A stretch of 56,450 nt of DNA from an uncultured virus (IMG/VR IMGVR_UViG_3300005083_000004). Lineage: Duplodnaviria; Heunggongvirae; Uroviricota; Caudoviricetes. Position numbers and translations under genes: made by a program. The stretch lies in the IMG/VR virus record IMGVR_UViG_3300005083_000004; one strand, written 5' to 3'. Each line of letters opens with the position of its first letter. Position 1 is the first letter of the stretch. Below the pieces are notes generated by a model. The model did not search any database. It was not told the DNA's origin and saw nothing but the letters and a program-made list of their open reading frames with translations. Below are positions 1-56,450 of this stretch, in pieces.

Positions 1-1
1 A

Positions 2-3000
2 TACACTTATTTTACTCAAGAAGATACAGCTGCAGCTGCCCAAAATGGAATTACAAGTCAAAGTGTTCCATTGACTTATGGTAATGCAACAGGTATAGCA
101 TTCGGATTTGATGATCGCAAGATCATGACTGCACAATATTCGACTACAACTGGAACTTGGAGTTCATGGACTGAAATAGTTGATGTATTTACAAATGGTT
201 CATGGATTTATTTCCAAGATTATATTCATACAAATTTCCCTGAACAGCAATCAGGTAAAGCAGTTTGGACAAAATTGACATCTACGGATCCTGGTCAATT
301 TGATGTAATTCCTGATAAGATTGTTCAACTTGAACATGTTGCCCCTAATGCATCAAGTAAAACAGATACAGGAACTGACTCTGCAATTCTTTATCAAGTA
401 TTGGGATCAAGGGATGATCTTCTTACAATAGATAAAACAAATTTGGTTGCGGCTATAAATGAAGTCAATAATAATAATGCAACTCTCAATAATTATGTAA
501 CAACAGAAGTTAATAGACTTGATGGTAGAATCGACACAGAAATTAGTGATAGAACAGCAAGTGATGAATCATTGAATGATCGAATTAACATTGAAATTAC
601 AACAGTAAATGCTATTATTAATGCATTGGATAGTAAAGTTGAAGATTATAATGATGCAAGAGAAGCTGATATATCAATATTAGATGAAAGACTTGATGTT
701 GTTGAAGATGATNNNNNNNNNNNNNNNNNNNNNNNNNNNNNNNNNNNNNNNNNNNNNNNNNNNNNNNNNNNNNNNNNNNNNNNNNNNNNNNNNNNNNNNN
801 NNNNNNNNNNNNNNATAACAAAAGCAGAATCTGATATTGCCAATATTAATACTAAAAATTCTGAACAGGATGCAGAAATCGATACTAAAGTCGATCGTGC
901 AAATTTTGATAAAAATGGTTGGTATGTTGATAAGGTAGTTCCGGCAGAAATTTCAACAGGTGGTGTCAAATTATCGGTTGAATCATCTAATGCATTAGAT
1001 GATCCTCAGAATGCAACTCATACAAAGAATTTTGATTTCCGTCTGAAGTCTACAAATAGTATTCTTGGAATTGCTCTTGATACATTAGCAGATAATCCGA
1101 ATGTTAATGATATCTTATTCACTGTTGATACAAGCAGTTATCGTACTGCTGCAGATCAAGATATTATTGATGCTACTAAACAGCCATTGAATAGTAAACT
1201 AACTGATATCTCTAATGCAGATGCAAATGGTGTATTGACTGTTAAAACAACTGGAATAGTTGAATCTAGAAAAATTAATATTAATGATATTGCAGCTGAT
1301 TCACCTCTTCAATATGCTGATAATGCATTTGCATCGAATGATGGTTCAATCCAACTTGTAACAGGTAAAGCAATCAAGGATGCTTCAAGTGGAACAGATA
1401 TTCTTTCATTGTCTGGCAGTGTTAAGATTGGTAATACATCGAATACAACAGTAATTACGCCAAATTTAACACCTGAAGGATTCGCTGCAATTTATGCTTC
1501 AACTGCAGATGAAGATCATCGTATTCCTGTGAAATCGGAAATCTCAAATATGATTGCGCAAGCTATTGTTAATGATACTGACTATCAAGGAACAGTAACA
1601 TATTTTGCTCAAGAAGAAATTGAAACTGATGCTAAAGCTAAAATTGAATCATTGACTAATGTAGTTCTCGGTTCAACTGCAATTATATTTGGTATAGATA
1701 ATCGGGTAGCTATTCTTGGTACCTATGTTGGTGCATGGAATTGGGTTGAGTTACCGGATCCATCTTCACAAATGACATTTACAAATGGGCATTGGATATA
1801 TTTTTCTGATTATATTAACGATGATTATCCTTTAACTCAAACAGGTAAAGCTGTATATACAGCAGTCGGAGCTTCTTCAGCAGCATTTGAAGTTATCCCT
1901 GATAAGATTGTTGAGCTTGAACACCATGAACCTGATGCAACATCATCGCAAGAAAAAGGAACAGATGCAAAAGTTCTTTATGAAGTATTGGGATTAAGAA
2001 GTGATCTTACTACTACAGATAAAACAAATCATGTTGCAGCAATAAATTCAATTGTATCAGATATTAACACTGAAAAGAGCAGAGCAGAATTAGCTGAAAC
2101 AAATATTCAAAATAATCTTGATGCAGAAGTTACAAGAGCAACAACTGCTGAAGGAAATTTAAATACATTAATTTCTAATGAAGTTACAAGAGCAACAAAT
2201 GTTGAAGGAAGCTTAGGTTCGAGAGTAACAAGTCTTGAATCTGGTTTAGCAAATCTCGAAAGTAATCTTATAAATGATGAATTAGTTATTGATGCAAATT
2301 CAGCGAACATTAATGCATTAAGTGCTTCTAAGCAAGATAAAATTACAGCTGCGGCTACAGCACAAACAATTATTGTCGCCCGTGGAACGACAGATGGAGT
2401 TATATCAGATCTTACAAAAGTTGCAACTATTCATGACCTTCCTGTAGAAAGGTTGCATACAAATATTCCTGATGAAATTGCAGTATCTAATTATGTAGAT
2501 GAAACAAAAGCAAATCTTCAAGCAAATATTGATACATTATCAAATACTGTTTCTGCTCAAGGTGTAGATATAAATGCATTGACCAATAAGGTTTCAACAG
2601 CTGAACAGAATATTGTAACAAATACTAATAGTATTACAGATCTTAATAATAATAAACAAGATAAAATTACAGGAACTGCAACAGCACATGAAAAGATTAT
2701 TACAAGAGGAACTACTACAGGTGTTGTTGATGATTTAACAAAAATTTCAATTTTAAATAGTAATGCAACAAATAGGTCTAATCTTAATATTCCTGATGAA
2801 GTTGCTGTTGGTTCTTATGTAGATGCACAAGATGCACTTAATGAAAAGCTTGTGAATAAACTTACAGAATGTGGTGATTCTACATCTGATCACACATCAT
2901 ATCCATCAATTGGCGCAGTTAATCAGAAATTTAATACAAAACTCGATGAAAATGTTGGCGCAGATCTTTATCAGATGATTGCAACAGTCGATGGATCTGG

Positions 3001-3265
3001 CAATATTGTGTTTATTCATAAATTTACAGATTTCGCAACCATTCATCCATATCAGTTTACTGTTGTCGATGGTCAAGCTTCTTACGTTATTACTCATTCA
3101 TTGAATAAAACGTATTATTCACCTTCTGTTATATGTGAAACTAATGGTGAATATGTTAGCTGCTATATTCGCGCTTCAAGCCCGAACACGACTATTGTTG
3201 ATATAGGATTGGCGGCATCAACAACTTACGCTAATCAAATATTAACATTAATAATCGTAGGCTAA
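2..3265 (+). CDS. Tail fibre / virion appendage protein, 5'-truncated by the window edge
   Basis: Frame is open from position 2 (YTYFTQEDTAAAAQ...), so TTG 71 is not the true start. Coiled-coil repeats (EVTRATTAEGNL/EVTRATNVEGSL), DKTNLVAAINEV fibre motif, duplicated modules, C-terminal 'ITHSLN...IIVG' tip-like domain. N gap at 713-814. Confidence 0.75.
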   Translation, partial: YTYFTQEDTAAAAQNGITSQSVPLTYGNATGIAFGFDDRKIMTAQYSTTTGTWSSWTEIVDVFTNGSWIYFQDYIHTNFPEQQSGKAVWTKLTSTDPGQFDVIPDKIVQLEHVAPNASSKTDTGTDSAILYQVLGSRDDLLTIDKTNLVAAINEVNNNNATLNNYVTTEVNRLDGRIDTEISDRTASDESLNDRINIEITTVNAIINALDSKVEDYNDAREADISILDERLDVVEDDXXXXXXXXXXXXXXXXXXXXXXXXXXXXXXXXXXITKAESDIANINTKNSEQDAEIDTKVDRANFDKNGWYVDKVVPAEISTGGVKLSVESSNALDDPQNATHTKNFDFRLKSTNSILGIALDTLADNPNVNDILFTVDTSSYRTAADQDIIDATKQPLNSKLTDISNADANGVLTVKTTGIVESRKININDIAADSPLQYADNAFASNDGSIQLVTGKAIKDASSGTDILSLSGSVKIGNTSNTTVITPNLTPEGFAAIYASTADEDHRIPVKSEISNMIAQAIVNDTDYQGTVTYFAQEEIETDAKAKIESLTNVVLGSTAIIFGIDNRVAILGTYVGAWNWVELPDPSSQMTFTNGHWIYFSDYINDDYPLTQTGKAVYTAVGASSAAFEVIPDKIVELEHHEPDATSSQEKGTDAKVLYEVLGLRSDLTTTDKTNHVAAINSIVSDINTEKSRAELAETNIQNNLDAEVTRATTAEGNLNTLISNEVTRATNVEGSLGSRVTSLESGLANLESNLINDELVIDANSANINALSASKQDKITAAATAQTIIVARGTTDGVISDLTKVATIHDLPVERLHTNIPDEIAVSNYVDETKANLQANIDTLSNTVSAQGVDINALTNKVSTAEQNIVTNTNSITDLNNNKQDKITGTATAHEKIITRGTTTGVVDDLTKISILNSNATNRSNLNIPDEVAVGSYVDAQDALNEKLVNKLTECGDSTSDHTSYPSIGAVNQKFNTKLDENVGADLYQMIATVDGSGNIVFIHKFTDFATIHPYQFTVVDGQASYVITHSLNKTYYSPSVICETNGEYVSCYIRASSPNTTIVDIGLAASTTYANQILTLIIVG

Positions 3266-3299
3266 TTATTTTTTTAATGAATTTGGAGGTAACAAAGTT

Positions 3300-6134
3300 A
3301 TGGCTTATAAGACACATAAATTTTTAGACCAATTATTGGTCAATAGAGATGCAGATCAGGATTATGAGCCAGTACCTTTGGTTCAGTTATACAATATTCT
3401 CGAAATTTTGAAACAAGAAATATATCATCGTGTATTAAATACATTATATCGCAAAAATACATTAAATGGTATAAATCCTGGAGTTGATTTAAAATTTGCA
3501 TTAGACTTCATGGATCCTGATACCACTCAAGATGGATATGGTTTAATAACACATATGGTTGCAAAAAGTTGTCAAACAAATTTGGATGGTGAATATTTAA
3601 ATAAATTAAATCCATCTGAAGGAAATTTGGCAATACTAAATCAAACTACTATTAGTAAGGCCAGCATCAGTAGCAATGCTGGCCTTACTGATTTTATTAG
3701 AGATTATTCGAATTCTGAATCATTGATTGCTGGTGTAAATGACACAGGGGATTTTGGATTCTATAAAATAATAAATGTGGATCCAAATACAGTATTAATT
3801 ACAGAAAAACATTCAATTCTTAATAGAGCTGAAGTTGAAACATATACTAATGATCTTGATAGTCGTAAAGTTGATAAGAGATTAGCAATTACAGGTTCAA
3901 CATTGTCATATGAACAACGAGTAACAAATGATATTAGTAGTTATATAGTTGGAATTAGTCAACGTATACAAGGTGTATCAACATCTGATGATATATATAA
4001 TTATTTAAAATATACACAACAACAGTTGTTATTTGGAAAAACAAAAGTAACTAATGCAGGAATTAAATCATCTGCGATAATTCGAACAAATCCAACAACA
4101 ACTGCAGCAGGATCAGCAGATGAAAAATTATATTATACTAAATCGGATATTCATTCAACAACTCTTGATGATTGGTATGAAATAGCTATTAAAGATAACA
4201 CATATCTACGTGGATTAGGATTTCAACCTGTTACAGCTGCTGTAATTGGTAATACAAATGGAACATGGAGTGTTGGTGATTTTGCAATCGATGAGTTAAA
4301 TTGTGTATTATTACAAGTCACCGCAGTCGATGGTACTGATCAACCAACACAAATTTCAGTTATATGTGCAGCTCCAATTTCTACAGTATCGTTATCTGGA
4401 AATGTATATACTGCACAAAGTTTAAATAGTATAACTGGATTGACTTCATATAAATCATTCGATTATACAATTATTACAGATGCTGGAAATCAGAATATTG
4501 ATGTATATTTAATGCAATTATATAAGAAAGCTTGGAATGCATTTATAATTGCGATTGCAAATAGATATACAGTTACAAATGGTGGAAGTGGTGGTAGCGG
4601 TGCTAATGGTACTATTGTTGATGCTGATGTCGAAACAGGAACAGGGCAACATCTAGAATATGCTATCAATGCATTTAGATCACAAAATCAATTGAATATT
4701 GGATATGGTACTGTTAATAATGCATATATTATATATGATACTGGCACATCTGGTGGAGATGATTCGACTTTTCTTCTGAATTATATTGGAGCAGATAAAA
4801 TTCTTACTGTTGGTGCAATCGAACAATCATTTTTGAAATTAGTATCATCAATGGTAATTGATCCTCAATTTGAAACAATCCATGAATATAATGTTTATCT
4901 TGGAAATTATACTACAGAAGATTATCGTGTCGTAACAAAAGGTCTTGTTAATGCAATGATTAATCAAGCTTTAACAAGTTTTACAGATTATAAAGGTTCA
5001 TATGATTTTATTGGTACTTCAACTATATCATTAGCTGATGCCCAAAATTATGTCATTAATTACAATAATACTGATAGACCTGCAGTAAGTGGATCTACAG
5101 CATTTATCTTTTATGCCGATGGATCTACATCATTTTCATCATCAAATGTTCAAGTTGGTTTATATGATGGATCGACGTGGACTTGGAGTGATATTGTTTC
5201 TAATAGAATACCAACAAATGGAGATTGGATTTATGTAGGAGATTATACCAATATAAGTGCGACATCAATTCATCCTGGTAGATTTGTATGGACTGTGAAT
5301 GAAATTGATGCAATATCATTTATATTTATTGAAGATCAATTCTCACAAAATGATGACGTAACACTTACGGAAAATTCAAGTGGTAAAAGTACATTTAAAG
5401 TTAAAGAATTTCAAGTTTTAGATACTTCATATAATGTATTAAACACAACCACAGCAAATAATATCATATATCAAGATTTTGGAGATTCATCATTAAATGA
5501 TACAATATATACAAAAATAGAAAAAATGATGAATATACTTAATGCATTAGATAATACTATCGTTGATTTAAATAATTCATCTACTATTGAAGAATATGTT
5601 CAGAGATCTGCTAGATCGACAACTGAGATTCCAAATGAAGTTGCTGTTGGTGAAATATATGATAATGCATACATATTTAGTGATTCTAATAGAAAAGCTA
5701 CATTATCTGGAACATTTAACATCACTAAAGCAACGATTGGAACATTGAATCCTGGTGATAAAATTAGAGTTTATTTGGGACAAACAAGTTCAGTTAGTGG
5801 ATCTATAGTATCGATGCTTGGGTATGGTGATTATGCCGAATTAGAAGTTGTATCTCAGAATGATGCATATTTTACTGTAGAAGGACCAATATATTTATAT
5901 ATTAATGATAATGGATCATATGATGCATTAAGTCAAGTATATCCGATGGTATCATTAGTAACATCGACTATACCACAATATACGGATGGATCAATATCAG
6001 TAATTGGTTCTACGACTGGTACAATTGTTACAATACCAGAACAAGTATTATCAAATAAACTTGTATGTGATACTGTAGTATATATTTCAGATGAACATTT
6101 ACAACAATTGATAGATGATCTAGAATTAATATAA
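3300..6134 (+). CDS. Virion structural protein (tail fibre/appendage-like), shares modules with the upstream gene
   Basis: 944 aa, T/S/N/D-rich, GGAGG SD. Contains TDYKG...TNGDWIYVGDY...PGRFVWT and IPNEVAVG, matching modules of the upstream protein. Confidence 0.6.
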   Translation: MAYKTHKFLDQLLVNRDADQDYEPVPLVQLYNILEILKQEIYHRVLNTLYRKNTLNGINPGVDLKFALDFMDPDTTQDGYGLITHMVAKSCQTNLDGEYLNKLNPSEGNLAILNQTTISKASISSNAGLTDFIRDYSNSESLIAGVNDTGDFGFYKIINVDPNTVLITEKHSILNRAEVETYTNDLDSRKVDKRLAITGSTLSYEQRVTNDISSYIVGISQRIQGVSTSDDIYNYLKYTQQQLLFGKTKVTNAGIKSSAIIRTNPTTTAAGSADEKLYYTKSDIHSTTLDDWYEIAIKDNTYLRGLGFQPVTAAVIGNTNGTWSVGDFAIDELNCVLLQVTAVDGTDQPTQISVICAAPISTVSLSGNVYTAQSLNSITGLTSYKSFDYTIITDAGNQNIDVYLMQLYKKAWNAFIIAIANRYTVTNGGSGGSGANGTIVDADVETGTGQHLEYAINAFRSQNQLNIGYGTVNNAYIIYDTGTSGGDDSTFLLNYIGADKILTVGAIEQSFLKLVSSMVIDPQFETIHEYNVYLGNYTTEDYRVVTKGLVNAMINQALTSFTDYKGSYDFIGTSTISLADAQNYVINYNNTDRPAVSGSTAFIFYADGSTSFSSSNVQVGLYDGSTWTWSDIVSNRIPTNGDWIYVGDYTNISATSIHPGRFVWTVNEIDAISFIFIEDQFSQNDDVTLTENSSGKSTFKVKEFQVLDTSYNVLNTTTANNIIYQDFGDSSLNDTIYTKIEKMMNILNALDNTIVDLNNSSTIEEYVQRSARSTTEIPNEVAVGEIYDNAYIFSDSNRKATLSGTFNITKATIGTLNPGDKIRVYLGQTSSVSGSIVSMLGYGDYAELEVVSQNDAYFTVEGPIYLYINDNGSYDALSQVYPMVSLVTSTIPQYTDGSISVIGSTTGTIVTIPEQVLSNKLVCDTVVYISDEHLQQLIDDLELI

Positions 6135-6143
6135 TAATAAAAA

Positions 6144-6171
6144 AAATATGGGAGAATATTCTCCCATATTT
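6144..6171. terminator. Bidirectional intrinsic terminator
   Basis: Perfect palindrome AAATATGGGAGAATATTCTCCCATATTT between convergent genes. Confidence 0.8.
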
Positions 6172-6175
6172 ATTA

Positions 6176-6808
6176 TTATATACTTACAATTTTATATTGA
6201 AACATTTTTGATATTCTAGCATTCATATTTCTTTCAATACATGATTTTATGTTATCTTTAAATATTAATGGATTAATTAATGTATAAAGTACCAATAATG
6301 GAGAGTATACAATATTAGATAATGCAAATAATAAACCATATTTAATGTTCGATAATAATATAGTCATTTTTTCTATAATTATTTCATTTTCTTTGATAAT
6401 ATCACTATCGGAATCGTCGACTGAATATATTGGAAATTTATCAATGATATAGTAAAGTATATCATTGTAAACTTCTAATATTTGTTTAGATAAAATTTCT
6501 TCAATATGGATATTAATTATGAATGGTGATTCTATTGCATTAAAGTTTGAAACACATGATGAAATTGCAGATGATATCTGCGTTTCAATATATTGATATA
6601 TTGTTTCCATTTCCAATATTATTAAATCATTTATTTCAGGTGTTGAATCTAATAATATTATTGTGGGTTTATATGTTGCCAACGTATGTCGATAAATTTC
6701 ATTTGCTATTTCATCATTTGTCAATCTTAAATCCCACAGATCTGCATGAAGTGTGTGATTTTTTTCTAATATAACCGGATAGGTTTTCGTATCAGTCGTA
6801 TACATCAT
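6176..6808 (-). CDS. Hypothetical protein
   Basis: 210 aa ORF with GGGGAG SD and an upstream TATATATTAT motif. Confidence 0.65.
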   Translation of the reverse strand: MMYTTDTKTYPVILEKNHTLHADLWDLRLTNDEIANEIYRHTLATYKPTIILLDSTPEINDLIILEMETIYQYIETQISSAISSCVSNFNAIESPFIINIHIEEILSKQILEVYNDILYYIIDKFPIYSVDDSDSDIIKENEIIIEKMTILLSNIKYGLLFALSNIVYSPLLVLYTLINPLIFKDNIKSCIERNMNARISKMFQYKIVSI

Positions 6809-6852
6809 CTTTTAATTCTCCCTTTAACAAATTAATATTGTTTCTCTATTAT

Positions 6853-6862
6853 ATAATATATA
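6853..6862 (-). promoter_or_regulatory. Putative early promoter motif TATATATTAT
   Basis: Recurrent motif upstream of non-structural genes. Confidence 0.55.
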
Positions 6863-6903
6863 ATTGAAAATAAAGAATTCTTTATAATATATTTTTATTA
6901 GGT

Positions 6904-6913
6904 TATATATTAT
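6904..6913 (+). promoter_or_regulatory. Putative early promoter motif TATATATTAT
   Basis: Directly upstream of the GGAGG SD of the 6934 gene. Confidence 0.55.
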
Positions 6914-6933
6914 TTACATGGGAGGATATAAAT

Positions 6934-8192
6934 ATGAGAACTTCAAGAATTCCAAATATTGAAATTACATGTGAACATTGTAATACGAAATTCATGACAT
7001 CTAAAGAACGTATTTCAGAAAGAAAACGAAGAAATATTCCATTTAATTACTGTTCAGATTGTTTGAATAAAAGAAAAAGTGAAAATCAATCAAAACGTAA
7101 TAAGAAGTTATGGAAACAAGGAGTTTTTAATAATACTAATAATCAACAACAACGAGAACAACATTCAATCAAAATGAAACAGATTTGGAATAATCGATCA
7201 CACGAAGAAAAACAATTACATGGTCAAAAATGTCATCAAACTTGGAATGAGAAATCAGATCAAGAAAAACAAAAGTACATTAATAGAATTAAACAGATTT
7301 GGAGTTCATCAAGTTTAAAAGCTAAACAATCGCAATTGCAACAAAATAGATGGAATAATATAGATCATCAACAAAGAGAACAACATAGCCAAAAAATTAT
7401 ACAATCATTAGAAAATCGATCACAAGAAGAAAAACAGTTACAACGAGAACGTCAGAAGATATATTGGGAATCATTATCCCCAGAAGAAAAACAAGAGTTC
7501 AGTGATNNNNNNNNNNNNNNNNNNNNNNNNNNNNNNNNNNNNNNNNNNNNNNNNNNNNNNNNNNNNNNNNNNNNNNNNNNNNNNNNNNNNNNNNNNNNNN
7601 NNNNNNNNNNNNNNNNNNNNNNNNNNNNNNNNNNNNNNNNNNNNNNNNNNNNNNNNNNNNNNNNNNNNNNNNNTGGATTAATAAACCAGAAGAAGAACAG
7701 ATTGATCATATTAGAAATGTTATTCTCGGTAAATATTATAATGCTAATAGCATTAATATTGGTAATCATTTGGGAGATCAAGATTATAAATATAAATTAC
7801 TGAAACAATGGTTAGATGAAAACAAGATAAAGTATGAATATGAAGTTCCATATCTAAATAGCTCATATGATAAAGATGACAATGATTTTATTATACACCC
7901 TAAATCCTGGGATTTTGGAATATATAATAAAGATAATAAACTTGTATTATTGATCGACATCGATGGAAAAATTCATAATGGATCACTTGATAAACATTTA
8001 ACAAAGATACAACATAAGACAATTGAAAGTAGAGATAATCAACGAGTATATCAAACTGATAATATTCCATATTGTATAGTTGAATATAATCCAGACATAA
8101 CAATTGAACGAGCTAACGTAAATGAGTGTATTTACTTAATTGAAGATATACTTGGTTTACCAAAAACTTATCCAAGAAATTATTTATTATAA
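6934..8192 (+). CDS. Zn-ribbon + Trp-repeat + Vsr/DUF559-like (PD-(D/E)xK) endonuclease, probable free-standing homing endonuclease
   Basis: CEHC...CSDC N-terminus and repeated '(K/Q)xxWxxxSxEEKQ' helices. After the 167-N gap (7507-7673) the frame WINKPEEEQIDH... runs into the 7770..8192 ORF with YEYE...WDF...LLIDIDGKIH...RD. The two listed ORFs are most likely one gene split by gap-length error. Confidence 0.65.
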
Positions 8193-8195
8193 TAT

Positions 8196-8225
8196 AAAGG
8201 GGAGAATTTCTCCCCTTTGTTTTTT
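8196..8225. terminator. Bidirectional intrinsic terminator
   Basis: AAAGGGGAGA-att-TCTCCCCTTT followed by a T run, between convergent genes. Confidence 0.8.
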
Positions 8226-11200
8226 ATGATTCAAATATCTCTTGAAGTTTTCTTTTTAGATCTACTAATACTCGGTTTGTTGCAATTGTAATTTGTAATG
8301 ATGTAAGCATACGTTTCCCGAGTGGAGATGGGGAACATAAACAACTGATTTCTTCGTCAGGATTTGATTCTGAAAATGGTTCATAATTTGGAGGTAGTAT
8401 ATATCCTAAGATATTCTTATTTGAACTGTACATTACTACTTTATCACCAATTGCCGGTTTATCTTTATGAGCAATATAGAATTCAATCAATATAGGAGTT
8501 TCTATACCTTTTATTTTTCCATATTTAGTTTCAACTTTAATATCATTTTCATTATTAAAATATCCTGACTTCATTGGAGATGGAGATTTATCATATTTAT
8601 TTATCAACTTATTTTTTTTATCAATTTTATTTTTATATCTATTCAATAATTTTTGTATTGATGGAGAGCAATCAGTTATATCACATGATATATATATTTT
8701 GATATCTACTAATTCTCCATCATGACTCGACATAACACCTTGATATGCAGATTTTAATAAATAATCTTGATCGTCTTGATCTAATTTCGACAATAGTTTA
8801 TTTATAGAAGCATCTTCATGTGATGTATCATTTTGAATCAAATATTCTTTTATTTTAACATGATCTCCAATATTTTTAATCATAATTATATTTGAATTAA
8901 TATCTAATGGATATTCTTCTTTAAAAACAATAGTTGTTTCCATTTGATTAGAAGCATATTCTGTAAAGAAATTTCCATCTTCATAATTCTCTGATGTTGC
9001 ATATAATGCAACTTTTAACAATGGTCCAATATTAAATCTTAATCCATTTAATGTTGAATATGTGAAGAATTTATTATGATATGCTAATACATCATCTTTT
9101 TTAAATGTATCTCCTTTTTTTAAAGGTGTATCTAATTGATTATCTAGATAAAATCCACCTCCACTATTTTTTACAATTTGATTACCTATATTAAATATTT
9201 GATATTTTTTATTTCCATACGGTTTATATTCAGCAATAACCATTCCGGTTTCATTATCAATCTCGACAATTCTTCCATCATATTTAGCATTAACTACATA
9301 ATCAGTTGATAATCTAAATCTCATATTTTCATCAATACCATTTGATATTAATGCAGGTCGAGCATTATTTAATGGAATCATATGTCCTGATTGTTTACAT
9401 GCAATTGCGGTTCTCGTAGTATCATCATGTGTAATAGTATTAGGAGTTGATAATTCTGGAGCAGAATATTTATTTACATCTTTCCATTTTTTATTTGCAG
9501 TATTCTTATTTTTTCTAAATCCTCGCATATTATCAATAGCTGGTTCATATACCAATTGTCGTACAACTCCAACTCCAGCATCTGGTGAAGTAGCAGATGC
9601 AATTTTTCCTACCATTGATGGCGTATATGATCTTTTTACTTCATTATATGCTTCATCCAAGTTTAATCCCGATTGTCCTTTTGGTGATATATTACAATCT
9701 TTATTCAATTCTCCAATTGGATTTAATGTTGAATAATCTTCTACTGTAGTCATCTTTAATAATTCTTTTACTACACAATCAGTAGGAACCGTCATCTTAC
9801 GTTTACCAATTGTATTCCTATAAGTTGAGTATTGCAAAGCAATTTGTTTATATATAATACAAGGAATAATTTCTGCATGGCGAACTCTATATAAATCGTC
9901 ATTTGCTTCAGATTTAAATGAATTATTATTCAATAATTTTATCGCTTCAATCATTAATCCAACTAAATCAGTTGGAAGATTTAATTCATTTAATATTTCT
10001 CTTGTAATTGGATCAATAAAGAAATCTTTAAAGTTATCTAAAATATTTAATACACGTGATGATCCAAGTATTAAAGATAATAAATCTGAATATATGTCTT
10101 TATTATTTAAATCAACAAAATTGATTTTTTTAGTATTAACAGATTTTAATGCATTTAAAATCATTTCATTTATTTCTGATGCATTATAATAAAAAAATCC
10201 ATCTTGAAATTGAATGACATTTTCATTTTTATTATTATTTGCTTTTTTAGAAGTATTATCAAATCTATATTGGATATTAGCTTTATTTAATACTGATTCT
10301 ATTCCTTCCCAATATCCCATCAAAAATATACACGGTATTTTCTTACTAGCAATTGTGGCAAATGCATAAAGATATTGTTTACCTTCTTTTATCGAATCAT
10401 AAAATAATTTTGCATCATTTGATAAATTATTATATATTAATTCAATTATTGTATCTGATAAATTTGTTTTACCAGTTTCACTATTACAAATTACAACTTC
10501 ATCTCCAAATTTACCAATAATAAATTCATTATCTTGTAATTTTTTATTATACATTTCTTTGATCTTTTTTAATTGAGTTAATTCTCTATTAAAGAATAAT
10601 TTTAATGTTCCATTACTGAACATCAGTATCGATTTACCAATTTCATCATATTCTAATGATGATATATATTTAATATTTATAACTGTACTATTACCAAATT
10701 TAAAATATTTTTTGAAATTTTCATTATTAGATAATTTTAATATTTTTGATATTCTAATGGTATTTCTTGATCCATATCTTCTTACAAATATTTTATTATA
10801 ATTTGAAACCATTTGACAAACATCAGGACCTGTTTTTGATAACGGTAGCATCATATTTTGATTCATTAATACTTTTTTGTTACCTTGGAGAAATAAGAAC
10901 TTTCCATCGATAAATTTCGGAACTTGAAATTTCATCACTGATACATGATTTAAATTATCTCGGATAGAAACTTCCCATGTTTCAATATAATTTAAACTAT
11001 CAGATGTATCAATAATATTAATATTTTCAATATAAAATCTATTATCTGTTTGATTTAAATGCTTTAATACATTAATGATATCTGTATCCATATATTTATC
11101 AATATAATTACTATGATAATTTTCAAATTTACCTTCTTTAAGATTTGGATTTATATTTTTTTGAGATGTACTATGATCACTAATTTCAATTTCTTTATCA

Positions 11201-12504
11201 ATAATTTTAATTTCACTTAATGCCTTAAATGATTTAGATTTATCACCACGAATTATAATTTTATCTTGTTTAGCCTTTAATTCTTTATCACGCGCACTAT
11301 CTTCTTCGATAATTTTCTTTACATATTGTCTTATTTTTGGTTTAACAATGTCATTTAATTCATCCATTGTAAATTGATCTTCAGTTGTTTTTATTTCTTC
11401 AGAGTCTTCTTCTATTTCAACTTTTTCTGGATTATTTGATAATGCATCAATAATATCAGTTATATCTTCTTCACTATCTATTTCTTCACTTGTTAGTTCT
11501 TCTTTATCAATTTCTAATTCTTCAGATTGGGTTAAATCATTATCTAATATATCTAAACGTGATAATTTATTATTTTGATTAATTTGTTGATTAACTGAAT
11601 GAATTAATTCATTATCTGAATCATCAAATGTATTTATATATAATGGATCTATTTGTAATATATCATCTTTTCCAACAGATACTTTTTGTGAAACTGTTGT
11701 AGGAACGTAATTATCTGTATCATCAATTTGTTCTTTTTCTTTTTGAATTAATACATCTAAATTTGTTTTCATTAATATAAACAAATTTTGTTTAAATATA
11801 TTCATTAATTTTGAATCAATATTATTCGGATTAAATACATATGATTGATTTTTATCAGCGATAATAATATCAAATGGAAATTGTTTAAATCCATTTTTCT
11901 TATCTTTATTATTAATGATTAAATAATATAAATGAAATAATGGATTAGTCTTTAATCTGCTAATATTAATTTTTCGATCAAATGCATAATCTTCAGCATT
12001 AAATAAATAAATATATTTAGGAGATATATCTCCTTTTAATACTTTATCCTGTTTAGGAGTATTATTAATTAAAAAAGAAATAAAATCTTTATTGATTGCT
12101 CCAAATGAACGATATTGAGCATTATTATTAAAAGCATTCATTACTTCGGTCATATCAACAAAACAACTTTGTTGAGGCAATGATAATTGAACTATTAATT
12201 TATGATCAGCTGCTAACTTTCTTATTGATTTTAAATTCCTAGTATTACGATAAGTACGTCCAAATGCTGAAATTCGTGTTATTGGATGTGAATGTAAATT
12301 CATATACGTATTAGGTGGTAATAATATAGATTTAGTTCTTAATAAATCTAATGATGTTGATAAATCATTTCCTAATAATTCAATGTAACATCCAATCTTT
12401 TGTCTTGGTAAATATATTCCACTTTTATTCAATTTCCTATATTGAATTTTATCATATTGAATTGCTTCAAATATTTCTAATTCTTCGTTATATAGTTCAT
12501 CCAT
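8224..12504 (-). CDS. Phage multisubunit RNA polymerase beta-like subunit (probable virion RNAP)
   Basis: RpoB motifs: ATSPDAGVGVVRQL (ETPEGxNIGL), HDDTTRTAIACKQSGH (HDDANRALM), NYEDG (NFEDS), GDKVVMYSSNKNILG (GDKxxGRHGNKGV), SPLGKRM (PSRM). Long N-terminal extension with an acidic linker; late-type motif upstream. Confidence 0.9.
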   Translation of the reverse strand: MDELYNEELEIFEAIQYDKIQYRKLNKSGIYLPRQKIGCYIELLGNDLSTSLDLLRTKSILLPPNTYMNLHSHPITRISAFGRTYRNTRNLKSIRKLAADHKLIVQLSLPQQSCFVDMTEVMNAFNNNAQYRSFGAINKDFISFLINNTPKQDKVLKGDISPKYIYLFNAEDYAFDRKINISRLKTNPLFHLYYLIINNKDKKNGFKQFPFDIIIADKNQSYVFNPNNIDSKLMNIFKQNLFILMKTNLDVLIQKEKEQIDDTDNYVPTTVSQKVSVGKDDILQIDPLYINTFDDSDNELIHSVNQQINQNNKLSRLDILDNDLTQSEELEIDKEELTSEEIDSEEDITDIIDALSNNPEKVEIEEDSEEIKTTEDQFTMDELNDIVKPKIRQYVKKIIEEDSARDKELKAKQDKIIIRGDKSKSFKALSEIKIIDKEIEISDHSTSQKNINPNLKEGKFENYHSNYIDKYMDTDIINVLKHLNQTDNRFYIENINIIDTSDSLNYIETWEVSIRDNLNHVSVMKFQVPKFIDGKFLFLQGNKKVLMNQNMMLPLSKTGPDVCQMVSNYNKIFVRRYGSRNTIRISKILKLSNNENFKKYFKFGNSTVINIKYISSLEYDEIGKSILMFSNGTLKLFFNRELTQLKKIKEMYNKKLQDNEFIIGKFGDEVVICNSETGKTNLSDTIIELIYNNLSNDAKLFYDSIKEGKQYLYAFATIASKKIPCIFLMGYWEGIESVLNKANIQYRFDNTSKKANNNKNENVIQFQDGFFYYNASEINEMILNALKSVNTKKINFVDLNNKDIYSDLLSLILGSSRVLNILDNFKDFFIDPITREILNELNLPTDLVGLMIEAIKLLNNNSFKSEANDDLYRVRHAEIIPCIIYKQIALQYSTYRNTIGKRKMTVPTDCVVKELLKMTTVEDYSTLNPIGELNKDCNISPKGQSGLNLDEAYNEVKRSYTPSMVGKIASATSPDAGVGVVRQLVYEPAIDNMRGFRKNKNTANKKWKDVNKYSAPELSTPNTITHDDTTRTAIACKQSGHMIPLNNARPALISNGIDENMRFRLSTDYVVNAKYDGRIVEIDNETGMVIAEYKPYGNKKYQIFNIGNQIVKNSGGGFYLDNQLDTPLKKGDTFKKDDVLAYHNKFFTYSTLNGLRFNIGPLLKVALYATSENYEDGNFFTEYASNQMETTIVFKEEYPLDINSNIIMIKNIGDHVKIKEYLIQNDTSHEDASINKLLSKLDQDDQDYLLKSAYQGVMSSHDGELVDIKIYISCDITDCSPSIQKLLNRYKNKIDKKNKLINKYDKSPSPMKSGYFNNENDIKVETKYGKIKGIETPILIEFYIAHKDKPAIGDKVVMYSSNKNILGYILPPNYEPFSESNPDEEISCLCSPSPLGKRMLTSLQITIATNRVLVDLKRKLQEIFES

Positions 12505-12536
12505 TGGTTATTAATCTCCTTATAATTTATAAAATG

Positions 12537-12552
12537 TTATCTGAAAAGTTTT
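12537..12552 (-). promoter_or_regulatory. Putative late promoter AAAAC-N8-TAA
   Basis: AAAACTTTTCAGATAA on the minus strand upstream of the RNAP beta gene. Confidence 0.55.
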
Positions 12553-12591
12553 CTCATCATATTCAAAAAAACACAAAATTATCAAACATGC

Positions 12592-12608
12592 GAGAACTTT
12601 TCAAATAA
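12592..12608 (+). promoter_or_regulatory. Putative late promoter AAC-N8-TAA
   Basis: GAGAACTTTTCAAATAA, an inverted near-copy of the 12537-12555 site (divergent pair). Confidence 0.5.
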
Positions 12609-12634
12609 AATATGTAAATTAGGGGGATATTATA

Positions 12635-13978
12635 ATGTTAGATATAAAAAAAAGCGAACCTACTTCAAGATTTAAAATTGATAATCGCAAAGTTTCTGCA
12701 GTTAATTCAAAACATTGGTCTAATCCAGGTGCATCATTATATGATAAACTTTTAGGGAGTTATATACAAACAGATGAAGAAGCTTTAAAAGAAGCTTATT
12801 TAATTGCCCCTGTTAGTAAAATTAAAAACGATCCACATCATGGAAGAACTCCATATTCTAGAAGTGGATGCAAATATCCTCATCATACTATCAAAGGTGA
12901 TACCTTAGTAGTCGATATTAAAGGTGTTCAAGCCGCATATGCACGAGCAAAACAAACTGGAGATTATGATAAAAATCCAAATATACGTAAACACTTACAA
13001 AAACATTATTCTGAATTAGAATTAGAGAAATCTGAACCAAATAATGAAGCTGTCAAACTTAACGATGATTTAGGAAAGAAATTTCAAATAAATGATAAAG
13101 AAATTTTAAATATACACAATTTATTTGAAACATATATTACTGAACTTCAAATAAATGCGGGCAATCAATCTAATCAGAAAGAAACTAATCAGGCACAACA
13201 AAATCCTCCTACTGAACAAAGTACTGCTGCTGATAATCAAACAGCTAAACCAACAGAATCATTAGATCAACCAGTAAACCCTGAACCTGTTGAAGATCAT
13301 AATAATAATCCTGTTGAAGGATTTGATAATCGACAAGAAAAAGATGGTAATGCAAGAAAAGCATTATATGAAGAATTTGTAAATAAACTTAAAGAAATCG
13401 TACCAAATACAACTTTTGGGACAATATTTGATAAAGATGCATTTAAAACAGAATTTAAAATTATCCCATATGAATTAAGATATTTTTATAGATTAGCTAA
13501 TCCTATTATGGTTGAAATTGATACATTTAAATTTATTCCATATGGTAAAGAATTACTTGATGCTCAATCTAAATATGGATTAGGAAAAAAATTATTTGTA
13601 TTTGCAACAGATAGTGATCGTCCAGTATTTTTTAATCAACTGGATAAAACAGTTTGGAATAATGAAATTAAAATAAGTGATTCATTTGATGCATTTATTG
13701 AAGTATTTAAAGATAATGGCAGTTTACCTGAAATAGAAGATCAAATCCCAGAAGAAAATGTAGATAATTCTGAAATAGAAGAAAATCCAGATCAATCCAC
13801 ACCTGAAGAAAACGCAACACAATTAGAAATTACAGATAATGCAAATGTTAAACAAGAAGCTGCATTTGGAAAATTTCCAACTAATAAAAAGAAGAAGAAG
13901 ATAAAAGAACCTAAATTATTTACTGAAGATGAATTTTATGAAATTTGGTATACAACATTGAATGACATGTTTGATTAA
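12635..13978 (+). CDS. Putative head-associated protein with a SUKH (SMI1/KNR4)-like domain
   Basis: 447 aa. N-domain KYPHH...LVV...GVQAAY...HLQKHY; Q/N/P linker; IPYELRYFY..N...FVFATD...VW...ISDSFDAFIE resembles SUKH; acidic tail. Confidence 0.5.
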   Translation: MLDIKKSEPTSRFKIDNRKVSAVNSKHWSNPGASLYDKLLGSYIQTDEEALKEAYLIAPVSKIKNDPHHGRTPYSRSGCKYPHHTIKGDTLVVDIKGVQAAYARAKQTGDYDKNPNIRKHLQKHYSELELEKSEPNNEAVKLNDDLGKKFQINDKEILNIHNLFETYITELQINAGNQSNQKETNQAQQNPPTEQSTAADNQTAKPTESLDQPVNPEPVEDHNNNPVEGFDNRQEKDGNARKALYEEFVNKLKEIVPNTTFGTIFDKDAFKTEFKIIPYELRYFYRLANPIMVEIDTFKFIPYGKELLDAQSKYGLGKKLFVFATDSDRPVFFNQLDKTVWNNEIKISDSFDAFIEVFKDNGSLPEIEDQIPEENVDNSEIEENPDQSTPEENATQLEITDNANVKQEAAFGKFPTNKKKKKIKEPKLFTEDEFYEIWYTTLNDMFD

Positions 13979-14004
13979 AAAAAATATATAAATATTAGAA
14001 ATGT

Positions 14005-14038
14005 AAAAAAAGAAGGAGAATTATCTCCTTCCTTTTTT
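14005..14038. terminator. Bidirectional intrinsic terminator
   Basis: A run-GAAGGAGA-atta-TCTCCTTC-T run between convergent genes. Confidence 0.8.
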
Positions 14039-14043
14039 AAAGA

Positions 14044-14532
14044 TTAATTGAATATTCCCATAGGGTTCTTATCAATATTTGGTAAGTTATTTTTATCATT
14101 TTCATTTTGAATAACTTCATATAATTTTATGAAATTATTGATCGCTTTTTTAGTATCTAACATCATAGTTGCATCTTTTGATTTTATTCCATATACAGAT
14201 AACGGAATAAATGATCCTTCAATTATTTCCTTGGCAGCTTTTAAAGTATTCAGATTTTCAACAGTCAAATCAATATTCAATCGTTGATTGCACGCTTTAC
14301 ATATATAGATACCATTTTTTGCATTTGGCTCTTTTACACTCATAGCTCGAATAACTGGTGTCAATATTTTTTTATTATTTACATAAACATGAGCCCAATG
14401 AATACATATTTTCTTTACTCTTTTCTTTTTCTTAACCTCGATTATTGAATCATCAACATTTAATTTTGACGATACAAAATTAATCGCATCTCTAAAGACA
14501 TCGGGGAAATTTTTAATTAATTTATTTTTCAT
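14044..14532 (-). CDS. Hypothetical basic protein with putative Zn site (CxH...CxxC), last gene of the tubulin operon
   Basis: 162 aa; CIHW and CKAC; overlaps the upstream gene by 11 nt. Confidence 0.65.
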   Translation of the reverse strand: MKNKLIKNFPDVFRDAINFVSSKLNVDDSIIEVKKKKRVKKICIHWAHVYVNNKKILTPVIRAMSVKEPNAKNGIYICKACNQRLNIDLTVENLNTLKAAKEIIEGSFIPLSVYGIKSKDATMMLDTKKAINNFIKLYEVIQNENDKNNLPNIDKNPMGIFN

Positions 14533-15355
14533 TTTGTTTTCCTTCCAATATATTTGATGTGTTAGGATTTAATACTGAATCTACGCATGATTTAATTCGA
14601 TCGAAGTCGTTTGATATTGTGATTAGATTAATCCAACCTACATGACTGTCATCCTTATTCGATATTTTTATATAATTATATAAAATATCTTTAATAACAT
14701 TTTTCTTTTGATCACTTAGTGTGGAAAGTACAAATAATGAAATATCTTCCTTTAAAGATGAAGATAATTTATTCATTATTTTACCATTTATATTTAATAA
14801 TATATTAGCAATTTTTAATCTACTATCTTTTTTATGTTTAGTATTTCTAAGAATAGAATCAATCATATTATCAAAATTAAAAACTTCATCTTTATTTAAT
14901 TTTGATAATTCTTTCATTAATGCAATAATAACATATTTATGAATTAATATTTTATCTGTTTTTGGGAATAACATATTAAATTGATTTTTATTTGGTAATA
15001 ATGAGAAAATTTTATATCCATTGTTATAGATTTGATCTAGAATATCGTCATCAATTTTATATTCCATAAATAATGTTAATATAAAGAAATGTGGAAAATG
15101 TTTCCTAATCAATTTTTTATCATTTTTTATCTTCTTTATAAGATTTTTGATCTTTTCAAAATTTTTATTTTTAATTTCAATCCTTACATTCATATCTGAA
15201 ATTAAAAATATAATTTCTTCAAGTGTCTCACATACTATCTTTTTATATTCTTTCTTTGAAACTTGATTTCTTTTTGGAATATCACTTAATAGAATTTTGA
15301 TCTCTTGATTAATTTTTATTAATGTCTTTTTTTGTTTTTTAGTTTTTTTAACCAT
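14522..15355 (-). CDS. Hypothetical Lys-rich helical protein (tubulin operon)
   Basis: 277 aa, GGAGG SD, very basic. Confidence 0.7.
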   Translation of the reverse strand: MVKKTKKQKKTLIKINQEIKILLSDIPKRNQVSKKEYKKIVCETLEEIIFLISDMNVRIEIKNKNFEKIKNLIKKIKNDKKLIRKHFPHFFILTLFMEYKIDDDILDQIYNNGYKIFSLLPNKNQFNMLFPKTDKILIHKYVIIALMKELSKLNKDEVFNFDNMIDSILRNTKHKKDSRLKIANILLNINGKIMNKLSSSLKEDISLFVLSTLSDQKKNVIKDILYNYIKISNKDDSHVGWINLITISNDFDRIKSCVDSVLNPNTSNILEGKQNEK

Positions 15356-15413
15356 TTTTAAAAATAACCCTCCGTAATTAATTATTCTTTAAATTATGAG
15401 ATTTATGGTAAAC

Positions 15414-16079
15414 TTATTTCCATTTACTATCATATCTATTTGATTTTTCTTCTTTATGATATTCATGTTTATTTTTATTTTTCCTATGATCTCGAATAAA
15501 CTCGTCATCTTTATCGAGTTTATCTAATCTTTTGATATATTCATTGATAAGTCCATCTTCCACATTTGGTTCATTATCAACTATTTTGATGTTTGTATCA
15601 TTTTTTACATCAATTATATCAATTACTTCTTCTATTGATTCTTCTTCATCTAGTGGAACAGGATCATTATCAGTATTTTCATCTTCTTCATATTCTTCAT
15701 CTTCAGTTTTTGTATCATCTTCTTCATATTCTATTAATTCTTCTATATCAGTTACACGTTGCTTTAGTTCTTCAATCTGTTTTTTAATGACTATTAGATC
15801 ATTTTTAAGAGTATTATTAATTTTTTCTACTTTATCTCTACACATTTCGTCAAATTTATTATATTGCCATTTTATCAATTGATCTTTGATTTGATCCATT
15901 ATCTCCTTTTTTAAATTAATAATATCTTTTTCTGTTAATGGTACTGGAATCTGTGTAGCAGGTATAGTTAATTCACCAATTGATTCATCGATTGGTGAAT
16001 TAGATTGATAATCGTCTACTTGATTATCAATTTCTATATTCACATTATTTCTATTTAGGTTTCGACGATATTTTGCCAT
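15414..16079 (-). CDS. Hypothetical coiled-coil protein with an acidic tract (tubulin operon)
   Basis: 221 aa; heptads IKKQIEELKQRVTDIEE, D/E-rich segment, basic termini; AGGAG SD. Confidence 0.7.
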   Translation of the reverse strand: MAKYRRNLNRNNVNIEIDNQVDDYQSNSPIDESIGELTIPATQIPVPLTEKDIINLKKEIMDQIKDQLIKWQYNKFDEMCRDKVEKINNTLKNDLIVIKKQIEELKQRVTDIEELIEYEEDDTKTEDEEYEEDENTDNDPVPLDEEESIEEVIDIIDVKNDTNIKIVDNEPNVEDGLINEYIKRLDKLDKDDEFIRDHRKNKNKHEYHKEEKSNRYDSKWK

Positions 16080-16101
16080 AACATTTATCTCCTAATTTGG
16101 T

Positions 16102-17244
16102 TTATTGGAATTTATTGAATAAATCATCTAATGATAAATCTGGACTTTCATCTTCAAGTTTTCTAATTTTTTCATCATTCAATTTGATTTTTTCGACATC
16201 GAATACAATTTTATCCTGTGATTTAACTCTAGATAATCTTTCATCTAACTCTTTTTGAATTTTTTGAATTCGATCTTTAATAGGAGATATTCCTGTACAT
16301 AAAATTGTGATTGTGTTATTAGTATCATCTGTTTTATTTGTAGCAATATTATAATATGCACAAGCTGGCTCTCCTAAATATGATCTAATTTTAGGTAGAT
16401 CCAGATTTAAATATTTATTTGAATCTGGATCTAAATAGCTCATTACAGCAATTGAGTGAATTATATTATCTCTATCAATTTCAACATGCATTGATCTTTT
16501 TTCGGCTTGAATTAATCTATCTTCGATGTCTTTAAGTTCAATTTGTTTTTCGTTAATGCCTTTTATTGTGAATATATTTAATCTTCCTGGAACAATTGAA
16601 ACCCATAAATCTTCATCATCCATATTGTGATGATCTGCTTCATAAATTGCTTTTCGTAAAAAGATATTATTAATATCTTCTACAATAGCATTATTAATTT
16701 CCAATATTGATTTATTTGGATCTGGATTTTCTCCATTATTATTGTCATATAACATATATATTACATTATCACCTGATCGTTGATATAACTCTTCAAGATA
16801 ACTCAATGTATTATTTAAACGATTATTCATTTCATTGATGCGTGGTAATACTCCAACTAAAATAAACTTTCCATCATATTTTTGGATTCCACCATTCAAT
16901 GCAGTATATATCATTGGCGCAATTCCTGATCCTGTGCCACCTGCGGTACTACTAATAATAAAATTATATTTTGTTGATCCTAGCATATCAGTAAATGTTT
17001 CATCCTTAAGAATATATTTAATATCATCTTTTAATGCTTTTTTAGCAGTACCCCTAACACCTCCTGATCCTCCATTACTGCCAATTAGAAATGATAATGT
17101 ATCTTTTGATTTTAAAAGATTCAAATCTTTTTCTGCAGTATTAATATAAATAGCATTTACATGTAATGGATCTGAGTCAAATATTTGTTTAGCAATTGTT
17201 CCTCCTGCTAAACCAATTCCGATAACTGAGATTAACTTTTCCAT
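16102..17244 (-). CDS. phuZ: Tubulin/FtsZ-family GTPase (PhuZ/TubZ-like)
   Basis: GIGLAGG, YINTAEKDL, GGSGG, signature TAGGTGSG, GVLP..E, LYDN, MDDEDL (T7 loop); C-terminal coiled coil ending LDDLFNKFQ. Confidence 0.9.
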   Translation of the reverse strand: MEKLISVIGIGLAGGTIAKQIFDSDPLHVNAIYINTAEKDLNLLKSKDTLSFLIGSNGGSGGVRGTAKKALKDDIKYILKDETFTDMLGSTKYNFIISSTAGGTGSGIAPMIYTALNGGIQKYDGKFILVGVLPRINEMNNRLNNTLSYLEELYQRSGDNVIYMLYDNNNGENPDPNKSILEINNAIVEDINNIFLRKAIYEADHHNMDDEDLWVSIVPGRLNIFTIKGINEKQIELKDIEDRLIQAEKRSMHVEIDRDNIIHSIAVMSYLDPDSNKYLNLDLPKIRSYLGEPACAYYNIATNKTDDTNNTITILCTGISPIKDRIQKIQKELDERLSRVKSQDKIVFDVEKIKLNDEKIRKLEDESPDLSLDDLFNKFQ

Positions 17245-17246
17245 AT

Positions 17247-17522
17247 TTAACCCTCCTTAACGATAACAATATTTAAATTTTTAACATTGTGAATGATAAA
17301 GAAATCTTTTATTGCTTCTAATTGTTTTTCACTTAAATCAAAATTATCATTGATATATAAATTTACCGTTTCTGGTAAATCTATATCACCAACAAATTTA
17401 ATATCTTTAATATCTGAAATATCTAATTCAATGTCAGCAATAATATCTTCTGGAATTGAACCAATAAAAATATTTGATCCGATTTCTGGAGCATTCTTAA
17501 ATTCGTAATATAGTACTTGCAT
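17247..17522 (-). CDS. Small acidic hypothetical protein, first gene of the tubulin operon
   Basis: 91 aa with AAGGAGG SD; its 3' end carries the SD of the tubulin gene (2-nt gap). Confidence 0.7.
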   Translation of the reverse strand: MQVLYYEFKNAPEIGSNIFIGSIPEDIIADIELDISDIKDIKFVGDIDLPETVNLYINDNFDLSEKQLEAIKDFFIIHNVKNLNIVIVKEG

Positions 17523-17563
17523 TTTGATTAACCCTCCTTAAAATTTTATTTATACTCACGATT

Positions 17564-17573
17564 ATAATATATA
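17564..17573 (-). promoter_or_regulatory. Putative early promoter motif TATATATTAT
   Basis: AATTATATATTATAAT upstream of the tubulin operon. Confidence 0.55.
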
Positions 17574-17583
17574 ATTATTTTTT

Positions 17584-18192
17584 TTAATGTTTATTATTTT
17601 TTTTAATTTTATGAAATAATGATTTGGATATATCCCAAATATTTTTATCCATATATTCAAATGTTATCTCAATTCTTGGTTTAATAGAATAATATTTATT
17701 AGCAGTTAATGATATGATAATATTATCATTTGACAATAATCCATGTTGAACTTCATCTAGAATAGATTTAATATAATTATCTAAATCTTTAACTGATAAA
17801 TTTGGTAATAATTTTAATTCACACATTAATGTCTCATTTATATTATAAGATGATGGTGTTTTCGCATAAAAATCAACATTAACTTTGCATGGAGTATTAA
17901 TAATAGGATTATCAATAGTCTTTAATAAGTCTTCAAAGAATTTCCCATTTTCAGCCGCATGAGGAACATACACTCTTCCAGCCATTGTAAATCTAGGTCG
18001 ACTACAAGGAATTGGTTCTTGATATAATATTAATGAATATATCTTCCAATCAATTTTACGATTTAATTTATCCATCGTTTTCATTAAATTGAGATCCAAT
18101 TCTTTTCCTTTAAGAATATATCTAATCCTATTATTTAAATCATTTGGAATTTTTGAATATTGACGATTATATTCATTTGATAATTTGTTCAT
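17584..18192 (-). CDS. rusA: RusA-like Holliday junction resolvase
   Basis: PIPCSRPRF, KDLDNYIKSILD, NDNIIISLTANKYYS.KPRIEI match RusA. Confidence 0.8.
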   Translation of the reverse strand: MNKLSNEYNRQYSKIPNDLNNRIRYILKGKELDLNLMKTMDKLNRKIDWKIYSLILYQEPIPCSRPRFTMAGRVYVPHAAENGKFFEDLLKTIDNPIINTPCKVNVDFYAKTPSSYNINETLMCELKLLPNLSVKDLDNYIKSILDEVQHGLLSNDNIIISLTANKYYSIKPRIEITFEYMDKNIWDISKSLFHKIKKNNKH

Positions 18193-18205
18193 ATGTTTTT
18201 TTGTC

Positions 18206-18568
18206 CTATGATTTCAAAAATAGTTCTTGATGTGGAAGTGATTTGGCAAATTCCTCAAAATGTTTATATTTTTTAAAAGGAATTCGCCGAGCATATTCAC
18301 GACATACTGCCTGGCTTATCATATCAGAATCATAAAGTAGTCCAAGATTAAGTGATTTCATAATTAGCATATCCTTAATCTCTTGATAATTTGTATCCCA
18401 ATATTCAACATTTCGTTTATCATAAGATACTTCAACATGGATATTATTTTCACTATCAATTTTATATTTAGTCTCACAATTTCTGTATAGAAAAGTTTTT
18501 TTGATAGAATTAATGAATTTTAGTAAATCTTCAAAGTAATAATCCATTAATTCATTAAAGGTAATCAT
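18206..18568 (-). CDS. Hypothetical protein
   Basis: 120 aa, GGAGG SD, ATGA overlap with the upstream gene. Confidence 0.65.
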   Translation of the reverse strand: MITFNELMDYYFEDLLKFINSIKKTFLYRNCETKYKIDSENNIHVEVSYDKRNVEYWDTNYQEIKDMLIMKSLNLGLLYDSDMISQAVCREYARRIPFKKYKHFEEFAKSLPHQELFLKS

Positions 18569-19143
18569 AATTTACCTCCAATTTTAGTTATATTTGGTTT
18601 TCCAATATAATTATATCCTCTTTCTAACCAGTCTGAATATAATATTAAAGCATATTTTAAATTAATTAATAATGGAATTGTTTTATTTAATAACATGAAA
18701 AATGTTACTTTTTCACCAAGATAATTAAACGGATTTTTTGATTCATAATAACTTACAACTTTTTGAATTTCTTCGAGACATTGATCCATTTCAGTAAATG
18801 GAGATCCAAGACCATTTAATATACTATATCTATTCATATATTGAGATTTTTCAATTTTTTTAAAAACCTCATTATCTATAATTAATGCTTTTAAAGCATT
18901 TTTAATACTATCAATATCAATTGATATTGGAACTTCAAATTCTCTTCTAGTGCCTGTTGCCATATATGTTCCAGCGCCATGAGAGTGAACAGTTCCCCCA
19001 CTATTAGCAGACATTCCAATTACAGTGAGATCATCTATTATATCAGTTAAACGATAACTCATTTGAGTAGTTAATACATTTCTATATACATTAATGCAAT
19101 TATTAACATTCGTTAAAACACCTTCAACATTAGATCCATACAT
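18565..19143 (-). CDS. Hypothetical protein
   Basis: 192 aa, GGAGGAG SD. Confidence 0.7.
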   Translation of the reverse strand: MYGSNVEGVLTNVNNCINVYRNVLTTQMSYRLTDIIDDLTVIGMSANSGGTVHSHGAGTYMATGTRREFEVPISIDIDSIKNALKALIIDNEVFKKIEKSQYMNRYSILNGLGSPFTEMDQCLEEIQKVVSYYESKNPFNYLGEKVTFFMLLNKTIPLLINLKYALILYSDWLERGYNYIGKPNITKIGGKL

Positions 19144-19207
19144 ATAAACTCCTCCACGATTGGTAAAAATATTAGATATATTGTAATACTATATCAAATA
19201 TTTTATT

Positions 19208-19217
19208 TATATATTAT
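19208..19217 (+). promoter_or_regulatory. Putative early promoter motif TATATATTAT
   Basis: Upstream of the DNA polymerase gene. Confidence 0.55.
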
Positions 19218-19256
19218 AACTATGAAATTTAATAATATAATAAGGAGATAAAATTA

Positions 19257-21230
19257 ATGACACAATTTCAACAAAATTATATGAATCGAATGGTTGAAAC
19301 AATTAAAAGAATCAACCCACAATACAATGATGAACAAATAATAAAAGTGGTAAATCGATTAATTAAATCACAAGGTCAAAATCCTGTTGCGATTTTACAA
19401 TCTGATATAAGAGAAGATATTACAAGTAATCTATTAGATGTATTTGAATATATTGATAATAAAAGACCGATTGTTAGTGGAAATGGTGTATTATTTAAAC
19501 GACATGATCAAGAATTAGCTCCAACAGTAACAATGATGATTGATTTAAAAAATCGACGAAAATTTGAGAAAAAAGAAATGTTCAAATATTCTCCAGATTC
19601 GCCAGAATATCGAATGTGGAATCAAAGACAACTTAATACAAAAGCAAACAATTTAAATGCTTTTTATGGAATATTAGCTGTAAAAAGTTGTGCGATATTT
19701 AATGAATATTGCCCAGGAGCAGTTACTGCAACTGCTAGATTATTAATATCGACAACGCTCAATACATGTGAAGGATTAATTGGTAATAATGTAACAATAT
19801 TTCATATCAATGATTTATTTGATTATTTAAATTGCATCATTCGAAATCATAAAGATGATAATATTGATGATATCCCAATTCCAAGTGATGATGATATTAT
19901 ATATAGATTATCAAAATCTTTTTATAATTATACTCCAGGGATTAAAGATATCATTGAAAAGTTTATTAAAAATTTAAATAGACATGATAAAACTTTTATA
20001 GGATATGCAAATAATTTAAATGAATTTTTAAATCTTCCAATTTGTCGAGAAAAAATTTTATCTATATTTGAAAAACTTCCACATGATTTAGATTTTAACA
20101 ATATTGATATTGATAAATGGAAGAAATATAATCCAAATAAAAAAATGGAATCTATTAAAGATTATCGAAAAATGGTTGCAACTCAACTTTTCTATGATCC
20201 ATATAATATTCCCGATTGTATTAAAAAAGAAATTTCAGATTTAACTAATTTAGTTGAAAAATATGTATTTGTAAAACATCTTGTATGCGATGCTGAAGCA
20301 CGAGCTTTAGCATTACAACGAAATTGTGTTGTTGTTATGGATACAGATTCAAATATGTTATATTGTGCAGAATATAAAGAATTAATTAATAATATGATTA
20401 ATAAAGATTATGGTCGAACGTCAAAAGATAATAATGTCATTGCGATTAATATACTAATGTCTATTGTATCTAAATTAATAGATAAAATTGTCAGATATGC
20501 ATTAGAATTAAAGAATGTTAGTCCAGAATATCAATTGCATATGACATTTAAGAATGAATTTTATTATGGGAAAATGTTGATATCAAATGTTAAAAAAAGA
20601 TATACAGGTAATATTATAGTCAGAGAAGGAAATTATTTAGATAAATATAAAGTTGATATGAAAGGATTTGATTTTAAAAAGAGTAATGTCCCTGTTAGTG
20701 TTGAACAGAGATTCATGAAAATAATTAAAGAAAAAATATTTGAATCTGATGATATTAATAATATGGATCAAAATATCATTGATGAAGTTCAAAAATTTGA
20801 AAAAGAAATTGTCGATTCAATCAAAAATGGCGATAAATCATATTATAAATTATCTACTTTTAAAGAGGCCGATGCTTTTAAATTTCCAGAACGTATGCCA
20901 CAATGGAATGGAAGTATGTTATGGAATATGAAATATCCAGATAAAAAAATAGAGCCAATGGATAAAATTTATATTGTTAATATTAATCCATCTAAATTGG
21001 AGATTCCTAAAGAGTATACATCTGATAAACGCAATGTAATTTGTATACCAAGTACATGTAAAGATATTCCATTAGAGATATTAAACGCAGTTGATGCGGA
21101 TATGATAGCTGCTGGATTAATTTCAACATTTGGAAGTATACTTGATATATTTGGAATTGTTCGATACAAATATAAATCATCAGATAAGTCTAGGAAATAT
21201 GAAAAAGTTACAAATATTATCGAAATTTAA
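19257..21230 (+). CDS. Family B DNA polymerase, fingers/palm/thumb subunit of a split phiKZ-type polymerase
   Basis: SGNGVLF, motif B QLNTKANNLNAFYG, motif C VVVMDTDS, KNEF, KKRY, KGFDFKKS. No exonuclease domain or canonical motif A visible. Confidence 0.85.
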   Translation: MTQFQQNYMNRMVETIKRINPQYNDEQIIKVVNRLIKSQGQNPVAILQSDIREDITSNLLDVFEYIDNKRPIVSGNGVLFKRHDQELAPTVTMMIDLKNRRKFEKKEMFKYSPDSPEYRMWNQRQLNTKANNLNAFYGILAVKSCAIFNEYCPGAVTATARLLISTTLNTCEGLIGNNVTIFHINDLFDYLNCIIRNHKDDNIDDIPIPSDDDIIYRLSKSFYNYTPGIKDIIEKFIKNLNRHDKTFIGYANNLNEFLNLPICREKILSIFEKLPHDLDFNNIDIDKWKKYNPNKKMESIKDYRKMVATQLFYDPYNIPDCIKKEISDLTNLVEKYVFVKHLVCDAEARALALQRNCVVVMDTDSNMLYCAEYKELINNMINKDYGRTSKDNNVIAINILMSIVSKLIDKIVRYALELKNVSPEYQLHMTFKNEFYYGKMLISNVKKRYTGNIIVREGNYLDKYKVDMKGFDFKKSNVPVSVEQRFMKIIKEKIFESDDINNMDQNIIDEVQKFEKEIVDSIKNGDKSYYKLSTFKEADAFKFPERMPQWNGSMLWNMKYPDKKIEPMDKIYIVNINPSKLEIPKEYTSDKRNVICIPSTCKDIPLEILNAVDADMIAAGLISTFGSILDIFGIVRYKYKSSDKSRKYEKVTNIIEI

Positions 21231-21249
21231 AATTGGAGGTAAATTAAAA

Positions 21250-21624
21250 ATGGTAAAACGTATTAATCTAGGGAAATGTGAAAAATGTGAACATGATATT
21301 AGTATAGCGCGTTCAACATTAATATATCGGGAGTTAAACTCTCTTCCAATGAATATGTGTTCACATTGTTTATATTCAGAAACAAGAAAACGAGTGATGA
21401 AAGAAAATCCTGAAATATTAAAAAAAATGATTGCAGGATTAAGTTCAGATCATGTAAAAGAAATAAGAAGTCGTTTAGCTAAACAACAATGGAAAAAGAA
21501 TTATGATGTAATGTATAATGGAATAAAATCGTCATGGGCTCCTAATGGTAAAAGAAGAAATAATATTAAAAATAAAAATAATAAATTAGAATATTTGGAT
21601 GAAATTAAACAAGAAATGACATAG
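21250..21624 (+). CDS. Zn-ribbon basic protein, paralogue of the N-terminus of the 6934 endonuclease
   Basis: True start ATG 21250 after GGAGGT; CEKC...CSHC with the same spacing as CEHC...CSDC, followed by Trp-containing helices. Confidence 0.65.
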   Translation: MVKRINLGKCEKCEHDISIARSTLIYRELNSLPMNMCSHCLYSETRKRVMKENPEILKKMIAGLSSDHVKEIRSRLAKQQWKKNYDVMYNGIKSSWAPNGKRRNNIKNKNNKLEYLDEIKQEMT

Positions 21625-21639
21625 AGAAAAGGAGTGATA

Positions 21640-22242
21640 ATGAATATATCAACTATTGAACAATTATTATCTAATCCTGATGTTCGACAAAAAATTGTTG
21701 ACAATAATGAAAAAACATATATAAGATCCATATTATCAAATGATATTATTCATTTAAATAATATCCCAAACGAATCAATTTTTGTATCATTGATTAAATT
21801 ATTTATAAATAATTTAAATACATCATATTTACATCTATTCGAATTTTATAATATTAAACTAGAAAATATAAATAAATTACAATCAATTTTTAATAAATTA
21901 AAAAATAATTTATTTATTAATAATGAAGATTTTACAACAATCCAAAATATTTTTAATTTTGATATAAAATTAAAAATATCTGGATTAGATGATATCGATG
22001 AGGATGATCATCCATTTAATAGTGAATATTTGAAATATATTATTCAAGAATATATTAAAAAGTATAATATTGATATACAATCATTATATTCTGATAAAAA
22101 GTATATTGCATATAATTATTTGAATTTATTTAAAAATAATAAAGAATTATCACCATATTTATTTGAACAAATATCAAATTATATTAATATGAAATTCAAA
22201 TGTGATATAATATATAATGATCAAATAATCACTATATTATGA
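21640..22242 (+). CDS. Hypothetical protein
   Basis: About 200 aa, N/I-rich, AAGGAG SD before ATG 21640. Confidence 0.6.
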   Translation: MNISTIEQLLSNPDVRQKIVDNNEKTYIRSILSNDIIHLNNIPNESIFVSLIKLFINNLNTSYLHLFEFYNIKLENINKLQSIFNKLKNNLFINNEDFTTIQNIFNFDIKLKISGLDDIDEDDHPFNSEYLKYIIQEYIKKYNIDIQSLYSDKKYIAYNYLNLFKNNKELSPYLFEQISNYINMKFKCDIIYNDQIITIL

Positions 22243-22254
22243 TTATAACCCCCA

Positions 22255-22270
22255 AAAACTTCTAAAATAA
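22255..22270 (+). promoter_or_regulatory. Putative late promoter AAAAC-N8-TAA
   Basis: AAAACTTCTAAAATAA upstream of the prohead protease. Confidence 0.5.
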
Positions 22271-22303
22271 ATATAGTATTGATATTGGAGAAAATCTGGC
22301 ATT

Positions 22304-23143
22304 ATGAAAGATAATAAAATATATGCATATATCTCTGAGCAAACATCATATCCAGAAGATTATGATATGAGATATAAAATTCATAATAATAAGGAACTTG
22401 GAATTTTATATGTAACATTTAAAGCAGTTCTACAATCGTTTGATGTAATGAATAGAAATAAAAGAATGTATCATATAGAAAATGTATTTAAACATTTTTC
22501 AACTGATGAACGATTAAAAGAATTACTTCGGATGAATAAATTAACTTCTGAACTAGGTCATCCAATTCCATCAAAAACAAATGAGCAATTTTCATTAAAT
22601 CGATTAATGGAAGTTCCAAAGAATCGATCAGCTGCTATAATTAAACGACCAAGAATTGAAGGAAATTTATTAGTTGCTGATATTCAGACTGATCCAGGAA
22701 CTCAGGATTTTGGAGTTAATATTGCAAAAAATATTATTTCAAGTGGATATATACCAGCATTTTCATTAAGATCTTTTGGTGAACTTCAAAATGAGAATGG
22801 TAAACCATATGTAGATGTAAAAACATTAATAACATACGATATGGTTGAATATCCATCACATAAAGAAGCATATGCAGATATTGTTCCTGTATATAATGAA
22901 TCAGTTAATAGTAATCAATATGATACAATAGTATATTTTGCAGATTTAGCTAAATATGCATATGATCAAACTCAACAAAATATTTTATGTGAATCATTTG
23001 GTATATCTAAAGATGATTTTATTGGAGTAACTTCATCTGGAAATAATATTGTAGCAAAACAAAATAAAAATTTATATTTCGTAAATACAACTAAAATAAA
23101 TTTCGAAATACGCGATTATTTAAAACAATTAAAAAAGAGGTAA
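22304..23143 (+). CDS. Prohead core protease (T4 gp21-like)
   Basis: NRNKRMY, ELGHP (catalytic His), FSLRSFG (catalytic Ser), LITYDMV.YPSH..AY. Confidence 0.88.
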   Translation: MKDNKIYAYISEQTSYPEDYDMRYKIHNNKELGILYVTFKAVLQSFDVMNRNKRMYHIENVFKHFSTDERLKELLRMNKLTSELGHPIPSKTNEQFSLNRLMEVPKNRSAAIIKRPRIEGNLLVADIQTDPGTQDFGVNIAKNIISSGYIPAFSLRSFGELQNENGKPYVDVKTLITYDMVEYPSHKEAYADIVPVYNESVNSNQYDTIVYFADLAKYAYDQTQQNILCESFGISKDDFIGVTSSGNNIVAKQNKNLYFVNTTKINFEIRDYLKQLKKR

Positions 23144-23152
23144 AAATAATTT

Positions 23153-23464
23153 ATGAATAATTTAGTTATATCAGAAATAAAAATTAAACCAGTAAATCAT
23201 CCAAATAATAAAAATCATAAAGCGGATGTATCAATAGTACTTAATGATTGTCTCGTGATAAGATCGATTGCAATAATTGAAACATCTGAAAAAAGATTTA
23301 TTGGATTTCCATCATATTTATCTAAAAAAAATAATACGTTTGTGAGTCTAGTAAACCCAATAACATCTGAATGTCGTAACTGGTTCGAAAAATTTATTTT
23401 CGAAAAATATGATGAACTAATTACATTGACCGATAATTATGATAAGGAGAATAATTATGCGTAA
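23153..23464 (+). CDS. spoVG: SpoVG-family nucleic-acid-binding protein
   Basis: ISEIKI...KADVSIVLNDCLVIRSIAII...FIGFPS...F.SLVNPITSECR...IFEKY follows the SpoVG consensus. Confidence 0.85.
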   Translation: MNNLVISEIKIKPVNHPNNKNHKADVSIVLNDCLVIRSIAIIETSEKRFIGFPSYLSKKNNTFVSLVNPITSECRNWFEKFIFEKYDELITLTDNYDKENNYA

Positions 23465-24005
23465 TACAACAGTAATAGATATACCACATATTGATCATAA
23501 ACTTGAAAAGATGATTAAGAGTTTTAAAGATAAATTTAAGATCGAACAAACTGATATAGATCAAATTACCGAAATGACTAATTTTTATGATAAAGATATC
23601 ATATATTTTAATAAAGTATATGATGTAAATCATGCATATTCAAAATTCGTAACAATGATCAGCGAAAGTTTAGATTATCATATACCTCTTGATGATAATC
23701 AAATTATACAAGCATTTGAAGCTTTTATTGCAGATCCTGATAATTGGTCAAAAACTCTATTATCATATAATGGGACTCAACGTTTTTTAGAAAATACAAT
23801 TAAAAATATAGATCAATCAACAACAAATATTAAAAAGATAAAAGAATCATTTCCTAATAAATTTGAAACATATTATAGGATATTTGAAAAATTTATTAAT
23901 GTATATGCTGATTATTCAATTAAAAATATGGAAATTATACGAAATGAATATAAAACACGAGATAAATTTTTAAATAAAAAGAAAGTTGAATATTTTTGTA
24001 TATGA
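23457..24005 (+). CDS. Hypothetical protein
   Basis: Start at ATG 23457 after AAGGAGA; overlaps the spoVG stop. Confidence 0.65.
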   Translation: MRNTTVIDIPHIDHKLEKMIKSFKDKFKIEQTDIDQITEMTNFYDKDIIYFNKVYDVNHAYSKFVTMISESLDYHIPLDDNQIIQAFEAFIADPDNWSKTLLSYNGTQRFLENTIKNIDQSTTNIKKIKESFPNKFETYYRIFEKFINVYADYSIKNMEIIRNEYKTRDKFLNKKKVEYFCI

Positions 24006-24012
24006 CAATGAT

Positions 24013-24047
24013 AAAAAAATTCAGGGATTTTTCCTGAATTTTTTTTT
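24013..24047. terminator. Intrinsic terminator
   Basis: AAAAAAATTCAGG-gatttt-CCTGAATTTTTTT hairpin with a T run. Confidence 0.75.
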
Positions 24048-24061
24048 CTTAATTTTTGAAT

Positions 24062-24071
24062 TATATATTAT
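24062..24071 (+). promoter_or_regulatory. Putative early promoter motif TATATATTAT
   Basis: Heads the 24121-27194 operon that includes CTP synthase. Confidence 0.55.
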
Positions 24072-24120
24072 TAATGAGAATATATATATATTCATGAAAA
24101 AATATTTTAAGGAGAAATAC

Positions 24121-24498
24121 ATGAAAAATCAAAATGATATCCTGGAAGCCATTCTTGGCCAGGTACAGAAACAAAACAATTATAACTCTACGCATAGTAA
24201 GATTGCTGATCAACTAACCAATACTATTGACTATGATAATGATATAGCATCATTAAAATGCATATCAAAAAAGAGATCAATAAAAGCAATAATGAAAAAT
24301 AAAGTGCTCAATAGAAAAAAATATAATAAATGGTATAAAAAAGATGATAAGTTATTGTCATCATCGATAAAAGAATATTTTATTAGTGATGGAATTAAAA
24401 ATAAAAAAGCTAAAAAATTAGCTAAGAATGCTAGTAAGAGAATATTAAAAAGCTTTTATCAAAACCCTGATAAGAAAAGAAATAGAAACAGAATTTAA
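24121..24498 (+). CDS. Hypothetical highly basic protein
   Basis: True start ATG 24121 after AAGGAG; K/R-rich C-terminal half. Confidence 0.65.
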   Translation: MKNQNDILEAILGQVQKQNNYNSTHSKIADQLTNTIDYDNDIASLKCISKKRSIKAIMKNKVLNRKKYNKWYKKDDKLLSSSIKEYFISDGIKNKKAKKLAKNASKRILKSFYQNPDKKRNRNRI

Positions 24499-24522
24499 TT
24501 TCTGTATAAAGGAGATTTTATA

Positions 24523-25377
24523 ATGATTAAGAATAATATTTTAAATGATAGAATATTTAGACGAACTCATTTTAATGAACTGACAATATATGATGATGAT
24601 TATAGAAAGTTAACAGATAATTTTAAAAATTTATTTAAACTTGATGAGATTTATTCTTATCAAGGAATTGATTATAAGATTATATCAATTCATACTCCTG
24701 ATGAGAATTTTAATAATGCACCAAATGAATGGACATTTGTCACAGAACAAATGTCCGGTAATAAAATTCAAGATGATTGGTTTGTTAAAGATGTCAAAGA
24801 TAAAAAAATAAATTATGATGAACCAAATCATTTATACTTTGCATGTGATCCAGAAAATAAATATCTGGTCAATATTGTTAGTAATGGGAGTCCATATTAT
24901 GATCAAACTTTTTACCAAATGTCAATGTTGTATAATAATCATCCAAATTCAACATTTGTTGAATGTCGATTGGGATTTTCAAAATTATTATATATTGAAA
25001 AAGTTAAAATTAATAAACAATTTAAAAAAATTAATATTGTTATCAAAGATAAAGTAATTCCAGATATTACATCAAATAATTGGATGATCACATTAAATAA
25101 ACCGGGTGAAACTGTTAAAGAAAATCATAATGTTGTTGTTCCAAGATTTGAAACATATACTAATACTACATTAAACAAATTTGATGATTGGAGAATTAGA
25201 GAAGTAAATTCAACTCATGAATTCTATCACAACATCAAAATTGAGTCTCGTGATGATGAAATAAATTCAGAAATTGATGAATGGATGATCTATCCTGCCA
25301 AAGGTATGAATGTTATTAGAAATTTTGAAAATTCAAATGAAATAATAAAAATATGTTATAGTAATTTAGGGAGATAA
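24523..25377 (+). CDS. Hypothetical protein
   Basis: 284 aa, AAGGAG SD. Confidence 0.7.
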   Translation: MIKNNILNDRIFRRTHFNELTIYDDDYRKLTDNFKNLFKLDEIYSYQGIDYKIISIHTPDENFNNAPNEWTFVTEQMSGNKIQDDWFVKDVKDKKINYDEPNHLYFACDPENKYLVNIVSNGSPYYDQTFYQMSMLYNNHPNSTFVECRLGFSKLLYIEKVKINKQFKKINIVIKDKVIPDITSNNWMITLNKPGETVKENHNVVVPRFETYTNTTLNKFDDWRIREVNSTHEFYHNIKIESRDDEINSEIDEWMIYPAKGMNVIRNFENSNEIIKICYSNLGR

Positions 25378-25381
25378 TATC

Positions 25382-27016
25382 ATGCAATATATATTCGTAT
25401 TAGGATCTGGAATATCTGGATTAGGAAAAGGAATTATATGTTCCAATATTGGAAAACTGTTTATTATGAATAATAAAACGGTTAGATATTTGAAATGTGA
25501 TCCGTATCTAAATATTGATCCCGGATTAATGTCACCAAATGAACATGGTGAAGTATTTATAACATGGGATGGTTATGAAGCTGATATGGATTTAGGTCAT
25601 TTCGAACGAATGACGGGACAATTAACAGGAAAAGAATCTAATATCACTTCAGGACAAATATATCTTTTAATGTTAAACAAAGAAAGGAATGGAGATTTTC
25701 TTGGAAAAACTATTAGAGTTCCTGATGATATTCCGATATTGATTAAAGATGAATTTAAACGATTCAAAAATCAATGTGATGTATGTATTATTGAAATCGG
25801 TGGAACTATCGGGGATGAAGAAAATATACCGTTCCTAAAAGCTATCAGTTTATTAGATGATGAATTTGAAATGAATAATTATGAAGATCAACTTACAGTT
25901 TTTCATCTTGGTTTCATGCCAAAAGTCCCAGAAATTGGCAATTATAAAACTCGACTGATCAGTCGAGCAAATGATTATTTAAGTAGATATAATATATATC
26001 CGGATTATATAGGATTAAGATACGATGATATTATTCATGATCATGAACATGTTCATTTAGTAAATATAGATAAAGATTATGTAAGTAAAAAATTAAATAT
26101 TTCAATTGATCAAATAATGTTCAATGGAAACTGTAACATTGAGAATATATATAAATACTTGCCACCAAAATTCTTTAAAGATTATAACTTAAATATTTAT
26201 GATAATGATGATGATAATTGGAACTTTAATAAATATTTAAATATAGTAATTATTGGAAAATATGATGATCCAGATTCATATATATCATTAATTACAAGAG
26301 TATTTAAAAGATGTAATAAAAAGAAATATAATGGTCAGATTCATTATATTAATATTAATGATTATAGTTTTGATGAGTTAGAAGATGAAATTTTACCTTA
26401 TAATGATGGAATAATTATTGCAGGTGGTTTTGGAACTTCAGGAATCGATAAATTAAAAAAGTTAGCTTCATATGCATATACAACAAAATATCCAATTCTT
26501 GGTATTTGTTTAGGAATGCAAATAATGGTAATTTCAGCATTAAACCAATCACATCATGATACATATCATGATGTGTATTATGATAGTGCTGAGTTTGTTG
26601 ATAATAATAATCAAGTTAAAATTATATTTAATAAAATTCAAGAAAGATTAGATCCAATAACCAAAGAAGTATCGGTAGTTCCAAAATCAATGGGTTCATC
26701 GATGAGATTAGGAGATATGCCTACAAAGATTTTATCAGAACATGCAATGTCTATATATAAACAAGATATTGTTAATGAAAGACATCGACATCGTTATGAA
26801 CTTATATACGATGATGAAATCGTCCAATTGTTAAAAGAAGCTAATATCAATGTATCATCAATATGTGAACCATTAAATACAATTGATGGTATTGATTTAG
26901 TTACCGATGATCAATACTTTGTAGGAGTACAATATCATCCAGAATTCTCATTGAATAAAAATAATATCCTTGACGGTTTTATTGAGTTTATATATAGGAG
27001 AAAATATGAATTATAA
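25382..27016 (+). CDS. pyrG: CTP synthase
   Basis: SGLGKGI, DPYLNIDPGLMSPNEHGEVF, DMDLGHFER, EIGGTIGD, GICLGMQ (catalytic Cys), RHRHRYE, QYHPEF. Confidence 0.95.
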   Translation: MQYIFVLGSGISGLGKGIICSNIGKLFIMNNKTVRYLKCDPYLNIDPGLMSPNEHGEVFITWDGYEADMDLGHFERMTGQLTGKESNITSGQIYLLMLNKERNGDFLGKTIRVPDDIPILIKDEFKRFKNQCDVCIIEIGGTIGDEENIPFLKAISLLDDEFEMNNYEDQLTVFHLGFMPKVPEIGNYKTRLISRANDYLSRYNIYPDYIGLRYDDIIHDHEHVHLVNIDKDYVSKKLNISIDQIMFNGNCNIENIYKYLPPKFFKDYNLNIYDNDDDNWNFNKYLNIVIIGKYDDPDSYISLITRVFKRCNKKKYNGQIHYININDYSFDELEDEILPYNDGIIIAGGFGTSGIDKLKKLASYAYTTKYPILGICLGMQIMVISALNQSHHDTYHDVYYDSAEFVDNNNQVKIIFNKIQERLDPITKEVSVVPKSMGSSMRLGDMPTKILSEHAMSIYKQDIVNERHRHRYELIYDDEIVQLLKEANINVSSICEPLNTIDGIDLVTDDQYFVGVQYHPEFSLNKNNILDGFIEFIYRRKYEL

Positions 27017-27194
27017 AATGTTTAGTAAACTCATGACCAATAATAATCAACTAAACAAGATTGTTAATGGATTTAAACTCGATGAATTTTCCAAGTATAT
27101 GGGTTATCGAAATAAATGTATTTCTATAATAGATGAAAAAACATTACGTAAAAGAATTATTGATGCTAATAAGAAATTAAATAAGATCGATTAA
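27006..27194 (+). CDS. Small hypothetical protein
   Basis: ATG 27006 after AGGAG inside the pyrG 3' end; 62 aa. Confidence 0.5.
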   Translation: MNYKMFSKLMTNNNQLNKIVNGFKLDEFSKYMGYRNKCISIIDEKTLRKRIIDANKKLNKID

Positions 27195-27206
27195 ATATGT
27201 AATTTC

Positions 27207-27222
27207 AAAACCTTGATAATAA
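27207..27222 (+). promoter_or_regulatory. Putative late promoter AAAAC-N8-TAA
   Basis: AAAACCTTGATAATAA. Confidence 0.5.
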
Positions 27223-27262
27223 TAAATACGATAAGGTTTATTATACAAGGAGATTTGTTTAA

Positions 27263-28522
27263 ATGAAATCGAACGCTATTATATTTGAAGAATTTAATGT
27301 ATCAAAACTCAATTCTGAAAATTCTATTGAAGGATTTGGTTACTTATCTATTATATGTGATCAATATCTTGATATTGAAGCATCCAATTATTTATTAAAA
27401 AAATCGGATAATATATTTGATACAAGTAAAGCAGATATCACATTGATGATTAAAGATGATATTAAAGAAAAACTTAGTAATCTCGGTGATAAAGATGATA
27501 TTAAATTAGCACTATCTTTATTATGTGATTCATGGATGGAGACATTACCCAATCAAAAAATTGGGTTTCATCAGAATTATGAAATTGCTCGGAAGAAAAT
27601 TAAATTAATTTTAAATACACTTCCGAGCAATTTAAAAGAATTGGTGACATCAGATAAAACCTATAAAAAGATATTAGCATTACCAACATTTATACATCTT
27701 TCAACAATTAATAATATTAAACATGATATATCTTTTATTAAAAAAATGGAACATGTTATAACTCCAGCTAATGAAAGATATATCAGCCAAATATTAAATG
27801 AATTAGAAAAATTAACTGCTGTAGATAATTCATTAGTTAATACAGCATATAATGCAATCATTAAATTGGTTGAAGAATATCTAATTGGTTTGAGAGATAG
27901 AAATGTAATATTGCTTCAAAATGCTAATAAAAAATTATCAGATATTATTATTCCTAATCATGGTAATAGATATTTTAAAGAATTAAAAGATCTTATTCAA
28001 AAGAATATCAATGATAAGTATTCAACTTTAAGGAATAAATTAACTTCCATAGAAGAAAAATTATCAGATGATAATGAAATTAACCCTGATGAAAATATAA
28101 CCACACCGGAAGAGTTAAATAATAATTCTTCAGAAGAATTAAATCAAGATAATCAGAATATTTCAAATGAACAACCTATTGGACAAGAATCCGTATACTA
28201 TGTTATTAGTGAGAATAACATATTTGCAAAAAAGTTAAAAAGATTTGATCCAAGTATTCCAGCATATGTAAAAATTCATGCCGCTAATGCTACTAATCCA
28301 GATGAGTTAATGATGATTATATCATATGGATATAGCAAACTTGAAATGGTAAATTGGTATATTGAGCTAATTGATACAAATAACCCAAATTATGTTGTTC
28401 CAATGAGACGACAAGAGTTGATCAATTTTAAAAATCAATTACAATACATTTTAGATGAAGCGACTAAAAATCCCAAATTCGAACGTCGAACTAACATCAA
28501 TACAAGATATTATGAAATTTAA
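27263..28522 (+). CDS. Hypothetical protein, probably virion (head) associated
   Basis: 419 aa helical protein with an acidic linker ending GQES; late-type motif upstream. Confidence 0.6.
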   Translation: MKSNAIIFEEFNVSKLNSENSIEGFGYLSIICDQYLDIEASNYLLKKSDNIFDTSKADITLMIKDDIKEKLSNLGDKDDIKLALSLLCDSWMETLPNQKIGFHQNYEIARKKIKLILNTLPSNLKELVTSDKTYKKILALPTFIHLSTINNIKHDISFIKKMEHVITPANERYISQILNELEKLTAVDNSLVNTAYNAIIKLVEEYLIGLRDRNVILLQNANKKLSDIIIPNHGNRYFKELKDLIQKNINDKYSTLRNKLTSIEEKLSDDNEINPDENITTPEELNNNSSEELNQDNQNISNEQPIGQESVYYVISENNIFAKKLKRFDPSIPAYVKIHAANATNPDELMMIISYGYSKLEMVNWYIELIDTNNPNYVVPMRRQELINFKNQLQYILDEATKNPKFERRTNINTRYYEI

Positions 28523-28543
28523 TTATACGAGGTAAAATATAAA

Positions 28544-28699
28544 ATGACCAATTTTAAAGAAAAATATAACAGTTTAACTACGTATGATAAAATTATAATG
28601 TTAGATCATAACATTAATATGATTGATATACCTGATAATATAAAGAGACGACAAGAGTTAGTTAATTTCAAAAATCAATATATTTATAATCAATATTAG
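28544..28699 (+). CDS. Unlisted 51-aa ORF, partial duplicate of the upstream gene's C-terminal domain
   Basis: GAGGT SD; MTNFKEKYNSLTTYDKIIMLDHNINMIDIPDNIKRRQELVNFKNQYIYNQY*, versus upstream RRQELINFKNQ. Confidence 0.5.
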   Translation: MTNFKEKYNSLTTYDKIIMLDHNINMIDIPDNIKRRQELVNFKNQYIYNQY

Positions 28700-28738
28700 A
28701 AAATAAAGTATAATACAAATAGGAAAGGTATAATAGAA

Positions 28739-29773
28739 ATGAATGGTAATAGAGAAAAGCACAACAAAAATCATAAACTCCTCTTAATATCAAGATTTTG
28801 TGATATAATTTTATATATCACTATTATGGTGATAATTACATGGTTTATATTTGTATTTGTTCAAACTTATGTTAAAAGAGATATAAATGATAATGATGAA
28901 TTTTTAAATAAATTACCTGATGAAAGTATAATATTCAGTGATAGTATAATATATCATGAAGTAACAATTGAAGAAGAATTTATAACTAATTCGGTTGTTG
29001 ATACGTCGATAGTCAATACTACATCGATAATTGATACTGCTGCAATTGATACTACTATCACTATATCTAGATATGATCACCCTATAGAACTTGGAATATA
29101 TGAAGGTAGATATGCCAAAATATCTACTAATTATACTTGGGAAAATGGAGATAAAATTCCTGAATGGGTATGCTATTATTATTTTAAAATATCATATGTA
29201 GATTTAATCAATGCAACTGTATTGTTAGATGAGAATTCAATAAACTCTAAGATACTCATTGATGCTATAGTTGATGTTAAAGATAAATCTCAACTATCAG
29301 AATATGAGATATATCCTAATAATCTTTCAAGTATTCCAGTGAATTATAATTCATCATCTAATTCAATATCTAATGAATCGTCTTTAGATTCAATCGACAT
29401 TGATACATTATTAAGATTAATTGCAGTTCATGAAACAGGTGAAAATCCAACATTATCGCATTATAATAAAAATGGTACAACTGATCATGGGATGTATCAA
29501 CTTAATGATGTATTTCTAAAAGCGTATAATATTCAAAAATGGCAAGCATATGATAAATATGAATCTACAAGAGTTTTAAAAAAAATTTTTGAAAATGAAT
29601 ATTATCCTAAGTATAATGGAAATATTAAGTTGATAATCAGTTCATACTCATATGGACCAACGTGGTTGGCAAATCATCCTGAGGGATCTTCAGTACTATA
29701 TAACGAATACAGTTGGATATTAAAAGATTTACAAAATGATGAATTATACAAACATCAACAATATTATCATTAA
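28739..29773 (+). CDS. Membrane-anchored lytic transglycosylase (SLT/lysozyme-like domain)
   Basis: N-terminal TM helix, T/S-rich linkers, C-terminal LIAVHETG (catalytic Glu), NKNGTTDHGMYQLN and SSYSYGP. Confidence 0.8.
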   Translation: MNGNREKHNKNHKLLLISRFCDIILYITIMVIITWFIFVFVQTYVKRDINDNDEFLNKLPDESIIFSDSIIYHEVTIEEEFITNSVVDTSIVNTTSIIDTAAIDTTITISRYDHPIELGIYEGRYAKISTNYTWENGDKIPEWVCYYYFKISYVDLINATVLLDENSINSKILIDAIVDVKDKSQLSEYEIYPNNLSSIPVNYNSSSNSISNESSLDSIDIDTLLRLIAVHETGENPTLSHYNKNGTTDHGMYQLNDVFLKAYNIQKWQAYDKYESTRVLKKIFENEYYPKYNGNIKLIISSYSYGPTWLANHPEGSSVLYNEYSWILKDLQNDELYKHQQYYH

Positions 29774-29810
29774 AAAAAGAAAGGAGATTAATCTCCTTTC
29801 TTTTTTTTTT
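29772..29810. terminator. Intrinsic terminator
   Basis: Palindromic AAAAAAAGAAAGGAGATTAATCTCCTTTCTTTTTTT. Confidence 0.8.
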
Positions 29811-29910
29811 AATTAAAATTAATTTTATTTTTTTCAAAAAAATCAAATTTCGAATATAAAAAAGGATAGTATATAATTTAAATTTTCATTAAATGTAAAT
29901 ATTTTTTAAT

Positions 29911-29920
29911 TATATATTAA
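29911..29920 (+). promoter_or_regulatory. Putative early promoter motif (TATATATTAA variant)
   Basis: Upstream of the second RNAP beta-like gene. Confidence 0.45.
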
Positions 29921-29978
29921 TTATATATAACACCAACAAATGGGTTAATTAGTTATGTTGTGAGGTAATAATTACAAT

Positions 29979-31595
29979 ATGTTAGAATTTATTAATCAAA
30001 TTAATACTCCTTTGAGTAATAGTATTAATGATAATATCAGATTGAAAAAATATGATCGACCGTTAATTGAATACATCATTGATAGTTTTAAATCATTAAA
30101 TATTATTGATAATTATAAATTAATACATGTCGAAATTCGACATGCTGATTATGATATTGATAATTCAAAATATAATTGGAGAAGAGATCGTCATATAAAT
30201 AAATCAATAAAATATATTGATGACTCAATTTATGATGTACTAGATTTATATTTCCAGATAAGTGGACCATCTTCAAAATCAAATAAAATGGAAACAGTTG
30301 TTGTTAAACGATCAATATTTTTACCTATAATTCGAGATGGTATTTTATATAGTAAAGGTTCAGCATATAATTTAATATATCAATTAGTTGATAAAACATA
30401 TTATCCAACTACAAATTGTGTGGTTATAAAATCATTGATGCCAATCTGTATTAAGATAACATCACATAAATTAATTGATATTAATAATATAGAATATAAT
30501 TCATATTATTATAATTTGCAATTATTTAAAACAATGATTTCAGTATTGGTGCCTTATTTATATTATGGAATTGATTTTATGTTGAACTTTTTAGAAGTTG
30601 ATAGAGTTATTGATTTTCATCCAAAAAATATATATACTGATGATCCAAATTATTTGTATTTTCCAGTCAATAATAGTATTATCCGAGTATATAAAAAAGC
30701 ATTTGATCAGTTTATATATGTCAAATCAGTTGTATCAATGTTATATATATTAATGGATGATAATTTCTTAGAATATAATACAATTTCCAATCGTAATGAA
30801 TTATGTAAAATATTTACATTAAATGGAACATCTGAAGAATCGATGTTAATATTTCATAAACGTTTATATGATGAAACAACTAAAAAAGAATTATTTTTAG
30901 ATAAGGATAATAAAGATTCTATATATAGTATAATTCGATGGGTCATACAAAATTTTATTGAATTATGGGAAATAGATAATCTTAATATATATAATAAACG
31001 TTTAAGATGTAATGAATATTTAGCATCATTTATCACAAAAGAATTGAGTAAAAAATTAAATCGTCCAACAATACTTGGTAATCGAGCAACAATCGATGAT
31101 TATATTAAAATGGTAAATTTTAATTCTGATTTAATAATCAAGAAAATATATTCATCGGGATTATTAAAATATGATGATTGTAACAACGATTCTACTTTTA
31201 GTTCAGGATTTAAATATACAAAAAAAGGACCAAATAGTTTAGGTAATATTACATCTCGATCAGTAAATAAGTCACAACGAGACTTACATTACTCAATGAT
31301 TAGTAATATTGATATAACTAATTGTAGTATTTCAGATCCTGGTCAATCAGGAGAAATAACACCATTTTCTGAATTAAATTGTCTTGCATTTAATCCAAAT
31401 CTAGAAACGAATAATTTCCGTAATGAGTGGTATAAATTCTTAAATAATGAATTTGGTAATGATGATGATAATTTATTTGTATATAATTTTACAGATAATG
31501 AAGATTTAATACGTAAAACAGATAAACTTGCAGAAATTAATAATTCGATTAAATATCAAATTATAATAAAACCTGGTACAAAATTAATAATTTAA
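29979..31595 (+). CDS. Phage RNA polymerase beta subunit N-terminal part (probable non-virion RNAP)
   Basis: DNLNIYNKRLRCNE (DxLxNRRIR), YTKKGPNSL (SALGPGGL), RDLHYSMISNID...SISDPGQSGEITPF (RDVHxSHYGR..ETPEG.NIG). Confidence 0.85.
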   Translation: MLEFINQINTPLSNSINDNIRLKKYDRPLIEYIIDSFKSLNIIDNYKLIHVEIRHADYDIDNSKYNWRRDRHINKSIKYIDDSIYDVLDLYFQISGPSSKSNKMETVVVKRSIFLPIIRDGILYSKGSAYNLIYQLVDKTYYPTTNCVVIKSLMPICIKITSHKLIDINNIEYNSYYYNLQLFKTMISVLVPYLYYGIDFMLNFLEVDRVIDFHPKNIYTDDPNYLYFPVNNSIIRVYKKAFDQFIYVKSVVSMLYILMDDNFLEYNTISNRNELCKIFTLNGTSEESMLIFHKRLYDETTKKELFLDKDNKDSIYSIIRWVIQNFIELWEIDNLNIYNKRLRCNEYLASFITKELSKKLNRPTILGNRATIDDYIKMVNFNSDLIIKKIYSSGLLKYDDCNNDSTFSSGFKYTKKGPNSLGNITSRSVNKSQRDLHYSMISNIDITNCSISDPGQSGEITPFSELNCLAFNPNLETNNFRNEWYKFLNNEFGNDDDNLFVYNFTDNEDLIRKTDKLAEINNSIKYQIIIKPGTKLII

Positions 31596-31614
31596 TATTG
31601 AGAGGTTCTTATAT

Positions 31615-32145
31615 ATGTTACCTATACAAAAAATTGACCAGCAATCTACATTAATGTTTACAAATTTAACATTATATTCAAAAATGCCATTAATAATCTC
31701 ATTATCGGTATCTAATAGAGATCCGAAAATCAATGGGAATAATCGACAAGCATATATAAATCCATATTTTCATTTATCATATTTTGTAAAAACTGATGAT
31801 ACAGAACCTATTAAATGTAAAATGATTTTACTAATAGAAGATTATTATCAATTTTTATTTAGAATTGGACGAATATTATTACTACAGAAAAAAATCTATC
31901 AAGATGGTATTGTCGATGATTCAGATTTAAATGAGGATAATAAAATTATTATAACATATAAAAATGAAGCAATAAAAATTGAACCTAATATTATTAAAAC
32001 TGAAAATCGGTCAATTAATGTAATAACAATTATATTGAATGATCCATTATATTCAATTGATTTACCAATTGAAGATGCTGAAATAATGTATAAAATTTTA
32101 ATTAATAAAGATTATCATGGTTTATCTTTATTGCTAATGAAATAA
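31615..32145 (+). CDS. Hypothetical protein co-transcribed with RNAP beta-N
   Basis: 176 aa, GAGG SD. Confidence 0.65.
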   Translation: MLPIQKIDQQSTLMFTNLTLYSKMPLIISLSVSNRDPKINGNNRQAYINPYFHLSYFVKTDDTEPIKCKMILLIEDYYQFLFRIGRILLLQKKIYQDGIVDDSDLNEDNKIIITYKNEAIKIEPNIIKTENRSINVITIILNDPLYSIDLPIEDAEIMYKILINKDYHGLSLLLMK

Positions 32146-32146
32146 T

Positions 32147-32177
32147 AAAAAAGAGGAGAAATTTCTCCTCTTTTTTT
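32147..32177. terminator. Bidirectional intrinsic terminator
   Basis: AAAAAAGAGGAGAAATTTCTCCTCTTTTTT, a perfect palindrome between convergent genes. Confidence 0.8.
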
Positions 32178-32183
32178 ATTCTA

Positions 32184-33833
32184 TTAATTATTAATTGCTC
32201 CAGAAACCGAATATCCCAATCCAGTTATTTTCATTATTTTCATAATAGCATCTTCTGCAACTGATCGTGCTGTTGATGTTGTTAAATATTCGGTAGCTTT
32301 TTGACCTGTATATGTTAATATATTATTATATATACCATCTGCAGTATCAGATTTGTATAAAATATTATTACAATAACTAGCAACATATTCTATATATGAT
32401 ATATTTGATATTGCTAAATCGAGCCTATCAATCGGAGTCATTGATATTTCATTATATAAATCTTTTATATCAATTTTAATATCATATGACATAGCAAATC
32501 CTTTTGAATTAAAATCTGAATTATCTGAACCACGTGTTATCGATAATTGACTTACAATTCCTAATCCGCATGCAAATTGTCCTGGGACATAAGCTTGAAC
32601 TAAAAATGGCATTCCATATGCATTAGATGACGTTGCCTTAGGTAATGCTAATGGAATTAAATAAGATAACGGAATTAATATTTGCTTAAAATAAACTAAA
32701 GGATGTGCAGATGTTGCTGTTAGTTTAGTTGATAAACTATATAATCTAGTATATTCAGAGCTTTTATATATTTGCGGAATAATGATATGTTCTCCTTGTA
32801 ATCCTTTAATTATACCGCTCACATAATTTGTTGCTGCACCAATAAGACTAGGAGATAAATTTTGAATTGTTGAAGATACGGATTGTATTTTACTGGTGAT
32901 ACTATCAGGTACCGCACCAACAACACCTTCAATTCCGTTTTTTAAAGATTCAACTAATTTATTATCAGTTGCCCCTCCAGTTAAAAACTGGATTTCATTT
33001 GTGTATTGATCTTCAACTGATGATGGATCCAATATTGATGTTGTGATTGAGTTTCCAAATGATTCACTCATATTAATTGCATCAACTGCAAATTGTATAA
33101 TACCTGGAACTTTTGCATTTCCTGTAGTATAATTAGTATCTTCTTTAAAATCTTTTATATTTGATTTTACACTCTTATATGTACTTTCAAGAGCGGATTC
33201 ATTTGTTATTAATGATTTTTCTGATGCTTTTGATTTTTTAGTAAATATTTCAATTAATGATACCATGTTAGATGATTCATTAACTTTAGAAAATGATGTA
33301 TATGTGGCCCAATTCATTTCTGCTATTGATTGTGATGAAATTTGAATATTATTACTCGTTGTTTTTGTAAATGTTACAACGGGAATCTTAACATTTTCTG
33401 TATCCAATCCAATATAAGTTGCGAATGAATAAGTTAGAAATGAAACAAATTTAATATATTCCCAATATTGACCAAAGAAAGAATAATATCGTGTTAATCC
33501 ACTTCCATTTATGGCAAATATAGTTTGAAGTGTCTCAACTAATGAATCAGATTCAAATATACTAGAACTACCATCTATACCTAGTGCACTCACAATTGTT
33601 TCTTGTTGTATATCTCCAGTATATTGAGGTTTTCCAACTCTTAATGTCAGAATCGGAATATTAGATTCATAATTTTCTTTATAATAATCACCTATAAATG
33701 AAGATGATGTTTCACCATATCCATCATCATCTTGATGTGTTAAACCTGGATCTACACTCTCTAAAAATCTATATGGAGATCCAAATATAATTGCGTTATT
33801 ATTTGGATTAGAATCATATCTGTTAACTGCCAT
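32184..33833 (-). CDS. Virion structural protein (baseplate hub / tail-tube-initiator-like)
   Basis: Start at ATG 33833 after AAGGAG. PQIYKSSEYTR.YS...LALP...YGMPFLV..Y.PG...GIVSQLSITRG...IKDLY resembles jumbo-phage tail-tube-fold baseplate proteins. Confidence 0.55.
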   Translation of the reverse strand: MAVNRYDSNPNNNAIIFGSPYRFLESVDPGLTHQDDDGYGETSSSFIGDYYKENYESNIPILTLRVGKPQYTGDIQQETIVSALGIDGSSSIFESDSLVETLQTIFAINGSGLTRYYSFFGQYWEYIKFVSFLTYSFATYIGLDTENVKIPVVTFTKTTSNNIQISSQSIAEMNWATYTSFSKVNESSNMVSLIEIFTKKSKASEKSLITNESALESTYKSVKSNIKDFKEDTNYTTGNAKVPGIIQFAVDAINMSESFGNSITTSILDPSSVEDQYTNEIQFLTGGATDNKLVESLKNGIEGVVGAVPDSITSKIQSVSSTIQNLSPSLIGAATNYVSGIIKGLQGEHIIIPQIYKSSEYTRLYSLSTKLTATSAHPLVYFKQILIPLSYLIPLALPKATSSNAYGMPFLVQAYVPGQFACGLGIVSQLSITRGSDNSDFNSKGFAMSYDIKIDIKDLYNEISMTPIDRLDLAISNISYIEYVASYCNNILYKSDTADGIYNNILTYTGQKATEYLTTSTARSVAEDAIMKIMKITGLGYSVSGAINN

Positions 33834-33859
33834 TATTATATCTCCTTTTTTATATAATG

Positions 33860-33873
33860 TTATTGAAAAAGTT
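33860..33873 (-). promoter_or_regulatory. Putative late promoter AAC-N8-TAA
   Basis: AACTTTTTCAATAA on the minus strand. Confidence 0.45.
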
Positions 33874-33938
33874 AAAAAACTCAATTTTTATATATTAAAT
33901 AAAATATAATAATAAAGAATTGCTCTTTTTTTGTTAAA

Positions 33939-33954
33939 AAAACTTCCATATTAA
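33939..33954 (+). promoter_or_regulatory. Putative late promoter AAAAC-N8-TAA
   Basis: AAAACTTCCATATTAA upstream of the helicase. Confidence 0.45.
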
Positions 33955-33980
33955 TATTCCATAATATAAGGAGATTCACA

Positions 33981-35525
33981 ATGAATAATGTCAATAAATC
34001 TATTGAAAATGATTTTATTTATTATACTGAAAATGATATTTTTATAGGTGTTGAGAAATTACTTTTAGAAATGGAAGAACATGAAGTAATTACTAAAGAA
34101 CGTACAAGATTTAAATTTAATCATGCAACTAATGATCATCGAATGATGTTAACCAAACTCATATCTGCGAATGGTATAAGTTATGCATATATAAATGATG
34201 AATTTGCAGCAGCTCCGATTGGAGTTGATATATTTTTACAAAAACATATTAATACCAATTCAATTAAGAATATGACTGATACTTTTTTCAATAGATCAAA
34301 ATTATCATATATTCCACCTGAAAAAAATATGCCAACTCCAAGAGATCAACTTCAAAAAGATGCATTAGATTTTTTAAATAATCAAATGTTAGAATATTCA
34401 CAATTAGGTTTGATAGTTCCTCCGGGAATTGGAAAAAGTTTTATGGGTATATCATGGGCAATTCAACAAGGATGGAAAACTATTATTATTGTTCCAACGA
34501 ATAATTTGAAATCTCAATTCTATAAAGTATTGACTAATATGTTTCATATTCCACAACAATATATTGCAGATATTAAAAATTCATCACAATTATTAAAAAA
34601 CAAAGACAAAGATTGGATGTTATGTTTACAAACAACATTTTCTGAGTTATCAAAAACCGATGAATTGGAAAATGTATTTAAACAATTAAATCGAGGAACT
34701 AAAATTATTGATGAAGCTCATTTATTTTTCAGAAATACGTTACGTATTGATGGATCTGCTAATATATCTAATAATTTATATATGACGGCAACATTTGAAA
34801 GATCATCATCTGAGGAATCAAGATTGTTTAGTATATGCATGAGTAAAGTTAAACAATTTAAAATTGATACTGATGCATTAGAATCATATGGTATAATGAA
34901 ACATATTAATATTTTAGCATGTGAAGTTAATTCATATTTAAGCAAAGAAGAATTAGCTAACATGATTACATTAGTTAAAATTGGTAATAAAACAGCAAGA
35001 ACAATTAATATTGGAAGATATATGAGAGCTGTTGTTCCTGATAATGGTTATATTACTGAGTATATGAAACAATGCATGACAGTATCCAAAATTGTTCGAG
35101 AAAAAATAATATATGGTAAAATGTTGGTATTAGCTCCAACTGTAAATGCAACTGAAATATTTGCAAATATATTAAGAAATATATTCCCTAATTTGAAAAT
35201 TGGAACAATTAATTCAAAGAATTCAAAATCATTAAATGATCAAAATAAAGAAGAATGTGATATTATTGTTAGTACAGTCAAATCAACAGGAACTGGAATG
35301 GATATTCCAGATTTATCAATAGTTGTATGTACTGAACAATATAAATCGCCTGTATTAAGTGATCAAGTATCTGGTCGTTTAAGAACTAGAAAAGATGGTA
35401 AAGATACATATTATGTTGATATCACCGATATTCGAGTAACGCAATTTCTTATATGGAGAGATGAACGATTAAAAATATTAAAAAGAAAAGTTAAATCATA
35501 TCAAAGATTTAAACCGTGGAAATAA
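33981..35525 (+). CDS. Superfamily 2 helicase (UvsW-like)
   Basis: PPGIGKS (I), IIVPT (Ia), IIDEAH (II), TAT (III), GTGMDIP (V), QVSGRLR (VI). Confidence 0.9.
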   Translation: MNNVNKSIENDFIYYTENDIFIGVEKLLLEMEEHEVITKERTRFKFNHATNDHRMMLTKLISANGISYAYINDEFAAAPIGVDIFLQKHINTNSIKNMTDTFFNRSKLSYIPPEKNMPTPRDQLQKDALDFLNNQMLEYSQLGLIVPPGIGKSFMGISWAIQQGWKTIIIVPTNNLKSQFYKVLTNMFHIPQQYIADIKNSSQLLKNKDKDWMLCLQTTFSELSKTDELENVFKQLNRGTKIIDEAHLFFRNTLRIDGSANISNNLYMTATFERSSSEESRLFSICMSKVKQFKIDTDALESYGIMKHINILACEVNSYLSKEELANMITLVKIGNKTARTINIGRYMRAVVPDNGYITEYMKQCMTVSKIVREKIIYGKMLVLAPTVNATEIFANILRNIFPNLKIGTINSKNSKSLNDQNKEECDIIVSTVKSTGTGMDIPDLSIVVCTEQYKSPVLSDQVSGRLRTRKDGKDTYYVDITDIRVTQFLIWRDERLKILKRKVKSYQRFKPWK

Positions 35526-35533
35526 TAAAAAAT

Positions 35534-35559
35534 ATAAGGTGGGAAATTTCCCACCTTAT
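35534..35559. terminator. Bidirectional intrinsic terminator
   Basis: Palindrome ATAAGGTGGGAAATTTCCCACCTTAT between convergent genes. Confidence 0.75.
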
Positions 35560-35567
35560 TTAAATTA

Positions 35568-38215
35568 TTATACTGAATTCTTATAATCGGAACTTCTATT
35601 TTTAAATGCATTATAAATTCCACTAACAGCTTGATACATTTCAACCATTATAGCAGTTGTTGAACTATACATAGTTTTATAAATACTGATTATATCTTTA
35701 AATAATTTATTTATGTTATCCACATTTGTTTTAACGTTATTTATTTTATCATCTATATTTTGTATTTGCCCTTGTTGTTGAGTTTGTTGTTGAGTNNNNN
35801 NNNNNNNNNNNNNNNNNNNNNNNNNNNNNNNNNNNNNNNNNNNNNNNNNNNNNNNNNNNNNNNNNNNNNNNNNNNNNNNNNNGTTTGTTGTTGAGTTTGT
35901 TGTTGATCTTGAACTTGTTGTTGAGTTTGTTGTTTATTATAAATATCTCCGTATTTTTCTATTATCCTATATTGTATATCAGTCATCTTATCTACTTTGA
36001 TTGACATATCATTCATAAACTTAATTGTTTTTAAATAGTTATTTGGTGATAATAATTGTTTAATACTTGGATCTGCTAATATTTTGACGAAATCTAATAG
36101 TTTCGTTTTTAAAGTTGCACCAGATATATCTATTGTTGATAAATCATTGGCGTCTGACTTAGTATTGTATGCTATCCAATTGGATAAGCGATTATCGTAT
36201 GTTGCAGACCAACTAATTATTCCATTATTAACTAGAGATGATATCCCAATACTACGTGATAAAGTTGCTAAAATAGTAGTAAAGTTCTTTATCATTGGAG
36301 AATCAATAATCTTTGGTAGTGTTGGAAGTTCATTCATTTTAGCCTTAGCACTATCTAGATTATTTAGATCTATTGAATTTAATATTGTATTAATCTTGTC
36401 TAAATATTGTGTTGTTAAATTATCAAAATAACTATTGACAGATTGACGTTCTTCATCACTTGCTAATATAAATACTGATTTGACTCTGGCAACTAAATCC
36501 TTGGTATCATAGTCATGAATATCAGTAATTTGATCGGAATCTGTTATTAAATCAAATCGTTTAATTATATTTGCTTGTTGTGAAGCAACCCATTTGAATG
36601 CAGTTTCCAATTGTGTTGATTTTTGTTGTAAAGGTCTAAAGAAATTTGCAATGATCATTTTAATATAATCCAATAATGAAAATTTCTTACCTTTTTTACC
36701 TTTACCAGATTCTTTATCATCTCTTTTAAATGGACCTTCTGTATTTTTAATAGAAATAGCTTCTATCATCTGTTCAATTTCATTCGGATTTGAATATGCT
36801 AATGCTAGTTCCATAATCATCATTTTTGTTTTATCATATAAGAGATTATTTTCCAATACTTGATAATAGTTAACACAATCATCCAAATCATTTAGCGCAT
36901 TATTAACTGGGGCCAATAGTTGATGGCTGACATTTGTAAGTTTGATATATTCATTTGTTTTTTTAATTGAAATATATTGTTGTTTATTAACAAATGAATT
37001 CCATATATCTATCAATAGTCTAGTTGTAATTGCTGTCAATTTTTTAACTGATCCATCTAAATCGATATTACGATTATCTTTTGAATAATAAACCTTCAGT
37101 GCTTGAATTACCGTAATGACCATAGGTCCAAACATACCATCAAAATCTTGAAGTGATATAAGTTTATTAATTTCTTTTTCATATAAATTTCTTTCAGTTG
37201 AATATTGAAGTATATTTTGTGTTATTATTTCAATTTCATCAACACTTATTATCTCACTATCATATGATAGTTGCGTAATTCTTCTGATATTATTGATAAT
37301 TATAGAATCATCAAATATTTTATGGTTATCGGTACTATATGATGAAATGCCATCATGTGGTGGTATATTAATATCATCAGGTTGAGTAAACAATTGCCTA
37401 TTCGTATCATATATAGAATCATCATTATATAATATAATTGCTCGACTTAATCCTGATAAACCTTCACCATCACTTACAAGATATTTAGTTCCAATAAATT
37501 TATATCCAGCAACAGTTGAAATTTCATTGACATTTTCAACTTTAAATGCATTATATTGACCAACTTCATCCTTATCCTTAGAATCAATACCAAGACAAAA
37601 TGATATAAATTTATATATAATTACAAATACAATGGTATATGTCAAAGAAAATACTATTAAATATAAAATATATAATACAAACGAGCCAATCACACTTTCC
37701 GTTTTTATTTGCTTTTTATTTTGTTCATATTGTGCAAATAAATTATCATATATTTTATTAAGTGGATTTATTTCTTGTTCAACATATTCACCAATTTTTT
37801 CAAATAATTCAATATCTCTTTTTTTGGTTGAAATACTATTCATTTCAATACAATTTTTTACATCTTGAAATAATGATTTAGTATTATCTATTATATCTTC
37901 TGACAATCCATATTCAAGATTAAAAGAATCAACAATATATTTTTTATCAATATCTTTGTTGGAGGTTCTTTTTATTTTCGATATAATCGTATTATATTCA
38001 AGAGGTTTGATTTGTATTAAAGTATTGAGAAACTTTTTAGAGTCAGAAGATAAATTTGGAACTCCCTTTGAAAAAGATTGTTTGTTGATATTAATTTTCT
38101 TTATGTTACTTAAGATACTTTTTGCTTTTTTAATATCATCTAATGTATTAGTTGATTTAGATAATAATGAATTTAATATACTTAAATCATTATCAGTATT
38201 TTTTGTTTTAAACAT
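35568..38215 (-). CDS. Large putative virion protein with a TM segment and a TQQQ repeat tract
   Basis: Beyond the N gap (35796-35882) another frame continues TQQQTQQQGQIQNIDDKINN...YKNSV* to 35568, next to the terminator, so the listed 35753 stop is a gap artefact. Confidence 0.65.
35772..35933 (-). repeat. 12-nt tandem repeat ACTCAACAACAA (TQQQ)n spanning an assembly gap
   Basis: Units are visible on both flanks of the gap. Confidence 0.75.
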
Positions 38216-38228
38216 TACATATTTCTCC

Positions 38229-39146
38229 TTAAATTTTATTCAAATTTACGATGAATGATGATATACCCTTAGTATTCTTAATAATATTTTTCATTTGTTT
38301 ACTGATATAAGGAATATTGTTAAATGCTGCAATAATAACAAATATTAAATATTCAATATTATCAAATGATAAATATGATAATTGACTATAATTTTGAATA
38401 TATTTATCAATGAATACTCGAGTATTTAAATTATTTAATCTATTGGATGTTGTTTTCATTAAATTGATTAACTCTTCAAAGTTAGTTACCTTACTTTCTT
38501 CCCATTTCTTTATTGTATCTACATCAATAAATTCTAATTGTTTAACAGATAACGATTCATTTCCTGAATTATCATCAATATTTGCCATGATATCTAGTAA
38601 AAATCTACGACAAAAATAACAACATTCATCGTATGATTTTTGTTCAGCACGGATACCGCTCATTGAATTGACAATGTTCATACACGTATTCTCATACATA
38701 TAAAGAATATTTTTTAATAATACCATTGGTAAAACTGAACTTCCATTAGATTTAATTAATCCTGATATATACGATGCCTGAAGTAATGATGACAATGACT
38801 CAGAATCACCTTTATAAAGTTGAGAACTTGTATTGACTCCTCCAATTATGTCTAAAAAACTTGTAGTACATATAGAACCATCACTCTTCTTAATTGATAT
38901 GAAAGGAATAGTATTGCTCATTATTTTTTCTTTATAAGAAAAATATAATATTATTTCATCAGAATTATAAGCAGATAATGCTTTTTTCTCAATGTCAGTT
39001 GATTGTGATTTTAAGTCTATTAATTGTTTAGATAAAATTGTATTATCTGCAATTTTATATTCTTTAAGAACTTTACTTAATGCTTCAGTAATATTATATA
39101 CACCATTAAGCAAATTAAAAGAATATGAATCTTTTAATGTATACAT
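38229..39146 (-). CDS. Hypothetical protein, probably virion structural
   Basis: Start MYTLKDSYSF at 39146 after AAGGAG; late-type motif at 39179-39191. Confidence 0.65.
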   Translation of the reverse strand: MYTLKDSYSFNLLNGVYNITEALSKVLKEYKIADNTILSKQLIDLKSQSTDIEKKALSAYNSDEIILYFSYKEKIMSNTIPFISIKKSDGSICTTSFLDIIGGVNTSSQLYKGDSESLSSLLQASYISGLIKSNGSSVLPMVLLKNILYMYENTCMNIVNSMSGIRAEQKSYDECCYFCRRFLLDIMANIDDNSGNESLSVKQLEFIDVDTIKKWEESKVTNFEELINLMKTTSNRLNNLNTRVFIDKYIQNYSQLSYLSFDNIEYLIFVIIAAFNNIPYISKQMKNIIKNTKGISSFIVNLNKI

Positions 39147-39199
39147 ATTATAAATAATCTCCTTTGAGTATTTAAGTGTTATTATCGAGTTCAATCTGT

Positions 39200-39610
39200 T
39201 TAGTTTTGATATAATGATTCGACATCTCCAATATGGGTTCCTACGAAATCATCTTCACGTTTACAGAAGTATCGATTAGAAATATCATTATTTAATATCG
39301 TCATTTGAAATTCTTCACCAATTTTAGTTTTTATCCCATAAAAAACTAATGGAATTCGTCCAATATACAAAGTAGATAAAAAGTTTTGTAAATCGATATA
39401 ATAAATAACTTTCAATTTACATTTTGATGAATTTATCAATATTTGATCAATACTTTCCCGATATATTTTATATTTACCAGAATCTAAATTAGGTGTCATT
39501 GCTTTACTATATATTCGATATTTTTCTCTAGTAGTATAGTAACAATCTTCAGCTCCATAACATACAGTTTTTGGAGGAAATTGATGTTCAGGATATCTTA
39601 AACTTATCAT
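39200..39610 (-). CDS. Hypothetical protein
   Basis: 136 aa, AGGAG SD. Confidence 0.65.
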   Translation of the reverse strand: MISLRYPEHQFPPKTVCYGAEDCYYTTREKYRIYSKAMTPNLDSGKYKIYRESIDQILINSSKCKLKVIYYIDLQNFLSTLYIGRIPLVFYGIKTKIGEEFQMTILNNDISNRYFCKREDDFVGTHIGDVESLYQN

Positions 39611-39671
39611 AATATAATCTCCTAATCCGTTTGTATAAATTATTCAAATGTGATTTATTAAATAAATATAA

Positions 39672-39706
39672 AAAAAATATAAGAGATTCAATCTCTTATA
39701 TTTTTT
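39672..39706. terminator. Intrinsic terminator
   Basis: AAAAAATATAAGAGAT-tca-ATCTCTTATATTTTTT. Confidence 0.7.
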
Positions 39707-39736
39707 ATATTTATTTAATTATTTTTTTTGATTTGG

Positions 39737-40060
39737 TTATTCCAAATCAGGAACTTCGTATTGCTGATGCAGAGGAATTCGTGGTAATATATCCGTATAC
39801 CTACATTTGCGGATATATTTATCGATGATATTAAAGTCATCTTCNNNNNNNNNNNNNNNNNNNNNNNNNNNNNNNNNNNNNNNNNNNNNNNNNNNNNNNN
39901 NNNNNNNNNNNNNNNNNNNNNNNNNNNNNNNNNNNNNNNNNNNNNNNNNNNNNNNNNNNNNNNNNNNNNNNNNNNNNNNNNNNNNNNNATCATCAGGATA
40001 TATTTTCATCAGGTCAAAATTAGCATAACAATTTCTGTTGTACATTGGTTTGCTCATCAT
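39737..40060 (-). CDS. Small hypothetical protein spanning an N gap
   Basis: ATG 40060 after AAGGAG; gap 39845-39988 is flanked by PDD...EDD; early motif at 40124-40133. Confidence 0.5.
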   Translation of the reverse strand: MMSKPMYNRNCYANFDLMKIYPDDXXXXXXXXXXXXXXXXXXXXXXXXXXXXXXXXXXXXXXXXXXXXXXXXEDDFNIIDKYIRKCRYTDILPRIPLHQQYEVPDLE

Positions 40061-40123
40061 AATATTTTTCTCCTTTAAATATTTTATTAAATAAAGAGAT
40101 AGCATAATTCTTTATTCATATAT

Positions 40124-40133
40124 ATAATATATA
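40124..40133 (-). promoter_or_regulatory. Putative early promoter motif TATATATTAT
   Basis: AAATAATTATATATTATA, same context as the 17564 site. Confidence 0.55.
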
Positions 40134-40157
40134 ATTATTTTTTTTAAATATATGAAA

Positions 40158-40172
40158 AAAACTTGGTTGTAA
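40158..40172 (+). promoter_or_regulatory. Putative late promoter AAAAC-N7-TAA
   Basis: AAAACTTGGTTGTAA. Confidence 0.5.
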
Positions 40173-40206
40173 TTTTGTATAATCAATATAAGGAGATGAA
40201 TGCATA

Positions 40207-43200
40207 ATGGCAATTTATAAAGATATTGATGATAAAAGTTTTTGGGAAAATATATCATCAATAACAACATATATGGTTGTTAAAGATTCGTATACAGCTG
40301 AAGAATATGATACTCCTCGTTATAAGCATGATGCTGAATTATATTTTAGGGCATTACGTAACACAGGAACAGTTACATTATTTGCAGAATTTTATACATT
40401 CGACATGTTTAGATATATAATACCAGCAAATGAAGCAACATCGAATGAAATAACTAATTGGATAGCGCATCCTTATTTGATTCCAGAAAAATGGCGTCAA
40501 AGTATAATTGATTATGTAGAACCAATTGTGATATCAAATTTTGAAGAAAAAAATGAGTATTATCGGATATTAATTGGATTACCACCATATGGAACTCCAG
40601 AATCAAAATTTATATTTTTAGATATGGATACGTATAAATCAATTAATATAAAACCAAGAGAAATTAATGGTGTAATTAGATATCCAGCTGTTCATGAGAT
40701 GTCAACTAATGAACAGACATTATTTATATCATTATCAAAATTTATAGAATTGAAAAATAAAAATCCAGATGCAAAATATTTAAATTTTTTAGGAAATTAT
40801 AAAATTAATTTGGAAGCTGCAAGACGTGCAAAAGATTTTGAAATTATTAGATTATTACCTGATATTGATCCAACTATAAATCGATCATTATTAACTGAAT
40901 TTAGTATCACATATAACAAGGTTCGAGATTATTTTGTTAAAATATTATATAATCCAACATTTGAAGATTGTAGTATGATGTACCGAGAATTTGTTGGTAC
41001 ATGTATGATGATAAAGACGATTCGATTGGTTGGAAATCATCGAGTTGATAGTTTAATAACAAATGATGTATTTGATGATGATTTAATAGCATTTATATTT
41101 GATATATTTCATATACCAAGTATAAAAGTATCAACAGATATTAAAAAAGATATTGTTATGCGACTACCAAAATTAATTCGTGATAAAGCCACAAATAAAG
41201 TTTTATATGATATTTGTGACGTAATGGGATTTGATAATGTTATATTATCTAAAGTAATTTTATTACAACAACAGATATTCGATTCTACTACAGGAAAACC
41301 AATTTTTCCAACAGCAACAATCAATGGTCAATCAGTTCAAGATGTATATCAACAATTTGATAGATTTTGGCAATATATTGATATTAAATCGGTTAATCCA
41401 GTTGGTGATATATTAGCTCGAAAAAATGTAGAACCAGATTATGGTAAAATTATTAGACCTGATCCAAGATGGTGGGAAACTCAAATTGATGAGGTAAAAA
41501 CTTCAACATATGCACAGAATGAAGCTGATGAAGTTACAGCTAAAGTATTTCATAAAAGATATAACTGGTGTGATAGCAAATATATACAAATATCGATTGG
41601 ACATTATATGACAAATCTAATATTTGAAATGTTATATTTTTTAAGAATGTTATTAGATCAAAAGAAATATACTGATCAGATTACTATTCCTATGCCAAAT
41701 TATGGTAAAAATAGAGATCATTCAATATATGATGTATGTTTATTTCTTGTAGCAGGAATTTGTCAGATACAATTTGCTCCAAAAGAAATTAAATATTATG
41801 ACGGTGCTATATATGATTATAGTACAAATACTAGAGCTGGGGAAATTATTAATCCAAGTACAAATTATAAATGGATATTAGGATTTAATTTTGATCAGAA
41901 TTTAGATGATATAGTAGAATATATTAATAATTGTGAATATATTGATAAAGAAGTTTGTTTATCATACTTGAATTTTGGCGGTATTTCAAGTTATAATGAT
42001 ATTCATGTATTATATACTATATCGATACTTTCATTTAGAAATTATTTAAAAACTCAAATTGAATTATCAGCATCAATAGAAGAATATCGTGAATATAATG
42101 AATTATATTATATGATGTTTGTATATGATGCCGTTAGAGAAGTGCATAAAAAATTAAAGGATCCTCCTCCATATTATGCCCCTGGAACTTATGCTCCGCC
42201 AGTTATTAGATATAAATTGTATGATATGCAAGTTATGAATTTTGGTACAACTCAAATTGCATTAAATACTAATATAACCATCACAGTTCCGAGATCAATT
42301 AATGGTGCTACATCCAATATTACATTAACCGTTGGACGTGTTGTTGAAGTAGGTGATGATGGAATTCCAACAAAAATTAATTTCATGTATCCAAATGCAA
42401 TTGATGCTGTTGATGATAAATCTACAGTAGTTCATATGTTTAATAATGCAACATATAATCCATCAAAAATTAATTTAGAATTTGATAATAATTTAGATTG
42501 CGTAGATCAAGATACCGGAGAAGAAATATATGGTCCTATAAAATGTAACCAATCTGATTTAACAATTGGAATATCAACAATTAAATATCATACAACCTAC
42601 GATGGAAACTTTTATGCTCGATATATGAATGAATTAGTTGATAAAAATCCAATATTATATTCATATATGATAACCGGAGATGATATAACATTTAAAGCTG
42701 CATTAAATGAAGCAATTGAAATGTTAGCATTATATCTTGATGTTGATATTAGATATATTGCTAGATTGGTCAATGGTGATGAGTCAATGGTTGAAGCATT
42801 AATGAAAATGATCAAATATATTAAATCATATACGATTGATTTTCTAACAGCAGCACACCGTTATGTATTTAATGATAAACAAACTGGAGATTATTATCGG
42901 ATATTTGATGGATTTGCTCCTGATGGTAATACAATTACTATTGAAGCTGGAGATGTTTTATTAGTGTGGGATGCATTTGGTAGAGCAGTAGTACCATTTA
43001 CTTCAGTAATTCAACCTACAATTTCACTTAGGAGAATAATGACCACAAAAACAATAACCAAAAAAGGTATTCCATTATATGATAGGAATCCTTCAGAAGA
43101 TCCATCTGACCCATTGCGACTTGAACCAAAAATATCAGATGCAATCATAATGCATGCATATAATAATGCAAAATATAAATCATATATCACTGACTTAAAA

Positions 43201-43578
43201 AATATCAGTATTGATTTACCTCCTGGATTACCATTAGAATCAATCTTTTATGATCATATAGAAATTCCCAAATATGATGGAAATTTAGGATATGTATTAG
43301 AAATCATGATTTATTTAGGTAACGAACCAAGTCGACATATTCCTCCATATGAAGATTATGTCAATGAATGGTTTACTTATAGTGGATTTATGTATAATAC
43401 AATTGAACCATATATAGAAGATTGTCCAATATATATATCTATTCAAAGACGAGATTTACCAATAGAAGTTCAAAGTGAATTACTATTTGGACTTGTGACA
43501 ACTTCTATAGAAGGTCATGTGACAGGTTTTCCAGATGGATATTTAGTAAAAGTATCTGCTGATTTAATTCCAGAATAA
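40207..43578 (+). CDS. Large virion structural protein (baseplate-wedge-like)
   Basis: 1123 aa; EEKNEYYRILIGLP, LIRDKATNKVLYDICDVMGF (like the KGT wedge motif), DPRWW, IKSYTIDF. Confidence 0.55.
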   Translation: MAIYKDIDDKSFWENISSITTYMVVKDSYTAEEYDTPRYKHDAELYFRALRNTGTVTLFAEFYTFDMFRYIIPANEATSNEITNWIAHPYLIPEKWRQSIIDYVEPIVISNFEEKNEYYRILIGLPPYGTPESKFIFLDMDTYKSINIKPREINGVIRYPAVHEMSTNEQTLFISLSKFIELKNKNPDAKYLNFLGNYKINLEAARRAKDFEIIRLLPDIDPTINRSLLTEFSITYNKVRDYFVKILYNPTFEDCSMMYREFVGTCMMIKTIRLVGNHRVDSLITNDVFDDDLIAFIFDIFHIPSIKVSTDIKKDIVMRLPKLIRDKATNKVLYDICDVMGFDNVILSKVILLQQQIFDSTTGKPIFPTATINGQSVQDVYQQFDRFWQYIDIKSVNPVGDILARKNVEPDYGKIIRPDPRWWETQIDEVKTSTYAQNEADEVTAKVFHKRYNWCDSKYIQISIGHYMTNLIFEMLYFLRMLLDQKKYTDQITIPMPNYGKNRDHSIYDVCLFLVAGICQIQFAPKEIKYYDGAIYDYSTNTRAGEIINPSTNYKWILGFNFDQNLDDIVEYINNCEYIDKEVCLSYLNFGGISSYNDIHVLYTISILSFRNYLKTQIELSASIEEYREYNELYYMMFVYDAVREVHKKLKDPPPYYAPGTYAPPVIRYKLYDMQVMNFGTTQIALNTNITITVPRSINGATSNITLTVGRVVEVGDDGIPTKINFMYPNAIDAVDDKSTVVHMFNNATYNPSKINLEFDNNLDCVDQDTGEEIYGPIKCNQSDLTIGISTIKYHTTYDGNFYARYMNELVDKNPILYSYMITGDDITFKAALNEAIEMLALYLDVDIRYIARLVNGDESMVEALMKMIKYIKSYTIDFLTAAHRYVFNDKQTGDYYRIFDGFAPDGNTITIEAGDVLLVWDAFGRAVVPFTSVIQPTISLRRIMTTKTITKKGIPLYDRNPSEDPSDPLRLEPKISDAIIMHAYNNAKYKSYITDLKNISIDLPPGLPLESIFYDHIEIPKYDGNLGYVLEIMIYLGNEPSRHIPPYEDYVNEWFTYSGFMYNTIEPYIEDCPIYISIQRRDLPIEVQSELLFGLVTTSIEGHVTGFPDGYLVKVSADLIPE

Positions 43579-43580
43579 AA

Positions 43581-43618
43581 AAATAAAATATGAGGGAAAA
43601 ATCCCTCATATTTTATTT
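43581..43618. terminator. Bidirectional intrinsic terminator
   Basis: AAATAAAATATGAGGGA-aaaa-TCCCTCATATTTTATTT. Confidence 0.8.
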
Positions 43619-43626
43619 GAAAATAA

Positions 43627-44043
43627 TTACATGAAATATGATGCACAAACATTAAGAGATTCTTTTACGATATCTCCTTTCGATAAATAATTTTGTTCAA
43701 TTTCATCTTCACTAGTTTCAAGACGATTTGTTTTCTTTGCAATTTCTGTTAAACCATTATCTGCAATTTTTGAATATACTTTGTCTAAACTTGTTGCATC
43801 TATCAAAGTCTTTTTTGTTGGTTCAGTAACCGGTTCAGAATAACATTCAGCAAATACACTATAATCTTCTTTAGTAGGTGTTTGTGAATCTATACACGTC
43901 AATATCGAATCTGATAAATCTGATTCATTGAATACTAAATATGAATCTTTTTCATTTTTCCGACCATATATAATATTCTCTGAAAATTCATACTCGGATT
44001 CATCTTCATTTTTGATATTTTCAAGAAAAGTCGTATAATCCAT
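43627..44043 (-). CDS. Acidic hypothetical protein, possible head scaffold/core protein
   Basis: 138 aa with many hydrophobic-x-E motifs (FLEN, FSEN, FNES, FAEC, VKES). Confidence 0.55.
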   Translation of the reverse strand: MDYTTFLENIKNEDESEYEFSENIIYGRKNEKDSYLVFNESDLSDSILTCIDSQTPTKEDYSVFAECYSEPVTEPTKKTLIDATSLDKVYSKIADNGLTEIAKKTNRLETSEDEIEQNYLSKGDIVKESLNVCASYFM

Positions 44044-44152
44044 TATATTATCTCCTATTTAAAATGTGTTTTTTTACTTTAAATGTATCCAAATTCTAAA
44101 AATATTCGACTTTTTCTTAAATCAAAAATAATAAAAAATGGGAGAATTTATT

Positions 44153-47119
44153 ATGGCTGTTTATGATAATGAAATACTTCGTTCAAAAGATATGTATGCT
44201 ATTGTTAATAAGACATTGTCAAATATAAATTTTTGGAATTATTCAATAGCAATCAATTCAAGTAGTGGTATTGATGATAATTATCAATTCACTTATGATT
44301 TTAATGGATACTCGATTCTATTGCAAGTTACATCATATAGTAGTGGTATAGCTACAGGTATCAAAATTTTATCAGCAATTCCATCATTATATGGAATTCG
44401 AAAAATTGTTAAAACCGGAGTTACGACAACTCCAGTTGGAAATATTGCAACATTATTAATCGATATCAATTCAACATCCGTAAATTTTTATGATATCATT
44501 AAAAATATATATGTTCCAATACAAAAACTAACAGATGATCTGAATCTTGATGATTCATTAAAATCTACAATAGGATTTGCTGAAACAGTATCAAATGATG
44601 ATAATGATAATAGTTTAACTATCACATTATCAAAAAGAAATGCATCTGGTATATCAGTTGGTATAAATACAATTCAGATGCAAGAATCTTTAAGTAATAA
44701 TCAGATATTTAATAAATTTACAATCGCAAATAATACGTATGGAACATCGATATTGACGCAATCACCAACTGAGTTATTATTCTATAATTCATCTGATGGT
44801 GTAAGTGGTACAGGAACGAAAGTATATCGTAAAAAGGAATTTGATGATAGAATTGTAACGGCAACACAATTATCGACATTAATGACAACACTGGGTATAT
44901 TAGAAACTGCAGGCACATATAATAATGATCCAGATCAAGTAATTTCAAATGCTGATTTATGGGGAATATTAAAAGATCTAATTAACGAAATTAGAAACAC
45001 ATACAAATTCAAATATCTTTCGCCAACCGATACAGTTAGTTCATGGCCAGGTGAATCAGTTGGTGATTTAGGTATTGTATTTGCTCAAGACACTGTTCCA
45101 ACTATTTATATATGGAATGGAATAAATTGGATTGAAAATACATCAATTAAACTATATCCTGGTAATACAATATATACCGAAAAATATGTTACTTCAACAA
45201 CTAATTTTGATAATTTAGTACCAGCAATATTTAATATTACTTCAGGTACCAATTATACAACTACCGGAAATCTTGAATATACTGGATTAGAAATACCTTC
45301 ATTGAGACGATATATACTATTACCAAATACAACTGATTATGTTGCATATGCTGTAGATATTTCCAGATTACCAGAGTTATATGATACAGCAACCGCTAAA
45401 GCATTATATAATGACGGTACTCAACTTATTGAGTATATATGGAATGGAACAGCATGGATAGTTGGATCTACTGCATATTCTTTTATCAGTGGAGATGTTT
45501 ATATTGCTAAATTGAATCCGTATGTAATAAAATATAGCGATGATCCACAGACAATTGGTGAACGTATTGTAACAATTCAGGAGTATAATTTATATGATGT
45601 TCCTACATGGGTTGGATATGTTGCATTTACTTCAGATGGGTTTGAACGTATATATGTAGATTTCCTTTCATTTACGGATTATGCAGTAACACAATTAGAT
45701 ACAAAACCAACTAATTTCACATATTATAAATATACCTCCAATATATTAACTGTAACAACAACAGTTCTTACAAGTGCAGATATGGCATATATATTCTATG
45801 ATACATGGGGAGGAACTTGGTCACTTACACAAGTGAATGCATCAAATGTTCAATTCACTAAATTAACAGATGGACGTTATCCTACCAAAGGAATAACGAT
45901 TTATATCACAAACTTAAATTCGTCATTGGGTGAATTGTCAAATCCATATTTACAAGCAGATTTGGCAGCAGAAAATATGGATAATGGTACAAGTTGGTTA
46001 ACTGTTGCAGAGGGGTATGAAGATGTTGTGTTAGAACAAATTTTATTAGTAGATAAACCTGGTACAACATCATATATTCCAGTTAAAACTGCTAATAACA
46101 TTGTTCCAACAATTCCATATGCAACTGATTCTGTCCCTGGTGTAATTAGATTAGATACTGCTGGTGGTGCTGCTAGCTATGAAGATATCGAAGATATTAA
46201 TGCGGAATTGGTAACTAAAGCTGATCAAATTTCATCTGATGATGAAAATAAACTTTATCGCAAAATTGTTGCAATACAATATACTCCAGTATTGACAGAT
46301 GCATATTTTACAGGAAATGCATTAAATGACACATATACTGATATTACCGGAAAAACTGAGATTAAAGTTGCAACATTAAATGGAACTACTGCAGCAACAT
46401 TCTCAATTACATCAACTGCAGAAGTATATATTGCACAAGCAGGTGCATATATATTAAATATGCCATTCTTCTTGAAATCATCGACATCTCAATCTGCTCC
46501 ATCTATAATTTGGGTAAATGCTCAAGTAGATTCAGATGCTACTAAAACTATTCAAAATTTAATAGATGTCGCTGAAAAAGATAATATTCTAGATTTAGGT
46601 ATAACTTCTACATTGAAATCATCAACAGATCAGATTTATAGAATTCCTGATTCATTGTCTCAAAATCTTCCGGTAAATACAATTATGTATTTCGATGAAT
46701 TCGTTACATATGCTCCTGCCGCGGCAATAGGAGGAACAGAAGCAACGATATCATCTCAATTGATTAATAATAGTATGCCAAATACTTTTGTAATATTAGT
46801 TGTTCCAAATAAAGATACTACAAATGATACTATTGTTGCATCTCAGTTACAATTGTGGGCATATTCAGGATCAAGTTGGCATAGAACTAGTGATTTTATT
46901 CAGAATTGTAATCCATCAATATTTATATCTGGTCATACAGTAGATTTACAATACACGAGAGTGACATATATTTATAGTGAATCAGATGGATCAGGTGGTC
47001 TTACACTTGTTCATTGTAGAACCATAACCGAAGGTAGTGGTGGTAGTATAAGTGGAGATCTAACACCAATTACTGATGACGAAATGAATGCAATATTACA
47101 ATCAGCGGGATTAGTATGA
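44153..47119 (+). CDS. Tail fibre / appendage-like virion protein
   Basis: Start at ATG 44153 after GGGAG; T/S-rich; repeated YIWNG..W motifs; PYATDSVPGVIRL fibre-repeat-like motif. Confidence 0.6.
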   Translation: MAVYDNEILRSKDMYAIVNKTLSNINFWNYSIAINSSSGIDDNYQFTYDFNGYSILLQVTSYSSGIATGIKILSAIPSLYGIRKIVKTGVTTTPVGNIATLLIDINSTSVNFYDIIKNIYVPIQKLTDDLNLDDSLKSTIGFAETVSNDDNDNSLTITLSKRNASGISVGINTIQMQESLSNNQIFNKFTIANNTYGTSILTQSPTELLFYNSSDGVSGTGTKVYRKKEFDDRIVTATQLSTLMTTLGILETAGTYNNDPDQVISNADLWGILKDLINEIRNTYKFKYLSPTDTVSSWPGESVGDLGIVFAQDTVPTIYIWNGINWIENTSIKLYPGNTIYTEKYVTSTTNFDNLVPAIFNITSGTNYTTTGNLEYTGLEIPSLRRYILLPNTTDYVAYAVDISRLPELYDTATAKALYNDGTQLIEYIWNGTAWIVGSTAYSFISGDVYIAKLNPYVIKYSDDPQTIGERIVTIQEYNLYDVPTWVGYVAFTSDGFERIYVDFLSFTDYAVTQLDTKPTNFTYYKYTSNILTVTTTVLTSADMAYIFYDTWGGTWSLTQVNASNVQFTKLTDGRYPTKGITIYITNLNSSLGELSNPYLQADLAAENMDNGTSWLTVAEGYEDVVLEQILLVDKPGTTSYIPVKTANNIVPTIPYATDSVPGVIRLDTAGGAASYEDIEDINAELVTKADQISSDDENKLYRKIVAIQYTPVLTDAYFTGNALNDTYTDITGKTEIKVATLNGTTAATFSITSTAEVYIAQAGAYILNMPFFLKSSTSQSAPSIIWVNAQVDSDATKTIQNLIDVAEKDNILDLGITSTLKSSTDQIYRIPDSLSQNLPVNTIMYFDEFVTYAPAAAIGGTEATISSQLINNSMPNTFVILVVPNKDTTNDTIVASQLQLWAYSGSSWHRTSDFIQNCNPSIFISGHTVDLQYTRVTYIYSESDGSGGLTLVHCRTITEGSGGSISGDLTPITDDEMNAILQSAGLV

Positions 47120-47123
47120 TAAA

Positions 47124-47157
47124 AAATTATCAGGGAGAATATTCTCCCTGATAATTT
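47124..47157. terminator. Bidirectional intrinsic terminator
   Basis: Perfect palindrome AAATTATCAGGGAGAATATTCTCCCTGATAATTT. Confidence 0.8.
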
Positions 47158-47163
47158 ATTAAG

Positions 47164-49470
47164 TTATAAATTAAATCTGTTAAATAAAAGATTGTCATCT
47201 CTACTTTCAATTTCAGTTGTTTGAACATTATTTGAATTATGTGTACAATATAATGGATTATAAACTTTATCATCCTTAGTAAAAATTCTACCATTTATAA
47301 TTGCAATATTATCAAGATTTAAATTATCATCATATATACTAGTTTCATTGGCATCAAATTCTCCTGTATATTTAGCAACAATTTCCATTGGAGTATAATT
47401 CTCTGTATAAATATTTGAATAAGTTGGATCAACAACAAGTTCAACTGTTTCAGATTCTCCAATCAGTAATCTTCTATATCTTGATATATATTTTTGGATA
47501 AAATATTCATTATCACATTCATATATTCTAGTTATAAATGGATTTTTATCATCATATTGTGGAACAATTATATTTTTTATACTGGTATTTGGATATTTGA
47601 CTGTGGTATATGGTATCTCAGCATTACCTGTATCTTCTCTAACCATATATAATGATATCATAAATCCATATGTATCATTAGAATAATAATTTATAGAAGA
47701 TAATGTAACATCTACAGATGGTTTACATACATTTGATGATCCACCAGATAAAACAGTAAATGAATTTGACGTTGCTAATATTTCACCATTTGAAATATTC
47801 CTCCATTCGAAATGTGCTGGCACTCCAAAATTTGAATATGACACAAATCTCCATGTATCAGTAGTTGAAAAAGTTAATTCGGGTGTTCTATATATAGGAA
47901 TAACTGGATATTTAACAGTTGTCTGATCGAGAGTTATATTGGTAATACTATTCATATTTGAAATTGTTAAATTTGTATAGACACCATTTTCTTCACTATA
48001 TAAACATAATGAAACAGATATATTATCATTTTCATTATAATAGAATTGAGAATTAAATATAATAGTTTCAGTTGGGGATATTGTATTTGATCCTGCACTT
48101 ATCCAATCATAATAATCGGAATACATTAATACAGTTTCATTATCAGAAGTTCTCCATTCAAATCGATATCTACCTGATGTAAGATATGGTGCATAGACAG
48201 TATCAGAAGATGTTAAACTTATTGGTGATAAATAATATCCAACTTGTGAATTTATTCTAAATATATGAGTATGAATTTGATTTCCTTTTTGAATAGATAA
48301 AAAGTAATTACCATTATAATCAGCTACAATTGATGATATTCCGCCATCTTGATAATCCTTATCATAAAATATATATTCGAAATGTGTAGAAGGTTGATCA
48401 GTTCCAATTAATTCTTCTCTATTAAATATATATAATCTATTCTGTCCATTTTTTAATGGTTGAATTGCCAATATAACTGAAAGATCTCCATATGTTGATA
48501 TAATTGCTTTTTCATCAGTTATATCAGGGAAATCAAAACTTGATGTAGTTGGAAGTTCCCATGATGTACTTTCGAGTGTCGAAATCTGAAGCATACGTTG
48601 TTTTATTAGATGCGACGTTTTATTCAATATATGAATAATAACATAACTATTAGATCCATTAGTTTGATATGCCATATAAATTGATTCATTATCTGGGTTT
48701 GTTACATAAACTTTATCAGTTTGAAGAATAGTTGGAACATTTGGATCTGTAATGGATGTATTTTGATGACTACTATTCCATAGAGACAGATTAGTATTTT
48801 GCGGTTCAAATACTTTTGATATATTTGTAGTAAAACATCTTATATTAGGTCTTTTATAATAATAATTCCAATAAAAAGCAATATATGGAGTCCATAAATT
48901 CGTATCAACACTTCCAATACTATTATATGCATATCCATCAAATTTTTTAACATCAAATCCTGATTGAGTGGATAAACTTACTTGATATTGACTTGAAGAA
49001 TGTAAAATATTTTTTCTAAAATATAAATCATCATGTTCACGTCCTAAATCAAATAAGTTAGCAAATTTGACTTTTGATGTATTGAATGTTCCATTTGAAT
49101 ATTGTATGGTAACTTTCCATAAAAATTGCGAAGTTGATGATATAAAAGTATTTGGTATTGGAATAAGAAATTTGCTCAAGAATATATTAGATCCTAATGA
49201 ACTTAATGACGTTAATATACCTTTTATTGAATCTATTTCAACTCCATCTAATGGAATTATACTTGATATTGAAATAGATTGATTTAAGTAATATGAATCA
49301 AAATTCTGTGTCGGGTATTCCGATATTGATCTATAATATACAGTTATTGAAGTTGGATTTATAATACTATTATAATTTCTGAATAATATTCCAAAATATG
49401 GTGTTGTACTTGATGTAATATCATATTCAAATCCCAATTTCATATTATTGTCAAATTGAACATTAGTCAT
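47164..49470 (-). CDS. Beta-rich putative virion protein with an internal duplicated module
   Basis: 768 aa, S/T/Y/N-rich; two FEWR...S.GS...P...YY.N...SL units; late motif at 49500-49514. Confidence 0.6.
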   Translation of the reverse strand: MTNVQFDNNMKLGFEYDITSSTTPYFGILFRNYNSIINPTSITVYYRSISEYPTQNFDSYYLNQSISISSIIPLDGVEIDSIKGILTSLSSLGSNIFLSKFLIPIPNTFISSTSQFLWKVTIQYSNGTFNTSKVKFANLFDLGREHDDLYFRKNILHSSSQYQVSLSTQSGFDVKKFDGYAYNSIGSVDTNLWTPYIAFYWNYYYKRPNIRCFTTNISKVFEPQNTNLSLWNSSHQNTSITDPNVPTILQTDKVYVTNPDNESIYMAYQTNGSNSYVIIHILNKTSHLIKQRMLQISTLESTSWELPTTSSFDFPDITDEKAIISTYGDLSVILAIQPLKNGQNRLYIFNREELIGTDQPSTHFEYIFYDKDYQDGGISSIVADYNGNYFLSIQKGNQIHTHIFRINSQVGYYLSPISLTSSDTVYAPYLTSGRYRFEWRTSDNETVLMYSDYYDWISAGSNTISPTETIIFNSQFYYNENDNISVSLCLYSEENGVYTNLTISNMNSITNITLDQTTVKYPVIPIYRTPELTFSTTDTWRFVSYSNFGVPAHFEWRNISNGEILATSNSFTVLSGGSSNVCKPSVDVTLSSINYYSNDTYGFMISLYMVREDTGNAEIPYTTVKYPNTSIKNIIVPQYDDKNPFITRIYECDNEYFIQKYISRYRRLLIGESETVELVVDPTYSNIYTENYTPMEIVAKYTGEFDANETSIYDDNLNLDNIAIINGRIFTKDDKVYNPLYCTHNSNNVQTTEIESRDDNLLFNRFNL

Positions 49471-49517
49471 AGTTAATTAACTCCTTACAAAAGATAATGT
49501 TATAACTCGGTTTTTTT

Positions 49518-49557
49518 AATAAAATATAAGGGATTTTTCAATCCCTTATATTTTATT
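49518..49557. terminator. Intrinsic terminator
   Basis: AATAAAATATAAGGGATT-tttc-AATCCCTTATATTTTATT. Confidence 0.75.
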
Positions 49558-49561
49558 ATTT

Positions 49562-50047
49562 TTAAAATGTCAATGGCATAGTAATATTACTCATCGGCAT
49601 ATAGAAGTTCATTACTGAAATTCTTCCATTGGTATTATTTGGTGTTAATGGATACCATTTATTTATATATGATTGATTTCTTCCTATTGTTTGATTTTTA
49701 TTTAATATTGTAATATTATTAATAGAATCTGTTGTAACACTCACATCACTATCATCTGAACTAGTTGAAATACATTCTGGATGATCATACAACCAATCAT
49801 ATGTCATATCTACTGTATTTGTTACATCATAATTTTCTTTTGATATACATTTCCATTTTAATTCTGATAATGGTGACTGTCTTATTGCTTCGACAACAGG
49901 AACATTAGTAATCCATGTATCATAATTAGTCATTCCTTGATTATATGTATATTTATATAATCCACGACATATTGATGATACTATTATATTATATATTTCA
50001 ATAAAATGATCATAGTCTATAAATTTTGGTAAACTTTCGTCACTCAT
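49562..50047 (-). CDS. Hypothetical protein, possibly virion
   Basis: 161 aa, AAGGAGG SD. Confidence 0.65.
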   Translation of the reverse strand: MSDESLPKFIDYDHFIEIYNIIVSSICRGLYKYTYNQGMTNYDTWITNVPVVEAIRQSPLSELKWKCISKENYDVTNTVDMTYDWLYDHPECISTSSDDSDVSVTTDSINNITILNKNQTIGRNQSYINKWYPLTPNNTNGRISVMNFYMPMSNITMPLTF

Positions 50048-50065
50048 AATAATATTCCTCCTTTT

Positions 50066-51460
50066 TTAAGATTGTAATTGACTTGTTGCAGGGTCAAATG
50101 TGATTGTATTTGCATTATCTGATGATATGAATATTTGTTCATATGTTGGTGCAAATACTGTAAGATCCCACGATATTAAAATATTCGTTGATGTGGCATC
50201 ATAAAAATTTAATGTTATCGGTTTCGAAAATGGCATTTGCAATTGGTGATAACTATAGATATTTTCAGTTGGATCTTTATGACGTGATACTGCCACAACA
50301 TGTCCAATTGTAGTCGCATCTAAACCATAATTTCTCATCCATGTTATATCTAATTCCATATCCACATTTTTAACAATTTTTTCTTCTGCATTTGTATATA
50401 TATCATCCCATGTAACATATGAGAAAGTAACCTTACTGTTACCTGTATCACTATGAACAACTCTTAATGCCAATAATCGATCTTTAATTTTCAAAATCGT
50501 CGTATAACTTAAAATTTTGGCATATGTTGTCGTTGTTAAATCATGTATATATCCACAATACGTATTAGCTCCATAAGTTCCTATTAACCTAGGTTCTATA
50601 TAATTATCTTCTTCGAATGCATTAATTATAACTGTACTTGGTACATGCCCACTTAAACTCCATACAAGACTCATTGTATCGAGATTATACATATATCGTC
50701 CACTTGAAGTAGTTGCTAATAATGCATGATTATCTCCTATCCAAAGTTGAACGTCAGATCCTCCTATTTGATATGGTGTCATTGATATTGTGCCACCTGA
50801 AAAATTAAAATCAGGATCATTATTTAATTGATCCGTTGTCGGAAATCCTAAATGTGAAAGATCAATTTTAAATACATACGTTCTAGCTGAAGTACCAACA
50901 TATAGACCAACAATTCTTTGATGTTGTGGTTGATATATTATGCTACTTAGATATGTGACTAAACTCGGATTATAGGATGCTCCCAAATTATATTCAGCAC
51001 TTGGAATACCATCTAATAGTTGTTGCTTATTATTAAATATTAAAATATAAAAACTTTCAGATGTTATACATGCAAATATAAATGGAGCAGTCATATTAAC
51101 AAGAAATACATGATCTGAATTATGGAAATTTGTTAAAGGAATACTTATATCCTCAAGTATTACCCGATCATGTGTACTATTATTTGCAGTTAATAATTTG
51201 ATATTATATACACCATTTGATGTGTCAGTTTCACCATATAATATTCGATTGTTAAAATATGTATATGGTATTCTCCAATATGAATTTGTTTCAAATTGAG
51301 GTATTATTGTTAACAGACTTGATAGTGCGTCATTATTTGCCAGATAAAAAGATTGATTGTTAGACGGAACAGATTCTGGCCATCTATATTGATAACCGAT
51401 TAATTGTTTATTTAATGTCTTTAATAAACTCGATAATTGTTTTGATGGAATATATTGCAT
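50066..51460 (-). CDS. Beta-rich hypothetical protein, possibly virion/receptor-binding
   Basis: 464 aa, AAGGAG SD, late motif at 51488-51503. Confidence 0.6.
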   Translation of the reverse strand: MQYIPSKQLSSLLKTLNKQLIGYQYRWPESVPSNNQSFYLANNDALSSLLTIIPQFETNSYWRIPYTYFNNRILYGETDTSNGVYNIKLLTANNSTHDRVILEDISIPLTNFHNSDHVFLVNMTAPFIFACITSESFYILIFNNKQQLLDGIPSAEYNLGASYNPSLVTYLSSIIYQPQHQRIVGLYVGTSARTYVFKIDLSHLGFPTTDQLNNDPDFNFSGGTISMTPYQIGGSDVQLWIGDNHALLATTSSGRYMYNLDTMSLVWSLSGHVPSTVIINAFEEDNYIEPRLIGTYGANTYCGYIHDLTTTTYAKILSYTTILKIKDRLLALRVVHSDTGNSKVTFSYVTWDDIYTNAEEKIVKNVDMELDITWMRNYGLDATTIGHVVAVSRHKDPTENIYSYHQLQMPFSKPITLNFYDATSTNILISWDLTVFAPTYEQIFISSDNANTITFDPATSQLQS

Positions 51461-51487
51461 ATAAATAAATCTCCTTCATATTTTATA

Positions 51488-51503
51488 TTATCTCAAAAGT
51501 TTT
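51488..51503 (-). promoter_or_regulatory. Putative late promoter AAAAC-N8-TAA
   Basis: AAAACTTTTGAGATAA, one mismatch from the 12537 site. Confidence 0.6.
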
Positions 51504-51536
51504 TCTCAAAAATTCATATTTATTTGAATATTAATA

Positions 51537-51572
51537 TAAAAAATAATAGGGATATATCCCTATTATTTTTTA
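51537..51572. terminator. Intrinsic terminator
   Basis: Palindromic AAAAATAATAGGGATATATCCCTATTATTTTT. Confidence 0.75.
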
Positions 51573-51609
51573 TTAAAATAAAATTTCAATTGGCTAATTG
51601 TTAATTTGA

Positions 51610-52359
51610 TCAATTATTATGATTTAATATGATCATCAAATTACTTCCATAATGACGGTATAAAGTTCGTAATATATCATCCCATTCATCAACACTAACA
51701 GATGCATTATTGCGTATTGTAACTAAATAATGTTTACTATTCTTATCACTATAATAAAGACGTAATCCATTATTACTTTTAATCAAAACATCATTATCAT
51801 ATAATTTACCTTTTTCAATTTGAATCTTCTGAATATCTGATTTAGGTTTGTCTTTTTCAATTTGAATCTCTTCTTTCGACTTATTTTTATCAATATCTCT
51901 ACAATATTTAGTACAGCATTTTGGGAATAGATATTTGTTACAAAATTCCGTCTTTGAATCTGCATAACCTTGGCTAATTATATCACTGATAGTGATTTTT
52001 CTTAGCTCTGATTTTTTATTATTTGATTTTCTAGTTGATGTTAATGTCTGTATCAATTTATCAATCAATACATCTACATTTGGATCATCATGAAGATTTA
52101 AAAAATCGAGACTTATTTCTTTATAATAGATTCTACCTAATTCACTGCCATATAAAGGTGTCATTGAGAAATTCGGAACAGAGATATAGTCGGTATTAAG
52201 GAAATTGATAATTGTTTTAAATATGTTATCGTTAATATAATTAAATAATATACCTGTCACTTGGTCAGCATATTTTTTAACACCTATTATGGAACCATAT
52301 TTATTACTCCAATCCCAATCATGTTGTCCGCCTTTAGATGCTGCTAATGTTATTATCAT
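51610..52359 (-). CDS. Hypothetical protein
   Basis: Start at ATG 52359 after AAGGAG; follows the C69 peptidase gene. Confidence 0.65.
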   Translation of the reverse strand: MIITLAASKGGQHDWDWSNKYGSIIGVKKYADQVTGILFNYINDNIFKTIINFLNTDYISVPNFSMTPLYGSELGRIYYKEISLDFLNLHDDPNVDVLIDKLIQTLTSTRKSNNKKSELRKITISDIISQGYADSKTEFCNKYLFPKCCTKYCRDIDKNKSKEEIQIEKDKPKSDIQKIQIEKGKLYDNDVLIKSNNGLRLYYSDKNSKHYLVTIRNNASVSVDEWDDILRTLYRHYGSNLMIILNHNN

Positions 52360-52376
52360 TTTTTTTTCTCCTTTAT

Positions 52377-54071
52377 TTAATAATGGATAGGACCATTTCT
52401 CCATTCAGTTGTCATATAATCTAGCCAATCACTTGCGGTTTCATCGGCATTAATATATCCAATACTCTCAACTGAATTATATTGTAATTTAAATGTTTGG
52501 TTATACATAACAGATATTTTTATATATAATTCTTTCCAATCATCCAAGCATCGATATTGTTCATTATCAAATTCCCGATAAATATTATCATTAATTATAA
52601 AATTACTAACTTTTCTAATCATTCTTTTAAATCTCTTATCTATGATTTGTTGTAATTCGTTAACTAATTTTATTTTATGTGAATACATATGCGATACTGA
52701 TTCTTGAACTCGATTAAAAATCCACCAAGCTTTATCTTCATCATATATATTTGGTAAAGTCTTAGTAAATCTTTCATTGACATCATCAACTAATAATGGA
52801 ATATATTGAGAAGAACATGGAGTTCCTAATGATAACCAACAATATTGTCCAATATAAGGATTTATTTGAGCTGGATTTAATTCATTTATAAATGCATATC
52901 CGGTATAATAATGGCAGATTGGTCTCTCCCATGCACCGTCAATATTTCCTATACCAATATCTCCACTAAGATCATATTTCATTGTATTAGCGCGATGAGG
53001 ATATTTCCATGGTCCTGCTGTCAATCCTTTGGATAAATCAAATTCGGTACCTTCATAATGATCACGATAAATAGATTGAATTTTTTCCAATGTAATTTTC
53101 TCATCTGGTTTAATTGTAAATGGATATTCATATGTTAAACCATTTATAACATTACTTGGAAGATTTAGTGATGGAGCTAATAAATCAAATGCTCTCCATA
53201 CTCTTCTCAATGAATAATATGGATGATTATATTCTCCCTTACTAACAGTTGCTAAAAAATCTAATTCATCTGTATTAAAATCAGCAAAAATTTGTAAACC
53301 TGCAACTTGATTATTATCAAATCCAAGATTATTTCTATTTATGGTTCTTGTACGAAATTCATTTGCTGCAAAAAATACTTCACCATCAGGAACTCTCGTA
53401 GCTACCCAATATCCGCCCAATTGTTCACCATCAGAATTTGGTTTAGCTGGAGCCATTTCAAATACCCATGCTTCCCCTGTTTTACGATCTGCCATTGGAA
53501 GACATTCTCCGGTTCCCCAATAACCATATTCTTCAATCAAATTGCCCATCAATGTAATTGCATCTCTACAATTATCACATCTTTCAAGAGCAATATTTGA
53601 TAATTCATCAGAATAAAATAATCTTTTGACTACACCTGATCCATCATCATTATCTGTAGGACCAATTTGAAATAATGTTCCATTTGTACATTCCCCAAAT
53701 GCTAAACCTACTTCATTAACAATTCCATATGATCCTCTCAAATAACCATAAGTGTTCTTAACATCTGGAATATAGCCTAATGGAATTGATTCTGCATATA
53801 ATCTACCATAATTATTATCTTTTCCAAAATATTTTGTGTTCAAACGAGGATAAAAATAACAATTAAATGTCGGATATTCTTGTAATGCTGCTGGATTTGC
53901 ATATACAGGGCGATTAATTCCAACACTATTTTTTCGTGGAGGACAATAAGTAATAGATTGATCCATTAATTCATTATCATCACTATGAAAAACAAGAGCA
54001 TTTCCTGTATCAGTAGATGAAGCAGGACAACACCCCGTTGTACAACTTTTACGAATATATTTAGTATTCAT
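52377..54071 (-). CDS. C69-family dipeptidase (PepD/secernin-like Ntn hydrolase)
   Basis: S|CTT nucleophile, HSDD, YGIVNE.GLAFGECT, IALERC...RDAI.LMG.LIEEYGY..TGE...AD..EAWVFEM, ANEFR, YSLRRVWR, RDHYEGTEFDL, WERPI. Confidence 0.9.
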   Translation of the reverse strand: MNTKYIRKSCTTGCCPASSTDTGNALVFHSDDNELMDQSITYCPPRKNSVGINRPVYANPAALQEYPTFNCYFYPRLNTKYFGKDNNYGRLYAESIPLGYIPDVKNTYGYLRGSYGIVNEVGLAFGECTNGTLFQIGPTDNDDGSGVVKRLFYSDELSNIALERCDNCRDAITLMGNLIEEYGYWGTGECLPMADRKTGEAWVFEMAPAKPNSDGEQLGGYWVATRVPDGEVFFAANEFRTRTINRNNLGFDNNQVAGLQIFADFNTDELDFLATVSKGEYNHPYYSLRRVWRAFDLLAPSLNLPSNVINGLTYEYPFTIKPDEKITLEKIQSIYRDHYEGTEFDLSKGLTAGPWKYPHRANTMKYDLSGDIGIGNIDGAWERPICHYYTGYAFINELNPAQINPYIGQYCWLSLGTPCSSQYIPLLVDDVNERFTKTLPNIYDEDKAWWIFNRVQESVSHMYSHKIKLVNELQQIIDKRFKRMIRKVSNFIINDNIYREFDNEQYRCLDDWKELYIKISVMYNQTFKLQYNSVESIGYINADETASDWLDYMTTEWRNGPIHY

Positions 54072-54101
54072 AATACATAATCTCCTTTTTATATATAAAT
54101 T

Positions 54102-54117
54102 TTATCTCAAATGTTTT
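54102..54117 (-). promoter_or_regulatory. Putative late promoter AAAAC-N8-TAA
   Basis: AAAACATTTGAGATAA upstream of the peptidase. Confidence 0.55.
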
Positions 54118-54127
54118 TGCATATTAT

Positions 54128-54168
54128 AATAAAAATATTGGGGAGATTAACTCCCCAATATTTTTATT
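54128..54168. terminator. Intrinsic terminator
   Basis: AATAAAAATATTGGGGAG-attaa-CTCCCCAATATTTTTATT. Confidence 0.8.
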
Positions 54169-54595
54169 GAGATTTACTTTTATTAATATCTGCAACAGCT
54201 TTTTCAATTGATGAGTCTATTAAATTATCTAGTATATTTTGATCTATACCAATAACTTCTAATAAATTTCTCCCAGTTGTGGTTTTTGGAGTTGGAAGCA
54301 TTGCAATAAGAACTCTTATAGCGTGTTCTTTAATATCATTCTTTTCTTCTTCAGTCAATTTTCCATCAGCAGCAGCTTCTTTACATTTATCAACAAGAGA
54401 TTGAGTTTCAGTTACTGCTTTATCAGCAAGATCTTGAATCAATGATAAATAATATTGAAGTGTCTCATTTGTTGTAGTTGTTGAAATCTGAGTAATTTTA
54501 GCATCAATTAAAGTTTTTAATAATTTTCCAATATATAACACTGTCGGAATTACAATAACAGTTATAACTGTACCTAGTATTTGACTATAATCCAT
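54164..54595 (-). CDS. Holin-like protein (LL-H type)
   Basis: Single N-terminal TM helix; AVTETQ..VD..K....DGKLT.EE...IK...IDS.IE.AV pattern. Confidence 0.65.
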   Translation of the reverse strand: MDYSQILGTVITVIVIPTVLYIGKLLKTLIDAKITQISTTTTNETLQYYLSLIQDLADKAVTETQSLVDKCKEAAADGKLTEEEKNDIKEHAIRVLIAMLPTPKTTTGRNLLEVIGIDQNILDNLIDSSIEKAVADINKSKSQ

Positions 54596-54616
54596 AATTC
54601 AAATTCCTCCTTAAAA

Positions 54617-55627
54617 TTAAATTGAGAAATCTATATCACTATTTTTCTCTTCTTTTTTATTATTAGAATCTTTCTTTTTTTCTTTAGTTTTATCAAATTC
54701 TGTTGATGTTTTTGGTAACGGAGTTTGATCAACATATGAAGTATTATCATATTTAACTCGCCATTTTTCTGCTAAAACATCCAATTTATCAGCGATTTTT
54801 GTTTGTTTATTAATGATTTCAGATTTTTTATTTGGATCAATATTTTTTCTGTTTTCTAATCTTTTAATATTACTTTTTAACAATTGACTTTGAATTTCAA
54901 AGAAATCTGATATTTTGGTTTTTATCTTAAACCATAGATATACAATATCACGCAAAAATATAAATATAGTAATTAATGATCCAATAACAATAAGCGGAAT
55001 AGCAAACCATGCTAATTCTTGAATTAGTTCAACATCTTCTTTCATAACAGGACGATCATCTTTAAATGATGTCTGATTATTCAGATAAGTTTTGTATAAA
55101 GGACTATCAATTGTATCTACAAATTTCTTTATTTTGTTTATTGTTTTAAATTCAAAATTATTTATTTCTAATATTGCTTTCGATAATATATCAGATGTAT
55201 AAAATGATAATGCATATAAAGTTAATGAATATTCGGTTTTTAAGACTTCATTATTTTGTTCAAATGCTTTTTTATAATAATCTGTATTTTTTTCTAAAGT
55301 CTTACGAATTTTTATTAGATAATTATTTACTTCTTTGATCTTTCCTGAATTATAAGATAATACATTATGAGTATTTAATAATTCAGCATATCTATTAAAT
55401 AATTTTATATCACCTTTACTTGATGCAATAGTTGGATTACTTTTAATAAATTCTTGATATTTTGAAGTTACGTCGGAAATAAGTTTCTCAGCAAATGATC
55501 TTTGTTTAGGAGAATCTTTTCCAAATGCTTCAAAAAAATCATTATATTCGTTATCACTATCTTCACTATAATAATTAGCATACAATGTTGCTGCTTCTGA
55601 TAGTAATATATCTTTATTATCAATCAT
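54617..55627 (-). CDS. Putative head/virion protein with a TM-like segment and coiled coil
   Basis: 336 aa; SKGDI motif; hydrophobic AWFAIPLIVIGSLITIFIFLRDIVYLWF. Confidence 0.6.
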   Translation of the reverse strand: MIDNKDILLSEAATLYANYYSEDSDNEYNDFFEAFGKDSPKQRSFAEKLISDVTSKYQEFIKSNPTIASSKGDIKLFNRYAELLNTHNVLSYNSGKIKEVNNYLIKIRKTLEKNTDYYKKAFEQNNEVLKTEYSLTLYALSFYTSDILSKAILEINNFEFKTINKIKKFVDTIDSPLYKTYLNNQTSFKDDRPVMKEDVELIQELAWFAIPLIVIGSLITIFIFLRDIVYLWFKIKTKISDFFEIQSQLLKSNIKRLENRKNIDPNKKSEIINKQTKIADKLDVLAEKWRVKYDNTSYVDQTPLPKTSTEFDKTKEKKKDSNNKKEEKNSDIDFSI

Positions 55628-55646
55628 ATTATTTTTTATAACCTCC

Positions 55647-56450
55647 TTATTTAGAAATTACTTTACGAAGTTCTGTTGTAATTGCAGCATCCATTGTATT
55701 TTTAACTTTAGATTCAATTGTGTTCATTGAATATGTGGCAAAACTAGGATCTATACCTGGATGATATATCTGCATTTTCTCATTAGATTCATCGACAATA
55801 ATATATGTTATAAACTGTAATTTCTTAGTTAATTTATCAACCGTATCTAAATCAACTAAATCAAATCCACTTTCATCTTTAATTTTATTAACCAATGATT
55901 GAGATAAAACTAGAGTTGCATTTGGAATTGCTTTTATATGAGTTCCCAATAATACATCAGTTATCTTACTGAGTATATTATTTCTATTAGCTAATCTTTT
56001 TAATGTAACTAACCATTTACTTCCCATATCATTTTTACGAGAACTGATATCAATCGCATCTAATTTAGCAGCATCTACATTAACTAAGAAATCACGTATA
56101 AATTTAATTTCACCCGTTGTGGCACGAATTAAATTTGTAAACCATTCTGAATCATCTAGTATTATTGGAAATTTTTCAACAAGAATTTTACGCTCAATTG
56201 AATGAAAATGAGTTTTAACTCCAAGAACAATATCAATAGGAGCTGAAAGAGTCCCTTCTTCATTATGTGTATAAATTCTTGCAACAATTGGATATGGTTG
56301 CAATGAATTTAATTTTTCATATGAAAAATTTTTTATTATATCCCTTACAACTTGTTTACCTTGCATAAAATTATCTTCTTCTCTTTCTGCTTGTCTTCGT
56401 TCATAATCTTGATCTCTTTCTGCTTGTCTTCGTTCATAATCTTGATCTCT
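55647..56450 (-). CDS. Putative head/virion protein, 5'-truncated by the window edge
   Basis: Frame is open to 56450 (RDQDYERRQAE x2, REEDNFMQ...); EKLNSLQP...LGVKT..H...TTGEIKF.RDF...IPNATLV resembles jumbo-phage structural proteins. Confidence 0.6.
   Translation of the reverse strand, partial: RDQDYERRQAERDQDYERRQAEREEDNFMQGKQVVRDIIKNFSYEKLNSLQPYPIVARIYTHNEEGTLSAPIDIVLGVKTHFHSIERKILVEKFPIILDDSEWFTNLIRATTGEIKFIRDFLVNVDAAKLDAIDISSRKNDMGSKWLVTLKRLANRNNILSKITDVLLGTHIKAIPNATLVLSQSLVNKIKDESGFDLVDLDTVDKLTKKLQFITYIIVDESNEKMQIYHPGIDPSFATYSMNTIESKVKNTMDAAITTELRKVISK
56380..56450 (-). repeat. 33-nt exact tandem repeat encoding RDQDYERRQAE
   Basis: TCTCTTTCTGCTTGTCTTCGTTCATAATCTTGA at 56380-56412 and 56413-56445, with a third copy starting at the window edge. 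Confidence 0.9.

Follow-up and report, generated by a model that had tools for sequence, protein, structure and literature searches.

A TubZ-type tubulin and a candidate co-factor gene in a probable early transcription unit of an AR9-like jumbo phage

Two settings are known for phage tubulins: the PhuZ spindles of phiKZ-like phages, by which the chimallin nucleus is centred, and the TubZ-TubR-TubY system, by which the plasmid prophage c-st is partitioned. Another tubulin gene, with four neighbours, is encoded in the DNA of the uncultured virus analysed here (56,450 nucleotides, hereafter the window), and the question raised by this locus is which of these neighbours, if any, work with the tubulin. 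Five minus-strand genes extend from 17522 to 14044, bracketed by an AR9 early-promoter match and a hairpin terminator, as an earlier note on this DNA had recognised. According to the ORF calls, they encode, in this order, a 91-aa protein (17247-17522), a 380-aa tubulin (16102-17244), a 221-aa protein (15414-16079) lying between the tubulin and c1 genes, a 277-aa protein assigned below to family c1 (14522-15355) and a 162-aa protein assigned to family c4 (14044-14532), the start of which lies 11 nt inside the c1 gene. The earlier note had proposed that all four neighbours are dedicated to the tubulin, and its descriptions of the single products were accurate: indeed, (i) the 91-aa product is acidic, with a pI of 4.14, and its gene is positioned for translational coupling, (ii) the 221-aa product, a putative coiled-coil protein, is likewise acidic (pI 4.49), (iii) the 277-aa protein is very basic (pI 9.67) and modelled as all-helical (pLDDT 73.6), and (iv) the 162-aa protein, also basic (pI 9.64), has a CxH..CxxC arrangement whose residues C43, H45, C78 and C81 do not vary among the 24 relatives aligned.

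The 380-aa protein is, by family, a genuine tubulin/FtsZ GTPase, as had been claimed. It matches the Pfam family Tubulin (PF00091) over residues 5-161 (E 8.8e-13, 49.4 bits for a cut-off of 33), and the nucleotide-binding loop GGTGSG occupies residues 102-107. In the 64 tubulin sequences compared, G102, G103, G105, S106, G107 and D209 are invariant and T104 and D212 nearly so; from the alignment and the general features of the family, D209 and D212 are presumably placed in the catalytic loop, by which the active site of the adjoining subunit is completed. The earlier note had left the protein to be placed against PhuZ, TubZ and FtsZ, and the profile matches classify it as TubZ-type (c-st), not PhuZ-type. 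The closest solved relative is TubZ of Clostridium phage c-st, matched over its full length by the family profile in a PDB search (E 3e-30), followed by an archaeal tubulin/FtsZ-like protein (3zid, 1.1e-20, N-domain), RepX (9.5e-18) and FtsZ (2.5e-14). When the same profile was run against whole records, c-st TubZ was recovered at full length (8.2e-33, 109.7 bits), whereas PhuZ was recovered over the N-domain only (3.7e-5, 19.5 bits). Likewise, phrog_17961, which contains c-st TubZ, matches residues 4-374 of the window tubulin, while phrog_4733, which contains PhuZ, matches residues 4-213, the N-terminal GTPase domain, to which the similarity with PhuZ is limited. The pairwise identity with c-st TubZ is 24%. 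The Pfam model of the c-st TubZ C-domain (PF22340) has no match in the window tubulin at E 0.1 (c-st TubZ itself, 2.8e-47); this model may be narrow. The model of the PhuZ C-domain (PF22334) has no match in it either (PhuZ itself, 1.7e-37).

The tail LSLDDLFNKFQ, pointed out in the earlier note, is present at the C-terminus. The window tubulin and c-st TubZ share a long C-terminal region and an acidic-aromatic tail, and they align end to end, including the c-st tail ...DINDFFSKYM; in c-st TubZ, the acidic-aromatic tail is the partner-binding site. A hydrophobic-hydrophobic-x-x-aromatic tail is found in 53 of the 64 distinct tubulins, and the strict form [IL]F..[FY] in 38.

The RNA polymerase and the early-promoter motif both mark the phage itself as AR9-like, in agreement with the earlier note. 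The best tblastn matches of the RNA polymerase beta subunit are to Listeria phage LPJP1, Staphylococcus phages PALS_2 and S6 and Bacillus phage PBS1, with 29-33% identity to PBS1/AR9-like phages over residues 450-1425, and the subunit matches phrog_3148 (E 2.2e-135). This kinship and the early-promoter consensus are shared with the AR9/PBS1-like phages of Bacillota. A Gram-positive host is plausible. The AR9-like isolates LPJP1, PBS1, S6, phiR1-37 and JD-Fnp1 were searched as whole genomes with a tubulin profile that detects c-st TubZ and even PhuZ; the tubulin was found in none of the five, nor was c1. The PhuZ phages (phiKZ, 201phi2-1) are, like the window phage, jumbo phages with multisubunit RNA polymerases and a tubulin with a conserved C-terminal tail; however, Chimalliviridae possess chimallin. 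The search for chimallin suggested in the earlier note gave no match in window ORFs of at least 90 aa (phrog_4795/PF25677; 56 of ~180 kb covered), and none of the eight related contigs with a completeness of 92-100% has chimallin (phrog_4795; phiKZ control, 1.8e-232).

The published AR9 early-promoter consensus is AAATATATATTAT-(6N)-G (PMC5312081). A match to this consensus (AATTATATATTAT + 6 nt + G) is located at 17557..17576 on the minus strand, upstream of the 91-aa gene and 42 nt from its ATG. Including the motif TTATATATTAT at 17564-17574 (-), the window has seven copies, where 2.0 copies of the core would be expected and where seven were reached in 0/100 shuffles; five of the seven are intergenic and directed toward a start codon, and a G is found at the seventh base past the motif in six, including all five intergenic ones. 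Of the 64 distinct related loci, 27 have the core ATATATTAT in the 160 nt preceding the tubulin gene, compared with 2.2% of background windows. At the other end, a hairpin with a T-run on both strands (14004..14039) lies between convergent genes and is the likely terminator of the five-gene unit; it is the sole terminator-like site on the minus strand from the promoter motif to the end of the run. The true start of the same-strand run is at 19143, with three further minus-strand genes upstream, including that of a RusA resolvase, and no terminator-like site was found between these genes and the 91-aa gene; read-through transcription from upstream is therefore possible. The promoter and terminator matches indicate that the five-gene region is probably an early transcription unit, in which the tubulin would be switched on right at infection.

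Relatives of the window neighbours were searched for in 80 related loci. Conservation with the tubulin, which the earlier note expected of the neighbours in general, was found for the 277-aa and 162-aa proteins and did not extend to the 91-aa and 221-aa proteins. The 91-aa gene ends 2 nt before the tubulin ATG, the ribosome-binding site of the tubulin gene is within its last codons, and an identical 14-nt sequence, TTAAGGAGGGTTAA, precedes both genes. A search of 1.84 billion representative proteins with its product returned no sequence but the product itself, which has neither a relative in the 80 loci nor a Pfam or PHROG family above threshold. Similarly, the 221-aa protein, which has 61 D+E residues and basic ends, matches only itself in a search of 5.8 billion proteins and is without a relative in the 80 loci and without a Pfam or PHROG family. 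Since neither protein has relatives, their link with the tubulin is beyond a conservation test and at best lineage-specific, and the best reading of these two acidic proteins is that they are lineage-specific additions.

The c1 profile HMM matches the 277-aa protein with an E-value of 3e-7 and the c4 profile HMM matches the 162-aa protein with 7.5e-5, in each case as the best of 83 window ORFs, the corresponding hhalign probabilities being 76% and 75%. These moderate scores, together with matching gene positions, suggest that the former is a divergent c1 member and the latter a c4 member. Tubulin, c1, c4 and a virion protein encoded 26 kb away are the only genes common to the window and the related loci.

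Gene c1 is the commonest gene following this tubulin in related jumbo phages: of the 64 distinct loci, 48 have it on the tubulin strand and at most 1 kb downstream (median spacer 108 nt), while the upstream neighbour varies (15 families and 17 singletons). This adjacency is kept across tubulins only 22-34% identical to that of the window and, in the tubulin tree, is present on all deep branches, the non-adjacent state being confined to one clade. In that clade, of 12 distinct loci, an AAA ATPase gene takes the place of c1 after the tubulin, and c1-c4 are found 37-86 kb from the tubulin, beside topoisomerase II genes (four of four genomes checked). In terms of gene content, c1 was detected in nine of 11 tubulin-bearing contigs, the other two being without a detectable copy, versus one of seven tubulin-less contigs (Fisher p = 0.013, kinship ignored). 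Because related genomes share ancestry, the cases counted here for synteny and co-occurrence are not independent of one another. Gene c1 is also absent from phiKZ and c-st. As for c4, it is present in five of the seven tubulin-less relatives and is therefore not a dedicated tubulin partner; in three contigs, it is 14-19 kb away from the tubulin-c1 pair. The model of the 162-aa protein (pLDDT 76.6) predicts two N-terminal helices, a beta zinc-ribbon-like unit with C43/H45/C78/C81 and a long helical hairpin. On the best reading of these distributions, c1 is the sole plausible dedicated co-factor of the tubulin among the four neighbours.

We consider, with a probability of about 0.5, that this locus of the AR9-like jumbo phage encodes a TubZ-like filament system acting early in infection, with c1 likely working with the filament. 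The early unit would probably be read by the injected virion RNA polymerase, and the tubulin most likely forms filaments by GTP-dependent polymerisation shortly after infection; the filaments would move or position the phage DNA or the replication site, a function expected to be similar to that of PhuZ. The c1 protein would be an adaptor or regulator of the filament, likely the one neighbour that works with it, and may act through the conserved acidic-aromatic tail of the tubulin, as the comparison with c-st TubZ suggests. The c4 protein, in turn, would be the product of a widespread gene of the phage group, belonging with the neighbouring genes for DNA topology and recombination and not with the tubulin.

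It is possible, if doubtful, that the gene order is merely inherited, the tubulin acting alone and c1 and c4 being DNA-binding accessories of an early replication, topology and recombination block. PhuZ is thought to act alone, and no conserved partner gene of PhuZ was found in the portions of the PhuZ literature consulted. Such a reading is in line with the persistence of c1-c4 beside topoisomerase II genes, whether after the tubulin or 37-86 kb from it, with the frequency of c4 in tubulin-less contigs, with the basic character of both proteins, and with an intact c1 gene in one complete tubulin-less contig, with the c15 and UvsX genes after it as usual. Moreover, the tubulin tail is conserved to an equal degree where c1 is not adjacent and therefore does not track c1. 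However, inheritance alone accounts poorly for an adjacency kept through such divergence of the tubulin and in many upstream contexts, which in the window persists without a nearby topoisomerase gene or any other shared neighbour, and for the rarity of c1 in tubulin-less relatives and its absence from the five AR9-like isolates.

An improbable alternative is a type III-like partition system, by which the genome would be segregated as a plasmid in a carrier or pseudolysogenic state, with c1 or c4 in the place of TubR and an acidic, putatively coiled-coil protein in the place of TubY. Indeed, the closest characterised relative of the tubulin is c-st TubZ, which has the same kind of tail, and both loci have a small gene directly upstream of the tubulin and a gene of ~220-240 aa directly downstream, an order resembling c-st tubR-tubZ-tubY; c1 and c4 are basic, and c4 has a zinc site. 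In relatives, c4 also ends in a lysine cluster, a feature linked to DNA and membrane binding in the TubY paper (PMC7762940), but the c4 protein of the window is without this cluster. The TubZRC/TubY systems of c-st and of Bacillus plasmids comprise a winged-helix TubR, a MerR-type TubY and tubC repeats, whereas the window unit has no TubR- or TubY-like protein and no tubC-like repeats were found near it. The gene in the position of tubR encodes the acidic 91-aa protein, which has no blastp similarity to TubR (c-st TubR, pI 9.68) and no DNA-binding Pfam family, and none of the four neighbours has a MerR/HTH family match or blastp similarity to c-st TubY, although c-st TubY, used as a control, matches MerR_1 at 1.5e-11; the Pfam and blastp results thus agree with the earlier note, in which nothing TubR- or TubY-like was seen among the partners. 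A search of 12400-19400, part of a ~180-kb genome, gave no iteron-like array, the sole repeat of this region being a two-copy 19-nt A/T tract at 17574-17612. Furthermore, neither c-st nor any of six TubZ-like loci of bacterial genomes has c1 or c4, and no gene for an integrase, a repressor or plasmid replication was noticed in the 56 kb. Finally, c-st is a plasmid prophage, whereas the promoter match of this AR9-like phage is of the virion-polymerase early type, part of a lytic-type programme (PMC5312081).

As to the proposal that each of the four neighbours serves the tubulin as a dedicated adaptor, anchor or regulator, the five genes on one strand with one promoter match and one terminator, and the 91-aa gene placed for coupling and sharing a 14-nt ribosome-binding site with the tubulin gene, would fit it, but with two proteins without any relative, c4 common in tubulin-less relatives and c1/c4 37-86 kb off in one clade, it is very unlikely and was not upheld.

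In a tentative extension of the favoured reading, the TubZ-type tubulin and c1 might form an undescribed two-part cytoskeletal system, ancestral to a large clade of nucleus-less uncultured AR9-like phages and switched on by the virion polymerase, in which an adaptor unrelated to TubR or TubY would couple phage DNA or the replication/topoisomerase machinery to a treadmilling filament, and to which the window phage would have added two acidic proteins. The tubulin and c1 proteins are small and amenable to standard polymerisation and co-pelleting assays.

In summary, the tubulin and the two uncharacterised genes common beside it in relatives point, at the level of sequence, to an undescribed viral cytoskeleton kit. 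The locus represents a third setting for phage tubulin, that of AR9-like jumbo phages whose near-complete relatives are without chimallin, TubR and TubY. If c1 is a co-factor, it would represent a new class of adaptor for bacterial and phage tubulins, and would offer an experimental route to the role of tubulin in a large phage that builds no nucleus.

The window encodes, behind an AR9-type early-promoter match, a TubZ-type GTPase whose nucleotide-binding motifs are intact and which is followed downstream by members of two protein families, c1 (represented here by a basic protein modelled as helical) and c4 (represented here by a protein with a putative Cys/His zinc site). Five consecutive ORFs on the minus strand (17522-14044) encode proteins of 91 aa (17247-17522), 380 aa (the tubulin, 16102-17244), 221 aa (15414-16079), 277 aa (14522-15355) and 162 aa (14044-14532), with spacers of 2, 22 and 58 nt and an overlap of 11 nt between the final two genes. 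The first two genes are each preceded by an identical 14-nt sequence (TTAAGGAGGGTTAA), and since the copy that precedes tubulin lies within the final codons of the 91-aa gene, translational coupling of the two is plausible. A terminator-like hairpin (14039-14004, minus strand), the sole such site downstream, directly follows the last gene, and the AR9-type early-promoter match (AATTATATATTAT, then 6 nt and a G) is located at 17576-17557 on the minus strand. The bracketing of five same-strand genes by one promoter motif and one terminator, proposed in the earlier note, was confirmed by these ORFs, the promoter match and the single hairpin. However, three more minus-strand genes, a RusA resolvase among them, lie upstream of the unit, with no terminator-like site found between them and the unit on the minus strand.

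The early-promoter consensus of Bacillus phage AR9 was mapped as AAATATATATTAT-(6N)-G (PMC5312081), and the putative promoter upstream of the five genes matches it. Its core (TTATATATTAT) occurs seven times in the window against 2.0 copies expected, a number reached in none of 100 shuffles; five copies are intergenic and oriented toward a start codon and two lie inside ORFs, a G occupying the seventh base after the core in all five intergenic copies and in one of the two intra-ORF copies. Further cores followed by 6 nt and G include (i) two back-to-back intergenic copies (6853-6863, minus; 6903-6913, plus) between the divergent genes 6176-6808 and 6934-7803, (ii) an intergenic copy (19207-19217, plus) preceding the DNA polymerase gene at 19257, (iii) an intergenic copy (40124-40134, minus) preceding the gene 39737-40105, and (iv) a copy (24061-24071, plus) about 75 nt into an ORF whose called start is a TTG at 23986, and which may therefore truly begin further downstream. 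Four masked or unresolved runs of N (713-814; 7507-7673; 35796-35882; 39845-39988) interrupt the ORFs 71-3265, 6934-7803, 35753-38215 and 39737-40105, and none of them touches the tubulin unit. A 33-nt tandem repeat (56373-56450; 2.4 copies, 95% identity) reaches the window end, at the 5' end of a minus-strand ORF that extends beyond it.

Relatives of the tubulin were sought in IMG/VR, where 154 stretches encode one; the best 80 of the 154 (25-36% identity), many of them on contigs of 200-290 kb, were examined. Removal of duplicate tubulins left 64 distinct ones, the window's included. The 380-aa protein, which is acidic (pI 5.07), scores above the Pfam Tubulin cut-off (49.4 bits vs 33), and in the alignment of the 64 distinct relatives G102, G103, G105, S106, G107 and D209 are invariant, T104 and D212 nearly so; the claim of a tubulin/FtsZ GTPase was borne out by this score and these conserved residues. 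When the family profile was compared with solved structures, the best match among those listed was TubZ of the Clostridium phage c-st (E 3e-30), aligned from residue 2 through to the C-terminus, tail included (family ...DIFxKF, c-st ...DINDFFSKYM), followed by the archaeal tubulin/FtsZ-like 3zid (N-domain only), RepX and FtsZ, with PhuZ, the phiKZ-type spindle tubulin, absent among the 60 matches listed. On whole phage records, the profile found c-st TubZ at full length (109.7 bits) and phiKZ PhuZ over the N-domain only (19.5 bits). On the basis of this full-length relationship, the protein is called TubZ-type by overall similarity, and it is considered a divergent lineage of its own, an additional member of an already known kind of tubulin. 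It shares 24% identity with c-st TubZ over 404 columns; neither the Pfam C-domain model of c-st TubZ nor that of PhuZ matches it; and a quick maximum-likelihood tree does not separate c-st TubZ, PhuZ and one long-branched locus at its base. A tblastn search of GenBank phages returned zero matches, even at E 5, and no relative above 37% identity was found among 5.8 billion proteins.

In c-st, the tubulin gene lies between tubR (81 aa), upstream of it, and tubY (239 aa) on its downstream side, positions that are mimicked in the window by the 91-aa and 221-aa genes. However, neither the 91-aa (pI 4.14) nor the 221-aa protein (pI 4.49) has similarity to TubR or TubY, the charge of the former is opposite to that of TubR, and the impression, first gained by eye, that no partner is TubR- or TubY-like has held. 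TubY is described as contributing a coiled coil and a lysine cluster, both of which bind DNA and membrane (PMC7762940). The unit differs from type III partition, having neither TubR nor TubY and no centromere-like repeat array found around it (12400-19400). A search of 1.84 billion representative proteins with the 91-aa protein and a word-indexed search of 5.8 billion proteins with the 221-aa protein each returned the query only, and neither protein has a relative in the 80 related loci. The system also stands apart from the PhuZ/chimallin spindle. The search for chimallin, the phage-nucleus shell protein, that the earlier note had called for gave no match to phrog_4795 in eight of eight related contigs (CheckV 92-100% complete; phiKZ control 1.8e-232) and none in the window ORFs, which cover 56 kb of a contig of 180,450 bases.

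Conserved neighbours were identified by calling ORFs in the 80 loci, clustering them and building family profiles, with a recount on all six-frame ORFs for the 64 distinct tubulins; the locus gene calls are simple ORF calls and all counts are drawn from related genomes. A c1 member (about 330 aa) follows tubulin within 1 kb on the same strand in 48 of 64 loci, a count that takes in a sub-family joined to c1 by hhalign at 94%. An AAA ATPase occupies this place in 12/64, neither is found there in 3/64, and one locus ends early. In 29/64, the 4 kb downstream of tubulin include a c4 member (about 170 aa). The commonest orders are tubulin, c1, (c8), c4, topoisomerase II and tubulin, c1, c15, UvsX; upstream of tubulin, 15 families and 17 singletons occur, the commonest seen 19 times. 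An apparent third arrangement ('c33') was discarded as an antisense ORF from the greedy gene caller, c1 and c4 following tubulin there as well. In one relative (L001, 7161-7488), the 327-nt tubulin-c1 spacer carries internally repeated sequence, the repeats of which show as recurring peptide strings in antisense ORFs.

The homology of the window proteins surfaced only with the family profiles: single-sequence phmmer searches of the 80 loci, run for each of the four partners and for four proteins that flank the unit, gave self hits only. Among the 83 ORFs of the window, the c1 profile retrieved the 277-aa protein (E 3e-7; runner-up 0.14) and the c4 profile the 162-aa protein (E 7.5e-5; runner-up 0.13), and hhalign gave 76% over 116 columns for the former and 75% over 117 columns for the latter. 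These moderate profile scores, together with matching position, suggest that the two proteins belong to c1 and c4. C43, H45, C78 and C81 of the 162-aa protein align to the four invariant Cys/His columns of c4. The conservation of partners with tubulin expected by the earlier note thus extends to c1 and c4 and not to the 91-aa and 221-aa proteins, which are without relatives. A virion protein encoded 26 kb from the unit belongs to a family of the related loci (E 3.3e-96), and no window gene beyond tubulin, c1, c4 and this one falls in their families. In relatives, c8, c15 and c38 are the genes that separate c1 from c4; their proteins are not significantly related to one another or to the 221-aa protein. 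A locus search of IMG/VR with the c1 alignment yielded at least two loci.

In the tubulin tree, obtained by a quick method, the loci with the AAA ATPase form one clade (support 99), to which the window is sister (support 97), its long branch (1.86) making this placement unsure, and the c1-adjacent state occurs on all deeper branches; from this distribution, tubulin-c1 adjacency looks ancestral and lost once. The C-terminal tail is retained in loose form in 53/64 tubulins whether or not c1 is adjacent, which argues for a long-standing trait of the filament, or of some partner, rather than a marker of c1. In 27/64 distinct loci, the 160 nt preceding tubulin contain an AR9-type core (ATATATTAT) (counted for the window from the 91-aa gene; the 27 are related and not independent events), against 2.2% of same-strand windows in the 64 loci; the 6N-G is likewise present in 14 of the 27. 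This excess over background indicates that tubulin would head an early unit across the group of relatives.

The model of the 277-aa protein (pI 9.67), predicted with an alignment, is all-helical (pLDDT 73.6, best at residues 140-270). No convincing structural relative was found by Foldseek against the PDB (best E 0.048), a wide VIA search returned generic helical-repeat proteins only (best Z 6.8), and the BFVD matches were three uncharacterised 'Myoviridae sp.' proteins from uncultured phages (E 0.004-0.03). The 162-aa protein (pI 9.64) is predicted to consist of two helices, a small beta unit with the four Cys/His and a long helical hairpin at 91-147 (pLDDT 76.6); Foldseek gave no specific match (best E 1.6), and the best VIA match (Z 8.1) came from the hairpin only. 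Nothing above 0.80 was found for either protein in the ESM Atlas. No Pfam or PHROG assignment was obtained for c1 or c4, at most 4 of 44 c1 members and 3 of 24 c4 members sharing a Pfam family. Most c4 relatives carry a C-terminal lysine cluster and after it G-x-W; the window protein ends ...PMGIFN, without the cluster. Complex predictions of tubulin with the 277-aa or the 162-aa protein, each with an alignment of its own and run without controls, gave a score of 0.00 (mark 0.32) and bear neither way.

In three genomes with the AAA-type arrangement (L091-L093; G009, G006, G002), c1 and c4 are adjacent to each other 37-86 kb from tubulin, in the order topoisomerase II subunit, ~700-aa gene, 185-aa gene, c1, c4; this position downstream of topoisomerase II genes is repeated in a fourth such genome. 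The c1-c4 pair of this clade therefore keeps its place beside the topoisomerase genes although it is separated from tubulin. The synteny could reflect no more than gene order inherited as part of an early replication block, a rival reading regarded as possible and rather doubtful. To sample the clade independently of tubulin, contigs were fetched through a shared virion protein (c3), present in 199 stretches of which 80 were examined, and 13 new ones were searched whole. Tubulin was found in 6/13, c1 in 5/13 and c4 in 10/13. Where tubulin is present, c1 occurs in 4/6, directly after it in three of these four; where tubulin is missing, c1 occurs in 1/7 and c4 in 5/7. In three contigs, 14-19 kb separate c4 from the tubulin-c1 pair. 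Pooled with a further 5/5 tubulin-bearing contigs, c1 is present in 9/11 tubulin-bearing vs 1/7 tubulin-less contigs (Fisher's test, p = 0.013, relatedness not corrected for). The one tubulin-less exception (L181, G014:C1:84000-96000, 4659-5507 and 5694-6890 on the minus strand; 100% complete) encodes c1 as an intact 282-aa ORF followed by two c15 genes and UvsX, the usual genes at this place, and the expected tubulin place holds two unrelated ORFs (143 and 246 aa) in one frame with a single TAG between. Neither c1 nor c4 was found in phiKZ, in c-st or in six TubZ-like loci of bacterial genome assemblies; among five AR9-like isolates, c1 was found in none and c4 gave one marginal match (E 0.004). 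In our reading, c1 is linked to tubulin, not obligately, and c4 is a gene common to the clade at large and often near tubulin; its presence in tubulin-less contigs removes c4 from the dedicated partners.

The neighbouring RNA polymerase beta-type subunit (8224-12504, minus strand; 1426 aa) is closest to the subunits of AR9/PBS1-like phages from Listeria, Staphylococcus and Bacillus (29-33% identity), to which only residues ~450-1425 align, and next to those of Yersinia phiR1-37 and the Fusobacterium JD-Fnp phages. For its first ~450 residues, which include a long acidic stretch, the phage collection yielded no match. Whole-genome searches of the five AR9-like isolates with a profile sensitive enough for PhuZ detected no tubulin. 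In keyword searches of open-access text, and in passages from the phage G paper, the core-genome paper on Chimalliviridae and two overviews of jumbo phages, no description was found of tubulin in AR9-like phages or of conserved partner genes beside such tubulins. A SpoVG homologue (23153-23464, plus strand; PF04026, E 1.6e-17) fits a Bacillota-type host and is not proof of one. Host-like genes of the window also include a full CTP synthase (25382-27016, plus strand; E 4.2e-64) and a family C69 peptidase (52377-54071, minus strand; E 7.5e-30); a CTP-synthase scan of the genomes for a host hint gave nothing.

Taken jointly, gene order, promoter matches and family distribution are consistent with a mechanism in which the tubulin would polymerise early in infection and position the phage DNA or the replication site, c1 would serve as adaptor or regulator of the tubulin filament, and c4 may act on DNA alongside the topology and recombination genes, a reading to which a probability of about one half is given.
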